Source of the DNA: an uncultured bacterium
GTDB lineage: Bacteria > Verrucomicrobiota > Kiritimatiellia > CAIKKV01 > CALHGX01
Direction of reading: 5' to 3'
NCBI GenBank assembly: GCA_938031185.1
Contig: CALHGX010000009.1
Span: 106,837 to 170,836, forward strand
DNA: 64,000 nt
The position numbers and the translations under genes were made by a program. Positions 1 through 64,000 of the stretch are shown in pieces. How positions within the stretch are numbered: the stretch's first letter is position 1; every line of letters begins with the position of its first letter. The notes beneath the pieces are model-generated. The model had not been told where the DNA came from and made no database searches. It saw only the letters and a program-made list of their open reading frames with translations.

Positions 1-569
1 GGCACCCGCTGCACACGGTGAACACCCGATTCGTACCGAAGCACACCATAGGCGCCTTCGCCTTCCACCAAGCAAACAACCTCCTTGTACCCGCCGGTCG
101 CCGAGGGACTGGCGTCTATCATGCCAACGCGCCACCCGCGACCCTCGCAGTACCGCGAGTACATACGGAAGAGATCGGCGGCAAAAAGGGCCGCCTCTTC
201 TCCTCCCGTGCCCGCGCGAATCTCCAGAATCGTGTTCCGCTCCTCTTCGGGATCCGACGGCAGCATCTCCATGAGCAGCTGACGCTCAAGCCGGGGAACA
301 GTCTCCTCCAAACCGCGCAAATCCTCTGTCGCCAACGCCTTGAGATCAGGATCGGTATCCGGCGCGGCGGCCAGCGCCCGACTCTCCTCCAGCGCTCGGC
401 GCTGTTGCTCATATTCCGCTGCCCGATCAAGCAGGCGGCGCAAACGGGCATGCTCCCGCCCCAACTCTCCATAGCGTCGCGGATTGCCCGCAAGGCCAGG
501 ATCGCCGATCTGCCGTTCCACCTCGGCGAGGCGATCTTGGAGTCGCTTGAAATATGCCGGGTCCAGCAT
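1..569 (-). CDS. prfA: Peptide chain release factor 1, N-terminal part (runs off the window start)
   Basis: Reverse-strand translation from the ATG at 569 reads [20 protein letters not shown]...[48 protein letters not shown]...VHRVQRV, which is typical of RF1. The frame is not in the ORF table because it has no in-window stop. Confidence 0.8.
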
Positions 570-626
570 GGAAACGCAAAAAAGGGCCGACCCACCACAG
601 GAGCCGGCCCTTCCGTACAATCCGTT

Positions 627-827
627 CTACTTGCGCGCGTAGCGCTTGCGGAACTGCTCGACGCGTCCGCGGCTGTCCACCAGCGTGGAGCGTCCGGTAT
701 AAAAAGGATGACAAACCGAACACGCGTTCACATGCATGTTCCGGCCGGTGGAACGAACCTTGACCACCGAGCCGCAGGCGCACGTGATCGTCGTCTCGCC
801 ATATGCGGGATGAATGTCTTTTTTCAT
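627..827 (-). CDS. rpmE: 50S ribosomal protein L31
   Basis: The internal Met of ORF 627..983 gives MKKDIHPAYGETTITCACGSVVKVRSTGRNMHVNACSVCHPFYTG (L31 zinc-ribbon motif). Length is about 66 aa. Confidence 0.85.
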   Translation of the reverse strand: MKKDIHPAYGETTITCACGSVVKVRSTGRNMHVNACSVCHPFYTGRSTLVDSRGRVEQFRKRYARK

Positions 828-1070
828 GTGCCTCTGCCTCTCTCTGTGTCCTGTCTTATACATCATGACGGAAATCCCGTGCAAGCACGCTCTTCGGTCT
901 CTCCAACGCGGGATCAGGAGCGTGGAACATCCCGCCAACTCTATGGCCACGCGGAACGCTTCTGACCGCAGAAATAAGGTCAACCGTTGCAGAGACTATT
1001 CCCCTATGAGATCATCGTCTCGGTGAATCAGTGTCGTTCTCAGGAAGTGCTTCGCGAGCTACAGCCGCGA

Positions 1071-1730
1071 ATGGAGTCCCCATCAATGGTCAGCTTGGTC
1101 CTCGCGTCCGCCTCCCAAGGACGCGCCAATCTCCTCCGCGCAGCCGGCTATGACTTTGTGCAGCAACCGTCCAACGCCCCAGAACCGTCTCTTCCTCAGG
1201 GAGTCTCCGTTCGAAACCACCTTCTGAATCTGGCTCGCATGAAGGCGCTCGCGGTTGCGAGACAACACCCAAGCGCCTTTGTGATCGGTGCCGACACTTC
1301 CGTTCATGTCGGCCGCCGCCTTTTCGGCAAACCCGGCACGTTGCGCGCCGCCCGGCAGATGCTGTCATTCCTGGCCGGTCGCAGTCACGAAATCACCACC
1401 GCGCTTTGCGTCGTTGGGCCCGGCCGGCCCGGTTGCCGCCGCCGCGTGGCCTGTGCCACGGAAACCGCCCGCGTGACCCTCCGCCGATGCTCCCACGAAG
1501 AGATCCGCCGGCATGTCGCAGTCGTGAAGCCAACCGAATGTGCGGGCGCCTATGCGTTGCAGGGGCCAGGCGCCGCCATCGTGCGCCGTGTGGAAGGCGA
1601 TCCTTCCACGGTGATTGGGTTGCCCTTGGAGTCGCTGGCCCGCCTCTTGAAGCGGCTCGGCTATCGGCCTGCCCAGCGCTTCAGCTCTCGCGAATCTCGG
1701 CCGCCAATTCGTCGCGCAAAACCTTTTTGA
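1071..1730 (+). CDS. maf: Maf-like nucleoside triphosphate pyrophosphatase (septum formation protein Maf)
   Basis: LVLASASQGRANLLRAAGYDF...VIGADTSV...ECAGAYALQGPGAAIVRRVEGDPSTVIGLP matches the Maf family. The start (1071 or 1086) is uncertain. Confidence 0.7.
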   Translation: MESPSMVSLVLASASQGRANLLRAAGYDFVQQPSNAPEPSLPQGVSVRNHLLNLARMKALAVARQHPSAFVIGADTSVHVGRRLFGKPGTLRAARQMLSFLAGRSHEITTALCVVGPGRPGCRRRVACATETARVTLRRCSHEEIRRHVAVVKPTECAGAYALQGPGAAIVRRVEGDPSTVIGLPLESLARLLKRLGYRPAQRFSSRESRPPIRRAKPF

Positions 1731-4116
1731 TCGCCTCGTGAAGCCGGTTGACCGCCTCATCGGTCAAGGTCTTCTCCCGCGAACGATATGTCATGGAGTA
1801 AGCCATGCTCTTGCGCCCCGGACCAAGACGCTCATGCTCGAACACATCGAACAGCCGAACATCAGCCAATTCCGGCGGCGCCGCGCGCTGGATTACTCGC
1901 AGCACCGCTTCATGGGTCACGGTCTGGTTGACCACCATGGCCACGTCACGATCCACGGCCGGATACACGCTCGGGGTCCGCCCCACCGGAATATCGAATA
2001 CGCGCTGCGAGACCATATCGGTCAACAGCTCCATCACGCTCACGGGATCGGCTAGCCGCCACTCTTCGCGCACCCGCCCCGCCACCAGGCCCAGCCGGCC
2101 GCAGGGCTTGTCCCCCAGCCACACGCGGGCGCCAAATCCAGGCTCAAAGAAGAGATCGTCCGCCGGTTCGAGGCGTAAACCGTCCGCTTTGTACGGCCAT
2201 GCTCCCGGCACGCCAATTCCCAACGCATCGGTCACCGCCGCCAACAGCCCTTTGATCCAAAGAAACATCTCCACGGGACTCGGCGCAGCACGCCGAATTG
2301 GGTCGGAGCTGCCAATTGGCCCCATTAAGCCGACGCACAAACGTTCCTCTTCTGTCGGACGGCCCTCCTCGTTAAGAAAGAACGCGCGCCCCATCTCGAA
2401 TAAGGCCGCCCGATCCGCCTGCCGCGCCCGGTTTCGTCCAAGCGTTTCCACCACCTGCGGAATCAGTGAATCGCGAAGCAGGGCATGGTCTGCCGTCAAC
2501 GGGTTCGGCAGACGCACCCTCTTTTCCGCCGGCCCCACACTTATCAGGTCCGCCAGTCGATCGGATATGAAGCTGTAGTTGACGATCTCTGTAAGGCCCA
2601 ATCCGCGAAGCCGTTCGCGGCACACCTGACGGCGGCGAATGACCGTGTCATCCGCGTCGGTCACCAAACGAGCCTGTGGATCGGCGGCTGGAACCGCATC
2701 CAAGCCGTGCACGCGGGCCACTTCCTCGATCAGGTCTGCCTCCTGCTCCAAGTCCACTCGAAATGTGGGCGCTTGCACGACACATTGTTCGTTGTCCCGC
2801 TCCACAACAGGCAACTGAAGGCGTTCGAAGATGGCCGTCATTTCTTCGTTCGGCAGCTCCACACCCAGCAGTTGTCTTGCCCGCGCAAACCGCATCCGAA
2901 CCCGCCGTGGAACGGGCGGCTTTCTGAACACATCAATCACACCGCGCGCCAGAATGCCACCGGAGCAGGCGGCCATCAGCGATGCCGCCCGCCGGCTGGC
3001 CCACTCGATACCGCCAATATCCACCCCGCGTTCAAAGCGATATGACGATTCGCTTGACAGGCCCATCCGTTTCGCCGTTCGGCGTATGTCCGACGCCGAA
3101 AAGCATGCGCTTTCCAACAGCACATTTTGCGTGCTTTCCGTGATGCCGCTGCTCTCGCCGCCCATGATACCCGCCACCGCCACGGGATGCGCGGCATCAC
3201 TAATCACCAGCATCTCCGGTGCCAGTTTGTGCTCCCTGCCATCCAGCGTCATCAGGCGCTCTGCGGCACGCGCCCGCCGCACCACAATCCGTCGCTCCGC
3301 CAGACAATCCAGGTCGAACGCATGCAGAGGCTGCCCGCACTCCAGCATGACGTAGTTGGTGACATCCACAATGTTGTTGATCGGCCGCACGCCAGCCCAC
3401 GTCAGCCGCTGGCGCATCCAGCGCGGAGCCGGTCCCACCGTGGCCCCTTCCAGCAATCGCGCGGTGTATCGCGGACATCCTTCCGGATCCTCGACGTCCA
3501 CTCGGGTCTTTTCGCCAATCGGCCCGCCGCGTTCCTCGAGCGGTATTTCCGGCCACCGCAATGAGCCGCCCAGCAGCGCCGCCACCTCCCGCGCCACCCC
3601 GATCATCGAGAGACAATCCGGCCGATTCGGGGTGACCTCGATTTCCAACACCGTTTCCTGGGGGCCCGCAATGTCGGCAAACGGCGTGCCCGGCTGTACA
3701 TCGCGCGGCAGCACCAAAATGCCGTCATGTCGGTCGCCCAAACCGAGCTCGTCCTCGGCACAGAGCATTCCGTCCGACCGCTCTCCGCGAATGACGGCCG
3801 ACTTGATTTTCATGCCGTTTGCCAGAATGGCGCCCGGCTCGGCCAGCGGCACGCGATCGCCCGGCCCGAAGTTCGTCGCGCCGCAAACCACGCGCCGCTC
3901 TTCCCGTCCGTTGTGCACACGACAAACCACTAGCCGGTCCGCCTGCGGGTGGCGTTCCACCGCCAGGACCTCGGCGACCACAACGCCCGTATAGTCGACG
4001 CCAACGTGAGCAATCCCCTCGACTTCAAGACCGGAAAAGGTCAGCCGGTCGGCCAGTTCGGCCGCCGAAACCGGCACGTCCACGTATTCCTTCAACCAGC
4101 TTAATGGGACTTTCAT
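1681..4116 (-). CDS. pheT: Phenylalanine--tRNA ligase beta subunit
   Basis: 811 aa. MKVPLSWLKEYVDV... N-terminus, tRNA-binding and B3/4 domains, and position directly downstream of pheS. Confidence 0.95.
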   Translation of the reverse strand: MKVPLSWLKEYVDVPVSAAELADRLTFSGLEVEGIAHVGVDYTGVVVAEVLAVERHPQADRLVVCRVHNGREERRVVCGATNFGPGDRVPLAEPGAILANGMKIKSAVIRGERSDGMLCAEDELGLGDRHDGILVLPRDVQPGTPFADIAGPQETVLEIEVTPNRPDCLSMIGVAREVAALLGGSLRWPEIPLEERGGPIGEKTRVDVEDPEGCPRYTARLLEGATVGPAPRWMRQRLTWAGVRPINNIVDVTNYVMLECGQPLHAFDLDCLAERRIVVRRARAAERLMTLDGREHKLAPEMLVISDAAHPVAVAGIMGGESSGITESTQNVLLESACFSASDIRRTAKRMGLSSESSYRFERGVDIGGIEWASRRAASLMAACSGGILARGVIDVFRKPPVPRRVRMRFARARQLLGVELPNEEMTAIFERLQLPVVERDNEQCVVQAPTFRVDLEQEADLIEEVARVHGLDAVPAADPQARLVTDADDTVIRRRQVCRERLRGLGLTEIVNYSFISDRLADLISVGPAEKRVRLPNPLTADHALLRDSLIPQVVETLGRNRARQADRAALFEMGRAFFLNEEGRPTEEERLCVGLMGPIGSSDPIRRAAPSPVEMFLWIKGLLAAVTDALGIGVPGAWPYKADGLRLEPADDLFFEPGFGARVWLGDKPCGRLGLVAGRVREEWRLADPVSVMELLTDMVSQRVFDIPVGRTPSVYPAVDRDVAMVVNQTVTHEAVLRVIQRAAPPELADVRLFDVFEHERLGPGRKSMAYSMTYRSREKTLTDEAVNRLHEAIKKVLRDELAAEIRES

Positions 4117-5132
4117 GCGCCGAACTGCTCCAGAAAGCGGATGTCGTTATCGTAGAGCAAACGAATATCCTCGATGCCGAACTTGATCATGGCAATGCGC
4201 TCGACGCCCATACCGAAGGCATAGCCCGTCACGGTTTCCGGATCGTAGCCCACCTGCCTGAGCACCTTGGGATTGACCATCCCTGCGCCCGAAATCTCAA
4301 TCCAGCCGCTTTGCTTGCAAACGCGACACCCTTTCCCGCCGCAGACATGGCAGGAGAAGTCATACTCCAAACTCGGCTCAGTGAAGGGGAAATAGTGCGG
4401 CCGAAACCGCACGCGAACGTCCGGCCCCATCAGATGACGGGCAAAGTATGTGAGGTCGCCCTTCAGTTGCGCCAGCGACACCGCGCGATCCACGTATAGG
4501 CCTTCAATTTGATGAAAATTAGCACTATGGGTCGCATCCACCGTGTCGCGCCGATAACAGCGCCCGGGGGCGATGATCCGGATCGGCGGCCGTCGGCTTT
4601 CCATGACGCGAATTTGAACTGGCGAGGTTTGCGTCCGAAGCAGCGAGCCGTCTTCGAGCCAAAAAGTGTCCTGAATGTCCCGCGAGGGATGATCCGCTGG
4701 CGTATTCAACGCATCGAAGTTGTGATACTCCGTTTCGATGTCCGGACCGTCGGCAACTGTGAACCCCATCCGGAAAAAAATATCCGTTACCTCTTCAATG
4801 ATGCGGCTGATGGGGTGCCGCCGACCATAGCCACGCCACGCTCCCGGGCGACTCACGTCGAATCCCGTTTGGCCGGCGACTGTTCGGTTTGCCAGCACTT
4901 GCTTGCGCTCTTGAATGAGCGCCGTGAGGGCTTCTTTCAGATCGTTGGCGTACCGGCCGGCCTCGGGCCGTTCGGTGGGGGGCAGATCCTTCAGCCCCTG
5001 CATGACTTCCGGCAAAAGCCCCCTGCGCCCCAGATAGCGAACCCGCACAGCCTCGAGCGCTTCAATGGTCGCCGCCTGCCGGGCCTCGGCCAACGCCGCC
5101 TCTTGAAGCAACTGGATATCCCTGGGTTTCAT
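4113..5132 (-). CDS. pheS: Phenylalanine--tRNA ligase alpha subunit
   Basis: 339 aa with class II aaRS motifs (FRPHYFPFTEPS, GMGVERIAM). There is a 4-nt overlap with pheT. Confidence 0.95.
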   Translation of the reverse strand: MKPRDIQLLQEAALAEARQAATIEALEAVRVRYLGRRGLLPEVMQGLKDLPPTERPEAGRYANDLKEALTALIQERKQVLANRTVAGQTGFDVSRPGAWRGYGRRHPISRIIEEVTDIFFRMGFTVADGPDIETEYHNFDALNTPADHPSRDIQDTFWLEDGSLLRTQTSPVQIRVMESRRPPIRIIAPGRCYRRDTVDATHSANFHQIEGLYVDRAVSLAQLKGDLTYFARHLMGPDVRVRFRPHYFPFTEPSLEYDFSCHVCGGKGCRVCKQSGWIEISGAGMVNPKVLRQVGYDPETVTGYAFGMGVERIAMIKFGIEDIRLLYDNDIRFLEQFGA

Positions 5133-5184
5133 GGGCCGGCGCCGAGCACGCCGTCACGCTCCCCCGCATCGGCCGGCGCAGCGA

Positions 5185-5541
5185 TCAGGCTAAAGCAGCC
5201 TTTGCCTGCTCCACCACGCGTGTAAACCCGTCGGGATCACGCACGGCAATTTCCGCCAACATCTTGCGGTTCAATTTGATGCCGGCTTTACGCAGCCCCT
5301 CGGAAAAACGGCTATAGCTGAGATTCCGCATGCGGCATGCGGCCGACACTCTCAAAATCCACAATCCGCGGAATTCCTGCTTTCGCAACTTGCGGTGCTT
5401 GTACGCTAGGACCATGGCCCGGTCCACGGCTTCCGTCGCCTGACGGAACAACTTGCTCCGCGATCCGCGAAATCCTTTGGCCAGTTGCAGCCGGCGTTTC
5501 CGACGCTTGCGTGAAGCCGGCGCATTGGTTGCTCTGGGCAT
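5185..5541 (-). CDS. rplT: 50S ribosomal protein L20
   Basis: MPRATNAPASRKRRKRRLQLAKGFRGSRSKLFRQA...AYKHRKLRKQEFR is typical of L20. Confidence 0.95.
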   Translation of the reverse strand: MPRATNAPASRKRRKRRLQLAKGFRGSRSKLFRQATEAVDRAMVLAYKHRKLRKQEFRGLWILRVSAACRMRNLSYSRFSEGLRKAGIKLNRKMLAEIAVRDPDGFTRVVEQAKAALA

Positions 5542-5561
5542 ATCCCCTACCCCTTTCCGTT

Positions 5562-5750
5562 CTACAATAGGGCCTTCAATCTTTTCTGATCAGCATGGCC
5601 GACGGTGGCCCCCCGCCGCAGCCGCCGCTTGCGCTTGGCCGATTTGCAGCTCAAAAGATGCCCCTTGCCCGGGCGCGCAAACACCAGCTTGCCGCCCGCG
5701 GTCACTTTGACCCGCTTGCTGAACGACTTCCTTGTTTTCTTTTTCGGCAT
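5562..5750 (-). CDS. rpmI: 50S ribosomal protein L35
   Basis: Internal start MPKKKTRKSFSKRVKVTAGGKLVFARPGKGHLL. The ORF-table start 5783 is probably too far upstream. Confidence 0.9.
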   Translation of the reverse strand: MPKKKTRKSFSKRVKVTAGGKLVFARPGKGHLLSCKSAKRKRRLRRGATVGHADQKRLKALL

Positions 5751-5909
5751 CGTGCCAACCTCCCGCGATTCCGCGGCCTCCAACGGATCCCGGCGCGAAA
5801 AAAGGGGGAACCTTACACCGCCGCCCTTAGTCCGTCCAGCGCTTTCTTACATTGCGCCCGATCGGCCCCCGCCGATTCCTCCGCGGGACTGTGGAAGCCG
5901 GATGTCCCT

Positions 5910-6521
5910 TCAGGCCGTCACCGGCGGCGACGGACTAGCGGGTACGGGTGCCGGCGCCGCCGTGGCGGCGACCGGCTTTGGCGCGGTCGGCGCCTGTGCG
6001 GCACTGCTGGCCCCGTGCCCACCGCTGCGACCCGAACGGGGCGTTAGCACCATCACAATGCTGTTGCCAATCAACTTAGGCAACATGTCGGGAGCGCCAA
6101 CATCGGACGCATCCTTGAGCACCCGGTTCATCACTTCGAACCCGATCTCGCGGTGCGCGTTCTCCCGTCCCCGGAAGTACAGGGACGCTTTCACCTTCAA
6201 TCCGTCCGCCAAAAACTCCCGAATGTGTCGCACCTTGGTTTGATAGTCATGGTCCCCCACGTTCGCATGGAACTTGATTTCCTTCATCGCGGCAGATTGC
6301 TGCTTCTTGCGCGCCTCACGTTCCTTGCGGCTGATCTCGTACTTGTACTTGCCGTAATCCATGATCCGGCAAACCGGCGGATCGGCGTTGGGGGAAATCT
6401 CTACCAAATCCAGATTCTGCTGGCGGGCCCTGTTCAACGCCTCGCTGATCGAAATGACCCCCAGCATGTTGCCCGCCGCATCAATGCAACGGACCTGCGG
6501 TACGCGAATCTTGTGGTTCAC
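5910..6521 (-). CDS. infC: Translation initiation factor IF-3, with an Ala/Pro-rich C-terminal tail of about 40 aa
   Basis: KIRVPQVRCIDAAGNMLGV...CRIMDYGKYKYE...KEIKFHANVGDHDYQTKV is the IF3 core. The tail reads SGRSGGHGASSAAQAPTAPKPVAATAAPAPVPASPSPPVTA. Confidence 0.9.
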   Translation of the reverse strand: MNHKIRVPQVRCIDAAGNMLGVISISEALNRARQQNLDLVEISPNADPPVCRIMDYGKYKYEISRKEREARKKQQSAAMKEIKFHANVGDHDYQTKVRHIREFLADGLKVKASLYFRGRENAHREIGFEVMNRVLKDASDVGAPDMLPKLIGNSIVMVLTPRSGRSGGHGASSAAQAPTAPKPVAATAAPAPVPASPSPPVTA

Positions 6522-6590
6522 ACGGATGAACGTACGAATGCTGATAATGCACCTCCTTGTTGCGGACCCCTGCGGGGCCCTTGGGTCCTT

Positions 6591-8309
6591 CTATATCCTG
6601 CCCGCGACCTCTTCTTGGAGTCGCCGCAAGAAGTCCTCCACCCCCATCGCGCCCAGGTCGCCCTTCGAGCGACATCGAACCGACACGTTGCCTGCCTCGG
6701 CTTCCCGCGCTCCCACAATAGCCATGTAGGGTACCTTTTCCAACTGCGCGTCGCGAATCTTGGCGCCCACTTTCTCCGAACGCCGGTCGACATTCACCCG
6801 CACATCCGCGGCGCGCAAACGCTCCGCCAGCGCCTCCGCCGGAGCCGCCTGCTTGTCCGTAAGGGGCAGCACCCGCACTTGCTCGGGCGCCAGCCATAAC
6901 GGGAACGCGCCTGCGTAATGCTCGACGAGCACGCCGAAAAACCGCTCCAAGCTGCCCAGCAACGCCCGATGCACCATGTAAGGGCGGTGCTCGCGCCCGT
7001 CCTCTCCCACGAACGTGAGGTCAAATCGCTCCGGCATGTTGAAGTCGAACTGCATGGTGCTCATCTGCCATTCGCGCCCAATGGCATCCCGCACGCGAAT
7101 GTCGATCTTCGGCCCGTAGAAGGCCCCGCCGCCCGCATCGGTCTTGTAAGGGATGGCCTCAGCCTGCAAGGCGCGTTCCAACGAGGCGGTGGCCTGTTCC
7201 CATCGCGCCGTCTCCCCCACCGCTTTGTCCGGACGCGTGGCCAAATACGCGCTGATCTCCGTGAAACCGAAGGCCCGCCACATGGCAAGGGCAAACCGCA
7301 CGGCCCGCTGCACTTCGGTCTCCATCTGTTCCGGCGTGCAGAAAATATGCGCGTCATCCTGCGTGAAACCACGCACCCGCAGCAGGCCATGCAGCACCCC
7401 CGCCTTCTCGTACCGATACACCGTCCCCAGCTCGGCCCATCGCAGCGGCAGGTCGCGGTACGACCTTTTCCGCGACTTGTACACCTGAATGTGGAACGGG
7501 CAGTTCATCGGCTTGACGTAGTACGAGACTTCATCAATCGCCATGGGCGCATACATGTTCTCGCGGTAGAAGCCAAGGTGCCCCGATGTCTCCCATAAGC
7601 CCGACCGTCCGATGTGCGGGGTGTAGAGCAGTTCATACCCTCCGCGAAAATGCTCGCGGCGCCAGAATTCCTCGACAATGGCCCGGATGCGCGCGCCCTT
7701 CGGATGCCAGTGAATGAGGCCGGGGCCCACATCGTCCTGCGTGCTGAACAAATCCAATTCCCGGCCCAGCTTGCGATGGTCGCGCTTTTGGGCCTCTTCG
7801 AGCTGACGAAGATGAGCGTCCAGTTCTTCCTGACTCAAGGCCGCGACGCCGTAGAGCCGCTGCAACATCGGATTGGTTTCAACGCCCCGGTAGTAGGATC
7901 CTGCCACGCTCACTAGCTTGAACGCCCGCAGATCGCTCGTTCTGGCCACGTGGGGGCCGCGGCACAAATCGGCAAAATCGCCGCAGCGGTAGATTGTAAT
8001 CGGCTCGCCCGGCCGGATGTCCGCCAGCCGTTCCAATTTGTACCGCTGTCCCCGCTCCCGGAAGAAAGCGTCCGCCTCCTCGCGGCTGACCTCAAGGCGC
8101 TCGAAAGGCAGATCCTCGGCCACGATGCGCCGCATCTCCTTCTCGATCGCTTCGAAATCCTCCGGCGCCAACCGGTGGGGCAGGTCAAAGTCGTAATAGA
8201 AACCGGTTTCGGTCGCAGGTCCTATATCGAGGAGAACCCGGTCGAAAAGCCGACTGACGGCCGCGGCCATGACGTGCGCCGTGCTATGGCGCAGGATGTC
8301 CAAATCCAA
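6591..8309 (-). CDS. thrS: Threonine--tRNA ligase (lacks the N-terminal TGS domain)
   Basis: 572 aa. It begins at the editing (N2) domain (RHSTAHVMAAAV...GFYYDFDL) and carries class II catalytic and anticodon-binding domains. It sits at the head of the thrS-infC-rpmI-rplT-pheST cluster. Confidence 0.9.
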   Translation of the reverse strand: MDLDILRHSTAHVMAAAVSRLFDRVLLDIGPATETGFYYDFDLPHRLAPEDFEAIEKEMRRIVAEDLPFERLEVSREEADAFFRERGQRYKLERLADIRPGEPITIYRCGDFADLCRGPHVARTSDLRAFKLVSVAGSYYRGVETNPMLQRLYGVAALSQEELDAHLRQLEEAQKRDHRKLGRELDLFSTQDDVGPGLIHWHPKGARIRAIVEEFWRREHFRGGYELLYTPHIGRSGLWETSGHLGFYRENMYAPMAIDEVSYYVKPMNCPFHIQVYKSRKRSYRDLPLRWAELGTVYRYEKAGVLHGLLRVRGFTQDDAHIFCTPEQMETEVQRAVRFALAMWRAFGFTEISAYLATRPDKAVGETARWEQATASLERALQAEAIPYKTDAGGGAFYGPKIDIRVRDAIGREWQMSTMQFDFNMPERFDLTFVGEDGREHRPYMVHRALLGSLERFFGVLVEHYAGAFPLWLAPEQVRVLPLTDKQAAPAEALAERLRAADVRVNVDRRSEKVGAKIRDAQLEKVPYMAIVGAREAEAGNVSVRCRSKGDLGAMGVEDFLRRLQEEVAGRI

Positions 8310-8474
8310 ACTAGCCTTCCTCCCGGGGATGAATATGCCGTTACCCTACTGGCGATGCTTCGATCCGTCAACGCCAAAATCGGCGCCGACAACTTTTTCC
8401 TGTAACCAAGCACAGCAGGATCCAGCACGGAAAAGCCGTTGCGAAAGCCTGGCCTCCCGGCATAGAATGATCGA

Positions 8475-9236
8475 GTGAGCGACACCCCCCATGAGGGCTT
8501 GAACGCGGGAACAGCCCTGATTGTGGGCGCAAGCGGAGCTATCGGTTGCGCCGTGAGCGTGACCCTTCACGCAGCGGGCTTCCGCGTAGCCCTCCTTGGT
8601 CGGAATTCCGAACGATTGGCGCACGCCGCGCGGCAGGTGAATCTGTCGGCAACGCCGCCGCTCTGCACCATCTGCGACGTGACAGACCGGCCACGGATTG
8701 CCCGGGCCATCCACCCCATCCTGCAGGCCCTTGGAACCTTGGATGTGCTGGTCTTGGCGGCCGGCATCAACGTGACGGATCGAAGCATGCGCTCCCTGGA
8801 TCCGACTGACTGGGACCGCGTTCTGGCCGTCAATCTGACCGGTTCCTTCAATGTTGTGCAGGCCGTCCTGCCCCACATGCGGGAAAAGGGATCGGGAACA
8901 ATTATTCAAATCTCCTCCCTGGCGGCCATTCGCCCCAGCGCCATCGCTGGGGCGGCATACTCGGTATCGAAGGCCGGCCAGGGCGTCCTCAGTGCCTGTA
9001 TCGGCCGAGAAGAACGCGGCCGCTGCATTCGCGCGACCACGCTGTATGTCGGTGAAACGGATACCCCCCTGCTGCAAGGGCGAGCCGACCGCCCAGGGGC
9101 CCCGAATGAGGGACGCCGCCAAATGATCCTGAAGCCCGAAGACGTCGCCGCCGCGGTCCGCTACATCGCTACCCAGCCTCCGCGGCTCCGCATCCCGGAA
9201 ATGGTTCTGATCCCTTCCGTGGACGATTACGCGTAG
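8475..9236 (+). CDS. Short-chain dehydrogenase/reductase (SDR) family oxidoreductase
   Basis: TALIVGASGAIGCAV Rossmann motif, YSVSKAG catalytic motif, 253 aa. Confidence 0.8.
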   Translation: MSDTPHEGLNAGTALIVGASGAIGCAVSVTLHAAGFRVALLGRNSERLAHAARQVNLSATPPLCTICDVTDRPRIARAIHPILQALGTLDVLVLAAGINVTDRSMRSLDPTDWDRVLAVNLTGSFNVVQAVLPHMREKGSGTIIQISSLAAIRPSAIAGAAYSVSKAGQGVLSACIGREERGRCIRATTLYVGETDTPLLQGRADRPGAPNEGRRQMILKPEDVAAAVRYIATQPPRLRIPEMVLIPSVDDYA

Positions 9237-9274
9237 CAAGCGAGCGCGCCTGTTGCCATGCAAGGAAAGGCCCC

Positions 9275-11005
9275 ATGACCAACGGCGGCGAAATCATCGT
9301 CTGCGCGCTGCAGGAACAGGGAGCCGATACGGTTTTCACACTCCCCGGATCGGGCATTCTGTCCATCCTTCAAGAAGCAGCGCGGCGGCTGCGCGTCATT
9401 TCCGGACGCCACGAAACGTCGGTTGTGCAAATGGCCGAAGGATGGGCACGAATACGGCGCGCGCCGGGTGTGGCCATTCTTCCCGAAGGCCCCGGCCTCG
9501 CCAACGGCATCGGTGGGCTGGCCTCGGCCTTCGCCGAGAGAACGCCGCTGGTCGTCCTGAGCGCGCTCCCCCCCCAAGCGGAACTGGGTCGGGGCGCGCG
9601 GCAGGAATTGCCACAAGTGGAGCTCTGTGCTCCCATCTGCAAGTCCTCAATTATGGTGACCCGGCCCAGCCAAATCGCCCAGGCTCTGGCCGATGCTTTT
9701 ACACAAGCTCGAGTCGGCGTACCGGGTCCCGTCCATCTGGCGCTCCCCCTGGATGTGATCGAAGCACGCGGACCAACATCACCCCAGGCGATGAAGCCCG
9801 CATCGCCCGCAGAGCAAGAAAACATCGCTTCCCCAGACGCTATTGCCGAGGTCGTACGCCTGCTCGCCGGCGCCCGGCGGCCAGTGGTCGTCGCAGGCAG
9901 CCTGGCCTACTGGCATCGTGCCGACCATCTCCTACGCGCCTTCATCGAACAAACCGGTTTGCCGCTTTTCACTGTGGAACGGGCAAGAGGACTTCTGCCC
10001 GATGCGCATCCGCTCTGCTTCGGGGATGCCTACGCCACCGTTAACCACGCGGCGGCCCTGCTCCAGCACGCCGATGTGGTGCTGCTTCTGGGCGAACCGC
10101 TCGACTGCCGATTCGCCTACGGCCGCGCCTTTGGCCGGTCTCGCATCCTCCATCTCTGGGCCAAATCACGTCCGTCCGCCATGAGCGGCGAGAACGAAAT
10201 CCTGCGCGTTGCCGGCCGGTGTGATGCCGCGCTGGAAAGCCTCCTGCTTCAGGCGGCATCATTCGCTTGGCCCCCGCGCACGGACTGGCTTGCCGCTCTG
10301 CAAGCCGCGCGCGAGGCTCATCATCAGATGGTCCATCGCTCGCCAACCTTCACGCGAAGCGATGCCGTGGACTACGGCCTGCACCCCGTCGAAATGACCC
10401 GGATGGTGGCCGCCGTCCTCCCGGAAAATGCTTTGCTGGCATTTGACGGCGGCAACGTGTCTGGCTGGGCGCGTACCGTCCTCTCCGCTCGACGCCCAGG
10501 CGATTGGCAACTCAATACGGTCTTCGGACAGATGGGACCGGGCCTGTCCTACGCGCTTGGCGCCCGCGTGGCGGAGCCCCAAACTCCCGTGTTCCTGATC
10601 ACCGGCGACGGGGCCTTCGGGATGAGCATCGGCGAAATCGAAACGGCGGTCCGCCACGATCTGCCCGTGGTCGTCATCGTTGGAAATGATGCGGCATGGG
10701 GTATTGAGCATCATTTCGAAAGGGTGCTCTACCCGCACACCCCCTCCTCAATCATGACGCTGAACCGGACGCGTTGGGACCTTGTAGCCGAAGCCCTCGG
10801 CGCGCATGGCGAGTTCGTTGACCATGTCGAACAATTACCGCCAGCATTGGAACGGGCGGTCTCAAGCGGACGCCCGGCGTGCGTCAACGTGCAGTTGCGA
10901 TGGGCCCCCAGCCCGCTCGCGCGAATGTTCACCGGCATTCTTCGGCGCGAGCGACGTCAAGTCGCGTCCCCCGGCGCCGCCAGCAATAGGGAGGAGTCTG
11001 CCTGA
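9275..11005 (+). CDS. Thiamine-diphosphate-dependent enzyme, acetolactate-synthase-like (three-domain Pyr/central/PP)
   Basis: 576 aa. Has the N-terminal TPP pyrimidine-binding region and the C-terminal GDGAFGMSIGEIETAVRHDLPVVVIVGNDAAWG TPP-binding motif. Confidence 0.85.
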   Translation: MTNGGEIIVCALQEQGADTVFTLPGSGILSILQEAARRLRVISGRHETSVVQMAEGWARIRRAPGVAILPEGPGLANGIGGLASAFAERTPLVVLSALPPQAELGRGARQELPQVELCAPICKSSIMVTRPSQIAQALADAFTQARVGVPGPVHLALPLDVIEARGPTSPQAMKPASPAEQENIASPDAIAEVVRLLAGARRPVVVAGSLAYWHRADHLLRAFIEQTGLPLFTVERARGLLPDAHPLCFGDAYATVNHAAALLQHADVVLLLGEPLDCRFAYGRAFGRSRILHLWAKSRPSAMSGENEILRVAGRCDAALESLLLQAASFAWPPRTDWLAALQAAREAHHQMVHRSPTFTRSDAVDYGLHPVEMTRMVAAVLPENALLAFDGGNVSGWARTVLSARRPGDWQLNTVFGQMGPGLSYALGARVAEPQTPVFLITGDGAFGMSIGEIETAVRHDLPVVVIVGNDAAWGIEHHFERVLYPHTPSSIMTLNRTRWDLVAEALGAHGEFVDHVEQLPPALERAVSSGRPACVNVQLRWAPSPLARMFTGILRRERRQVASPGAASNREESA

Positions 11006-12684
11006 TGTCCCCCCCGCCCCGTACGGACGACCGGCCGGACGCCGTGATCATCGGGTTCCACGAGCCTGATCTCGATCGCCTCATGGAAGTGCGCCGACGA
11101 ATGGCAGATTCCTCCGGCGCATTCCGCCAAATGGCCGGCAGTGTTTTTCGCGTCAAAGGCCACTGGCTCCATCACAGCGAGCTGCTGAATGCCGCGGCAA
11201 GCGAAGCCGTCGGCCGCCATCCGAACCTAAGCCCCATGACTCTGCCCTCCCTCGCCGCATGCTATCTCTTCTCGTACCTCGCCCGGCGCGCTTTTCGAGT
11301 GGAACTCGTGAACTCCTTCGATCGGGACCGCGAACGCCTGGAAGAAATCCTTCGCCAAAGGCCGCGGGCCGCCGTGGTGACCACGACATTCTACTTGGAG
11401 CCGGAGCCGATTCAGGACGTCATCCGGCATCTGAAGGCGCATTCGCCGGACACGCTCGTGATTGTTGGCGGCCCTTTCATTCATGCGCTGTGCTCAAGCG
11501 GTCCCGCCGAAGCGCAGGATCGCGTGCTTCAATCCATCGGTGCTGATATCTACATTCACAGTGCACAGGGAGAAGCCACGCTCGCCCGCGTCATCCGTGA
11601 ACTGGCCGCGGGGGCCCTCCCTTCGGCTGGATCCTCGGCATGGCTTCAGATTCCAAATCTCGTTCTTCCGCCCGCTGCTCGAGGCCGCGACGCCTTTATC
11701 CGGACGCCGTTGGCTGTCGAGGACAATGACATGGACAGCGACGTCGTGGATTGGGACGGCATTCCTGCGCGCGTCGTCGCGCCCACCGCCCTTCTTTTTT
11801 CCACCCGCAGTTGTCCGTTCCGATGCTCCTTCTGCCGCTATCCAAGCTTGGCGGGATCTGTGCGAATGACCAGCATACCCGTCATCGAACACCAGATGAG
11901 CCGGCTTCATGCCAAAGGGGTCCGAACGTTGATCTTCCCCGACGACACTCCCAATGTGCCCCGCAATCGGTTCAAGGACCTGTTGCGCATGATGATACGC
12001 CGGGGCTTTGGCTTTTCCTGGTTCTCCAACCTCCGCTGCGCCGAGGCGGATGTCGAGACGTATGATCTGCTGGCCGCCGCCGGTTGCCGCGGCGTTTTTC
12101 TTGGAATCGAATCCGCGTCCCAGACTCTATTGGACAACATGAACAAGCATTCCACCGTGGAGGCCTATCGCCGAGGCATTCACGAATTGCGCCGACGCGG
12201 CATTCTCTCCTACGCGTCCTTCATCGTGGGCTTCCCGGGCGAAACAGACGACACGGTTCGCGAGACCATTGCTTTCGTAAACGAGGTTCAGCCGGACTAC
12301 TATCAGGTGCATCTCTACTACCACAGCCGTCTTGCCCCCATTCACGCCCATGCTCGGGAATTCGGCTTGCGCGGCGGCGACTATAGTTGGACACACCGCA
12401 CTATGGACTGGCGGCGCGCCGCCGACTGGGTGGACGCGTTTCGCGAAGACATTCGCGGGCCCGTGTTGGGTACCAGTTATCTCTCAACCCTGTGGTTTAT
12501 CGCCTACCTTCACGGCCTCGGCGCCCCCTTGCCGATAGTCCGCAAGTTCATGGCTGCCAGCGCGGACATGATTCGGCGCCAGCGTGCCCTCTGGACCGGC
12601 GGTCACCTCTCCGAAGAGATCCCGCCAGCCGTCGTCTCCGCCGCCGGCCAACTGGTTTCTGCCATCACGGAGGCGCAACGATGA
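11005..12684 (+). CDS. Cobalamin (B12)-binding domain radical SAM enzyme (class B rSAM), copy 1
   Basis: An N-terminal B12-binding-like domain is followed by the CPFRCSFC radical SAM cysteine motif and GIESAS/GFPGET elements. The ATG overlaps the upstream stop (TGATG at 11003-11007). Confidence 0.85.
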   Translation: MSPPPRTDDRPDAVIIGFHEPDLDRLMEVRRRMADSSGAFRQMAGSVFRVKGHWLHHSELLNAAASEAVGRHPNLSPMTLPSLAACYLFSYLARRAFRVELVNSFDRDRERLEEILRQRPRAAVVTTTFYLEPEPIQDVIRHLKAHSPDTLVIVGGPFIHALCSSGPAEAQDRVLQSIGADIYIHSAQGEATLARVIRELAAGALPSAGSSAWLQIPNLVLPPAARGRDAFIRTPLAVEDNDMDSDVVDWDGIPARVVAPTALLFSTRSCPFRCSFCRYPSLAGSVRMTSIPVIEHQMSRLHAKGVRTLIFPDDTPNVPRNRFKDLLRMMIRRGFGFSWFSNLRCAEADVETYDLLAAAGCRGVFLGIESASQTLLDNMNKHSTVEAYRRGIHELRRRGILSYASFIVGFPGETDDTVRETIAFVNEVQPDYYQVHLYYHSRLAPIHAHAREFGLRGGDYSWTHRTMDWRRAADWVDAFREDIRGPVLGTSYLSTLWFIAYLHGLGAPLPIVRKFMAASADMIRRQRALWTGGHLSEEIPPAVVSAAGQLVSAITEAQR

Positions 12685-14084
12685 AGCTAGCCCTGGTGCA
12701 TCTGGCTCCGGATAGCACCGAGCCGCCGTTGGGGCTGGCCTCGATGGCGGCCTATCTGCGCAGCTATGCCGACTTCCATGGCGCCGTCATTGTGGATGCC
12801 GACCACCCGCTCGACACTCTGCTCAAAACCAAGCCGGACCTCGTTGGCATATCCGCCCTTACCTACCAGTACCCCGCCGCGCGCGCCCTGGCCGCCGAAC
12901 TGCGAGCCGCAATGCCACGCGTTCCCTTGATCCTCGGCGGCTACCATATCTCCGTCTTCCCCGACCACTTGGCCGCCACAGCATTCGACGTGGGCGTCAT
13001 CGGAGAAGGGGAGCAGACGCTGTGCGAACTGGTGAAGCTCTTTCAACGGGACGGCTCGCTGGCCCCGGCCGGGCTTCGCCAAATCCACGGTCTTGTTTTT
13101 CGCAATGAACAAAGGGCCATGGAGCTGACGCCGCCCCGGCCTCTGATTGAGCCGCTCGATCAGATTCCCATGCCCGCCTGGGATCTGTTCCAGCGCCGAA
13201 GCGACTACCTCGCCCCACGCCGAGGCTTGTTCCACCGACTGGGCGTTTATCCGGCCATGCTAACTTCTCGCGGCTGTCCCTATCAATGCGCCTTCTGTTC
13301 GCCCACTCGTTTTTGGGGTCATTTTCGCCTCTTCTCCGCCGAACGGGTTGTGGAAGAAATGGAATGGCTTGCCCGAACATGCCAAGCTGATGGACTGTTC
13401 ATCTGGGACGATCTCTTCACCGTAAATCGCACTCGTCTGCGGCGCATCGCCGATCTGTTCGAAGCGAACGGCCTGCATCGCCGTCTTCGTCTCTGTATTT
13501 TCGGGCGCACCAACCTGCTCGACGAGGAAATGGCTGACTTGCTCCAACGTCTGCGCGTCGAAGGCATCTTCTTCGGCCTCGAGTCGGGTTCTCAACGCGT
13601 TCTCGACTATCTGAAGAAGGGCACCGTCCGTGTAGAGAACAACTACCGCGCCCTGCGACTTTGCAAGGCGCGCGGCATGCGCACCGTCGGCACCCTGATC
13701 ATCGGCGCCCCCGTTGAAACAGAGGAGGATTTGGAGGACACGCGTCGGCTCGCCACGTCGCCAGACCTTGACTATGCGATGATCTGCCACCTCACCCCGC
13801 TGCCCGGCACGGAGGTCTGGGAAGAGGCTAGGCACGACGGCCTCGTGTCCAACAAGCCAGATTTTGACTTTGCCTCGCTGGACGGATGGCACTTCCGCGA
13901 ACGATTCGTCATGACGCGCCATGTCTCGCCGGCCGCGCTTCGCGCGTGGTATGAGCGGCTCCGCCGGGAAGCCAACCACCGGACGGATCGCCCGAAACTG
14001 GGCTGGCGAGAACTACGCCATCTTTTGAATCGCCGCCTGTGGAACACGGCGGCACGGCAGTTCCTGCAGCGGGCCCGCCGCTAG
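12681..14084 (+). CDS. Cobalamin (B12)-binding domain radical SAM enzyme (class B rSAM), copy 2
   Basis: Taken from the internal start MKLALVHLAPD.... ATGA overlap with the copy-1 stop (12681-12684). B12-binding-like N-terminal domain, CPYQCAFC motif, GLESGS. Confidence 0.85.
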   Translation: MKLALVHLAPDSTEPPLGLASMAAYLRSYADFHGAVIVDADHPLDTLLKTKPDLVGISALTYQYPAARALAAELRAAMPRVPLILGGYHISVFPDHLAATAFDVGVIGEGEQTLCELVKLFQRDGSLAPAGLRQIHGLVFRNEQRAMELTPPRPLIEPLDQIPMPAWDLFQRRSDYLAPRRGLFHRLGVYPAMLTSRGCPYQCAFCSPTRFWGHFRLFSAERVVEEMEWLARTCQADGLFIWDDLFTVNRTRLRRIADLFEANGLHRRLRLCIFGRTNLLDEEMADLLQRLRVEGIFFGLESGSQRVLDYLKKGTVRVENNYRALRLCKARGMRTVGTLIIGAPVETEEDLEDTRRLATSPDLDYAMICHLTPLPGTEVWEEARHDGLVSNKPDFDFASLDGWHFRERFVMTRHVSPAALRAWYERLRREANHRTDRPKLGWRELRHLLNRRLWNTAARQFLQRARR

Positions 14085-14090
14085 CTGTTC

Positions 14091-14906
14091 CTACCACCAG
14101 CGACGAACGGAATCGCACGGCTCCTCCGCGCCCGGCGGCGGCACGCGAAAAATCACGCGCGCCGGATTCCCCGCCACCACCGCATAGGGCGGCACATGGT
14201 GCCGCACAATGGAGCCGGCGGAAACGGTCGCACCGCGCCCTACATGCACCCCGGGAAAGATCATGCATCGCATGCCGATCCAGACATCGTCGTCAATACG
14301 GACTTCCCGCACCTCCTCGTCCGCGGGCGGCGCGCCGCGACGGCGAGCCATCGGGTCGGTGACGTGGCCGCTGGAATCGAACACCACCACTTCGCCGGAT
14401 AGCATACAGTTGCGCCCGATCGTGATCCGGCGGCCGGCGATGAACACACACCCGTGCCCGATGCCTGTGCCATCCCCGATTTCAATCACCGGACGGACCG
14501 CGAACCGGGCCCCAAAGGTAAAAGTGCATTTGCCGTCCACCCACACCCGATCCCCAACAATCAAATCCCCGCGTCCCTGGATCCAGTGGACGAAGACGCC
14601 CGTGTGCACATCCCGTCCGCACTGTTTGCAGTAGGCCTTGAAGATGGGCTCGCAAATCAGCGCGCGCTTGAGGAAATGCCAGACAGCCCGCCCCGCAACG
14701 AGAAGCGTTCTGAAAGTCCGTCCCACCCAGCGAGGCACGGGAAGGGAGATAAATTCCCGCGCATGATAGAGCCGCCGCGCGCGGCGGGCCAAAGGCCGGT
14801 CCGACCGCGCCAGACGCTGAAGCCATCCACGCCTTATCGGCATGCCTTGGGGCGCCGAAGAACAACTGCCATTTGACTCGGAGGCGCCTCGTGTATCGTC
14901 CGCCAT
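14091..14906 (-). CDS. Hexapeptide-repeat (left-handed beta-helix) acyl/acetyltransferase
   Basis: Tandem hexapeptide motifs (IGDGTGIGHGCVFIAGRRITIGRNCMLSGEVVVFD...VWIGMRCMIFPGVHVGRGATVSAGSIV). 271 aa. Confidence 0.75.
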   Translation of the reverse strand: MADDTRGASESNGSCSSAPQGMPIRRGWLQRLARSDRPLARRARRLYHAREFISLPVPRWVGRTFRTLLVAGRAVWHFLKRALICEPIFKAYCKQCGRDVHTGVFVHWIQGRGDLIVGDRVWVDGKCTFTFGARFAVRPVIEIGDGTGIGHGCVFIAGRRITIGRNCMLSGEVVVFDSSGHVTDPMARRRGAPPADEEVREVRIDDDVWIGMRCMIFPGVHVGRGATVSAGSIVRHHVPPYAVVAGNPARVIFRVPPPGAEEPCDSVRRWW

Positions 14907-14917
14907 TCGGACTACCT

Positions 14918-15646
14918 CTATGACGAAAGCAGATGTTGCCCCCCATCCACAAACAGCGTCTGTCCGGTCACGCCGTCAAGGCGCAATAGCGCCACCACGC
15001 CCTCCGCCACGGCGGCGGCCGACAGGGTCCCGGGCAAGGGCATCCGCCCTGCAACCTCTCGAAGGCATTTCGCGCCGCGGCCCGGCGGCGCCAGAACGGG
15101 CCCCGGCGCCACGGCGTTCATCGTGAACGCCGGAGCCAGCTCTAAAGCGGCGATCCGCGTGAACTCGGCCAGCCCCTTTTTCGAAAGCAGATAGGGCAGA
15201 CACCCCGCCTCCACGCCCGCCACACGGCGATCGAGCAAATTGATGATGCGCCCCCCTTCTGCGAGTTCGGTGAACCGCCGGGTCAGATAGACCGGCACGT
15301 AGAGATTCACCCGCATTTCTTCTTCCAATCGTCGCGCCGTGGTGGTCCGGAGGCCGTCCTTGTGAAAGACAGCCGCGTTGTTCACAAGCACATCCAGCCG
15401 GCCCGCCGCGGCCCAGGCACGCTCCACCAATCGGCGGCAATCCGGTTCGCTGTCCAAACGGCCACAAAGGGGCCATGCTTCCACACCCCGGGATCGAATC
15501 GCTCGCGCCAAATTGCCGGCTTCCTTCCGAGATTGCCTGTAGTGAATGACGACGGCACAACGCTCTCGCGCAAGCGCTTCGCATATCGCGCGCCCAATGC
15601 GAACCGCGCCTCCTGTCACCAGCGCTACGCGTCCGGCCAGCTCCAT
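14918..15646 (-). CDS. SDR family oxidoreductase (pteridine-reductase/FolM-like)
   Basis: Internal start MELAGRVALVTGGAVRIGRAI, NNAAVF motif, YLLSKKG catalytic motif. Confidence 0.8.
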   Translation of the reverse strand: MELAGRVALVTGGAVRIGRAICEALARERCAVVIHYRQSRKEAGNLARAIRSRGVEAWPLCGRLDSEPDCRRLVERAWAAAGRLDVLVNNAAVFHKDGLRTTTARRLEEEMRVNLYVPVYLTRRFTELAEGGRIINLLDRRVAGVEAGCLPYLLSKKGLAEFTRIAALELAPAFTMNAVAPGPVLAPPGRGAKCLREVAGRMPLPGTLSAAAVAEGVVALLRLDGVTGQTLFVDGGQHLLSS

Positions 15647-15677
15647 ATCCGCCCCTCGTTCTTCCTCAGAACCTCGG

Positions 15678-16964
15678 TCAATCAAGCCGCGCCATTCCAG
15701 TAATGAGCCGATGCTCCTCCAACCCCGACTCGGCCGGCGCCACAACCGCCAGACTGGCCTTGCAGCTTCGAAAGACGTCCCCGGCCACCCGCATCACATC
15801 CTGGGACGTCACGGCTTCCACCTGCGCGATGATTTCTTCCGGCGGAATGAAGCGGCCGTATGAAAGAATGTTGTCGCCGACCCACAACATCTGATTCGCG
15901 GTGCCTTCCAAACTGAGCCGCAACTGGCCTACGGCGTAATCCTTCGCCCGCCGCAGTTCGGCCCCGCTCATCGGCGCCATCTTCATTTTGTTCAATTCGC
16001 CGACGATCAGATCCAACGCCCGCATCGTCCGTTTCCGATCCAACCCCGCGGACACGCTCAGAACGCCTGTCTCATCGAACAACTGCGCGCCAGAGTGGAT
16101 CGAATAAGCCAGCCCGTGGCGCTCGCGGACGGTGTGAAAGAGCCGCGAGCTCATGTTTTCTCCCAGCGCCACGCTCAACACCCGCAATGCGTACCGATCG
16201 GGATGACGCCGGCCGAACAAACGAAAGCCCATCGCCACATGCGTCTGTTCGATGGCCTTTCCAATCAACGCCACGGGTTTCTGCTTCACCGCGGCGGTCA
16301 CCTTCTTCCACGCTGGCGCCGCCCCCGCTGGCCGCGCGCCCAACAGCCGTTCCACTCGCTTCACGCATGCCTCATGATCCACGGCCCCCGCAAAAACCGC
16401 CACCGTGCGGGCCGGAACATAGTGCGTGCGAAGATACCGGCGCATGACTCCGCGGCCGACTCTGCCCAGGTTCTCCGGCGTGCCCGTCAAGGGCCGCCCG
16501 AGCGCGTGATCCGCCCATAACAATTCGCCAAGCGTTTCCTCCGCCACATGCTGCGGCTGGTCTCGATACATCATGATTTCTTCCAGAATCACGCCTCGTT
16601 CCTTAGCTATGTCCTCTTCGGCCAGCTTCGGATCCAAGTACATGTCCGTCAACACGTCCAGCGCCGTCCAGGCATGCTCAGATGCCACGCGAGCGTAGTA
16701 GCAGGTGCTTTCCTCCTGCGTGAAGGCATTCAGATACCCCCCCCGCCCCTCAATCTCCCGGGATATCTCCTGCGCCGTGCGACGCCTCGTCCCTTTGAAC
16801 AGCAGGTGCTCGAGAAAATGGCTGACACCCGACTCCTCGGGAGATTCATGCCGTCCGCCCGCACCCACCCATAGACCGATCGCGACGCTGGACACCTGAG
16901 GCATGCGCGCGGTGATCACACAAAGTCCGTTGGACAGGTCCGTGCGCCGCACATCCATCATCAT
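15678..16964 (-). CDS. M16 family zinc peptidase (pitrilysin-like)
   Basis: HFLEHLLFKG inverted zinc-binding HxxEH motif. 428 aa. Confidence 0.85.
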   Translation of the reverse strand: MMMDVRRTDLSNGLCVITARMPQVSSVAIGLWVGAGGRHESPEESGVSHFLEHLLFKGTRRRTAQEISREIEGRGGYLNAFTQEESTCYYARVASEHAWTALDVLTDMYLDPKLAEEDIAKERGVILEEIMMYRDQPQHVAEETLGELLWADHALGRPLTGTPENLGRVGRGVMRRYLRTHYVPARTVAVFAGAVDHEACVKRVERLLGARPAGAAPAWKKVTAAVKQKPVALIGKAIEQTHVAMGFRLFGRRHPDRYALRVLSVALGENMSSRLFHTVRERHGLAYSIHSGAQLFDETGVLSVSAGLDRKRTMRALDLIVGELNKMKMAPMSGAELRRAKDYAVGQLRLSLEGTANQMLWVGDNILSYGRFIPPEEIIAQVEAVTSQDVMRVAGDVFRSCKASLAVVAPAESGLEEHRLITGMARLD

Positions 16965-16965
16965 C

Positions 16966-17706
16966 TCAATCCCCCTCCCCTTCGGCGACCGCTTGCAGAG
17001 CGCGCACCGAGGTCAGCCCTTCATACAAAGCCTTGCCGACGATCGCTCCCGCCAAGTTGGGCAGCCTCAATGCCATCAAACGCCGCACATCCTCCACAGA
17101 AGAAACGCCACCGGAGGCGATCACAGCGCAGGACAGCCCCCCGGCCACTCGCTGTATGAGTTCCACAGCCGGACCCTGCAACATGCCGTCCCGTCCTGTT
17201 TCCGTATAAATCACAGTATGCACCCCTGCCGCGGCCACATCGCGACCGAGCTCCCATGGCGCCACATCAGTCTCCTCACGCCATCCGGCGGTTTGCACAC
17301 GCCCGCCGCGGGCATCAATGCCCACCACAAGGCGCGCTCCAAAGCGTTCCACCAATGCCCTCAGACCCGCCAAATCCCGCACTGCCCTCGTCCCGAGAAT
17401 CACCCTGTCAACGCCGGCGGCAAGAAGGCTCGAGATGTCTTCATCCGTACGCAGCCCCCCTCCCGCCTGAATCGGCACCGGCACCCCAGCGGCAATGGTC
17501 GCCACCACCTCTCGATGAACCGGCCAGCCCTCGAAAGCGCCATCGAGATCCACCACATGCAGTCGCGTGGCTCCCTCCGCCACCCAGTGGCGCGCCATGC
17601 TCAGCGGGTCGTCCGAGTAAACAGTGGCATCTTCCGCCCGCCCCTGCCTCAACCGGACACAGCGGCCGTCTTTCAAATCAATCGCCGGTATGATCTCAAA
17701 TCTCAT
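16966..17706 (-). CDS. hisA: ProFAR isomerase of histidine biosynthesis (1-(5-phosphoribosyl)-5-[(5-phosphoribosylamino)methylideneamino]imidazole-4-carboxamide isomerase)
   Basis: MRFEIIPAIDLKDGRCVRL... and a C-terminal GGVSSVEDV (beta/alpha)8-barrel signature. 246 aa. Confidence 0.85.
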   Translation of the reverse strand: MRFEIIPAIDLKDGRCVRLRQGRAEDATVYSDDPLSMARHWVAEGATRLHVVDLDGAFEGWPVHREVVATIAAGVPVPIQAGGGLRTDEDISSLLAAGVDRVILGTRAVRDLAGLRALVERFGARLVVGIDARGGRVQTAGWREETDVAPWELGRDVAAAGVHTVIYTETGRDGMLQGPAVELIQRVAGGLSCAVIASGGVSSVEDVRRLMALRLPNLAGAIVGKALYEGLTSVRALQAVAEGEGD

Positions 17707-19934
17707 GCCATGTTATTCTGGCCGCGCGCCCAGGCGCGAATCTCGTCGGAAAGCCCCTCCACCCGCCGCACGCGACACTTTCGCTCGCCCGCCTCTCCCG
17801 GCAGGATCACTTCATCCCCCTGCCGCCGTCCGGTCAGTCGCCGTCCCACTTCACTCTCACAGGAAACAATATGCCGCTCGGGATCCTGATCCCAAACGCC
17901 GAGAATCACGTACACTTCTGACTGGCCGTCGGCCCCCTCCACCGTTACGGTCGTTCCCATGCCGGCCGTTTCGGTGTGGTCCCGCTCGAAATCCGTGCCG
18001 CGAACCGTTTTGAGCGCCTCCTCCAACTCTTCCTGGCGGCGCATCAGAATCCGCTGCATGTCCTTCGCCGCCTTGTATTCGAAATTTTCGCTCAAATCCC
18101 CATAGCTGCGGGCATGCGCGATGTCACGACTGTTCTGCGGAATTTCCTCATTCACCAGCCGCTCCAGTTGGCGCTGTTTTTCCCGATACGTTCGCCATGA
18201 CGTAAATCGTACCGCCGCCGCATCGTCCGCCCCCGACGCGTCCTCGAGCAAACGGCTCAGTTCCGGGCATAGCGCCACCATTCTACCCGTGAGCGTCTGG
18301 GCGTCGAGTGCGAGACGTCCCGCCTTCTGCCGAACCCGCCGCAGCATTTCCTCGCGCTGCAATGGCGTCAGCAACGGCAACACCGCCTGAAGCCAGTCGC
18401 GCTGCACGCACAGCTCCGCCAACTGGTTGGCCGCGCGGAGCCGGTCGCCCGAAAAACTGCCTTCCAGACAGTCCAAGACGAGAAAAGGCAAGTCGGCGGG
18501 AGTACCCACCCCCTGTTCCGTGATCGCCGCAGGCCGCCGCGCCAGACTGTAAAGCATTTCCACCGTCGGCCGACGCGCCGCCCAGTGCTCCCGAATCACC
18601 TTCCAGCAACGCTCGCCCTGCCCGGCGCGTTCCGCAAACTCCATGAGTTCGTTGTAAAGCGTCATGTTCGCCAGTGGCAGCGTGCCGGCCACCGCGGACA
18701 TGGCCGCCTCAGCATCCGAGCGGAACAATAGTTCCAAGAATCTCCGAAATCGCCGTGGGGCCAGCTCGCGGCCCGCTGCGGCTAGCGTACCCGGGTCGAA
18801 AAAACGCCGGAGCCGCTCGCTCCCGGCGGAAACATCGTCCGCCACGCCCCATTGATAGACCTGCAGCAGCCCCCGAGCCGTCCACCCCAGGTCACGCTCG
18901 CTTGCCGAGAGCACATATGTCAGCCGCCGTGCGATGGTCGCCCGCTCCGCGTCGCCGAGGGCGTCCGGGGCCACCGCCGCCTCCAGCGTCTCCAGCCGTT
19001 CAAGGACCCGCTCCGGCAGCCGTTCCGCCGCCAGGGCCGAAAACCATTCGGCGTCAAACCCCGGTGCCTTTGCGAGCAATTCCACGGCATCGGAGCGCCG
19101 GGCCGGAATCCGTACCAGAGGATCGTTTTTCAGCGCCTTCCGCGCTGCATCCCAGAAACGCTTCCACTCGTCCGGCTTGACGATGCCCTCGCACAACAAC
19201 TCCTGCAACCGGGGCACGGACATTGCGCCAAAACTGCGCAACGCGAGTTTGACGATTTCGTCCGGACGGTCCCTGACCAGCGCGGTTAGGGACTCCGGAT
19301 CCTTGTGCCAGCGAACGCAAAAGTGATCCTCGCTCACGGGGTGGAGCGACTCCAACGCATACGCGAAGGCCATCTCATGCCCCTTCTTCCGGCTGAAATC
19401 CACCGTCACGCGCTCATAGTAGTGGTCCACCTCGCGAACCACTCCAAAACCCCACGTCTTCTCCAGGAAAAACATACCCGGCGCCAGCCTCCGCAAGAAC
19501 ATCAGTCGATGCAGGCATTCCTTCAAGGGACGCCCCGTCTCAAAGCCGGCGTGCCCCAGATGTTTCCGGCCAACGACATCCTTCCGGAAAGCCGCTTGCA
19601 ACACCGTCTCACAATGGGCTCGAAATGCTCGATCGTCCGCCAAGCGGTCGGCCCGACGCAGGAGCAGGCGCAACAAATCGTCACCCCGGCCTCGCTCCGC
19701 CAATGCATCCTCCACCAACGCAGAAAGGCTGTCCGCCTCCTCCGGCTTTCCGGCCTCCGCCAATGCCGCCAAGTCCTCTTCAACCGCCTCAATGGGAAGC
19801 GTTCCCTGCTCCATCCGTTCCAACAGGCGCTGTTCAATATCCTGGATTGATGGGGTTTCCATATCCTCCTCGCCGCCAATCTCGCCCACACACCTTCCCT
19901 TGCGATCTTTCGACTCGACACAGCAATCTGCCAT
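17703..19934 (-). CDS. Large protein with a C-terminal GreA/GreB-like transcript-cleavage-factor domain (GreA/GreB family fusion)
   Basis: The C-terminal ~150 aa (ARSYGDLSENFEYKAAKDMQRILMRRQEELEEAL...VYVILGVWDQDPE...) resemble the GreA coiled-coil tip plus FKBP-like domain. The N-terminal ~590 aa are helical with no recognised domain. Confidence 0.65.
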   Translation of the reverse strand: MADCCVESKDRKGRCVGEIGGEEDMETPSIQDIEQRLLERMEQGTLPIEAVEEDLAALAEAGKPEEADSLSALVEDALAERGRGDDLLRLLLRRADRLADDRAFRAHCETVLQAAFRKDVVGRKHLGHAGFETGRPLKECLHRLMFLRRLAPGMFFLEKTWGFGVVREVDHYYERVTVDFSRKKGHEMAFAYALESLHPVSEDHFCVRWHKDPESLTALVRDRPDEIVKLALRSFGAMSVPRLQELLCEGIVKPDEWKRFWDAARKALKNDPLVRIPARRSDAVELLAKAPGFDAEWFSALAAERLPERVLERLETLEAAVAPDALGDAERATIARRLTYVLSASERDLGWTARGLLQVYQWGVADDVSAGSERLRRFFDPGTLAAAGRELAPRRFRRFLELLFRSDAEAAMSAVAGTLPLANMTLYNELMEFAERAGQGERCWKVIREHWAARRPTVEMLYSLARRPAAITEQGVGTPADLPFLVLDCLEGSFSGDRLRAANQLAELCVQRDWLQAVLPLLTPLQREEMLRRVRQKAGRLALDAQTLTGRMVALCPELSRLLEDASGADDAAAVRFTSWRTYREKQRQLERLVNEEIPQNSRDIAHARSYGDLSENFEYKAAKDMQRILMRRQEELEEALKTVRGTDFERDHTETAGMGTTVTVEGADGQSEVYVILGVWDQDPERHIVSCESEVGRRLTGRRQGDEVILPGEAGERKCRVRRVEGLSDEIRAWARGQNNMA

Positions 19935-19969
19935 AAAGGATAATCATCGCAAAACAAAAAGGAGATGGC

Positions 19970-20551
19970 ATGAAAACGAATTTGACCGTGCTCTATTTCT
20001 CCGGCACCGGCCACACGGCCAAGATGGCAGAGGCAGTACACAGAGGCGCAGCCGCGGTGCAGGACGTGGCGGCAGCCCTCATTGGACTTCGCAATGAAGA
20101 CATCGTAGCCGGCCGATGGAAAAACGACGAAACCTTGGCCCGACTCGATGCGTCGGATGCCGTCATTTTCGGCACCCCCACCTACATGGGCGGACCGGCA
20201 TCACAATTCAAAGCTTTCGCCGACGCCACCAGCGAGCGATGGTTTCAACGGGCCTGGCTCAACAAACTGGCCGCCGGTTTCACGGTCTCGGGCGGACCCA
20301 GCGGAGACAAGTTCAACACGCTGGTCTATCTGTTCACTTTTGCCATGCAACATGGCATGGTTTGGGTCGGGCTCGGTGAAACGCCTTTCAATGACCAGGG
20401 CATCAACCGCCTCGGCGCCTACGGCGGCGCCATGGGGCAGGCTTTGATGGAGCCGCCGGAGGAAGCGCCCAACGCCGCCGACAAATTGACGGGCGAAATG
20501 CTGGGAAAGCGTGTGGCCGAGGTCGCGGTGCGATGGCGCCGCGGGGCGTAA
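19970..20551 (+). CDS. Flavodoxin-like NAD(P)H:quinone oxidoreductase (WrbA family)
   Basis: LYFSGTGHTAKMAEAV...DAVIFGTPTYMGGPASQFKAF is the flavodoxin-like fold. An AAGGAGA RBS lies upstream. Confidence 0.8.
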   Translation: MKTNLTVLYFSGTGHTAKMAEAVHRGAAAVQDVAAALIGLRNEDIVAGRWKNDETLARLDASDAVIFGTPTYMGGPASQFKAFADATSERWFQRAWLNKLAAGFTVSGGPSGDKFNTLVYLFTFAMQHGMVWVGLGETPFNDQGINRLGAYGGAMGQALMEPPEEAPNAADKLTGEMLGKRVAEVAVRWRRGA

Positions 20552-20589
20552 TTCCCTAAACCGCAAGACGAGCTAGTCGGCGTCGCCTC

Positions 20590-21525
20590 ATGTTCGCATC
20601 CACGCAGGCGCTATTGGTCCTTTTCCTGCTGTGCACCCTCGGGTGGTTCTTGCGAAGGCGCGGCGTTCTAACCCCCGCCGCGCTGCCGGCATTGAGCCTG
20701 ATCGCGCTGGACGTTGCCCTGCCCGCCCTCGTCTTCGTCACGATGTTGGATCAGTTTCGTGGCGCCGATGCCCGCGGGTGGTATTTCTTTCCCGCGGCAT
20801 GGGCTGGTTTCATGGTGATATCGTTCGCCTTGAGTTGGGCTTTCGCCCCGCTCGCTCGTCCTCCCGTGCGCAGGGAGTTCCGGTTCTGTCTTTTCTATCA
20901 CAACGCCATCTTTTTCCCCCTTGCCGTCCTGAGCGAGATGTTCGGCGCAGGGGCAAGGCCGGTCGCGGAACTCTTCCTGATGACGTTTCTCTTTCCAGCA
21001 TTCTTCTTCAACACATACAGCGCCTTCCTGCGAGCCGAATGGCGTGTGGACTGGCGCCGCACGGCGCACCCCGTGCTGTTCACCACGCTGGCCGCTGTGG
21101 CGCTGGCCGTCACGGATTCCCACGCGGCCATTCCCCGCGTTATCCTGAATGCAGCCCGGCAGCTCGGGGCGGTATCCGTGCCGCTCCTCATGTTGCTCGT
21201 CGGCGCCCGATTGCGGGAGGATTTCGAGCACCGCGGACCCGTCTACTGGCGCGAGATCGCTCGCTTTGTGCTGCTCAAGAATCTCCTTATCCCTCTGTTC
21301 TTCTTCATTCTTCTGCCCCGCCTGCCGCTGTGGCCCTCACTGCGTTTTCTTCTCCTCCTTCAGGCGGCCATGCCGCCGGTGACCGCCGCGCCGATTGTGA
21401 TCGAACGCGAGGGCGGCCAGGCCTCGTTTGCAGGTCAGTTGCTTGTGAGCAGCTACGTGGTCTCCGTGGCGACGATTCCACTTTTCATCTGGGCGCACAG
21501 CGCTTTCTGGACGCCATGCGGGTGA
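20590..21525 (+). CDS. AEC (auxin efflux carrier) family membrane transporter
   Basis: About 10 predicted TM helices in a 311 aa hydrophobic profile, typical of AEC/malate permease proteins. Confidence 0.75.
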   Translation: MFASTQALLVLFLLCTLGWFLRRRGVLTPAALPALSLIALDVALPALVFVTMLDQFRGADARGWYFFPAAWAGFMVISFALSWAFAPLARPPVRREFRFCLFYHNAIFFPLAVLSEMFGAGARPVAELFLMTFLFPAFFFNTYSAFLRAEWRVDWRRTAHPVLFTTLAAVALAVTDSHAAIPRVILNAARQLGAVSVPLLMLLVGARLREDFEHRGPVYWREIARFVLLKNLLIPLFFFILLPRLPLWPSLRFLLLLQAAMPPVTAAPIVIEREGGQASFAGQLLVSSYVVSVATIPLFIWAHSAFWTPCG

Positions 21526-21635
21526 CCTTCCAACAGCCGGCCGTCCTTTCGGCCCGCCGGCCCGCAGGGTGGCGTCTGGGGCTTTGCTGCGTGTTTGTCT
21601 CCGCCCCCATTCGCTTTCGCGTAACAACGGCCGCC

Positions 21636-22514
21636 ATGTTGGCCCGATTGCCCCGGCGTCAACGGCTCCAGCGCCTTTCCGACCTTTGCCTCGCAAACGC
21701 CCATGCGCTGGCCGAAGCCTTGCAGTTCTGTTCCGTGCACGGCATCGGGGCTTTTCGCATCAACAGCCGAATTCTGCCCCTCAAGACGCATCCCGTCATG
21801 GGTTACGAGATCGCCGCTCTGCCGAAAGCCGACGAAATACTCGCTGCATTCAAAGCGTGCGGCCAATGGCGCGCTCGCCACCAACTGCGGTTGCTGTTTC
21901 ATCCGGATCAGTTCATCGTGCTGGGCGCGCCTGATGAAGTCGTGGCGCAGTCGGCTTTGCGCGAACTGGTTTATCAAGCCGAAGTGGCCTCCTGGGTAGG
22001 CGCGGATGTCGTCAATCTCCATGCCGGTGGCCTCTATGGAGATAAAACCGCCACACTGGCCCGATTGGCTCGCCGTATCGAACGGCTTCCCGCATCCGTG
22101 CGCCGCTTGCTCACGCTTGAGAATGACGACCGCTGTTATGCGCCCTCAGACCTCTTGCCCCTCTGTCAACAGACCGGCGTCCCCTTGGTCTATGATGTCC
22201 ATCACCATCGCTGCCGGCCCGACGGCTGTTCGGTTGAGGATGTCACCGAAGCCGCCCTCCGGACGTGGAATCGCGAACCCGTTTTTCATCTGTCAAGTCC
22301 ACGCGAGGGCTGGCAAGGCCCCAATCCAAGACCGCACGCCGACTACATTGATCCCGACGATATCCCCGCCTGCTGGCGCGGCCGTTCCGTCACGGTGGAA
22401 ATTGAGGCCAAGGCCAAAGAATTGGCGTTGGAGCGCTTGCGGCACGATCTTGAGGCGCTCGCGCCGGCAGCCGCTCCGAGTCATAAAATCAGCATGCAGT
22501 CGCCGAAGCTGTAG
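21636..22514 (+). CDS. uvsE: UV damage endonuclease (UVDE/UvsE)
   Basis: In-frame ATG at 21636 inside the long read-through ORF 20631..22514. Sequence ...HGIGAFRINSRILPLKTHP...LRLLFHPDQFIVL...VVNLHAGG...TLENDDRCY matches UvsE. Confidence 0.8.
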   Translation: MLARLPRRQRLQRLSDLCLANAHALAEALQFCSVHGIGAFRINSRILPLKTHPVMGYEIAALPKADEILAAFKACGQWRARHQLRLLFHPDQFIVLGAPDEVVAQSALRELVYQAEVASWVGADVVNLHAGGLYGDKTATLARLARRIERLPASVRRLLTLENDDRCYAPSDLLPLCQQTGVPLVYDVHHHRCRPDGCSVEDVTEAALRTWNREPVFHLSSPREGWQGPNPRPHADYIDPDDIPACWRGRSVTVEIEAKAKELALERLRHDLEALAPAAAPSHKISMQSPKL

Positions 22515-23530
22515 AAACGATACCGCTCCCGAATCGCTTCGGCATAGCATCGCCGCACCAATTCATGCCCCGCCATCGCGCTGATCATCATCAGCAGCGT
22601 CGAGCGAGGCAGATGAAAATTGGTGAGCATCGCATCCACGGCACGAAAACGAAACGGCGGACGAATAAACAACGCGCTGCGTCCGGTTTCGGCCCGCACC
22701 ATGCCGTTTTCATCCACAGCGGTCTCCAGAGCCCGGACCACGGTGCTGCCCACGGCCACGATCCGCCCCCCGGCTGCCCGGGTTTCCCGGATCGCACGCG
22801 CGGTTGCTTCCGGCACCACGTATCGCTCCGATTCCATGATGTGCTGTTCAATGTCGTCCGCCTTGACAGGCTTGAACGTCCCCGGCCCGACGTGCAAAGT
22901 GATAGCCACGCACCCTATGCCACGGCCCTCCAAGCTGCTCAACAACTCGCGGGTAAAATGGAGACCCGCCGTCGGCGCGGCTACCGCGCCCGGCTCCCGA
23001 GCGTATACCGTCTGATAGCGTGCCCGATCCTCGGCTTCGACCCGCGCTTGTTTACCCTTGCCCCGGCGAATATAGGGCGGCAGTGGCGTTGACCCCCGCG
23101 CTTCCAGGAAATCCAGCACCGATTGATTCAGCGGCCATTCCAGCAGTAGGCGTCCTCCTGAAACCCATTCGGCCACGCGAACACGAAGGCGGCCTTCCGC
23201 CAGAATCAGTACGCTTCCCGGCTTGGGGCGGCGCGCTCCGCCATACATCGCCTCCCACAGCCCGGGACGTCGTTCCTCCAGCATAAGTAGCTCGACCCGT
23301 CCCCCTGTGGCCTCCTTGCGGCCTTCCAAGCGAGCCGGTATCACCCGAGTGTCATTCACCACCAGCAAATCGGGCGCCCGCAACACTTCAGACAGGTCGG
23401 CCACGCGCCCGTGCCGCCACACGCCCGTTGCCCGGTCCACGATCATCATCCGGGCCTGGCTGCGCTCCTGCAGCGGATGCTGGGCAATCAATTCGGGCGG
23501 CAGATCATAGTCGAAATCGCTGGTCTTCAA
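22481..23530 (-). CDS. queA: S-adenosylmethionine:tRNA ribosyltransferase-isomerase
   Basis: Probable TTG start giving LKTSDFDYDLPPELIAQHP, plus GTFKPV and HFTRELL motifs. The first upstream ATG in this frame is at 23611. Confidence 0.9.
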   Translation of the reverse strand: MKTSDFDYDLPPELIAQHPLQERSQARMMIVDRATGVWRHGRVADLSEVLRAPDLLVVNDTRVIPARLEGRKEATGGRVELLMLEERRPGLWEAMYGGARRPKPGSVLILAEGRLRVRVAEWVSGGRLLLEWPLNQSVLDFLEARGSTPLPPYIRRGKGKQARVEAEDRARYQTVYAREPGAVAAPTAGLHFTRELLSSLEGRGIGCVAITLHVGPGTFKPVKADDIEQHIMESERYVVPEATARAIRETRAAGGRIVAVGSTVVRALETAVDENGMVRAETGRSALFIRPPFRFRAVDAMLTNFHLPRSTLLMMISAMAGHELVRRCYAEAIRERYRFYSFGDCMLIL

Positions 23531-23535
23531 TCCGC

Positions 23536-23952
23536 CTACTCCCCGATAATCTTGACCAGCACCCGCTTGCGCCGCATGCCGTCGAATTCTCCGTAAAAAA
23601 TTTGCTCCCACGGTCCGAAATCCAGTTGGCCGTGGGTGACCGCCACCACCACCTCCCGCCCCATGACGCTGCGTTTCAAGTGCGCGTCCGCATTATCCTC
23701 GCCCTGATTGTGGGCGTACTGCGAATGGGGATGTTCGGGCGCCAGCCGTTCCAGCCACTGTTCGAGGTCGGCGTGCAACCCATCCTCGTCGTCGTTGATG
23801 AACACGCTGGCCGTGATGTGCATGGCGTTGACCAGCGCCAACCCCTCCCGTATGCCGCTCTCGCGGAGACACGCTTCCACCTGCGGCGTAATGTTGAGGA
23901 ACCCCCGCCTTGTCGGCAACTGAAACCACAGTTCTTTGCGATAGTGTTTCAT
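23536..23952 (-). CDS. YjbQ/UPF0047 family protein (secondary thiamine-phosphate synthase-like)
   Basis: 138 aa. [27 protein letters not shown]...[18 protein letters not shown]. Confidence 0.8.
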
Positions 23953-23997
23953 CCGCTCCTCGACACCGGCCAGCTCTGCTGGTAGACTCCCAACATC

Positions 23998-24675
23998 ATG
24001 TCATCCCGCATGGTGCTGCCCTCGCTGGCTATTATAATTGCCCTCGCCACACTGGCAACGCTGGCGATGACGACCATATCATGGCTCTTGCCTGAACTGC
24101 TATATCAGCGTCATCGGGGCATGATCGAACCGATCGCCGCCCGTTACGACGTGCCGTCTCGGCTCGTGGGTGCCTTGATCTGGCAGGAAAGCCGCTACCG
24201 CGCCGATTCCGTCGGCCATTCGGGAGAAATCGGTCTGATGCAAGTGACGGTCGGCGCCGCCGACGAGTGGGCCCGACATGAGCGGATCCATTCGTCACTT
24301 TCGCCGGCTCTGCTGGATCCCGTCACCAACCTGATGGCCGGAACATGGTACCTGTCCCGCGCCCTCCGCTATTGGTCTGGTCATCCGGAGGCGCCGGCTA
24401 TTGCCCTGGCTGAGTACAATGCCGGCCGCGCCAACGCCCGCCGCTGGGCGGAGGCGGCCGACACCAAGCCCGATGCTTTCGTCCGCGCCATCACGTACCC
24501 CGCAACGCGCCAGTATGTCCGCGAGGTGCTGCAGAGATATCGCGCCCCGCTCCAAACGCGCCGGCCGTTTCGCCTCAGACGAACGCTGGCCCCGCCATCT
24601 CCATCCGTCCCCGCGAACAGCGCAGCAATCACTCCAACCGCTTTTCTCCGTGCAAACACGCTCAACTGTTGCTAA
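23998..24675 (+). CDS. Lytic transglycosylase (SLT domain) with an N-terminal signal/TM
   Basis: [25 protein letters not shown]...[13 protein letters not shown] are SLT catalytic motifs. Confidence 0.75.
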
Positions 24676-24692
24676 CAATCTTCGGGCCAACC

Positions 24693-25697
24693 ATGAAGAC
24701 GCATTCTGCCACACCGCCGTTCTTGTCCGTCGTTGCCCCGGTTTTCAACGAGGGTGAGTCCGTTGCGCCGCTGGTGGCCCGCCTGCACGAAACGCTCTCG
24801 ACCCTCAACCGCCCTTATGAGGTTGTGCTCGTGGATGACGGCAGCACGGACGGCACGTGGGAGCAGATGAAGCGGGCCGCCGAGATGTATCCCGCGATCC
24901 GATTGATCAGGCTGCGTCGAAATTTCGGTCAAACCGCCGCCATGAGCGCGGGCTTCCATGAAGCGCGCGGAGAGATTATCGTCACGCTCGACGCCGACCT
25001 GCAGAATGATCCGGCGGACATTCCCATCCTGCTGGCGGAAATGGAGCGCGGATACGATGTGGTCAGCGGATGGCGGCAGGATCGGCAGGATCCGTTCTTC
25101 TCCCGCCGTCTGCCTTCGATCATCGCTAACGCCTTGATCAGTCGCTTCACGGGCGTCTCGCTGCACGACTACGGCTGTACCCTCAAGGCCTATCGCAGCG
25201 AGATCGTGCGCGACATACACCTGTATGGGGAAATGCACCGCTTCATCCCGGCCCTTGCGAGCTGGGTCGGTGGCCGGATCAGCGAAGTGCCCGTGCGGCA
25301 TGCGCCCCGCCGGTTCGGCGTCTCCAAGTACGGCATGGGGCGCACCATCCGGGTCGTGCTCGACTTGATGACTGTCAAATTTCTGCTGCGTTACAGTACC
25401 CGACCTATTCATGTTTTTGGCCGCTGGGGCCTTTTCTGCGGCACGCTGGGGCTGGGTTTGTTGGTCTTTATGACGGCGGCTAACCTCTCCTACCGGATCT
25501 GGGGCACACGACTGGCAGCCGAGCTGATCAAACGCCCGTTCTGGGTCATGACGGCCTTCATGCTGGTTTTTTTCGGCATGCAGTTCATTTCCATGGGCCT
25601 GCTGGCTGAACTCCAAATTCGCACGTACCATGAGGCCCAGCGAAAGCCCATTTATGTGATTCGCGAAGTCTTTGAGTCCCCCTCGACTGCCATCTGA
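24693..25697 (+). CDS. GT2 family glycosyltransferase (polyprenyl-phosphate sugar transferase, ArnC/DPM1-like) with C-terminal TM helices
   Basis: LSVVAPVFNEGESV...VVLVDDGSTDGT...TLDADLQNDP (DxD) followed by two C-terminal TM segments. Confidence 0.85.
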   Translation: MKTHSATPPFLSVVAPVFNEGESVAPLVARLHETLSTLNRPYEVVLVDDGSTDGTWEQMKRAAEMYPAIRLIRLRRNFGQTAAMSAGFHEARGEIIVTLDADLQNDPADIPILLAEMERGYDVVSGWRQDRQDPFFSRRLPSIIANALISRFTGVSLHDYGCTLKAYRSEIVRDIHLYGEMHRFIPALASWVGGRISEVPVRHAPRRFGVSKYGMGRTIRVVLDLMTVKFLLRYSTRPIHVFGRWGLFCGTLGLGLLVFMTAANLSYRIWGTRLAAELIKRPFWVMTAFMLVFFGMQFISMGLLAELQIRTYHEAQRKPIYVIREVFESPSTAI

Positions 25698-25709
25698 TTT
25701 CTCTGGAAC

Positions 25710-26588
25710 ATGCTTGGCCTCGGATTCATCCTTCCCCCCGATCAGGCCGGCCGCGTCATGTTGGTCGGCGTTCTATATGCCATCCTGTTGGTCCTCGGCG
25801 TATGGGCCGCTTGGCAGCTGGGTTGGCGCCTGCTGAGCAACCCCGCGGCCTGGCACACCGCCGTGGAACGTTTGCGCGCCCGCCCATGGAATGGGCCGCG
25901 TGCCGGCGCCGTGCTTCTGATTCTGCTCACTACGCAAGGCCTTTTTCTCCTTGTCGGCCGCAAGCTCGCGCCGGCCGGCGGGCCGGAGGCCGGCGCGCCA
26001 GGCCTCCACCTCCTCGTCATGGAAAGCCTCGTGGTGCATCTGGGTGGATTGTTCCTGCTCGGGATGCTGCTGAGGCGCCTTCGCCTTGGATGGTCCGCTG
26101 CCTTCGGGATGGAGCGCAACGGCCTCGTGCGGCGGCTGGGCGGCGGCTCGCTCGCCTACCTCGCTTCGCTGCCAATGGTGTTTGCCGCCGCGCTGGTCTA
26201 CCAAGCCATTCTCCTTGCCCATGGGCATGAACCGGCCCTGCAGGACGTCGCCCGGCTGATGGCTTCCACCCAAAACCTCTGGTTTCGCCTCTACATGTTC
26301 TTTCTAGCCGCCTTCCTCGCGCCGCTTTTTGAAGAATGTGTTTTCCGCGGCGTGCTCCTTCCCGCGCTGGCTCGCGGCCTCGGCACGGGACCGGCCGTAT
26401 TCCTGACATCGGCGCTCTTCGCCGCCCTCCACTTTCACCTGCCCGCCTTCGCGCCCCTCGCCACCGTCGCTGTCGTCTTCTCTCTCGCCTACGTGTATAC
26501 GGGGTCCCTTTGGGTGCCCGTCGCAATGCACGGCCTTTTCAACGGCGTAAATCTGCTCTTCCTGTTCCTGGTCGGCCCGTTGCCATGA
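25710..26588 (+). CDS. CPBP family intramembrane glutamic endopeptidase (CAAX protease-like)
   Basis: Polytopic membrane protein with EECVFRG, FAALHF and HGLFN motifs. Confidence 0.75.
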   Translation: MLGLGFILPPDQAGRVMLVGVLYAILLVLGVWAAWQLGWRLLSNPAAWHTAVERLRARPWNGPRAGAVLLILLTTQGLFLLVGRKLAPAGGPEAGAPGLHLLVMESLVVHLGGLFLLGMLLRRLRLGWSAAFGMERNGLVRRLGGGSLAYLASLPMVFAAALVYQAILLAHGHEPALQDVARLMASTQNLWFRLYMFFLAAFLAPLFEECVFRGVLLPALARGLGTGPAVFLTSALFAALHFHLPAFAPLATVAVVFSLAYVYTGSLWVPVAMHGLFNGVNLLFLFLVGPLP

Positions 26589-26609
26589 ACGAACGATGGA
26601 ACCGTTCCC

Positions 26610-27791
26610 ATGCTTCACATCCGAACCATAAGATGGGTGCCGCAAAGCAACGAGGGCCTCATCCCCGGACAGATTGAATTCATTGACCAGACCCGCTTGC
26701 CGCTTGCGCTGCGCAAGGTGCGCACAGCCGATCCGGACGTGATCTTCAGGGCCATACGCGCCCTTCAAGTGCGCGGGGCGCCCGCCATCGGCGTGGCAGC
26801 CGCCATGGGGGTCGCCGCCGCTGCGCAGCGGGTCCGATCGAAGAGCGGTAACGCGGTGGCCGAAGCGGCCTGTCAAGCCGCCCGTCGTCTGGCGACCGCC
26901 CGCCCTACGGCCGTCAATCTGTTTCAGGCGCTCGACCGCATGCGGCGCACAGCCCGACGTTATCGGCGCCTGCCACCAGACCAGTTGAAGGAACTTCTCG
27001 CCAGTGAAGCCGTGGCTATTTGGCAGGAAGACCGTGATATGTGCCGCAGAATCGGCGAGAGCGGTTTCCCGTTGATTCGCAACGCGCGCCGGGTGCTGAC
27101 GCACTGCAATGCCGGCGCCTTGGCCACGGCCGGGCTTGGCACCGCCTTGTCGCCGCTTTACGTCGCCCGAGAGCAAGGGTGCCGAATCCATGTTTACGTG
27201 GACGAGACGAGGCCCCTGCTCCAAGGCGCCCGTCTGACGGCATGGGAACTGACTCGAGCCGACATTGAGGTTACGGTGATTTGCGACAATATGGCCGCAT
27301 GGCTCATGCAACGGGGGCAGATTGATGCGGTCCTGGTCGGAGCGGATCGCATCGCCCGTAACGGAGACACCGCCAACAAAATCGGAACCTACGGGCTGGC
27401 CGTGTTGGCCCACTTCCATGGAATTCCCTTCTACGTGCTGGCACCAAGCACCACCGTGGATTTTTCGGCAAGGGCGGGACGTGACATCCCCATCGAAGAG
27501 CGCGGATCGGAAGAGGTTTCCATGATGGCCGGTCGCCGATTGATCCCCCGTGCGGCCACAGCCATCTCCCCGGCCTTCGACGTGACGCCCGCCCGTCTTA
27601 TTACGGCCGTTGTCTGCGAACGCGGCGTTCTCAAACCGCCATATACGCGTTCCTTGAGCCGTGCGCTGGAAAAACGGGAGCGACAGCAAAAAAACTGTAG
27701 TCCTTCTTTGGCGGGCGGCCCCCTCCCGAGAGACAGGCCCAAAGCGCCCGATCAACGGCCGGGCCACCAGGTCATGCCGTTGCAGGACTGA
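26610..27791 (+). CDS. mtnA: S-methyl-5-thioribose-1-phosphate isomerase (eIF-2B alpha/beta/delta family)
   Basis: LQVRGAPAIGVAAAMGVA...TVNLFQAL...THCNAGALAT...VGADRIARNGDTANKIGTY. Confidence 0.8.
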   Translation: MLHIRTIRWVPQSNEGLIPGQIEFIDQTRLPLALRKVRTADPDVIFRAIRALQVRGAPAIGVAAAMGVAAAAQRVRSKSGNAVAEAACQAARRLATARPTAVNLFQALDRMRRTARRYRRLPPDQLKELLASEAVAIWQEDRDMCRRIGESGFPLIRNARRVLTHCNAGALATAGLGTALSPLYVAREQGCRIHVYVDETRPLLQGARLTAWELTRADIEVTVICDNMAAWLMQRGQIDAVLVGADRIARNGDTANKIGTYGLAVLAHFHGIPFYVLAPSTTVDFSARAGRDIPIEERGSEEVSMMAGRRLIPRAATAISPAFDVTPARLITAVVCERGVLKPPYTRSLSRALEKRERQQKNCSPSLAGGPLPRDRPKAPDQRPGHQVMPLQD

Positions 27792-30700
27792 AGCGAGCGC
27801 ATCGTTCGCAGCGCTTGCGCGTGTTGTTCAGGTTCGCCGGTAATTGTCAACTGGCGAATGCCCATTCCAAGCAGCGGCGTCAAATCTCGCACCGGGGCCC
27901 CTCTCATGAGCAACACCCGCAGGGGCATCCCCTTCAAAGGCCGCACATCCGATACCTGGGTGTTCTCGATGTCCAAATGCCACAGGGGCATTCCTTCCAA
28001 CACTGATATATCCCGCACGGGTATGTGCGCCAGAGAAAGCTTCTCGATCGCCATCCCTTTCAATACCTTCACACTGTCGAAACTCACCTTCGTTCCCGAC
28101 AGGTCCAGCGTCTTGAGCGGCATGCCTGCCAGCACCGAAATATCCCGCACCGCCGTGCCGTTGAGGTCAAGATGCTCCAAGGGCATGCCCCGCAACGGCG
28201 ACAAATCAACCACGGGGGTGCGAGCCAAGTTCAACGACGTCATCGGTTTGCCGGCCAGCACAGACAGATCTTTGAACTGCGTGTCGCTCAAGTCAGCCCG
28301 CCGCAGAGGCATTCGGCGCAGCATCTGAAAATCATGCGTCTTGCATCCCGCCAGATACAACCCCTCCAATGGCATATCCCGAAGCACATTCAAATCGCGA
28401 AACGCCGTCTGCCGCGCGCTGAACTCGCGCAGTTTCATCCCCGCCAGAAAAGTGAAATCTGTGACTTTCAAGCCGTCCAGTTGAAGTTTGGCCAAGTCCT
28501 TCCCGCGCAACACACTCAAATCCCGCAACGCCGTCCGCCCCACATTGAGCTCACGCGCCGAAACAGGGGCCAGCAGGCTGGCATCTCGGACATCGCTGCC
28601 TTCCAGCGAAAGCATTTCGAGCTTGAGTCCCTGCAGCGCGTTCCAATCATCTGCCGTGCAACCGTTCAACGAGAAATGCGTCAGCGACGGAAACTGGCGG
28701 GCCGCCGCCAGATTGCGAATGGAGCAGTTCGAAAGGTGAAGGTGGCGAAGATCAAGTCCCGCCAAGTGGCTCAGGTCTATGCGGGCCGGATCACGGCCCG
28801 GCACGGAAATGTGCAGCCTTTTCAACGTGGCGGCCTTGGCCAGAGGGGTCAGCTTCCCAATGACGGCCGATTGAATGGTCAATGCATGCACACGACCGTC
28901 AGGCGTCGCCTCGCCCCATACGTCGCTTGGCGTCAGCCCCGGATTCTCGGCACAAAGCGCTTCTACCAGCCGCTCCGCGACCGTCGCCTCGCCGTCCGCT
29001 CCGTCGCCCTGCAGTTGAACGTGCGCGGAGTTTGGCGCAAGAGACGCAATCCGCCCCGCCGCCGCTTCCAAGGCCTGCAACACAAGTTCCGCTTCCTCGG
29101 CAAACCGGCTGTGGCTGTATGTCTTCCGATACCGCGCGACCGCCGCCTTGATTTCCCGGGCTGTGGCCGCGTCCATCTCCGCCAGGGATGCCGCTCGAAC
29201 CCATTCGCGCAAGTCGGCCGACATGGTCTCCACCCGGGCCATTCGCGCAAGCTCCTCCAAAGCGGTCCGGGCTTTTTCGTCTAAATCTTTACTGGATCTT
29301 CGTGCCATTTCTTCCTGCAGCGCCCCAGCCAGCATAGTGCCCGCCTGCTCGAACAGCTTCGCAGCCTGATCCGTACGCCCCATGCGGGCCAGTGTCAGTC
29401 CAGCCGCCAATGCCGCTTCGGGCGCAGGGGAATCCATAAGCCGCGCCAGTTTGTCTCCTGGCGACAAATCGGCGACATCAAGCCATATTTCGGCGCTGGC
29501 ATCCGGTATTTGCCCGCACAGTTTTCGTCCCTCCACCCGCCTGATGATCAAGTTCAGCGGCGGCCCCTGCACCCGCTGCACCCTAACCATGCGGTTCGTC
29601 AACGCAAGAAACACTTCCATGATCCTGTCATCGGGATGTGATGCGCCTTCGATCAGCTTCAGAACAGCCTTCAGGTCTTCCGCCGTTTCGCCGCTCGCAT
29701 CCTGCGCCGCACTCAAGGCATTGCGAGCTGCCGCCAGATCGCCATCCAGGGCCATGGCGGCAGCCTTACGCAACGCCGATTCCCATGCGCGGTTTTGACC
29801 CTCGCGCTGACTGCTTTCCTCGCTCCGTTCCCGAAGCGCCGCCGCCCGTGTTTTCCGATCAGCCGCGCTGTCGTCCGCGCCCGGGCCCTGATATGTTTCC
29901 AGCCGAGTGGCAGCCGCAGCCCACTCACCCCGTTCGGTTAGCCGTTCAACCTCGTCATTGAGCTCTGCCAGCGCGGCCTGCCGTTTCCGGTCCGCCGCCT
30001 CCTTGAGCCGATCCGCCGCTTCCAGCAACGCCGGCGGCGCCTGCTCCGCCCGCAGGCGTGTCATCAACGACTCCAGCGCCTCAACCGCCCGGTCATGTTC
30101 CTCCGCCGCTCCATCCAGCCGCCGCCGGATTTCATCGATCTGCGCGCGTATGGAAGCGTCGCTTGAAACAAGCGCTTCCGGTTCGGTCCCGGCTGGCTCG
30201 GGCGGGGGCTGTCCTTGCGTCGCCGCTGTCGGTAAGCCAGCCGCCCCTTTCATCTCTGAAGAAGCGATCGGCGCCGCCCCATCAGCATGTCTTCCCCAGC
30301 GTTCCCACACCTGCCATGCCGCGGCGATTGCCGCCAACAAGGCGACGACCGTCGCCATGATCCGCTTGGCGGTCCGTCCCGGCTGCAGACGGCGCATCAA
30401 GGCCGCCCGGCGGCGGCACCGCGCCATGGTGCTGGCCCCTTCCGGAAGGGGCGCCTCTAGTGGCAGATGTCCTGAGCGAACTTGCTGAACGTCCACGATC
30501 ACGGCATGCCAGTCCGCCGGCCGCGCCGTCCGATCTTTGGCCAGCATCCGCTCAAGCAGGCAGGCCATGCCTAAAGACACCCCCGGCGCCGCCTCCATCA
30601 CGTCGGGCACCTGCGCCTTCACCTGCCCCTCAAGCGCCTCCGCATCCGAACGATCCTGGAACATCCGCCGGCCGGTCAGCATGTGATACAAGGTCGCGCC

Positions 30701-31357
30701 CAAGGAATAGATGTCGCTGCGCTGGTCCAAGTCTTGTGCGCCTTCGCACTGCTCCGGCGACATGTAGCTCGGCGTGCCGCAGATTTCCTCGACGCCTTCC
30801 TCCATGCCCTTGGTCTCGCCGACCCGCGAAATGCCGAGGTCGGCCACCTTGATGGTGCCGTCTTGATCCACCATGATGTTGTCCGGCTTGATATCGCAGT
30901 GAATCAAGCGCGCCGTCCGCCAGGCGTACTCAAGGGCCTGCGCCACGGATTCCGCCACGGCCAATGCGTCCGCTTCTCCAATGCGCCCCTTGCGGCGGAT
31001 CCATTCCCCCACGCTGTACCCGGCCACGTATTCCATCACAAAAAAGCACGTGCCGTCTTGCTCGCACGCGTCATAGACCTGCACCAGGCATGGGTGCTTG
31101 AGTTTGGCGGCCACCCGAGCCTCTTCAAACAGACGCCGCACCTCGTCGGGCCGCCGCGCAAACTCCGGCAGGAGCTGCTTGAGCGCCACGATCCGATCGA
31201 GCGAAAGCTGGCGGGCCTTCCACACCACAGCCATGCCGCCCTGCCCGACGCGCTCGAGGATTTCGAATCCTCGCAGCGAAATGTGCGCCTCTCCCACCGT
31301 GGGTTCTCCCGGCAAATCAATACCAATCCACCGCGGCGCTCTCGCGCGGCGCCGCAT
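27752..31357 (-). CDS. Hanks-type Ser/Thr protein kinase with a TM segment, a long Ala/Glu/Arg-rich coiled-coil and a C-terminal leucine-rich-repeat domain
   Basis: N-terminal kinase subdomains (VALK, HCDIKPDNIMV, DLGIS, GTPSYMSPE), then hydrophobic IMATVVALLAAIAAAW, then about 15 tandem ~22-aa LRRs with a recurring LxGMPLxxLDLxxTxVxD motif. 1201 aa. Confidence 0.9.
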   Translation of the reverse strand: MRRRARAPRWIGIDLPGEPTVGEAHISLRGFEILERVGQGGMAVVWKARQLSLDRIVALKQLLPEFARRPDEVRRLFEEARVAAKLKHPCLVQVYDACEQDGTCFFVMEYVAGYSVGEWIRRKGRIGEADALAVAESVAQALEYAWRTARLIHCDIKPDNIMVDQDGTIKVADLGISRVGETKGMEEGVEEICGTPSYMSPEQCEGAQDLDQRSDIYSLGATLYHMLTGRRMFQDRSDAEALEGQVKAQVPDVMEAAPGVSLGMACLLERMLAKDRTARPADWHAVIVDVQQVRSGHLPLEAPLPEGASTMARCRRRAALMRRLQPGRTAKRIMATVVALLAAIAAAWQVWERWGRHADGAAPIASSEMKGAAGLPTAATQGQPPPEPAGTEPEALVSSDASIRAQIDEIRRRLDGAAEEHDRAVEALESLMTRLRAEQAPPALLEAADRLKEAADRKRQAALAELNDEVERLTERGEWAAAATRLETYQGPGADDSAADRKTRAAALRERSEESSQREGQNRAWESALRKAAAMALDGDLAAARNALSAAQDASGETAEDLKAVLKLIEGASHPDDRIMEVFLALTNRMVRVQRVQGPPLNLIIRRVEGRKLCGQIPDASAEIWLDVADLSPGDKLARLMDSPAPEAALAAGLTLARMGRTDQAAKLFEQAGTMLAGALQEEMARRSSKDLDEKARTALEELARMARVETMSADLREWVRAASLAEMDAATAREIKAAVARYRKTYSHSRFAEEAELVLQALEAAAGRIASLAPNSAHVQLQGDGADGEATVAERLVEALCAENPGLTPSDVWGEATPDGRVHALTIQSAVIGKLTPLAKAATLKRLHISVPGRDPARIDLSHLAGLDLRHLHLSNCSIRNLAAARQFPSLTHFSLNGCTADDWNALQGLKLEMLSLEGSDVRDASLLAPVSARELNVGRTALRDLSVLRGKDLAKLQLDGLKVTDFTFLAGMKLREFSARQTAFRDLNVLRDMPLEGLYLAGCKTHDFQMLRRMPLRRADLSDTQFKDLSVLAGKPMTSLNLARTPVVDLSPLRGMPLEHLDLNGTAVRDISVLAGMPLKTLDLSGTKVSFDSVKVLKGMAIEKLSLAHIPVRDISVLEGMPLWHLDIENTQVSDVRPLKGMPLRVLLMRGAPVRDLTPLLGMGIRQLTITGEPEQHAQALRTMRSLQSCNGMTWWPGR

Positions 31358-31382
31358 TCCGCAGCAGAAACTTTCCGCTCGT

Positions 31383-31559
31383 TCAGCGCAGCAAGACGCC
31401 GATCGTAATCCCGAGCGCGATGAAAGCCAAGTAAACCAGCGATCCCATGGCGCGGAACTTGAACAGGATCAGATTCACTTCAACCGGCGCCCGGCTAAAA
31501 ATCAGCACCAGCACCGACAAGGCCATGATCAAGAGGGCATACAACACACGCTTTTGCAT
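31383..31559 (-). CDS. Small (58 aa) two-TM membrane protein, possibly LapA/DUF1049-like; absent from the ORF table (<60 aa)
   Basis: Reverse translation MQKRVLYALLIMALSVLVLIFSRAPVEVNLILFKFRAMGSLVYLAFIALGITIGVLLR. It fills the gap between coaC and the kinase gene. Confidence 0.4.
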   Translation of the reverse strand: MQKRVLYALLIMALSVLVLIFSRAPVEVNLILFKFRAMGSLVYLAFIALGITIGVLLR

Positions 31560-31577
31560 ACCGGCTCCTATTCCTCA

Positions 31578-32159
31578 TTACCGGCGACAGCCGCGCCCCA
31601 GCGCAGCACTGACCGCCCGCAAAATGTCCTCTACGTCCGCCAGGCGCCCCTTGGCTTGATAGCCGCACGCCAAATCACCCGAGCCCACATCAACAATCCT
31701 CGCGCCACGGCGACGCAGCACGGCCACATTGTCCCGCGTAGCGGCATGGGCCCACATCCGATCGTTCATGGCAGGGGCGATCACCAGCGGCGCCGTTGTC
31801 GCCAGGGCCGTCGTACTCAGCAGATCATCCGCAAACCCATGAGCCAATTTCGCGATCATGTTGGCGGTGCAGGGGGCCACCACCAACACATCGGCCATTT
31901 CAGCCCAGGAAACATGGTCCGGCCGCCAGACCGCCCCTTCGGTAAACAAATCGCGCCCCACCGGATGCCGCGACAGCGTCAGAAACGTCTGCTCGCCAAC
32001 GAAACGCGTCGCGCAGTCGGTCATGATCACATAGACCTCCCATCCGCGCTCGATCATCCGCCGGGTCAGTTCCGCAGCCTTGTACGCGGCAATGGACCCG
32101 GTTACGCCCAGCACCACTCGCGGCGGGTGCGACTTCCGCAATGCCCCGCTCTTTTTCAT
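31578..32159 (-). CDS. coaC: Phosphopantothenoylcysteine decarboxylase-type flavoprotein (HFCD family), stand-alone CoaC half
   Basis: VVLGVTGSIAAYKAAELTRRM...APAMNDRMW...PCTANMIAKLAHGFADDLL. Only 193 aa, with no CoaB ligase domain. Confidence 0.75.
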   Translation of the reverse strand: MKKSGALRKSHPPRVVLGVTGSIAAYKAAELTRRMIERGWEVYVIMTDCATRFVGEQTFLTLSRHPVGRDLFTEGAVWRPDHVSWAEMADVLVVAPCTANMIAKLAHGFADDLLSTTALATTAPLVIAPAMNDRMWAHAATRDNVAVLRRRGARIVDVGSGDLACGYQAKGRLADVEDILRAVSAALGRGCRR

Positions 32160-32848
32160 GGTCGGCCTCGTTTCCCAACCGATTGGTTTTCAACGCGGCA
32201 ATGGGCCGCCTCAACAATCGCCTTCAACTGCATAAAGGCCGTCTCCAGGCGATCATTAATCACAAGGAAAGAATACTCTTTCCACCGCCGCAACTCCCGC
32301 CGGGCGTTGCGCAGCCGGCGCGCAATCACCGCCGGACTGTCAGCCTTCCGTGCCGTCAGGCGACTTTTCAAGACGCGTAGCGACGGAGGCGCCACAAAGA
32401 TATCCACGAACCCCCGACGGAGCAAATCATTTCGCGGTGCGTGCCGTGCGGCACGTCGAATTTGAGCGGCCCCCTGCACGTCTATGTCCATTAAGACATC
32501 GCGACCCGCCCGCAGCGCCCGCCATACGGGGGCGCGCAATGTCCCATAGTGATGCCCATGCACGACGGCGTGCTCCAGGAACTCGCCCCGCCGCAACCGT
32601 CGCGCGAATTCCTCCGGTGCGAGAAAATGGTAGTCTCGGCCGTTGCGCTCGCCCGGCCGGGGCGGTCGCGTGGTGCAGGATACGGAATATGTCATCGCCG
32701 GGCACGCCTTCAAGAGGCGCTCGCACAACGTGGTCTTCCCCCCGCCAGAAGGGGCCGAGACCACCACCAGCAAGGCGCGCCGCACCGGCGGCGGTGCCAC
32801 ATTGTCGCGCCGCCGCCGTGCTCGCTCCACATTGGGTTTATTCGACAT
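32156..32848 (-). CDS. gmk: Guanylate kinase (with an N-terminal extension of ~30 aa, or a later start)
   Basis: LLVVVSAPSGGGKTT P-loop, YSVSCTTRPPRPGERNGRDYHF, and HAVVHGHHYGT. Confidence 0.9.
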   Translation of the reverse strand: MSNKPNVERARRRRDNVAPPPVRRALLVVVSAPSGGGKTTLCERLLKACPAMTYSVSCTTRPPRPGERNGRDYHFLAPEEFARRLRRGEFLEHAVVHGHHYGTLRAPVWRALRAGRDVLMDIDVQGAAQIRRAARHAPRNDLLRRGFVDIFVAPPSLRVLKSRLTARKADSPAVIARRLRNARRELRRWKEYSFLVINDRLETAFMQLKAIVEAAHCRVENQSVGKRGRP

Positions 32849-33740
32849 TTTGCGCCTGCTCCCTTACACGCTCCACTTCTGCCTTGAATTCGATCACAAG
32901 CCGGGTCATCGGCAGGTAATTGGCTTTGGCGCCCACCGTATTGATTTCCCGCATTAGTTCCTGCGAGAGGAAATCGAGCGTTCGACCCACCGGCGCTGTC
33001 TGTTCCAGAAGCGCTAACGCCTGCTGGAGATGGCTGTCCAGCCGGGTCAGCTCTTCCGAGATATCCGACCGTTCCGCCAGCAAGAGCAATTCCTTCGCGC
33101 CGTTCCTGAAAACCGCAGCGGCCGACTCGCCCAGCGCAAGCACCCTCTTTTTCAGTTGCCGGCGGGCCTCGGCTGCCGCTCGAGGCGACAGCGCCCGCAA
33201 CCGGCGCACCATCCCAGCCATTGCGGCCAGGCGGGCGCGCAGATCAGCCGCCAGCATCCGCCCCTCTTTCCGCCGCATCCGATCAAGACGCCGCAGGGCC
33301 TGATCGAGCGCGTCCTCTAGGCAAGGCCGAAACAATCGCGCATCCCATTCGAATTCCCTGGTCTGCGCCACGCCGGGCAATTGCAGCAACAGGGAAGCGC
33401 TCAAATCGTCCTTCAGGCCCAACTGGCGCGCCACCAATCGCAGCCGCCGAACCTGAGCCGCCGCCAAAACCCGATCGAGGCGCAAGTCGCCCGCCGCCGT
33501 GTTCCCCTGTTGTCCGGACGTCACCGTGCAACTTACGCACCCACGCGAAAAGTCCTGTTGTACCCTTTCGACTACCAACGACTCCATCAGGGCCAAGCCT
33601 CGCGGCAACGACACTCGAACATCCAATTGCTTGCGGTTCACGGAGCTGATTTCCACGTCCGCCCAATACGATCCCCGCCGCGCGGCCCCGTGGCCATATC
33701 CCGTCATGCTCTTCACACTCATGGCGCCTCCACTTCGCAA
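32838..33740 (-). CDS. YicC/YloC family stress-induced protein
   Basis: MTGYG... start region and a C-terminal REINTVGAKAN motif. Lies in conserved synteny with gmk. Confidence 0.8.
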   Translation of the reverse strand: MRSGGAMSVKSMTGYGHGAARRGSYWADVEISSVNRKQLDVRVSLPRGLALMESLVVERVQQDFSRGCVSCTVTSGQQGNTAAGDLRLDRVLAAAQVRRLRLVARQLGLKDDLSASLLLQLPGVAQTREFEWDARLFRPCLEDALDQALRRLDRMRRKEGRMLAADLRARLAAMAGMVRRLRALSPRAAAEARRQLKKRVLALGESAAAVFRNGAKELLLLAERSDISEELTRLDSHLQQALALLEQTAPVGRTLDFLSQELMREINTVGAKANYLPMTRLVIEFKAEVERVREQAQNVE

Positions 33741-33746
33741 ATCCGT

Positions 33747-34881
33747 CTAAGACGCTTTCGCCTTCGCGGCGGCCGCCTTCGCGTGCTTCAGGTACGCCAG
33801 AACGAAACGGTCGAGTTTGCCATCGAGTACCGCTTGCACATTGGAGGTTTCCTCGTCGGTTCGATGATCCTTGACCATTGTATAGGGTTGAAGCACATAG
33901 GAGCGAATCTGATTGCCCCAAGCAATCTCGCCTTTTTCGCCGTAAAAACGTTCCATGTCTTTCCGTTGGCGGTCGAGTTCCATTTCATACAGTCGGGCCA
34001 TCAGCAGCTTCATGGCCTTGGCGCGGTTGTTGTGCTGCGAGCGCTCGGCTTGACACGAAACCACTATGCCCGTCGGCAAATGCGTAATGCGCACCGCGGA
34101 ATCGGTCTTGTTGACGTGCTGCCCGCCCGCGCCGCTCGACCGATAGGTATCCACCCGCAAGTCGGCTTCATTAATCTCGACGCGAATATCCTCGGTGAGT
34201 TCGGCCACCACATCCAGTGACGCGAACGATGTGTGCCGTCGCTTGTTGGCGTCGAACGGGCTGATGCGCACAAGCCGGTGCACCCCCCGCTCGGACTTGA
34301 AGAGGCCAAAGGCCATCGGCCCTCGAACCGCCAGAGTGGCGCTCTTGATGCCGGCTTCATCGCCCGGCTGCACATCAAGCATCTCCACATTGAAATGACG
34401 GTCTTCGGCGTAGCGCCGAAACATCCGAAGCAGCATCGCCGCCCAATCGCAGGATTCCGTACCGCCGGCGCCGGCATGCAGGGTCAGATAGGCGTCATTC
34501 GGGTCGAGCCGCCCATCAAGCAGGGTTTGCATCTCCAGGGCTTCCCGCGCTTCCTCGGCGCGCTGAAGTTCCCGACTCGCGTCTTCCAGGGCCTGCGTCC
34601 GATGCCGGCCTTCCGGCTCCGCTTCCGCCAGCTCGATCAGCACGCCGGCCTCTTCCACGGCGCGTTCGATATCGCCGAAGGGCGCTAGCAGCCCCTTGAT
34701 CTGATTGGCCTGCTCCAGAATGGCCTTCGCCTTGTTCTGGTCGTTCCAGAAGCCCGGCAACGCGATCTGCTGTTCAAGATCATCCAAGACCTGCCGCCGC
34801 GAGGCGACGTCAAAGATAACCTCTCATTTCTTGAACCCGTTGGCGTGCCGTCTCCAAACGGGCTTTTACTTCCTCAATCAT
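33747..34881 (-). CDS. prfB: Peptide chain release factor 2, expressed by programmed +1 ribosomal frameshift
   Basis: Frame 0 from the ATG at 34881 encodes [23 protein letters not shown] and then TGA (34812-34810). The +1 frame continues DVASRRQVLDDLEQQIALPGFWNDQ... into the body of RF2 (SPFDANKRRHTSFASLDV, GAGGQHVNKTDSAVRITHLP). Confidence 0.9.
34809..34827 (-). other. prfB +1 frameshift site: SD-like AGAGGU, 3-nt spacer, CUU UGA C
   Basis: Minus-strand sequence ATG AGA GGT TAT CTT TGA C is the canonical autoregulatory RF2 recoding cassette. Confidence 0.85.
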
Positions 34882-36542
34882 GTGGAAATGTCCTCCATTG
34901 CCATTCTCCGAACCGTTGACGGAGTCTTTCGTCTGGCCTGCGCCAACGCAAGCAAAAACCCCAGCACCGCCGCCCCCGCGCAGGGACGGCCCAGCATCCA
35001 GTCCCCCCGCCGCGTGTACGGCGAGAGCCTTTGCCCGTCGGGCGGCGTCGGAATCCACCACACAGCCGCCATCGGCAAAGGAGGACGCCCTGCGCCGTTC
35101 ACCGTGGCCTCATGGATCCGACCGGCCGGGTCTATCCAGCAACTGATGCCCGTATTAGCGCAGCGCACCAAGGGAACGCGGTTTTCCACCGCCCGGAAGA
35201 CCGAATGGCTGAGGTGCTGGACCGGCGCCGCTGTTTCGTCAAACCACGCGTCATTCGTTTGATTCACCAATAGGCGAGCGCCCTCCTTCACAAACCGCCT
35301 TGCCAGCGAGGCCACGGTGTCCTCAAAACAGATCAGCACCGAAAACGACGTGCGGCTGACACGAAAAACGGTCGGCCGTTTCCCCGGCGTGCAACTCCAG
35401 CCGAGAGGGGCCAGCCGGCGAAGCCACTTGATTCTGTTGTCCAGCGGGATGTACTCGCCAAAAGGCACCAAATGCTGTTTGTCGTAACGGCCCAACGGCC
35501 CTTCGGGTCCGACCAAAAAAGAGGCATTGAAAGACTCCCATTCCTGCGGGTTGATCGAAACCATGTCCATGGTTCCGATCAGCAACGGCACCCCGTTGGC
35601 CGCCAATCGCGAAACCAGTTGCGCTGAAGGGCCCGGCGCGCGAAGACAATCCGGCGTGGCCGTCTCCGGCCACACAATGAGCTCGGGCCGGGGCCGGGCC
35701 TCCAATAGTTGCCGCGACAGCTCTTCCAAACGGGTCAAAATGAAATCCGCCTGCGACTCCGTCCACTTCTGCTCCTGCGGTATCGCGGGTTGAACGACAC
35801 CCACACCCAGCACGGCTCCAGGCTCCGGCAACGATCGCAAACGCATGATGCCGGCCTGAAGGGCGATCGCCACGGCCATCATGGCTACAAAAAGCTCGAC
35901 ATGCGGGCGATAGGGACGCCCCGGCCGCCACGGCCAGTACCGTCGGAGCGTTAGCGCCAACGCTGCATTGCCCAGCGCCACCAGAACTGACACGCCGTAG
36001 ACCCCCCATGAGTCAGCCGTCTGAATCAGCGCCGGATTGCGGAACTGGGAGACGCCAAGGGCGTTCCATGCAAAGCCCTGAAAAAGATTGGAGCGAATGT
36101 ATTCGAACCCCACCCATGCCACGGGCCATCCGCAGAGCAGGACCAGCCGCCCCGTCAAGCCTTCTTCAGTCGCCACACGGCGCAACCAGCTTGCCGTGAC
36201 GGAAAAAAGCCCCGTGTACATGGCGCAATAGGCCGACAGCGCGAACCAGCCGATCGCGACCACGACTGTTGGCGCCGGAGACGTGACCGTCAAGCGAAGC
36301 AACCACCGCAGGGTGAGCAGCCAGAAAGACAGCCCCGCCAGCAGGCCGAGCCTCCATGCGCGCCGCGGCGGCGCGGTCCCAACCGCGAGCAGCAAGGGCA
36401 CCAGCGCCACCCAAGCCAGCCCCGCCTGTTCGGCGGGGGGAAAGGCCGCCGCCATTAGTACGCCTGACAAGACGGCGCCGGCCGCGGCCCATGTCCCCGT
36501 GGAACGCCCCCCTCGGATCCAAACGCCTATTGGCCCGGCCAT
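34878..36542 (-). CDS. lnt: Apolipoprotein N-acyltransferase
   Basis: N-terminal polytopic TM region plus C-terminal CN-hydrolase domain ([18 protein letters not shown]). The ATG at 36542 overlaps the secA stop (TGATG). The ORF-table start 36590 lies inside secA. Confidence 0.85.
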
Positions 36543-39500
36543 CACGCCCCGCAACACTTCTTGTACTTCTTGCCGCTGCCGCAAGGACACGGTTCATTGC
36601 GGCCCACCTTGGGCACGTCCCTTCGCACCGGCGAGGCGGCTGCCGCCAGAGCTTCCTCCATCACCGCATCGGCGTCGGCAACCGGCTTGCGTTCTCCCGA
36701 GGCGGCGGCGCCAAAAGCCGTCACTTCCGCATGCACTGCCGTTCGGGGCAACTGGCGCATCATGCGTTGAAAAGCCAGCAGCGAGGTCGAGGCGCGGAAG
36801 ACCTTCGAGGCCACATCCTCGCGGATGTCCTCCATCAGCGTGGCGAACATCTCAAAGGCCTCGCGCTTGTATTCCACCAGCGGATCGCGCTGCCCATAAG
36901 CCCGCAGACCCACGCCTTGCCGCAGAGCGTCCATGCTGCGCAAATAGTCCTGCCAGTACGTATCAATGGCTTGCAGCAAGAGCTGCCGCTCCATCGCGGC
37001 TACCGCCGCGGGATCCTCTCGCCGCATGCGGTCCTCATAGGCCTGGCGCACCCGCTGCATCACCAAATCCACTATCGGCTCCGCGTCCTTTACTAGTGGG
37101 CCAATCTCTTCGCGCCGCAGCGGAATGGGGAAACACCCCTGCGCCCATGACACAAAGGCGGCCACGGCGTCTTCATGCCCCTTGCCCACCACCGTTTCGG
37201 CATGGGCGCGAATCACTTCCTCCAGCACGACGTAGAGTTCTTCGCGCGGGTTTTCCGCCCGCACGATCCGGCCGCGAAAACCGTAGATTACCTCCCGCTG
37301 CCGGTTCATGACGTCGTCGTACTGCAGCGTGCGCTTGCGAATGGAAAAATTCTGCTGCTCCACCCGGCGCTGCGCCGTTTCAATCGAGCGGTTGAGCCAG
37401 CGGTGCTCCAGCACCTCGCCTTCTTCCAGCCCCAGCCGTTCCATGATGCCCGCGATGCGATCCGAACCGAAAAGCCGCATCAGGTCGTCTTCGAGCGAGA
37501 CGTAGAACCGCGAGGAGCCCGGATCGCCCTGCCGGGCGCAGCGCCCGCGCAACTGGCGGTCAATGCGTCGCGCCTCGTGGCGCTCCGAACCGATGACGTG
37601 CAACCCGCAGGGGCGCTCCAGCAACTGTTCCCGAAGCGTTTTCCCATTCAGCCGATCTTCCAGCCGCAGGCCGGACTCGATCACAGCGCGATCGAGCCAG
37701 ACAACGCCGGGCCCGAGTTTGATGTCCGTTCCGCGGCCTGCCATGTTGGTGGCGATGGTAACGGCGCCGGCCTGCCCCGCGCGCGCCACAATGTCCGCCT
37801 CCTTCTCGTGGTTCTTGGCGTTGAGCACGTTGTGGGGGATGCGGGCGCGCGACAGCATCCTGCTCAGCAGTTCGGAGGTCTCCACGGACACCGTGCCGAC
37901 CAGCACGGGCTGCCCCCGCGCATGACATTCCGTGATTTCCTCAATGAGTGCCTTGTATTTCTCGCGCTGCGTCTTGAATACCAGGTCGTTCGCGTCCACC
38001 CGCCGGACCGGGCGGTTCGTCGGAATCACCACCACATCCAGCTTGTAGATCTGGTGAAACTCGTCCGCCTCGGTTTCCGCCGTGCCGGTCATGCCGGCCA
38101 GCTTCTTGTACATGCGGAAGTAGTTCTGAATCGTAATGGTGGCCAGCGTCTGCGTTTCGCGCTCGATCTTGACCCCTTCCTTGGCCTCCACGGCTTGATG
38201 CAGCCCGTCGCTCCATCGCCGTCCGGGCAGGATTCGACCCGTGAATTCGTCCACGATAAGGACCTGGTTATTCTGGACCACGTACTCGACGTCGCGCTCA
38301 TAGAGGCAATAAGCCCGAATGAGCTGATCTACATTATGGATGCGTTCGCTGCGCGTCCGGAACACCTCCTGGATGTGTTCCCGCCGCTGGCGCCGCTCTT
38401 CCTCCGGAAAGTCTTGCCCGTCCAGTTCGGCCATGGCGCCCACTAGGTCCGGCAGCACATAAGCCTCCGGATCGTTCGGGCTCATCTCCGCGCACCCCTT
38501 CTCCGTCAGGCTCGCCTCATGGCCCTTCTCGTCAATGTTGAAATACAGCTCCTCCCGCAGGGCGCGCGCATGATCCCGGTGCATTTCCGTCAACATCATG
38601 TTTTCGGTGCGTTCAAGAATCTTGCGCACCTTCGGGTCTTCGAGCAGGTGCATAAGCTGGCGGTTCTTCGGCATGCCGTGGCGCACCTGGTACAGCTTGA
38701 AGCCGGCCTCTTCCTCCTCGCCTTTGCCCAGCAGCTCGCGCGCCTCCGAGATGATCCGGTTGCAAGTCTCCGCCTGCCGGCGCACCAACCGCTCCACGCG
38801 CGGCTTCAGTTCCTGGTATTGATGCGTGGACACCGGAGCGGGCCCGGAAATAATCAGCGGGGTGCGCGCCTCGTCAATCAGAATGCTGTCAATCTCGTCA
38901 ATGATGGCGTAGTGGTGGCCGCGCTGCACCTGCTCTTCCGGGCGGTAGGCCATGCCATTGTCCCGCAGATAGTCGAAGCCGAACTCGCTGTTGGTGCCGT
39001 AGGTGATGTCCATGCCGTACTGTTCACGTCGCTCTTCCGGCCCCATCTGATTCTGTATGCACCCTACCGTGAGTCCCAGGAATCGGTACACTTGTCCCAT
39101 CCACTGCGCATCGCGCCGAGCTAGATAATCATTCACTGTCACGAGATGGACGTTCTGGCCCGTGAGCGCATTGAGGTACAGCGGCATGGTGGCCACCAGG
39201 GTCTTGCCCTCGCCCGTCGCCATTTCGGCGATCTTGCCCTCGTGAAGCGCAATGCCGCCCATGAGCTGCACATCGAACGGCACCATGTCCCACACCAGCT
39301 CATGGCCGCAAACCACGAACCGCGTTCCGGCCAGCCGCCGACAGGCGTTCTTCACGGCGGCAAACGCCTCGCAGAGCAAATCGTCCAGCGTTTCGCCGTG
39401 CGCCAGCCGATCCTTGAATTCCGCGGTCTTGTTGCGCAACGCCTCCTCCGACAGCGTCTGATACTTCGCTTCCAGCTCGTTGATCCGCGCCACAAGCGGA

Positions 39501-39562
39501 CGCATCCGCCGGATGTCGCGCTGGTTCTTCGTGCCGATGATCTTCTGCAACAACCACTGCAT
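36542..39562 (-). CDS. secA: Preprotein translocase ATPase SecA
   Basis: 1006 aa with DEAD-like motor domains and a C-terminal zinc-binding [14 protein letters not shown] tail. Confidence 0.95.
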
Positions 39563-39578
39563 GCGTCTTCCCGCCCTT

Positions 39579-40829
39579 CTAGAGGTTGTCCGCCACTGCC
39601 TGCCCGAACTCGCTGCACCGCAGCAGTCGGGCTCCGTCCATCAAGCGCTCAAAATCGTATGTCACGGTCTTGGCGGCGATGGTCTTCTCCATGCCGGCGA
39701 TGATCCGATCGGCGGCTTCGGTCCACCCCATGTACCGGAACATCATTTCCCCCGAAAGGATAAGCGATCCGGGATTGACCTTGTCCTGCCCCGCGTACTT
39801 GGGTGCCGTGCCGTGCGTCGCCTCGAACACGGCCACCCCGGTGTCGTAGTTGATGTTCGCGCCAGGCGCGATGCCGATGCCACCCACGCATGCCGCCAGC
39901 GCATCGCTCAAGTAGTCGCCGTTCAGGTTCATGGTCGCCACGACCGAGTACTCCTGCGGCCGGGTGAGAATCTGCTGGAAAAAGGCGTCGGCAATGACAT
40001 CCTTCACCAACACCTTGCCCGACGGCGCCTTCCAGTCGCAATCCTCCGCCACCGCGGCCACATCGTACAACTCACGGCGCACCAGGTCGTAGCCCCATTG
40101 CTTGAACGCCCCTTCGGTGAATTTCATGATGTTGCCCTTGTGCACAAGGGTCACGCTGGGGCGGCCGTTGGCTGCGGCATATCGCACCGCCGCGCGAATC
40201 AACCGCTCCGACCCCTCGCGCGAGATGGGTTTTACGCCAATGCCGGACGTTCCGGGAAATCGTATTTTCCGCACCCCCATTTCTTTCTCCAGAAACGCGA
40301 TGACCCGCCGGGCTTCGTCCGTTTCGGCCGCCCATTCAATCCCGGCATAGATATCCTCGGTGTTCTCCCGAAACACCACCATGTCTGTCAGTTCCGGGCG
40401 TTTGACCGGCGAGGGTACACCGGGAAACCATCGCACGGGACGCTGGCAAACATACAGGTCAAGTTCCTGCCGCAGCGCCACGTTGATGGAGCGGATGCCG
40501 CCGCCCACAGGCGTCGTCAGCGGCCCCTTGATCGCTACCAGATGATCCCGGATCGCCTCGACGGTTTCCTCGGGCAGCCAGACATCGCGCCCCCACACCG
40601 TATTGGCCTTCTCGCCGGCATACACTTCCATCCACACCACCCGCCGCCGCCCACCATAGGCCTTCATCACGGCCGCGTTCCACACCGTCATCGCCGCCCG
40701 CGTGATGTCCGGCCCGATCCCGTCGCCTTCGATGTAGGGAATGATCGGGCGATCCGGCACCACCAACCGCCCATCCGTCATGGTGATTCGCTCGCCGTCC
40801 AGCGGCGTCTGACTTCGCTTGCCTGTCAT
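39579..40829 (-). CDS. icd: Isocitrate dehydrogenase (NADP-dependent, homodimeric type)
   Basis: Internal start [43 protein letters not shown]..., plus [13 protein letters not shown] and [14 protein letters not shown]. The ORF-table start 41153 overextends into aconitase. Confidence 0.9.
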
Positions 40830-42787
40830 GTGTTGTTCGCTCCCTTTTCCCGACCGCCCGCCTTCGTGTAGTTTAACAAACCGCCTGCGAGCACAATGGC
40901 CCGTTGCCGTTCGGTCAAATCCATGCGCAAGCCGATCTCGTCGTCCCCGCATCGCAGCGTCACTCGCGCGGCGCCCGACGCCATCGCCGCCCGCAAGCCT
41001 GGCACACGGCATGGCTGCCCCTGCTGCAACCGGTTGTAGTCGCTCGCGGTTTCGAATGTCAGCGGCACAATCCCCGCATTGATGAGATTGGCGGCGTGAA
41101 TCCGCTCGATGCTCTTGGCCACCACGGCCTTGACGCCTAGGAACATAGGACAAAGCGCAGCATGTTCACGGCTCGATCCCTGTCCGTAAGATTCGCCCGC
41201 CACAATAATGTTGTGCATGCCCGCATCGCGCGCGGCAGCGGCTCGCCGGGCAAAATCCGGATCCACACGCTCAAAAACGTAGGCGGAATAGGCGGGAATG
41301 TTCGAACGATAAATCAGTCGCTTCCCCGCCGGCATGATGTGGTCGGTCGTAATCTTGTCGCCCACTTTGATCGCGATCACGCCGTTCAACTCCTCCGGCA
41401 ACGGCTCGTTGCGCGGAGGCGCGCCAATGTTCGGTCCCCGTATGACTCGTACGCCCGCCGCATCCGCCGGAGGGTAAACCAGCATCGCGTCGTCCACATC
41501 GTACTGCTTCGGCGTCTTCACCCGCGGATGCTTCAAATCGGTTCTGATCAGCGGATCCACGACGCGGCCTTCCACAGCGGCCAGCGCGGCGATTTCCGGG
41601 CTCACCAGATAGACCCGTGCCGACTGGGTGCCCGATCGCCCCTCGAAATTCCGATTCGACGTCCGCAGGGACACCGCATCGGTCGCGGGGGCTAGCGAAT
41701 TGCCGATACAGAAACCGCAGGCGGTCTCGAGCAATCGCGCGCCGGCGGCAAGCCACACCGTAAGGCTGCCGTCTTCCGCCAGCATCTTCATAACCTGCCG
41801 CGACCCGGGTGCGATCCCGAGGCTCACGCTCGGAGGCACATGGCGTCCCTCCAGTATCTTGGTCACAGCTTTCAGGTCCTGATACGAGGAATTGGTGCAT
41901 GACCCGATCAGCACCTGATCCACCTTCATCCCCGCCAGCGAGGCCACCGTCACCACCTGATCCGGCGAATGAGGCGCCGCGGCCAGCGGCTCGATTTCGT
42001 CGAGCTCGATCTCCACTTCCCGATCATAAGATGCATCCGCATCCGCGCGCATCTCTCGCCACTGGGCGCCCCGCCCCTGCGCTTCCATGAACTGCCGCGT
42101 CACCTCGTCGCTGGGAAAAACCGAGGTCGTTACCCCGCATTCGGCGCCCATGTTCGTAATCGTAGCCCGCTCGGGCACTGTCAAGGTCTTGACGCCCGGC
42201 CCGTCGTACTCCAGAACCCATCCCACATTCCCTTTGGTTTTGAACAAACGCAGGACGTGCAAAATGACGTCCTTTGCCGTCGCCCAAGGGCGCAGGCGTC
42301 CTTTGAGAACCACCCGACACACCCGCGGCGCGATCAGGTGGAAGGGGCCTCCGCCCATAGCCACGGCCACATCCAAGCCGCCGGCCCCGATCGCCAGCAT
42401 GCCGATCCCGCCGCCGGTCGGTGTGTGCGAGTCTGAACCGAGCAATGTCTTTCCCGGCACGCCAAATCGCTCCAGATGCACCTGGTGGCATATGCCGTTG
42501 CCCGGACGCGAGAAGATAATCCCGTATTTCGCGGCCACGGTTTGCAGGTACAGGTGATCGTCGGCATTCTCGAATCCCGCCTGTATCGTGTTGTGATCCA
42601 CATAGCTCACCGCCAACTCGTTGCGAACCCGATCCAGCCCCATGGCCTCAAATTGCAGGTACGCCATGGTACCCGTGGCGTCCTGCGTGAGCGTTTGATC
42701 AATACGGATTGCCACCTCCTGCCCGGGCTCCAGCGAGCCGGACACGAGATGTTCAGATAGTATCTTTCCCGTGATATGCCTGCCCAT
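40826..42787 (-). CDS. Aconitase-family hydratase (~650 aa short-form aconitate hydratase)
   Basis: [42 protein letters not shown] (Fe-S ligand cysteines) and a C-terminal swivel domain (SREHAALCP). The stop abuts the icd start. Confidence 0.85.
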
Positions 42788-42979
42788 GGACTGACTCCCT
42801 CACATCGCCAACAAATCGGCGTCGAAGTAAACCACATTTCACCTTATTGGAAAAGGAAATCGCTCTTTCCGCCGCGATATCCCGCCACCCGAAATCTCTC
42901 TCCAATGCAGGCTCTTGTTGCTCAACCACGCGTCAACGCGCACAACCGCATCGTGGTCCTGACTGCTTTATTGCCGGTT

Positions 42980-43013
42980 CTTGACATCCAGGCATACGCC
43001 TTCGGCAGTAAAA
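42980..43013 (+). promoter_or_regulatory. Candidate sigma70-like promoter elements (TTGACA ... TAAAAT) upstream of a small ORF; the spacing is non-canonical (22 nt)
   Basis: TTGACA at 42980-42985 and TAAAAT at 43008-43013, in the 246-nt divergent intergenic region. A GGAGGA RBS sits 7 nt before the ATG at 43034. Confidence 0.25.
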
Positions 43014-43033
43014 TGGGTGCAGGAGGAAAGAAC

Positions 43034-43288
43034 ATGAACCGCTGTTCTCGATCGCCCGAGTTTATCGCCCGCGAACGCGAGGCGCTGGTGGCGGTCCTGG
43101 GAATGGCCCGGCGCCGCCTTGGAAGCCGAAAAGGTCGGCCTGTCAGCCATCGGGAGGCGGAGGACTACTTCATCCGCCATTGCGCCGACCGCTATACGCG
43201 GGTTTTTCGAGCCTGGTACTGCCGGCAACACTGTCCGGCCCGCGAGGCCTGTCAGGCCGCCAAACAACAGGACGCCCGCGCTGGTTGA
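43034..43288 (+). CDS. Small Cys-rich hypothetical protein (84 aa)
   Basis: Strong GGAGGA RBS. MNRCSRSPEFIAREREALVAVLGMARRRL...HCADRYTRVFRAWYCRQHCPAREAC. No family recognised. Confidence 0.4.
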   Translation: MNRCSRSPEFIAREREALVAVLGMARRRLGSRKGRPVSHREAEDYFIRHCADRYTRVFRAWYCRQHCPAREACQAAKQQDARAG

Positions 43289-43312
43289 TGCAGGGCCCTG
43301 TGAAAGGGGGGT

Positions 43313-44998
43313 CTACGGCGGCGCAAGCCGAAAGACCGCCGAGGGGCGCCGGCTGTTAGTCCATACGAAAAGGTATGGCTCATCCAAGTCCGCCTGCCAC
43401 ATGCGCCCCGGCCTTTGCGTCGCCACCCCCTCCACCAGCTCCGCCTCTTCCGGAATACGCCCCCTCCACGGCCGCGCGCAACAGAAAGGCTCTCGCGGAC
43501 TCAGTCCCTGCCGAAGCCACTCGTATCGCACCCGCGAAACAAGCGGACTGCCAAGTTCGTTCAAGACCCGATCCAGCATTCTGAACCGCTCCTCCAGTCC
43601 GGGGCAGTCGGTCAACGCGCCCCGAGAAACCAGCCTCCCACATAACGCCGGCCAGAAACCGTCCAATTCCCTGCTGGCCCGGCTCGTGATCTCCCGCAAA
43701 GCCGGAACGTTGTAGAACCTGTCCACCGCCCGCGAGAGCGCCGCAGCCATTCTCATCTCCTCGAAACTCATGGTGGGCGTCTTCAGCACGGCATAAGGCG
43801 GATCTGGCTGAGCCACAAGCCCCAACGCCGTCGCCTGCCGCGCCAGTGGCGTTCCAGGCAGCAGCTTGACCACTTCCAGTTGTATTTCCGCCGGGCCGAG
43901 CGCCGCGAGGGTTCGCAAGTCCTCATATAACCCCTCCAGCGTGCCCTCCGGCAAACCGGCCATCAGGTCCACATGTAGTTCGACATTTCGTAGTTTCGCC
44001 AAAGCCCGCAACCCCTCCAGCGTCCGCATAGGATCACTTCTGCGGCCCACAGCCCGATACACGGCAGGCGAGAGGCTCTGGACGCCCACCTCAAGATGAA
44101 GAGCGTCTGGCCTGCTTCTCGCCAGTTGCTCCAAAACCGCCGGCGTGAGCCGCGCAGGATCTATCTCCAGATGAAACCGCATATCGGCGTACTCAGTCTC
44201 GAAAAGGCGCAGCCGTTCCACACACCGGCGGGGCGACTCATTGAACGTGCGATCCACAATGCGAACCCCATGAACTCCCAGCCGCCGGATGCCGTCAAGA
44301 TCCTGCCGAACGCGCGTCAGAGGAAACCAGCGGGTGCCGCCGGAAAGGCTGCTGGTACAGAAAGCGCACCGATTACCGCAACCGCGCGACGTCTCCAACT
44401 GCGCGAACGGCTTGCGCCAGCCGGGGCGGTCCGCCGCATAGGGCGAAGGCAGTTGCTCCGGCGGCAACCGCTCGGCCATGCCGCCATCGTGATATCGTTC
44501 GTCCAGCAGAAAGCATGCGCCCGCGATGTCCCGCCACGACTCTTCGTTCCGCCCGGCACGAAGGAGCGCCGGCAGCGCCGCTTCGCCCTCGCCCCGAACC
44601 ACCACGTCCACGCCTTGACCGCGACCAACCAACTCGCGGTTGTCTCCGAGACATTCCAGGCCGCCAATAATCACCCATCCGGTTGGATTCAGAGCTTTCC
44701 ATGCGCGCAGCACTGTCCGCACCAGTTCGCGATTGAAAAGATAAAGCGATGCCAGCAATACGTCCGGCGCCGCTGCCGTGACGCGCTCAAGAACGGCCAC
44801 CGGATCCTCGCGCGAGAGCGCCTCGATGGTCACCCAACTTCGTGCCAAGGGCCCTACGGCGGCCTGCAAACACCAATCTGCCAGGTTGGTGTGCGCGTAA
44901 GAGGCGTTTATCGCCAAGAAGGCTATCCGCCATCTCTTGCCATCAGTCGCCCTATCAATGCCCAAGGATTCCAACACCTTGACAGACTCCCTCTCCAC
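43313..44998 (-). CDS. B12-binding domain radical SAM protein with a C-terminal DUF4080-like extension
   Basis: N-terminal B12-binding-like domain (RIAFLAINASY...VIIGG), CGNRCAFC rSAM motif, then ~200 aa of C-terminal extension. Confidence 0.85.
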   Translation of the reverse strand: MERESVKVLESLGIDRATDGKRWRIAFLAINASYAHTNLADWCLQAAVGPLARSWVTIEALSREDPVAVLERVTAAAPDVLLASLYLFNRELVRTVLRAWKALNPTGWVIIGGLECLGDNRELVGRGQGVDVVVRGEGEAALPALLRAGRNEESWRDIAGACFLLDERYHDGGMAERLPPEQLPSPYAADRPGWRKPFAQLETSRGCGNRCAFCTSSLSGGTRWFPLTRVRQDLDGIRRLGVHGVRIVDRTFNESPRRCVERLRLFETEYADMRFHLEIDPARLTPAVLEQLARSRPDALHLEVGVQSLSPAVYRAVGRRSDPMRTLEGLRALAKLRNVELHVDLMAGLPEGTLEGLYEDLRTLAALGPAEIQLEVVKLLPGTPLARQATALGLVAQPDPPYAVLKTPTMSFEEMRMAAALSRAVDRFYNVPALREITSRASRELDGFWPALCGRLVSRGALTDCPGLEERFRMLDRVLNELGSPLVSRVRYEWLRQGLSPREPFCCARPWRGRIPEEAELVEGVATQRPGRMWQADLDEPYLFVWTNSRRPSAVFRLAPP

Positions 44999-45096
44999 AT
45001 TCAGTATGCCACATTAAAAACACCGCCGCCATCAAGCTCGGGCCTGACGTGGCGACAAGACGCGCTGATGTGTCCGCTCGTTCAAGGAGAGACCGT

Positions 45097-45477
45097 GTGA
45101 CCGCAATTCAACCCGTGCAGACGTCCCACGCACCCGCCGCCATGGGCCCTTATTCCCAAGCCGTGAAGGTCGGCGGCTTCCTCTTCTGCTCCGGGCAGCT
45201 TGGGATTGTTCCCGCCACCGGCCAACTGGCCGAAGGTGTAGAAGCCCAAACCCGTCAGGCTTTGGAAAATCTCTCGCGGGTGCTGAAAGCAGCTGGAACC
45301 GATATGTCCCGCGTGGTCAAGACCACAATCTTTTTACTCAATCTGGCAGATTTCCAACTCGTGAATCAGATATACGGCGCCTTCTTCGTGCAGCCCTTCC
45401 CGGCCCGCAGCACCGTGCAAGTGTCGGCACTGCCCAAGAATGCGCTGGTGGAGATCGAAGCTATCGCCATTCCATGA
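45097..45477 (+). CDS. ridA: RidA/YjgF family reactive-intermediate (enamine/imine) deaminase
   Basis: GTG start at 45097 preceded by an AAGGAGA RBS. ...APAAMGPYSQAVKVGGFLFCSGQLGI...TTIFLLNLADFQLVNQIY...VEIEAIA. Confidence 0.85.
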   Translation: MTAIQPVQTSHAPAAMGPYSQAVKVGGFLFCSGQLGIVPATGQLAEGVEAQTRQALENLSRVLKAAGTDMSRVVKTTIFLLNLADFQLVNQIYGAFFVQPFPARSTVQVSALPKNALVEIEAIAIP

Positions 45478-45484
45478 CGGCATA

Positions 45485-45880
45485 TCATCGCGTGGCCAGA
45501 GGCTGAATTACGCCACGGGATTCGAGCCAAGCGCGCCATTCCGCACAAACAGGCGCCGCGGCGTGGTTTTCCGCAAAAACCCGCCGCATGGTCTCGAAAT
45601 GCCATGCACACAGTGCCAATCCGTCATCCCGGTCATATAACGCCGTCCAAGCCGCCTGATCCTGGAGCCATCGCACTCCGCAAACTGGAACCGACCTCAG
45701 GCCTTGGCGCGAAAAACACCATAATGCCCCGCATGCCGAGCAGACGGCCAGAAGCACCTTGTTGCCCATCATGACGCGTTGAAATCCGGGCAGCTTGCCG
45801 TCGCAGAATAAAAGCCGTCGCACAGGCGTTCCGCACACGGAACAACCAGTGTTCTCCACACCTGTGCCCTCCCCAGTCAT
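45485..45880 (-). CDS. Hypothetical Cys-rich (putative zinc-ribbon) protein
   Basis: 131 aa. CSVCGTPV...FCDG...AVCSACGALWC...CGVRW...CAW contains several CxxC pairs. No family recognised. Confidence 0.45.
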   Translation of the reverse strand: MTGEGTGVENTGCSVCGTPVRRLLFCDGKLPGFQRVMMGNKVLLAVCSACGALWCFSRQGLRSVPVCGVRWLQDQAAWTALYDRDDGLALCAWHFETMRRVFAENHAAAPVCAEWRAWLESRGVIQPLATR

Positions 45881-45981
45881 GCCTTCTGATTATGAGAACG
45901 TTCGCAGGAAGAACAAGAGCAAACCGGCCGTGACACGCCTTCGACCTGCCCGCTCAAGCGTCTTCGGAACCCCGCACCGCT

Positions 45982-47295
45982 TCAGAAGCGCAGCCGCAGC
46001 ACGCCGAACATCTCCAGCCGGTGAAAGTTTTCTGCTTCCGTCGGCGACCATGCGTACAGGTTTCGGCGCCGCTGGTTGTCGAAATCTATGCGAAACAGAT
46101 TCAAGCCAATGGGGCGTCCACTCAACAGCGCGCCGTCCTTGACCAGACTCTTCAAGGGCACTTCAAACTCCACTTCCCATGTGCCGCCAAAAAGAGATCG
46201 ACGCACCCGCGGCGATGTTGGCATGTCCCACGCCGTATCTGACCGGTATGCGCCTCCCTGATACCGCAGACGGTTGTCAAAAATCACACCCCTGGAGTTG
46301 ACCTCAAACTCGTAGTACAGATCATCGTCTAGAGAGGGCTGCAGGTACAACGCCACCACGTCGCCCTGATAAATGGCATCATCCCGAACCTGCCCCGAAG
46401 GCATGTCCCGACGATCCCACACACGGAACTTCACGACCAAATTAGTTTCCTGATTCACCGACAGTTCGGCCCAGGTCCGTTGAGGGGGATGTTGCGTGGC
46501 CGAATTAGGGATCAACTCGAGGCGCACCGGCGCTTCAGCCAGCCCCAGCTCGATTTCTGGCGGATCACGATCCGCCGGCCCAAGCGGAACCCGCGACAGC
46601 GCCGACGTGATCGCCTCGTGAAAAGTCTCGGCAATCACCGCCTGCCCCATCGCGTTCGGATGAACGCCGTCAGGGAACAGATGCGCCTTGTCCTTCAACG
46701 CAGCGTTGACATCCACCACGGGCAGGTCAAAGTCAGTGGCAATCTTCCGCATCATAGGTATGAGCTGGTCTTGCAGCACCTCGGGTTGCAGCCCCCAAGG
46801 GGCCTGAAACATCGGCGGGGGCAGGCCGATGAATATCCGCGGCGGAAGCCTCAGACGACCGAACTGACGGATAAGATCACGATAGTCATCAGCAAAGGCC
46901 GCCCCGTGGGCGATCCAATTCTGCTCCTTCGTATCATTGGTGCCGAGAAGGATGGTCACAAGATGCGGGCGGAAGGCCAAAGCGTTGGTGAAAAGGTCCA
47001 GCTTCCAATACGGATGATCTCCGCCCTTGAGCACTCCGGAATTGCTGCGACCGAAGTTCCGCACCTCATAGGACGATCCAAGCGCCTCTTGGAGCCGCGT
47101 CGGGTAGGCCGTCGGCTGCCGGCTGTGTTCGGTAATGCTGTCCCCCACACAGGCCACCCGAATCCGCGGTCTGTCGCCGGCAGGTTCCGCCGCCTTTGCA
47201 AGGCTGCTCATATACAGGACAAGCCCGACCACTCCGCGCCACACCACCATCGACGCCGGCGTTCGGAGGACACGTCTTTCAAGCCGCCTTCTCAC
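45982..47295 (-). CDS. Secreted SGNH/GDSL hydrolase with a C-terminal CBM9/DOMON-like domain (carbohydrate esterase-like)
   Basis: Signal peptide, GDSIT block I, GTND, DGVHPN block V, and a C-terminal beta-rich ~180-aa domain. Confidence 0.7.
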   Translation of the reverse strand: MRRRLERRVLRTPASMVVWRGVVGLVLYMSSLAKAAEPAGDRPRIRVACVGDSITEHSRQPTAYPTRLQEALGSSYEVRNFGRSNSGVLKGGDHPYWKLDLFTNALAFRPHLVTILLGTNDTKEQNWIAHGAAFADDYRDLIRQFGRLRLPPRIFIGLPPPMFQAPWGLQPEVLQDQLIPMMRKIATDFDLPVVDVNAALKDKAHLFPDGVHPNAMGQAVIAETFHEAITSALSRVPLGPADRDPPEIELGLAEAPVRLELIPNSATQHPPQRTWAELSVNQETNLVVKFRVWDRRDMPSGQVRDDAIYQGDVVALYLQPSLDDDLYYEFEVNSRGVIFDNRLRYQGGAYRSDTAWDMPTSPRVRRSLFGGTWEVEFEVPLKSLVKDGALLSGRPIGLNLFRIDFDNQRRRNLYAWSPTEAENFHRLEMFGVLRLRF

Positions 47296-47299
47296 CGCC

Positions 47300-48352
47300 T
47301 TACGCTCCTCCGCGGCCCATCACCCGCTCACGCCACTGCAAGGCCGGCTTTTCAACCAAAATGTACATCATGCATCCGAACAGCACCGTCAACAGGAAAT
47401 AGTAAGTGTAGCCCCACCAGCCCCTCATCAACGGGTTTGTCGTAATGTACATCACATGGTTGTACAGATAAATGGAGTAGCTGGCGGCGCCGAGGATCGC
47501 CAATGGCTCAAACAGCGTGCGCCAGCCTTTGCTCCAGTTCCGATCCAACGCGATCACCATCAAACTCAGCAGGCCTCCGAGAACAATATCATACACTTTG
47601 TGGCTCCGGACATGCAGACGCGAGAAGAACGGCGACCATAGCGACAGGCCAACCACCACCGCCAGCCAGGCCATCACCACCCACCACCGTCGGAACCAGC
47701 CGCGCAGTGTGTCGCGATACCGGGCCAGCAGCATGCCCCAGATAACCAACGGCACATAGGACAGCACGCTGTAAGTCAGAATCTGTGGATGAGGCACATA
47801 TCGCCGCCCATACACGTTGACCCACCAGCTCAAAACGGCGGCCGCCAACAGCGTGAGCCACGGACGCTTTCGCGCTGCCAGGAACAGCAACGGCATTACC
47901 GCATAGAACTGCACCTGCGGCCCCATGAACCACAACACCCCCGACACGGTATAGAAAGTGGACGGATGCAGATTGTGGACAAACACCATGTGCGTCACGA
48001 CGTCCACGATACCGGCGCTGGTTCGAATCCCCCCGAGGTTCACCTTGGCCTCAAGGAAACACCATACCGCGATCGCCACATAGTAGGCCGGCAGGATGCG
48101 CCACAAACGGCTGGCGAGGTAGCGGCGATAGTCTACCCCTCCCGCGGCGGCCGCCTTAGCCAGCGAGAGCGCCATGCAGTACCCCGACAGCACAAAAAAC
48201 ACTTCCACCCCGACGTACCCAAGCCGAATCAATCGGTTGAACTCAAACCCGTGCCAGCCCCAGGAGGGCAGGCCGATGTACGTGGAGAGATGATACAGGG
48301 TCACCACCACGATGGCCCAGGCCCGCGTCAAATCAATGTGTAGCGATCGCAT
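47300..48352 (-). CDS. Acyltransferase family 3 (AT3/OafA-like) integral membrane O-acyltransferase
   Basis: Internal start MRSLHIDLTRAWAIVVVTLYHL... (the exact start is ~48350-48353; hand line-reading and frame arithmetic disagree by 1 nt). About 10 TM helices. The upstream 194 codons of ORF 47300..48934 look non-coding. Confidence 0.75.
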   Translation of the reverse strand: MRSLHIDLTRAWAIVVVTLYHLSTYIGLPSWGWHGFEFNRLIRLGYVGVEVFFVLSGYCMALSLAKAAAAGGVDYRRYLASRLWRILPAYYVAIAVWCFLEAKVNLGGIRTSAGIVDVVTHMVFVHNLHPSTFYTVSGVLWFMGPQVQFYAVMPLLFLAARKRPWLTLLAAAVLSWWVNVYGRRYVPHPQILTYSVLSYVPLVIWGMLLARYRDTLRGWFRRWWVVMAWLAVVVGLSLWSPFFSRLHVRSHKVYDIVLGGLLSLMVIALDRNWSKGWRTLFEPLAILGAASYSIYLYNHVMYITTNPLMRGWWGYTYYFLLTVLFGCMMYILVEKPALQWRERVMGRGGA

Positions 48353-48644
48353 ATGCCCTCCTGACGGCGCTGTCGGTTCGGGGATCTCAAGCGACGACCG
48401 TGCCAACTGTGGTGCTCCATCCGTATTTGCGCTCTCGGCGCAGAGTCGAGCCGCTTCAGGAAGCGTTTTCGGCCGCTCACAGAGCCTCCCACAAGAACAA
48501 GGCGTCTTGACCCGCATACTCCAGAATACACATCGCCAGCCAATTGCATTTCGCCGTATGCGCTCTCGTGGCTTCCCGCTGGTCCTCCATGTTTTGGTCT
48601 CGCCAACAACGCCGACAATCTGAAACAATCCAGGAGAGGCAGTC

Positions 48645-49949
48645 ATGCGGCGCATTCCGAATTGGCGGAACGGACGGAACATTACTCCGCAACGCGTGGG
48701 ATTTGTTTCCACACGTTTTGCGGGCACCGACGGCGTTTCCCTCGAGTCCGCCAAATGGGCGGAAGTGCTGCGCCAGGACTCCCATGATTGCTTCTGGTAC
48801 GCTGGACGCCATGATCGCGCCGATGCCGAAAGCTTCTGCGTTCCCGAGGCTTTTTTCGGGCATCCCGAAAATGTCTGGATCAACGAACGGATCTGGGGGT
48901 GTACGGCCCGGTCGCCGCTGGTGACGAGGCGCATCCTCGAAATGGCCGACTATCTCAAGCACACATTGTACGAGTTCGTTGCCTGGTTCGACCCTACCCT
49001 GTTGGTGTTCGAGAATGTCCTTTCCATCCCGATGCACGTCCCCCTGGGCATCGCCGCTACGCATTTTCTTTCCGAAACCCATCTGCCGGCTATTGCTCAC
49101 CATCACGATTTTTTCTGGGAACGCACCCGTTTTTCTGTCAACGGCGTAAACGATTTCCTCGACATGGCGTTCCCGCCCCGCGACCGCGATTTGCGCCATG
49201 TGGTCATCAACCAGACGGCGCAGGAAGATCTCGCCCACCGGCGTGGCGTCGCCTCCCATCTCATTCCAAATGTGCTCGATTTCGATCATCCGCCCGAACC
49301 CATGGACGACTATGCACGGGACGCTCGCGCGGCGATCGGCTTGGATCCGCAGGACATAATGATCCTGCAGCCGACGCGCGTGGTCCCTCGCAAGGGCATC
49401 GAATGGGCCATCCAACTCGTGCGGATGCTCGGCAATCCCCGCTACAAACTTGTGGTTTCACATGAATCCGGAGACGAAGGCGACCTGTACGCTGAAGCCC
49501 TGCTCCATATGGCCCGGCAATCCGGGGTTGACCTCCGTTTCTTTTCGGCTCGCGTGGCTGGCGCTCGAGGGATCGCCCGTGACGGCTCCAAAATCTACAG
49601 TCTGGGCGATATCTATCGCCACGCGGCCCTGGTCACCTATCCCAGTCTTTACGAGGGCTTCGGCAATGCCTTTCTCGAAGCTGTCTACTACAAAGTACCG
49701 GTGCTGGTGAACCGTTACGCCATCTTCGGGCGGGATATTGAGCCTAAAGGCTTCCGCTGCCCCATCATGGAGGGGTTTCTCACGGAACAGGTCGTGGCGG
49801 AAGTGCGTCGTGTGCTGGAAGACGAACCCTATCGCCGCCAGATGGTGGAGCACAATTATTGCGTTGCGGCCCGGCACTACGGTCACGCCGAACTTCGACG
49901 ATGTCTCCGCTCGCTGCTGCTCGAAATGGAGGGCACCCAGTCCGTATGA
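48645..49949 (+). CDS. GT4 family (retaining, group 1) glycosyltransferase
   Basis: C-terminal YPSLYEGFGNAFLEAV EX7E motif with a GT-B fold layout. 434 aa. Confidence 0.8.
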   Translation: MRRIPNWRNGRNITPQRVGFVSTRFAGTDGVSLESAKWAEVLRQDSHDCFWYAGRHDRADAESFCVPEAFFGHPENVWINERIWGCTARSPLVTRRILEMADYLKHTLYEFVAWFDPTLLVFENVLSIPMHVPLGIAATHFLSETHLPAIAHHHDFFWERTRFSVNGVNDFLDMAFPPRDRDLRHVVINQTAQEDLAHRRGVASHLIPNVLDFDHPPEPMDDYARDARAAIGLDPQDIMILQPTRVVPRKGIEWAIQLVRMLGNPRYKLVVSHESGDEGDLYAEALLHMARQSGVDLRFFSARVAGARGIARDGSKIYSLGDIYRHAALVTYPSLYEGFGNAFLEAVYYKVPVLVNRYAIFGRDIEPKGFRCPIMEGFLTEQVVAEVRRVLEDEPYRRQMVEHNYCVAARHYGHAELRRCLRSLLLEMEGTQSV

Positions 49950-51667
49950 ATCCATGGCTGCATCGGCTGTCCACCACCAATGTGCCTGCCCGGCTCGCCC
50001 GCCTGTATGGCAACCGCGCCAACTCCTGCCTGCGGCGCATGACCATGCTGGTCGGCCGTTATGGTCTGGGCGCAGAACCGCCGCCTGCGCCAGCACAACC
50101 CCGATTCAGCGAGCGGGATGCCATCCTGATCGTGTACGGCGACCACGTTCAGGCCCCCCCAGAAAAGCCGCTCGCCGTCCTCGCGCGTTTCCTGGAACAA
50201 CATGCCGCCCCCTTCAACATCCTGCACCTGCTGCCCTTCTTCCCTTATTCCTCCGACGACGGCTTCTCCGTGATTCACTTCCGAACAGTTCGACCGGACC
50301 TCGGAACGTGGTCCGATGTGCAACGGCTGGCCGCCCCCCGCCTCTTAATGGTGGACCTCGTGCTCAATCATTTGTCCTCTCGCAGCAACTGGTTTAATGA
50401 TTTCCTCGGAGATATTGCTCCGGCACGCGACTATATTCTTACGGTGCCGCCCGAGACCGACTTGCATTCCGTTTTCCGCCCCCGCACCCATCCCCTGTTG
50501 ACCCCCTTCCGGACGGCCACGGGGGCCATACGCCATGTGTGGACCACGTTCAGCCCGGATCAGGTCGACCTCGACTACCGTAATCCGGATGTTCTTTTCG
50601 AGATGCTGGACATCCTGCTTTTCTACGTTTCCATGGGCGCCCGCTGGATACGGCTGGACGCCGTGGCCTACCTTTGGAAAACCATTGGCACAGATTGTCT
50701 CCATCGCCCCCAAACGCATGAGATCGTCAAACTGATGCGCGACCTCCTTTCCCTCGTGGCGCCAGACACCCTTCTGATCACCGAAACCAACGTCCCTCAC
50801 AAGGACAACGTTTCTTACTTTGGAGAGGGGGATGAGGCCCATCTGGTCTATCAGTTCCCGTTGCCGCCCTTGCTTTTGCTGGCCTTTGCCCAAGGTGACG
50901 CGTCGCGCTTGAGTCAGTGGGTCGCCGCGCTGCAACCGCCGCCCGCGGGTTGCACCTTTCTCAACTTTACGGCCTCGCATGACGGCATCGGCTTGCAGCC
51001 TCTTCGCGGTCTGGCCGGCGACGCCGAACGCACGGCCCTCCTTGATCATGTGCGCGCCGCCGGGGGATGCATCTCGCTCACGCGCGAACCCGATGGGATC
51101 GAAACGCCTTATGAGGCCAACATCACATGGTTCGCGGCGCTGCGAAGCCATGGCCACGGCTCCGAAGAGGCCTCTCTCAAGCGGTTCCTTTGCTCACAAG
51201 CAATTTGCTTCGCCCTTCAAGGCGTACCGGCCGTGTACTTCGGCGCATGGGTGGCCGCCGACAACGATGCGAACGGCATGAAGACCTCCGGCCACGCTCG
51301 AGCCATCAACCGCCATAAGTGGCGAGAAGAGGAACTGGAAACGCTGCTGACCGATCCCGACTCCACTACGAGCGGGGCGCTCCACGGCATCAATCGCCTC
51401 CTTCTGGCACGGGCCTCTCACGACGCCTTCCATCCTGAAGCTCAACAAGAGGTGCTCCATTTGGACCGGCGCGTATTCGCCGTCGCCAGAACTTCCAAGG
51501 CCGGAGATCGCGTGCTCTGTCTGCACAACGTGACCGGCGAAACCGTGCGAATAGACCTGCCCCAAGGGCAAACGGGAGTTCGCAACCTGATTGCCGACGG
51601 CTATGCCCCCTCGCGGGAAGTGCGCCTAAATGCCTACGAGGCCGCGTGGCTCGCGCTTGGAGGCTGA
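49946..51667 (+). CDS. GH13 sucrose-phosphorylase-like glycoside phosphorylase (GH13_18-type)
   Basis: ATG at 49946 overlaps the upstream TGA (ATGA). LPFFPYSSDDGFSVIHFRTV, RLLMVDLVLNHLS, WIRLDAVAYLWK (catalytic Asp), ITETNVPH (Glu), FTASHDGIG. Confidence 0.85.
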   Translation: MNPWLHRLSTTNVPARLARLYGNRANSCLRRMTMLVGRYGLGAEPPPAPAQPRFSERDAILIVYGDHVQAPPEKPLAVLARFLEQHAAPFNILHLLPFFPYSSDDGFSVIHFRTVRPDLGTWSDVQRLAAPRLLMVDLVLNHLSSRSNWFNDFLGDIAPARDYILTVPPETDLHSVFRPRTHPLLTPFRTATGAIRHVWTTFSPDQVDLDYRNPDVLFEMLDILLFYVSMGARWIRLDAVAYLWKTIGTDCLHRPQTHEIVKLMRDLLSLVAPDTLLITETNVPHKDNVSYFGEGDEAHLVYQFPLPPLLLLAFAQGDASRLSQWVAALQPPPAGCTFLNFTASHDGIGLQPLRGLAGDAERTALLDHVRAAGGCISLTREPDGIETPYEANITWFAALRSHGHGSEEASLKRFLCSQAICFALQGVPAVYFGAWVAADNDANGMKTSGHARAINRHKWREEELETLLTDPDSTTSGALHGINRLLLARASHDAFHPEAQQEVLHLDRRVFAVARTSKAGDRVLCLHNVTGETVRIDLPQGQTGVRNLIADGYAPSREVRLNAYEAAWLALGG

Positions 51668-52770
51668 CGCCCAAACGCCATATTCTCTTTGAATCGTGCC
51701 GCTTCCAATGTCTGCAGGAACCGGGCGGCGCTCTCTGCCAGCGAATACTCCGAGGCCACGAGACGCTGGGCCGCCAATCCCATGGCCCGGCGGCGGAACG
51801 GATCATGGATCAGCGCCGCCAAAGCCTCAGCCAACGCCAAACTGTTGCCGGGCTCCGTCAGCAACGCCGTCTCGCCCTCGCGGCAATACTCGGGTATGCC
51901 GCCGACCCGCGAAGCCACCAAAGGCAGTCCGGCAGCGGCGCCCTCGAGAATCACGTATCCCGACCCTTCGCTGCGGGAAGGTAGCGCCACCAGGTCCGAG
52001 GCTCGAAGCCACGGCCTCACGTCATCCTGGAAACCCGCAAAATCCACATGACGTCTCACGCCCAAATCGGACGCCATCGCCTTGTAGTCCACCCGACTGG
52101 CGTCGCCGACCAGCAAAAGCCGCGGGCCTTCTCCGCAACGCTGGAGCACGATGCGCCAGGCTTCCAGCAAAACATCGGTCCCCTTGATGGGGGCTAGGCG
52201 CCCCACGTAAACCACTCGACAACGGCTTGAAGGCAAGCCTTGCGCTTCTGGTCCATCCGCGTAGCGTTCCACACGGATGCCATGCCGCAAGACAACCACC
52301 TGCTGCTCCCGCAAGTATCCACCCCCCGCTCGAAGCATATCTTGGCGCACGGCTTCAGACGGAACGAGAACGCCGTCGATCAGGTGACGAACGGTGAGCA
52401 GGTTGATCCGACTCGGCCGCAAATCCCCCAAGGCGCCTCGCCGTACCCACAAAGAACACCGCCGGCCGGCACGCGCCAGTGCCGCCACTCGAACTTCCTT
52501 GTAGTTCTTGGCGCAAACCGCCTGCACGCCATGCCGCCGCATCCACGCCGCAAGCCGAATTGCCGCCACAACTTCGAATCCTGCCACGATCCGAAGCGGC
52601 AACGTGGGGAAGCCCATGGCTCGTGCCTGACAAAGGAATCCGCTCTGCCTTCGCCCGCCCATGGCCGCCCAGTGTCCCGCGCGAACCAATTCGGCGCCCA
52701 TATTGAGCATCCAGCGTTCCACGCCATAGACGCCGACGGCGGCGTTCATGTTCAGGAACAAAACGCGCAT
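51634..52770 (-). CDS. GT4 family glycosyltransferase (group 1)
   Basis: Internal start MRVLFLNMNAAVG.... C-terminal PSRSEGSGYVILEGAAAGLPLVASRVGGIPE. Confidence 0.8.
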   Translation of the reverse strand: MRVLFLNMNAAVGVYGVERWMLNMGAELVRAGHWAAMGGRRQSGFLCQARAMGFPTLPLRIVAGFEVVAAIRLAAWMRRHGVQAVCAKNYKEVRVAALARAGRRCSLWVRRGALGDLRPSRINLLTVRHLIDGVLVPSEAVRQDMLRAGGGYLREQQVVVLRHGIRVERYADGPEAQGLPSSRCRVVYVGRLAPIKGTDVLLEAWRIVLQRCGEGPRLLLVGDASRVDYKAMASDLGVRRHVDFAGFQDDVRPWLRASDLVALPSRSEGSGYVILEGAAAGLPLVASRVGGIPEYCREGETALLTEPGNSLALAEALAALIHDPFRRRAMGLAAQRLVASEYSLAESAARFLQTLEAARFKENMAFGRQPPSASHAAS

Positions 52771-52850
52771 CACCCACCCCCCTTGCCGGCGATATTCGCA
52801 AGGACAACCAGGTGCGCTTCGACCGCCGTCGTCCACGGCCGTGCCGGTGC

Positions 52851-53405
52851 TCAACACGGCAAGTCGGATGAAAGGACTTCATCCAACAACGGCAGCGCCG
52901 CGTCCTTACGGGAAAGAATCGGTTGCGAGAGCGGCCACACGATGCCGATGCGCGGATCGGACCACCGCACCCCCCGCTCGCTCGCCGGGTCATAGTAGTC
53001 GGAGCACTTGTAGGCGACGTCCGCGGCGTCGCTCAACACACAAAACCCGTGAGCAAACCCCGCCGGAATGAAAAGCTGGCAGCGGTTTTCCTCCGACAAC
53101 ACTCGTCCCGTCCATCGTCCGAACGTGGGAGAATCCCGGCGCAGATCCACGGCTACATCGAAAATTTCGCCCCAGATCACTGAGACCAATTTGGCCTGTG
53201 CCCGCTGCGCCTGATAGTGCAGCCCGCGCAGCACACCTCGGCGCGAATGCGAATAATTATCCTGCACAAAGCGACAGGTGAGCCCCAGTTGCCGGTACCT
53301 TTCCTCGTGAAACGTCTCCATGAACAAGCCACGCTCATCCTCGAAAACATCAGGCCGAAACAACCACACATCCGGCAAGTCCGTCGCTTCTCGCGTAAGG
53401 GGCAT
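52851..53405 (-). CDS. rmlC: dTDP-4-dehydrorhamnose 3,5-epimerase
   Basis: FEDERGLFMETF...GVLRGLHYQ...KLVSVIWGEIFDVAVDLRRDSPTFGRW. Confidence 0.9.
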   Translation of the reverse strand: MPLTREATDLPDVWLFRPDVFEDERGLFMETFHEERYRQLGLTCRFVQDNYSHSRRGVLRGLHYQAQRAQAKLVSVIWGEIFDVAVDLRRDSPTFGRWTGRVLSEENRCQLFIPAGFAHGFCVLSDAADVAYKCSDYYDPASERGVRWSDPRIGIVWPLSQPILSRKDAALPLLDEVLSSDLPC

Positions 53406-53411
53406 GGCTAT

Positions 53412-54284
53412 TCAAATCTCCTCGCGGGCCATCCGCTGCAAATAGGCGCCGTACTCGCTCCGGGCCATGGCCGCCCCCATCCGTTCCAACTCCTCTTTGC
53501 CGACATACCCCAAACGATAGGCCAGTTCCTCCACACAGGCGATCTTCAGACCCTGCCGCTGCTCAATGGTTTGCACGAAGTTCGCCGCCTGCAACAAGGA
53601 CTCGTGTGTCCCCGTGTCAAACCACGCTATTCCCCGTCCGATCCGCTCAACCCGCAATGCGCCCCTTCTCAAATAGTCCAGGTTCAAATCCGTGATCTCC
53701 AGTTCACCCCGTGCCGAAGGCTTCAACTTGGCGGCCACATCCGCCACTCCGCTGTCGTAAAAGTAGAGGCCCGGCACTGCGTAACGCGACCGGGGTTTTT
53801 GCGGCTTCTCTTCGATGCTCACCGCGCGGCCCGACGCATCGAACTGCACCACCCCGTAACGCTCCGGGTCCGTCACCGGATAGCCGAAAATCAAACCGCC
53901 TTCTCGCAATCGGCCCGCCTCGCGCAGCAGTTCGCGCAGCCCCTGCCCATAGAAGATGTTGTCCCCCAAAATCAACCCGACGGGTTCCGAGCCAATGAAG
54001 TCGCGCCCGATAAGAAAAGCCTGCGCCAACCCCTCCGGTCGCGGCTGCTCGGCATATTGAAACCGCAAACCCCATTGTTCGCCTCCGCCCAGCAACCGCC
54101 GAAACAGCGGCAGGTCCTCCGGAGTGGAAATGACCAGGATGTCCCGTATGCCCGCCAGCATGAGCACGGACAACGGATAGTACACCATCGGCTTGTCATA
54201 AACCGGCAACAACTGCTTGCTCACCACACGTGTGATCGGATGCAAACGCGTGCCGGCGCCACCCGCCAGAATGATCCCTTTCAT
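53412..54284 (-). CDS. rmlA: Glucose-1-phosphate thymidylyltransferase
   Basis: [33 protein letters not shown]... is a near-canonical RmlA N-terminus. Confidence 0.95.
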
Positions 54285-54299
54285 CCCCCTCGCCCTTTC

Positions 54300-55349
54300 T
54301 CAACCGTAGTGCTCTTTGATCCACTGCCGGTACGCGCCCGTGCGAACCTGTTCCACCCAGTCGTTCCGCGTCCGATACCACTCCACCGTTTTCCTCAATC
54401 CGCTGGCGAACGACTCTCGCGGACGCCACCCGAGTTCCGTTTCGATCCGCGTCGTGTCGATCGCGTAACGCCGGTCATGGCCGGGTCTGTCTTTCACAAA
54501 CGTGATTAGCGCACGCCGGGGCCCGGATGGCAAAGGGGCGCACACTTCGTCCACCAAATCGCAAATCATCTCGACCACCCGCAGGTTCTCCATCTCGTTG
54601 CGGCCGCCAATATTGTATGTCCGGCCCTCCTGCCCCTTGCGCAGCACAAGCCACAGCGCTTCGCAATGATCACGCACATAAAGCCAGTCTCGAACATGCC
54701 GCCCATCCCCGTAAACCGGAAGCGATCGTCCCTCCATGGCGTTCAATATCATGAGCGGCACCAACTTCTCGGGGAACTGATACGGCCCATAATTGTTGGA
54801 GCAGTTCGAGAGCGTGACCGGCAGACCATATGTGGCGTGATAAGCTCGCACCAAATGGTCAGACGCGGCTTTCGATGCCGAATAGGGACTGTTCGGCCGA
54901 TATGGCGTGTCTTCCGTAAAAAGTCCCGTCGGCCCCAGCGAGCCGAACACTTCATCCGTGCTCACGTGATGAAAACGGCCAATGCGATCCCGGCGTTCAC
55001 GAACCAGTTCAAGCAACGTGTACGCGCCCACGATATTCGTCTGAATGAATTGCTGCGGCCGCACAATCGAACGATCCACATGCGACTCCGCGGCCAAATG
55101 GCATACGGCATCCACCTGTTGCTCATCCATCAGCGCCCCCATGGCCTCACGGTCGCTGATGTCCGCCTTCACAAACAGGTACCGGTCGCCGTGCCGGATG
55201 GCTACGTCAGACAAACTCAACGGGTTGGCCGCATAGGTCAGGCAATCGGCATTGACGATCCGCCCCGCAAAGTCGCTCTCGTCCAGCAGGTATCGAATGA
55301 AGTTCACCCCGATAAACCCGCATCCCCCCGTCACTAGAAGCGTCTTCAT
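54300..55349 (-). CDS. rmlB: dTDP-glucose 4,6-dehydratase
   Basis: MKTLLVTGGCGFIGVNF..., YSASKAASDHLVRAY, extended SDR. Confidence 0.95.
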   Translation of the reverse strand: MKTLLVTGGCGFIGVNFIRYLLDESDFAGRIVNADCLTYAANPLSLSDVAIRHGDRYLFVKADISDREAMGALMDEQQVDAVCHLAAESHVDRSIVRPQQFIQTNIVGAYTLLELVRERRDRIGRFHHVSTDEVFGSLGPTGLFTEDTPYRPNSPYSASKAASDHLVRAYHATYGLPVTLSNCSNNYGPYQFPEKLVPLMILNAMEGRSLPVYGDGRHVRDWLYVRDHCEALWLVLRKGQEGRTYNIGGRNEMENLRVVEMICDLVDEVCAPLPSGPRRALITFVKDRPGHDRRYAIDTTRIETELGWRPRESFASGLRKTVEWYRTRNDWVEQVRTGAYRQWIKEHYG

Positions 55350-55400
55350 CGCGGTCTACTTTCAGCAGCGAAATATGGCCTTGTCAACCACGCATTTGAC

Positions 55401-57245
55401 TTGGCAGAAAATGACGCTTTACCTGTCTTGCCGACTTGCGAACCGGCTCTGTATACTGGCCGCGAAATGCCCGTGGCAACATTGGCGCTCCTCGGCGGCC
55501 TCATCGGCCTTGCATGGTTTGGGGCCGGCCTCGTCCCCGGCGCGGTGGCGCCCATGGCCGCACTTTGGTGGGCTTGCGCCGGCTGGCTGCACCTGCGACA
55601 ATCACCACCCACCGAAAAGGCCCCGCCGCCCTTTCCCCGCCCATCGCTCTTCGCTACGCTATGGGTGTTCTACCTTTTCTTTATGCTGTGCCCTCTGCCG
55701 TATTTTTTCTCGGCATGGATGGGCCCCCTCCGCCATAGCCAGCATATGGCGGTGCGCGACGCCCTCGCGGATGCCGCCCGCCTGGGCTGGCTGAACGAGA
55801 GCCAACCCTGGTTCGCCCTGACAAGGAACCGCGCCGGCACTTTTCGCGTGCTATTGCTGACGCTGGCCGCCTTCGGCGCCGGCACCCTCGTTCGCGGGCT
55901 CTCCTCGTCATGGCGTCGGCGTGTGATTCGCGTGCTGCTGCTGTTGGGCGCAGCCGTCGGCATATTGGGGTACTTGGGCCAATGGGTTTTCAAGCAGGGA
56001 TTCACGCTCTGGTGGTATTTCCCCGTTCCGCCAATCCTGCCCGGCCCGGTGGGCGGATTCATCAACCGCAATCACTTCGGCGGATTTCTCGCCCTCCTGT
56101 GCCCGATGGCCATTGGCCTTATGGCGGATGACTGGGCCGCCCGTCGGCGCGGAGCGGTGCTGCTGGATGTGGCGTGCCTGGGGGCCATGGTCTACGCGCT
56201 GGCATGGTCGCTTTCCCGCGGCGCTTGGCTGGCATTTGCAGGCGGCGTCCTTGTCGCCCTTTTCCGGCTCGAGCGCCGTCGTGTCGCACCGCTTCTAGCC
56301 ATCATCAGCGTGCTCGTCTTGCTCGGGCTGACGCTGGTCCGGTTGCCCGCCTTCCCCGTACTGCGTCAGCGTATTGAGACCCTCCGAGCCCCGTTGGATT
56401 CCACCAGCGCGGAAAAGCGCCTGAACGCGTGGCGCGAGATCCCTCGCATTTGGCTCGATTATCCCGTCGTCGGCATCGGTCCCAACGCCCTGCGCATGAT
56501 ATATCCTCAATACCGCTGGACCACCTCCGGTCAGTGGCTCGTTCACGCCGAAAACCACTACATCGAATGGGCCGTGGACACGGGGCTGGTTGGTACGATC
56601 GTGCTCGCCCTCATGGGGATCAGCCTGGCTCTGACCATCCGCCATGCGGGCGGGCCGCCTCTGGCCAATCGAGGCGTTGTGGCCGGCAGCGCCGGAGCCG
56701 TGACGGTGGCCGCCTTGCATGCCGCCGTGGACTTCGCCCTGTTGGTGCCGCTTTATGCCACAGCGCTGGCCATCCTGATCGCGGTACGGCTTCCTCCGCT
56801 CAGAGCGACGACCGATCGTCCATGGACCGCGGGACGAACCAGCGCCATCCCCTCCCTGGCGGCTTTGCTGATCGCCGTGACACTCCATTTTCGGCCGGGA
56901 GGCGCGGTTCATCAGATGGATGCCCACGAATTCCTCCAGCAGGCCGATCCACCAGCCTTACGGACGGCGCTCGTTTGGGCCCCCACTTCATGGCACGCAT
57001 GGTACTACCTCGGAAGGGCCGCCTGCGAAGAGGCCGTGCGGCGAAACGATATCCGCCTTTCCGCCTTCGGCGAGGAATGCGTCACGCAAGCCGCCGCGTA
57101 CGATCCGAACAACTATCGCCTGTGGCATGAACTGGGGATCCTGCGCATGAATATGGGCCTCCGCCGTCAAGCCAGCGAAGCATTCCGCCGGGCCCAAAGC
57201 CTTCGCCCATGGATGACGCCCCCCCCGGAATGGAAGGACAACTGA
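55401..57245 (+). CDS. O-antigen ligase (Wzy_C/WaaL-like) family membrane protein with a C-terminal TPR-like region
   Basis: Polytopic protein with an O-antigen ligase-type loop (WSLSRGAWLA..., NAWRE, GIGPNA, HAENHYIEW). The C-terminal ~120 aa are soluble and helical. Confidence 0.75.
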   Translation: MAENDALPVLPTCEPALYTGREMPVATLALLGGLIGLAWFGAGLVPGAVAPMAALWWACAGWLHLRQSPPTEKAPPPFPRPSLFATLWVFYLFFMLCPLPYFFSAWMGPLRHSQHMAVRDALADAARLGWLNESQPWFALTRNRAGTFRVLLLTLAAFGAGTLVRGLSSSWRRRVIRVLLLLGAAVGILGYLGQWVFKQGFTLWWYFPVPPILPGPVGGFINRNHFGGFLALLCPMAIGLMADDWAARRRGAVLLDVACLGAMVYALAWSLSRGAWLAFAGGVLVALFRLERRRVAPLLAIISVLVLLGLTLVRLPAFPVLRQRIETLRAPLDSTSAEKRLNAWREIPRIWLDYPVVGIGPNALRMIYPQYRWTTSGQWLVHAENHYIEWAVDTGLVGTIVLALMGISLALTIRHAGGPPLANRGVVAGSAGAVTVAALHAAVDFALLVPLYATALAILIAVRLPPLRATTDRPWTAGRTSAIPSLAALLIAVTLHFRPGGAVHQMDAHEFLQQADPPALRTALVWAPTSWHAWYYLGRAACEEAVRRNDIRLSAFGEECVTQAAAYDPNNYRLWHELGILRMNMGLRRQASEAFRRAQSLRPWMTPPPEWKDN

Positions 57246-57246
57246 C

Positions 57247-57597
57247 GTGGCCGACGCCAACCACTTGTTGATCGGGGCCCTCGGGCCTTTCCTCCTGGCG
57301 CTGTTGCTCTACACGCTGCGAGGCGGCCGGGCGCCGCTCTGGCTGCTTATCGCCGCGCCGCTGTTGATGGCCCTCGGCGCACTATGGGCCGTTGCCCCCG
57401 ACCTCCCTCGTCTGTTCGGGTATCACGACCTGTACATGCGCTGGGCGTTCGACCCGCGCATGAACATCTTTTTCTGGCACTACAGCATTGATCAAAGGGA
57501 AACGGATCCCCCCTGGTATGCCGCCGGGTTGGTGCTCATGGCCGCCGCCCTGCTGGCCGCCGCATGGAATGAGCTTCGCCGGGAGGAACATGGCTGA
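57247..57597 (+). CDS. Small hypothetical membrane protein (116 aa)
   Basis: GTG start immediately after the ligase stop. Three predicted TM helices. Confidence 0.45.
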   Translation: MADANHLLIGALGPFLLALLLYTLRGGRAPLWLLIAAPLLMALGALWAVAPDLPRLFGYHDLYMRWAFDPRMNIFFWHYSIDQRETDPPWYAAGLVLMAAALLAAAWNELRREEHG

Positions 57598-57989
57598 TGG
57601 CCCACCCTTCTCTCCATGCGGCTGCCGGCATGGCCATCGGCATGGCCATCGGCGGCGTTCGCTGTTGGCAAACCCGCCGGTGCAAACGTTCTTTGGCCCA
57701 TCGCATGGGCGCCTGGTTGCTCTGGTCCTGGGCCGGCGCGTTTTTCGCGCTCATCCCCGGCCTGCTTCGGCTTCTCGGATGGCCGCAAAGCTGGGCCGAA
57801 GGCTGGTGGATGAATATCTTCGTCGGATACCCGCTGCTGAACCAAACGGTTCGGCACGGCGGCGCCCTGATCGGAGGCGCGCTGTTGGGGCTGTGCCTGA
57901 CCCTTCAGTATCTGCTGGTCTTGGCCGCGCTGTTTGGGACCCGTCGTCGCCGTCGGGCTCTCACGACAGCAGCCGGATGTATTCGCTGA
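57597..57989 (+). CDS. Small hypothetical membrane protein (130 aa)
   Basis: Start overlaps the upstream stop (TGATG). 3-4 predicted TM helices. Confidence 0.45.
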   Translation: MAHPSLHAAAGMAIGMAIGGVRCWQTRRCKRSLAHRMGAWLLWSWAGAFFALIPGLLRLLGWPQSWAEGWWMNIFVGYPLLNQTVRHGGALIGGALLGLCLTLQYLLVLAALFGTRRRRRALTTAAGCIR

Positions 57990-59262
57990 CGGTGCGCGCC
58001 AGGGCGCCCCTGCGCGAACGCACCACTTCGTGCGCGCGCGCCCCGTATTCCCAACGGCGAACAGGATCCAGCAGCAGCTCGCGAAGGGCCCCTTCGAGTT
58101 CAGCCGTTGAGCGAACCTGCACAAGCGCTTTGGCCTCAAGAAAATCGCGCTCCACATCGCGAAAATTGTCGAGATGGGGGCCTACCACGATCGGCTTCCC
58201 GAACACGGCCGGCTCGATGATGTTCTGTCCCCCTCGGCAGGTCAGGCTCTTCCCCACAAAGATCACCGTGGCCTTGGCATAGAGATTCCGTAGTTCCCCA
58301 GTGGTGTCCAGCAGCAGCGCGTCCGGAGTTTGGGATGGCGGCTCGCCGGACCGCAATGCGCTGCGCCGCACATACGCAATCCCGCTCCCGCGGAACAACG
58401 CCTCCACCTCGGCCGCTCGTTCGACGTGCCGGGGCGCCAAGACCAGTCTCAAACCGGGCGCCTCCGGCCGCAAGCGTTTAAACGCTTCCAGCAGCGCCGC
58501 CTCTTCGCCGCGCCATGTGGAACCGCCCAGCAGAATGGGATCGGTCGGAGCGAATCCCGCCCTCCTGAAGACGGCTTCCGCATGAGTGGAAGCCTCCGGC
58601 GTATAGCTCACGATGTCATACTTGGCATTGCCCGTCACACACACACGCGCCGGCGGCGCGCCGATCGCCAGCAGGCGTTCGCGGTCCGAGTCTCCCTGCA
58701 CGCAAAACGAATTCATCTCCTCCAGCACCCGTCGAATGAAAAAACGAATGCGGCGGTAGCCGCGAAAAGAGCGATCGGACACCCGCCCGTTCATGAGCCC
58801 CACCATGATGCCCCTGCGGCGCGCCTCCCGAATCAGATTCGGCCAGATCTCGCATTCGGTCAGGACAATCGCAGCCGGCTCGATCACCGACAACACCCGA
58901 CGGACCGACGGCACGAAGTCCACGGGGAAGTAGATCAGCGCATCCTCGGGATGGAGAAAGCCTTCCGCCATCCGGCGCGCGGTGGACGTGGTCACACTGA
59001 GCACAAATGTCCGTTCCGGCTGTCGCAGACGCCATTCCTCCATGAAATGTCGGGCAATCAGCGTTTCTCCCACGCTGACGGCGTGCACCCATATTCGGCT
59101 GCGGCGCCGTCGCAACCGTTCCAGCGTCTGCCGGTCATACAAACCCACGCGCTGCATGAAATGCTGCCGGTACCCGCCGCGGCGCGCCATACGCCAAAGA
59201 AACTTCGGCAGCACCAGCAAATAAGCCGCCGTAAACAGCGCGTTGTATGCCACCCAAATCAT
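57961..59262 (-). CDS. waaA: 3-deoxy-D-manno-octulosonic acid (Kdo) transferase
   Basis: WVHAVSVGETLIARHFMEEW..., LVLAPRHVER, and GGQNIIEPAVFGKPIVVGPHLDNF. Confidence 0.9.
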   Translation of the reverse strand: MIWVAYNALFTAAYLLVLPKFLWRMARRGGYRQHFMQRVGLYDRQTLERLRRRRSRIWVHAVSVGETLIARHFMEEWRLRQPERTFVLSVTTSTARRMAEGFLHPEDALIYFPVDFVPSVRRVLSVIEPAAIVLTECEIWPNLIREARRRGIMVGLMNGRVSDRSFRGYRRIRFFIRRVLEEMNSFCVQGDSDRERLLAIGAPPARVCVTGNAKYDIVSYTPEASTHAEAVFRRAGFAPTDPILLGGSTWRGEEAALLEAFKRLRPEAPGLRLVLAPRHVERAAEVEALFRGSGIAYVRRSALRSGEPPSQTPDALLLDTTGELRNLYAKATVIFVGKSLTCRGGQNIIEPAVFGKPIVVGPHLDNFRDVERDFLEAKALVQVRSTAELEGALRELLLDPVRRWEYGARAHEVVRSRRGALARTVSEYIRLLS

Positions 59263-59284
59263 GACGCCTTTTTGCCTCTCTTTC

Positions 59285-60265
59285 TCACGCCCTCGGATGC
59301 GCCTCCCGGTAAACTCGTCGCAGCTTCTCCACCGTCACATGAGTGTAAATTTGCGTGGTGGAGAGGCTGGCGTGCCCAAGAAGCTCCTGTACGCTGCGTA
59401 AATCCGCTCCGGCATCCAGAAGGTGCGTCGCGAAGGAATGCCTCAACGCATGAGGCGTCATGGCAGAATCCAGGCCCGCCGCCACCAGATAGCGCTTGAG
59501 TCCTCGTTCGATGGATCTCGTGGTCAGACGCTGACCGCGCAAGTTGAGGAAAACCGGCCGGTCCATCGCGCGGCGCCCCGCCGTCGGCCACAACGCGTCG
59601 CGCATGGCCATGGCGTGCGCCAACGCCGAGCAGGCGGGCCGCCCGAGGGGCGCCAATCGTTCCTTCTTCCCCTTGCCACGCAGCCGCGCGACGCCGCTGA
59701 GCAGGTCCACATCCCTGTCCGAAAGTCCTGCCAGCTCAGCCACGCGGGCGCCGGAACTGTATAGCGTCTCAAGTATGGCCCGATCGCGGGCCGCCACATA
59801 CGCGGCACGCTGTGCGTTCGCAGCGCCTCGTCTTTCCGCCTCGTCCCGGACCAGCTTCTCCGGCGCTTCCATGAGCCGGGCAGCCTCCTCCTTGGTCAAC
59901 ACCCGCGGGAGTTTCCGCCCCCGCTTCGGCGCCTTGATGCCGGCAAATGGGTTGACGGAAACCCGTTCTTCCCTCTCCAGGAAACGGTAGAACGAGCGCA
60001 GGCTGGAAAGCTTCCGCCCCGTAGTGGAGGCATCCGCCCCTTCCTGCTGCAACCCGGCCAGAAAACGCCGGGCGGCGTACCGATCCGCATGGCCCCAGGG
60101 AAAAGGCGGTAGCGCATCCACACCCCATGTGCGGCGGACAAACTGCGCCAGATCCGTAAGATAGGCCGCCAGCGTATGCCGGGAAACGTTCTTCTCTTCC
60201 TTCAAGTGGGCGCAAAACTGCGCCACGTCCGGATCGTCTGCCCCGTTCCAAGGCTTCACCTTCAT
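59285..60265 (-). CDS. Tyrosine site-specific recombinase XerC/XerD family
   Basis: N-terminal SAM-like core-binding domain. Catalytic RHSFATHLL, LLGHASLSTTQIYTHV (the Tyr). 326 aa. Confidence 0.9.
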   Translation of the reverse strand: MKVKPWNGADDPDVAQFCAHLKEEKNVSRHTLAAYLTDLAQFVRRTWGVDALPPFPWGHADRYAARRFLAGLQQEGADASTTGRKLSSLRSFYRFLEREERVSVNPFAGIKAPKRGRKLPRVLTKEEAARLMEAPEKLVRDEAERRGAANAQRAAYVAARDRAILETLYSSGARVAELAGLSDRDVDLLSGVARLRGKGKKERLAPLGRPACSALAHAMAMRDALWPTAGRRAMDRPVFLNLRGQRLTTRSIERGLKRYLVAAGLDSAMTPHALRHSFATHLLDAGADLRSVQELLGHASLSTTQIYTHVTVEKLRRVYREAHPRA

Positions 60266-62808
60266 GGCCGATGCTCCACCTCGTCGTGGCTTGGCTTCCC
60301 GTCGCCGTCGTTCCCGGTCTGCCCCTTTTTCGCCCCAACCCCCACCCGGTACTTTCGTGCCATGCGCGCCAATGCCGCGCGTTGACGAGGCGTCAATGAG
60401 CCTTTGCGCGCGAATTGCGATTTCAGCGACTCAAAAAACGCTTTGTCGTCCAGCGTCTTTCCGTTCTTTGAGACCGAGGGCTTCCACTCGCTCACGCCCT
60501 CCAACGCCTCCAGCAGCGGCCCACTCTCCGCATCCTGGCCCACGCTATCCTCCAGTTCCAGCTCGGGCCGTACTCGCTCAAAATCCGGAATATGTTCGGC
60601 ATATTTGAGTACGATCCGGTTGAGCGCATGCTCCTGCGCCGGTGATAAAGCCACGTTTCGCTCCGCCCTCTGCCGCAGGGACTCCACAAACGCCCGATCG
60701 TCATAGGTCCGCCCACGTCGAGTTTGCGCCGGCTCAAAAGCGATGTCCCGCAACAGTTCCAGTTTTCGCATGGTGGACGGCTTTGGGGGAGGGCTCGGCA
60801 GACGAACCGCTTCCGCCTCGAATCCCATCTCGTGCAGCGCCTGCTCCGCCCCCGGAATCTGATCCCGATATTTCCCCACCAGTCTCGCCACCGCCGCCAG
60901 TTGGCGTTCCGAGAGGGGCCGCCGTCCCTCCTCGCACTGCTTGCGAACAGACTCGATAAACCGCTTGTCGCTGTAAATCCGCCGCCCGCGACGCTGTTCC
61001 GGCCCCCACGCCTTGACGGACTCGAGCAGGCCAAGCAAGCGCTTCATCTTTTCGCCGTCCGCCGGGGTCTCGCGCGCAGCGTCCATCCAGCCTGAGAACT
61101 CTCGATAGAACTCCTCCAGCATGGCAGTCCAGTTCACCGTGCCCGTTTCGATGCGGTCGAGCTTTTCCTCCATGCCGGCCGTAAACTTGACGTCGAACAA
61201 CTTCGCCAAATGGGCTGTCAACAGGTCGTTGACCTGAAGTCCAAGATCCGTCGGTTTGAGGACTTTTTTCTCGCGCGTGACATACTCACGGTCGTAGAGG
61301 GTGGACAGAATCTGTGCGTAGGTGCTGGGCCGCCCCACCCCGTCCTCCTCGAGCGCTTTGATCAAAGAAGCTTCATTGTATCGGCTGGGCGGTTGCGTTT
61401 CTTTGCGATCTTCCGTCCATTCCACACATTCCAGCCGCTCCCCGCGTTCGAGCGGTGGCAGGCTGTCCACCACGGGTTCATCGCCTGTCTCGCCTTCTTC
61501 CGCGCTTCGTTTCTCCATGCCGCTCACCTTCATGTACCCCGAAAAAACCACCTGCGAAGCGGAGGCCCGAAAACGATATGCCGCCCCGCCCGCTTGCGCC
61601 GGTACAGCATCCACATCCACCGTTCGCTGCTCGATGCGGGCCGGCGCCATTTGACTGGCCACGAATCGCCGCCAAATCAATGTGTAGAGTTTGAGTTCTT
61701 CCGCGGACAGCGCTTTGGCCACCTCTTCAGGCGTGCGCAGGACCTCGGTCGGGCGAATGGCTTCATGCGCCTCCTGCGCTCCGCCGCGGCTTTTGAAGAC
61801 ATTGGGCTTTTCGGGCAGGTACTCCCGTCCCAACCGCTCCTCGATGAAGGCTCGGACGGCATGCACGGCGTCCTGTGAAACCGCAACGGAATCCGTTCGC
61901 ATGTAGGTGATCAGGCCAACCGGTCCTTCGCCGAAATCTACGCCTTCATACAGCTTTTGCGCGATGCGCATCGTCCGGCTGGGCGTCATTCCCAAGGCTC
62001 TCGACGCCGACTGCTGCAGCGTACTGGTAATGAAGGGCGGAAACGGCCGCCGCTGCACCTCCTTCCTTGTGACGTCCGCCACCACCAACGAACACCCCTC
62101 CAACTCCCGTCGAATTCGTGCCGCTGTTTCCGCATCCCGCACGTCGGCTTTCTCGCCATCTATTCGCGCCAGCCGCAGCAGGAAGGGATCCAGCGGCGGC
62201 GTTTGTTTGCAGGCTTTGGCGCCCAACAACCAGTACGGTTCCGGAACAAAAGCGCGAATGGCCTGTTCCCGCTCGCAAATCAACCGGAGCGCCACCGACT
62301 GCACCCGCCCGGCGCTCAAACCCCTACGGATGCGGCGCCAGAGAAGCGGACTGACCCGATAGCCCACGATCCGATCGAGCACACGTCGCGCCTGCTGGGC
62401 GTCCACCAGCCGCTGATCTATGCGGCCCGGATGGCCGAATGCTTCCCGCACGGCCCGCGGAGTGATTTCGTTGTAGGTCACACGGTGGAATCGCTCGGCG
62501 GGCACCACCTTTTCCAGCAGCTCCTTCAGATGCCACGCTATCGCTTCCCCCTCGCGATCGGGATCAGGCGCCAAATACACTTCAGCGCTGCCCCGCGCCG
62601 CTTCAGTCAATTCGCGAATCACGCGGTCGCGTCCCTTGACGATCTCGTATTTCGGCTCGAATCCGTGTTCGATATCCACGCCAAGCGTCCGCACCGGCAG
62701 GTCGCGCACATGTCCCATGGACGCCTTCACCACGTAGTCACCGCCCAGAATACGATTGATGGTCTTGGCCTTGGCTGGCGACTCGACGATTACCAGTTTC
62801 TTGGTCAT
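60262..62808 (-). CDS. topA: DNA topoisomerase I
   Basis: Internal start MTKKLVIVESPAKAKTINRILG (Toprim). About 848 aa with a C-terminal repeat region. The stop overlaps the xer start. Confidence 0.95.
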   Translation of the reverse strand: MTKKLVIVESPAKAKTINRILGGDYVVKASMGHVRDLPVRTLGVDIEHGFEPKYEIVKGRDRVIRELTEAARGSAEVYLAPDPDREGEAIAWHLKELLEKVVPAERFHRVTYNEITPRAVREAFGHPGRIDQRLVDAQQARRVLDRIVGYRVSPLLWRRIRRGLSAGRVQSVALRLICEREQAIRAFVPEPYWLLGAKACKQTPPLDPFLLRLARIDGEKADVRDAETAARIRRELEGCSLVVADVTRKEVQRRPFPPFITSTLQQSASRALGMTPSRTMRIAQKLYEGVDFGEGPVGLITYMRTDSVAVSQDAVHAVRAFIEERLGREYLPEKPNVFKSRGGAQEAHEAIRPTEVLRTPEEVAKALSAEELKLYTLIWRRFVASQMAPARIEQRTVDVDAVPAQAGGAAYRFRASASQVVFSGYMKVSGMEKRSAEEGETGDEPVVDSLPPLERGERLECVEWTEDRKETQPPSRYNEASLIKALEEDGVGRPSTYAQILSTLYDREYVTREKKVLKPTDLGLQVNDLLTAHLAKLFDVKFTAGMEEKLDRIETGTVNWTAMLEEFYREFSGWMDAARETPADGEKMKRLLGLLESVKAWGPEQRRGRRIYSDKRFIESVRKQCEEGRRPLSERQLAAVARLVGKYRDQIPGAEQALHEMGFEAEAVRLPSPPPKPSTMRKLELLRDIAFEPAQTRRGRTYDDRAFVESLRQRAERNVALSPAQEHALNRIVLKYAEHIPDFERVRPELELEDSVGQDAESGPLLEALEGVSEWKPSVSKNGKTLDDKAFFESLKSQFARKGSLTPRQRAALARMARKYRVGVGAKKGQTGNDGDGKPSHDEVEHRP

Positions 62809-62827
62809 GGTGCCTTGCTCTTCCTCT

Positions 62828-63979
62828 TCACGACTCCGCCTGTGTCGCGCCGCCTTCGGACCGTCCGGCGCGCAGCGCGACACGCCGGCCGGGCAGCATG
62901 CGAACCACTCGTTTCATCTCCAAACCAAGCAGCAGAGCGCTCACGGAGGCGGGCGACAGTCCCGTCTGTCGGATCAGGGCATCCACATCCGCCTCCATTT
63001 CCCGTTCCAAACAGCCCACTATCTTCGCTTCGTCACCGGATAAAGGCGGGCGGGAGCCCTTCGGCCCGGTTGTGCTTCGCGGCGTTGGAATCAACTGGTC
63101 GAACTCCTGCAAAATGTCCTCGACGTCCTCCACCAGACGCGCGCCATCGCGAAGCAGCCGATGCGGCCCCTTTGAGCCGGGTGCATCCACCCGGCCGGGC
63201 ACGGCAAAAACGGTTCGCCCTTCCTCCGTCGCCACCTGCGCGGTGATCATGGCGCCGCTGGTCAACCCGGCCTCCACCACCACAACCCCCATCGAAAGGC
63301 CGGCCACTATGCGATTTCTTACAGGAAAAGTCGTCTTGTCCGGCTGTCGTCCAAATGGGTACTCCGTCAGCACCGCCCCTTGGCGACTGATCGCCTCGGC
63401 CAAATCGCGGTTCTCCGGTGGAAAGAGACAGTCCAAACCACCACCCAGCACAGCGAGCGTCCGTCCCCCCGCCTTCAACGCGCCCCGGTGTGCGGCCGTG
63501 TCAATGCCGCGAGCCAGGCCGCTAACCACCGTAAATCCGCTTTGCGCCAGTTGAAATGCCAGCCGTTCAGCGGTTTCCATCCCGTAGTGAGTCGTGCGCC
63601 GGGACCCGACCACCGCCACGGCGCGGTCATCTCTGCTCTCAATCTTGCCCCAAACGTAAAGTGCCATGGGTGGATCGTGAATTCCCGCTAATCGCCGCGG
63701 ATACGCCGCGTCCACCGGCGTGAGCAGCGTAGCGCCCGCTCGTTCCGCTCTCTCGCATTCCCCAACGGGATCCGCTTGGCCCCGTAAAGCGGCGATCCGG
63801 CGGACCACATCCATCGCCAAGCCGGGCGTGGTTAGGATCTCTTCCTCCAGAGCGTCAAAAATCCGTTCCGGACAACCGAGTCGCTCCGTCAATGCACGAA
63901 CGGTCGCCGGCCCAACCCCGCGCATGGCGTTGAGCGCAATATAGGCTTCCCTGGTGTTCATGGCTTGCGGAACGAACAA
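62828..63979 (-). CDS. dprA: DNA processing protein DprA (Smf)
   Basis: Rossmann-like DprA core (AVVGSRRTTHYG...VVSGLARGIDTAAHRGAL...) and a C-terminal winged-helix. Confidence 0.85.
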   Translation of the reverse strand: MFVPQAMNTREAYIALNAMRGVGPATVRALTERLGCPERIFDALEEEILTTPGLAMDVVRRIAALRGQADPVGECERAERAGATLLTPVDAAYPRRLAGIHDPPMALYVWGKIESRDDRAVAVVGSRRTTHYGMETAERLAFQLAQSGFTVVSGLARGIDTAAHRGALKAGGRTLAVLGGGLDCLFPPENRDLAEAISRQGAVLTEYPFGRQPDKTTFPVRNRIVAGLSMGVVVVEAGLTSGAMITAQVATEEGRTVFAVPGRVDAPGSKGPHRLLRDGARLVEDVEDILQEFDQLIPTPRSTTGPKGSRPPLSGDEAKIVGCLEREMEADVDALIRQTGLSPASVSALLLGLEMKRVVRMLPGRRVALRAGRSEGGATQAES

Positions 63980-64000
63980 AAAGGAGTGCGGTTGATAACA

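Follow-up and report, generated by a model that had tools for sequence, protein, structure and literature searches.

The locus raises the question of what is made or broken down by a family GT4 glycosyltransferase whose gene runs directly into that of a sucrose-phosphorylase-like GH13 protein in an uncultured member of the Kiritimatiellia. The initial annotation of the window (the whole 64-kb stretch of DNA analysed here) read this pair as a cycle of synthesis and phosphorolysis of a single small glucoside. Based on the gene structure, protein families and comparative evidence presented below, we consider the chances about even that the two genes form a coupled operon for glucosylglycerate-type solutes, combining a glucosylglycerate phosphorylase (GGaP) with a glycosyltransferase of the mannosylglucosylglycerate (MGG) synthase (MggS) type and acting mainly in turnover and recycling.

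The GT4 gene occupies positions 48645-49949 of the plus strand and encodes 434 residues; the GH13 gene follows at 49946-51667 on the same strand and encodes 573 residues from its ATG at 49946. As first noticed, the two open reading frames overlap in the sequence ATGA (49946-49949, plus strand), with the GH13 ATG at 49946-49948 and the GT4 stop codon TGA at 49947-49949. Both starts are also those chosen by an independent gene caller on the identical public contig (L002), and ATG 49946 is favoured over the in-frame TTG 49859 and ATG 49901 because the alignment with close homologues begins at the first residue of its product.

By its sequence, the GH13 protein belongs to the GGaP clade of GH13_18 and is not a sucrose enzyme. 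This assignment combines a contrast in bit scores with signature residues, E. coli YcjM being the one characterised enzyme compared over its full sequence: YcjM is 41% identical over 521 aa (427 bits), whereas the solved sucrose, glucosylglycerol and sucrose-6F-phosphate phosphorylases and amylosucrases reach at most 146 bits each. YcjM and the enzymes of Allomeiothermus silvanus and Spirochaeta thermophila are the known GGaPs (EC 2.4.1.352) cited in PMC7178133 (Franceus 2017; Mukherjee 2018). The motifs quoted at the outset are present. The nucleophile Asp238 (50657-50659, plus strand) lies in RLDAVAYLWK and is retained in 60 of the 61 sequences aligned, YcjM included; its RLDAV segment aligns with RLDA of the solved GH13_18 phosphorylases. 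The acid/base Glu280 lies in ITETNVPH (residues 278-285), whose core T279-E280-T281-N282 (50780-50791, plus strand) is conserved in 59-60 of the 61 sequences and aligns against 'peih' or 'pev..h' in solved structures. In loop A, Pro388-Tyr389-Glu390 (51107-51115, plus strand; Glu in 60/61 sequences including YcjM) is part of the string ETPYEAN, which does not match the sucrose-phosphorylase motif N(L/V)D(I/L/V)YQ; 'pye' aligns here with 'iyq' of 7xdr, 7qqj and 7qqi. TETN, in place of E(I/V)H, and the loop-A Glu, in place of the Gln of YQ, are the two signatures that set GGaPs apart from sucrose and glucosylglycerol phosphorylases (PMC7178133).

The remaining active-site residues are equally well preserved. 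His345-Asp346 (SHDG; 50978-50983, plus strand), the GH13 transition-state stabiliser pair, is conserved in 59-60/61 sequences, the set D238, E280, D346, H142, H345, R236 and R456 is conserved in 59-61/61 including YcjM, and the catalytic and -1 subsite residues align with those of solved GH13_18 enzymes. Loop-B RPR is also conserved; together with the loop-A Tyr, it aligns with what we take to be the phosphate-site loops of sucrose phosphorylase, and the protein stands apart from the amylosucrases. The earlier view of a sucrose-phosphorylase-family phosphorylase with a substrate other than sucrose therefore holds, GGaP being one of the two specificities that it had named. It had also pointed to an N-terminal extension of about 60 residues. 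The extension is real (residues 1-58, 49946-50119, plus strand; about 58 residues before the first barrel strand), but it is not a special feature, since the pattern R..LYG ... GRYG is common to the whole clade: LYG and GRYG are conserved in an alignment with 59 GT4-linked homologues and YcjM, whose own extension is of similar length and contains LDEIYG. The characterised GGaPs thus share with the window's protein the GH13_18 fold, TETN, the loop-A Glu, the catalytic and -1 residues and an LYG-type N-terminal extension of about 50 aa. They differ in context, ycjM being part of a ycj-type operon for sugar catabolism that includes an ABC transporter, whereas the window's gene is coupled to an MggS-like GT4.

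The GT4 protein matches the MggS model NF041101 over its full length, residues 18-424 aligning to model positions 3-430 of 431 (E 1.6e-62); because its score of 211.7 bits falls below the cut-off of 640, we regard it as an MggS homologue and not as a certified equivalog. MggS is its sole specific family match, next to the Pfam family Glycos_transf_1, and some close homologues are named mannosylglucosylglycerate synthase by JGI. A weak and generic match to Pfam 'GT4-conflict' was considered as a sign of a defence role and rejected. The MggS enzymes of Thermotoga maritima and Petrotoga mobilis are validated according to PMC3736172, which cites Fernandes 2010. They resemble the window's protein in their collinear homology and as retaining GT4 enzymes with an EX7E motif, the difference being that the latter reaches a third of the score required of an equivalog; the partner of MggS in Petrotoga, moreover, is a glucosylglycerate synthase (GgS) and not a phosphorylase (PMC3736172). 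Synthetic activity has never been demonstrated for the MggS family of the PVC type, in contrast to the Thermotoga homologue. Since MggS uses glucosylglycerate as acceptor, the idea of one glucoside being cycled was abandoned: the two enzymes would act on successive compounds, MGG and glucosylglycerate (GG).

Homologues of this GT4 protein are 53-75% identical across phyla. In its N-terminal (acceptor) domain, the motif H152-H153-H154-D155-F156-F157-W158-E159-R160 (49098-49124, plus strand) has eight of nine positions invariant in a 24-sequence alignment, position 157 being Y or F; the pattern HHHDF[YF]W recovered 539 relatives. Retaining GT4 enzymes are recognised by an EX7E motif that serves catalysis and donor binding; here it runs from E337 to E345 (EGFGNAFLE; 49653-49679, plus strand), and both Glu residues are invariant in the same alignment, as are R245 and K250 (TRVVPRKG), the phosphate-binding Arg and Lys. 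A confident AlphaFold2 model (pLDDT 83.7) has a GT-B fold and finds its best fold matches in TreT, BshA, WaaG, MshA and PimA. Judged from this model, the protein seems closest to soluble GT4 enzymes acting on small molecules, with the reversible TreT first (E 1.8e-14, TM 0.63-0.68). A search of PDB sequences returned nothing at E <= 0.001, so these matches come from the fold search alone. What is shared with reversible GT4 enzymes such as TreT and sucrose synthase is the fold and a soluble small-molecule acceptor; at 16% sequence identity to TreT, the likeness is one of fold and is silent on substrates.

Taken alone, an ATGA overlap is nothing unusual in a bacterial operon. The junction was followed through 80 species loci, mostly from PVC bacteria and chosen by GT4 similarity alone. 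A GH13 gene lies directly 3' of the GT4 gene on the same strand in 67 of these 80 loci, and its in-frame start is at -4 in 19 of the 67 (L083, L084 and L086 also have this overlap), at -1 in three and 0-10 nt past the GT4 stop in 22. An overlap or a gap of at most 10 nt is thus found in 44/67 loci, and we conclude that the tight junction is conserved beyond the lone overlap and that the pair is one translationally coupled operon. Its neighbours point to GG and MGG: within 10 kb, gpgS is present in 45/80 loci (equivalog match of 394 bits, cut-off 262) and a 478-aa MggA-like protein in 49/80, and an MggB-like HAD protein occurs in 32/80. Most loci from Verrucomicrobiota and Kiritimatiellia have the pair transcribed away from these biosynthetic genes. 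In planctomycete loci, mggA, HAD, GT4 and GH13 genes are co-directional with short gaps, the HAD gene lying directly upstream of the GT4 gene. In the nearest relatives the pair lies behind a mechanosensitive channel gene (mscS), and a glycerate kinase gene adjoins it in L086 and L009. Roseibacillus loci carry gpgS and the GT4 gene without mggA or GH13. A search 3' of the GT4 gene in the loci that have no GH13 gene gave no recurrent substitute. One such locus has a phosphomannomutase-like gene there, judged by eye from a sequence motif.

The window itself contains the pair without these companions. A tblastn search of the 64 kb recovered none of gpgS, mggA, the HAD/mggB gene, mscS, the M20-like gene or a glycerate kinase gene, the sole exception being a weak similarity of the GT4 to MggA. 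The link of this particular pair to MGG is thus an analogy with the gene neighbourhoods of its relatives.

Taken together, these data suggest the following scheme. The GH13 protein would be a GGaP, a reaction predicted from homology and signature residues: 2-O-alpha-glucosyl-D-glycerate (GG) + phosphate <-> alpha-glucose-1-phosphate + D-glycerate. The GT4 protein would be a retaining Leloir transferase of the MggS type, for which family homology and the neighbourhoods of relatives point to GG + NDP-sugar (most likely GDP-mannose) <-> MGG + NDP. The pair would then link MGG, GG, glucose-1-phosphate and glycerate. The -1 subsite of GH13 enzymes cannot take an O2-substituted glucose, so mannose must leave MGG first. 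We propose that the GT4 enzyme could remove it by working backwards, a mode known from sucrose synthase and TreT, and that the phosphorylase would then recover the glucose as glucose-1-phosphate. A tentative possibility is that the pair salvages the osmolyte in a fully energy-conserving way (MGG + GDP -> GDP-mannose + GG, followed by GG + phosphate -> glucose-1-phosphate + glycerate). If so, both glycosidic bonds of MGG would be recovered as activated sugars instead of being hydrolysed, and salvage would be the real function of the PVC-type 'MggS' family. As to the main direction, we lean by inference towards recycling, because the pair is mostly divergent from the biosynthetic genes in Verrucomicrobiota and Kiritimatiellia and because the mscS and glycerate kinase neighbours in the nearest relatives suggest disposal. 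Published work likewise regards GGaP as the step by which GG is drained into catabolism or recycled (PMC7178133).

The same enzymes and substrates could also work in the opposite direction, in a non-phosphorylating synthesis of MGG in which the phosphorylase, starting from glucose-1-phosphate and D-glycerate, forms GG, and the GT4 enzyme pulls the equilibrium by adding mannose from GDP-mannose. We hold this to be somewhat unlikely; exactly such a route was proposed by Cunha et al. for an operon of an MggS homologue and a phosphorylase (PMC3736172). In Rhodopirellula baltica, an mggS homologue, mggB (rb12347) and spasE form an operon-like group (Cunha et al. 2013, PMC3736172). By analogy with the layout of other Pirellulaceae loci, these genes probably belong to the same GT4/GH13 family as those of the window; both systems place an MggS-homologous GT4 beside a sucrose-phosphorylase-like GH13 in a PVC bacterium, and planctomycete loci share the order HAD, GT4, GH13, whereas the window has neither an MGPG phosphatase of the HAD type (MggB) nor any other MGG gene in its 64 kb. 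In vitro, the Thermotoga homologue produces MGG when given GDP-mannose and GG (PMC3736172), GGaP is reversible, with a literature Km for glycerate of 1-5 mM, and the pair, standing alone in the window, could be a self-sufficient pathway. The co-directional planctomycete mggA-HAD-GT4-GH13 genes fit co-expression for synthesis, and the Roseibacillus arrangement fits a synthetic MggS; both count against recycling. However, in most genomes the complete route of gpgS, mggA and mggB is already encoded alongside, often in divergent orientation, and synthesis by the pair would depend on D-glycerate being available in free form and on glucose-1-phosphate being high enough relative to phosphate. Moreover, no activity was seen for the MggS homologue of R. 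baltica, either in extracts or as recombinant protein (PMC3736172).

The inactivity of the R. baltica protein with GDP-mannose and GG (PMC3736172) can also be read differently, namely that the GH13 protein is a GGaP and the GT4 protein uses another donor or acceptor, making for instance glucosyl-glucosylglycerate, another GG derivative or an unrelated molecule, so that MGG is not involved. The distance from validated MggS, the unusual conservation of the family across phyla and its own HHHDF[YF]WER motif agree with this. Its neighbourhood is nevertheless strongly linked to mggA and mggB, besides gpgS, and no other family model matches specifically, so that we consider another substrate improbable.

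A further alternative would be sucrose metabolism, with a true sucrose phosphorylase and a sucrose-forming GT4. Among NCBIfam names, sucrose phosphorylase (TIGR03852) does fit the GH13 protein best, at 164.7 bits against a cut-off of 334.4, and the neighbouring 'sucrose phosphorylase' of R. baltica was reported to split sucrose (PMC3736172). A strict GGaP should not do so, and the latter result is a caution against the GGaP assignment. Yet the protein has YE and ETN as in strict GGaPs, where sucrose phosphorylases have YQ in loop A and EIH on strand 5, its bit score is three times as high against YcjM as against any sucrose phosphorylase, and the GT4 protein matches neither the sucrose synthase nor the sucrose-phosphate synthase models; we give this explanation very little credence.

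Just as implausible is that the pair belongs with its neighbours in the window, a cluster for cell-envelope polysaccharide (second GT4, rmlCAB, O-antigen ligase, Kdo transferase). Physical closeness speaks for it, but the two converge, the pair moves as a two-gene unit associated elsewhere with gpgS, mggA and mggB, and none of the window's flanking genes is in synteny with the pair at any of the 80 loci compared. The second GT4 gene, already noted as converging at 51634, spans 51634-52770 on the minus strand, overlaps the 3' end of the GH13 gene by 34 nt and belongs to the rml/O-antigen-ligase cluster; a functional tie to the pair was rejected, as it is unrelated to it and not conserved beside it.

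GG and MGG are stress solutes and osmoprotectants whose breakdown is poorly known, GGaP being the sole proposed sink for GG in many bacteria (PMC7178133). The genes for MGG were considered extremely rare in 2013, with about twelve homologues. A two-gene unit for the handling of GG and MGG is in fact widespread, the planctomycete case having been described in 2013 (PMC3736172): the pair of GT4 and GGaP occurs in Verrucomicrobiota, Kiritimatiellia, Planctomycetota, Lentisphaerota and some Desulfobacterota and Gammaproteobacteria, and is common across the collected loci, mostly with gpgS, mggA and an mggB-like gene close by. This spread suggests that MGG-type solutes have a far broader role and makes the PVC-type MggS homologue the enzyme to characterise. 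For the window, GGaP and MggS-like transferase replace the annotations 'alpha-amylase' or 'sugar phosphorylase' and 'GT4 family protein'.

Elements that may govern expression of the pair are few. Upstream of the GT4 gene, a divergent intergenic region of 292 nt (48353-48644), presumably containing the promoter, separates it from an acyltransferase_3 gene (47300-48352, minus strand, from the gene calls on L002). Scans of the window gave no promoter, including a sigma-70-like one in this region, and no more terminators than expected by chance; Rfam searches returned no match in the intergenic region under permissive settings or in the window at gathering thresholds, and the tRNA scan of the window was empty. 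Each gene has a ribosome-binding site: the Shine-Dalgarno sequence AGGAG (48632-48636) lies 8 nt 5' of the GT4 ATG, and GGAGG lies 13 nt 5' of the GH13 ATG, within the GT4 coding sequence. The intergenic region also carries a 7-bp inverted repeat, CGCATAC/GTATGCG, at 48513-48519 and 48556-48562.

The GT4 glycosyltransferase gene (48645-49949, + strand, 434 aa) and the GH13 gene (49946-51667, + strand, 573 aa) overlap in the tetranucleotide ATGA at 49946-49949, which holds the stop codon of the former and the start codon of the latter; this coupling, proposed in the initial annotation, was confirmed by the open reading frames, by the sequence and by an independent gene caller, which gives the same starts for both genes on the identical public contig (L002). 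Because these calls agree and the nearest GH13 homologues can be aligned with the ATG-49946 product from its first residue onwards, this start is preferred to the in-frame alternatives TTG 49859 and ATG 49901. An AGGAG lies 8 nt 5' of the GT4 ATG, and a GGAGG lies 13 nt 5' of the GH13 ATG, within the GT4 coding sequence. Upstream, a divergent acyltransferase_3 gene (350 aa) occupies 47300-48352 on the - strand. A 544-aa open reading frame (47300-48934, - strand) would overlap the GT4 start by 290 nt, but this overlap is an artefact that arises from a start codon further upstream, since the Acyl_transf_3 domain as well as the gene caller point to the 350-aa gene ending at 48352. The divergent intergenic region contains a perfect 7-bp inverted repeat, CGCATAC/GTATGCG (48513-48562, arms 36 nt apart), some 85 nt before GT4 begins; either an operator function or coincidence may explain it.

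Pfam detects only an alpha-amylase catalytic domain in the GH13 protein, and the best NCBIfam name, sucrose phosphorylase, is reached with 164.7 bits, below the cut-off of 334.4. Against solved structures all scores are at most 146 bits and are alike for sucrose, glucosylglycerol and sucrose-6F-phosphate phosphorylases and for amylosucrases. The E. coli protein YcjM, annotated in RefSeq as a glucosylglycerate phosphorylase (GGaP), matches with 41% identity and 427 bits over 521 residues. Strict GGaPs are marked by (T/S)ETN on strand 5 and by a loop-A Glu where other clades carry Gln (Franceus and Desmet, PMC7178133). The window protein displays both marks, the first within ITETNVPH and the second in a loop-A P-Y-E, opposite which solved glucosylglycerol and sucrose phosphorylases have I-Y-Q in the alignment. 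In an alignment of 61 sequences (the window protein, YcjM and 59 homologues from GT4-linked loci), the nucleophile D238, the acid/base E280, residues D346, H142, H345, R236 and R456, the loop-B RPR and the loop-A Y-E are each conserved in 59 to 61 members. The N-terminal extension of about 58 residues, pointed out in the initial annotation, is not peculiar to this protein but a clade-wide feature with the conserved pattern R..LYG ... GRYG and a counterpart of similar length in YcjM. We conclude that, by every sequence criterion tested, the GH13 gene encodes a predicted GGaP; the closeness to YcjM and the two GGaP marks bear out the earlier suggestion of a solute of the glucosylglycerate (GG) class rather than sucrose.

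Only one specific family model matches the GT4 protein, NCBIfam NF041101 for mannosylglucosylglycerate synthase (MggS). The alignment runs collinearly along the full length of the protein (E 1.6e-62), with a score of 211.7 bits that is far under the equivalog cut-off of 640. Some members of the GT4 family are labelled mannosylglucosylglycerate synthase by JGI. In an alignment of 24 homologues, the EX7E motif of retaining GT4 enzymes (E337 and E345) and the R245/K250 pair are invariant, as is, save for its Y/F position, the family-specific HHHDF[YF]WER of the N-terminal domain. The AlphaFold2 model (pLDDT 83.7) has a GT-B fold, and its best structural neighbours are small-molecule GT4 enzymes, TreT first, followed by BshA, WaaG, MshA, sucrose-phosphate synthase and PimA. 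Conservation within the family is striking, at 53-75% identity across several phyla.

A scan with the GT4 alignment, taking one genome per species, recovered at least 539 relatives. The best 80 come from Verrucomicrobiota, Kiritimatiellia, Planctomycetota, Victivallales, Omnitrophota and Balneolales, with some Desulfobacterota and Gammaproteobacteria. In 67 of these 80 loci the gene immediately after GT4, in the same orientation, is GH13; of the remaining 13, 4 have too short a stretch beyond GT4 for a decision. Cerasicoccus arenae, Alienimonas chondri and Bremerella are among the cultured carriers of the pair. Relative to the GT4 stop, an in-frame start for GH13 is present at -4 (19 loci), at -1 (3 loci) or 0-10 nt downstream (22 loci), so the tightly coupled junction is the conserved state. 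The genes travelling with the pair within 10 kb were identified by clustering of open reading frames and tblastn. They include gpgS, for glucosyl-3-phosphoglycerate synthase (45/80 loci; equivalog NF010496, 394 bits versus 262), a MggA-like protein of 478 aa that has no family model (49/80), a HAD hydrolase of about 300 aa (32/80), of the kind shown in Rhodopirellula baltica to be the mannosylglucosylglycerate (MGG)-phosphate phosphatase MggB, and a Peptidase_M20-like gene of about 390 aa (48/80). The length of the 478-aa protein agrees with that given for R. baltica (Cunha et al. 2013, PMC3736172), and the protein is weakly similar to GT4, as MggA is to MggS. The Peptidase_M20-like gene lies between gpgS and GT4 (e.g. 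L019:8589-9764, - strand) and is a conserved member of the MGG gene cluster. In Verrucomicrobiota and Kiritimatiellia, the HAD, mggA, gpgS and M20 genes share one strand, with GT4 then GH13 divergent; in Planctomycetota, mggA, HAD, GT4 and GH13 are co-directional. Two Pirellulaceae loci carry, directly upstream of GT4, a reading frame of 845-850 aa that fuses a MggA-like transferase to a MggB-like HAD phosphatase (L065:5981-8518 and L066:7419-9971).

The initial annotation envisaged a cycle making and splitting one glucoside, a view not supported by a GT4 whose sole specific match is MggS, which converts GG into MGG, beside a predicted GGaP. By homology, the GH13 enzyme would interconvert GG and phosphate with glucose-1-phosphate and D-glycerate, and the GT4 enzyme may interconvert GG and an NDP-sugar, probably GDP-mannose, with MGG and NDP. 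We give about an even chance to the pair working towards recycling, with mannose removed from MGG before the phosphorylase acts on GG. In MGG it is the O2 of the glucose that carries the mannose, and the GH13 mechanism suggests that the -1 subsite reads this very hydroxyl, so mannose would have to leave first. Reversibility is known among GT4 enzymes, for instance in sucrose synthase and TreT. Recycling is also favoured by a mechanosensitive channel gene of MscS type (L083:8687-9787, L086:8865-9962) that lies directly 5' of GT4, in the same orientation, in the loci closest to the window pair (GT4 identity 71%); L003 and L010 share this arrangement. A glycerate kinase gene that converges downstream of GH13 in one of these close relatives (L086:13019-14134) and in L009 points the same way. 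The same enzymes working towards MGG synthesis is a less likely but still serious possibility. It agrees with the co-directional planctomycete layout, with the isolation of the pair in this window and with the synthetic activity of the Thermotoga MggS in vitro (PMC3736172). It also agrees with two Roseibacillus loci (L077, L082), where GT4 stands beside the M20-like gene and gpgS, while mggA and GH13 are both missing within 10 kb; members of the GT4 family are thus not always accompanied by the phosphorylase. Against this, the complete phosphorylating pathway is already encoded beside the pair in most genomes, frequently on the other strand, which argues for recycling. That the GT4 enzyme uses a different donor or acceptor is improbable. 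Sucrose metabolism and a role in envelope polysaccharide are each very remote at best, and the adjacent envelope cluster (51634-59262) is not conserved beside the pair elsewhere.

In R. baltica, genes for a homologue of MggS, for the phosphatase MggB and for a putative sucrose phosphorylase form an operon-like structure, as described by Cunha et al. 2013 (PMC3736172), who proposed an alternative, non-phosphorylating route to MGG; MggS activity was undetected there, and the GH13 enzyme was reported to phosphorolyse sucrose. Judging from the layout of other planctomycete loci, the R. baltica MggS homologue and GH13 gene are presumed orthologues of the window pair. According to reviews, including PMC7178133, sucrose-phosphorylase-like genes cluster with glucosylglycerate genes, an observation that led to the discovery of strict GGaPs in 2017. 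GGaPs are regarded as the only known glucosylglycerate sink in many producers (PMC7178133), and a Prochlorococcus study treated the GGaP step as recycling to glucose-1-phosphate and phosphoglycerate. Since the operon, the clustering and the sink role were already described, the window pair is a further case of a known arrangement and no new kind of system. The module is much more widespread than the 2013 description suggested, and this spread, together with a PVC-type MggS homologue whose activity has never been shown, is what slightly raises interest in the pair.

No gpgS, mggA, HAD, M20-like, mechanosensitive channel or glycerate kinase gene was found anywhere in the 64-kb window, and synteny of the window's flanking genes was found with none of the reference loci. 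The closest relative of all (75% identity) likewise has the pair by itself, among different neighbouring genes again; GT4 and GH13 behave as a mobile two-gene unit. The second GT4 noticed earlier as converging at 51634 is indeed present (51634-52770, - strand, EPS/LPS-type), with a 34-nt 3' overlap with GH13. It belongs to the convergent envelope polysaccharide cluster, which also includes rmlC, rmlA, rmlB, a Wzy_C O-antigen-ligase-like gene and a Kdo transferase gene. Elsewhere in the window, a release factor 2 gene with PCRF and RF-1 domains (33747-34815, - strand) begins at model position 7. CTTTGAC, the classical motif of the prfB +1 frameshift, is located just upstream (34809-34815) and probably reflects the programmed frameshift usual for this gene. 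A 1200-aa protein (27752-31357, - strand) combines an N-terminal Ser/Thr protein kinase domain with leucine-rich repeats near its C-terminus.
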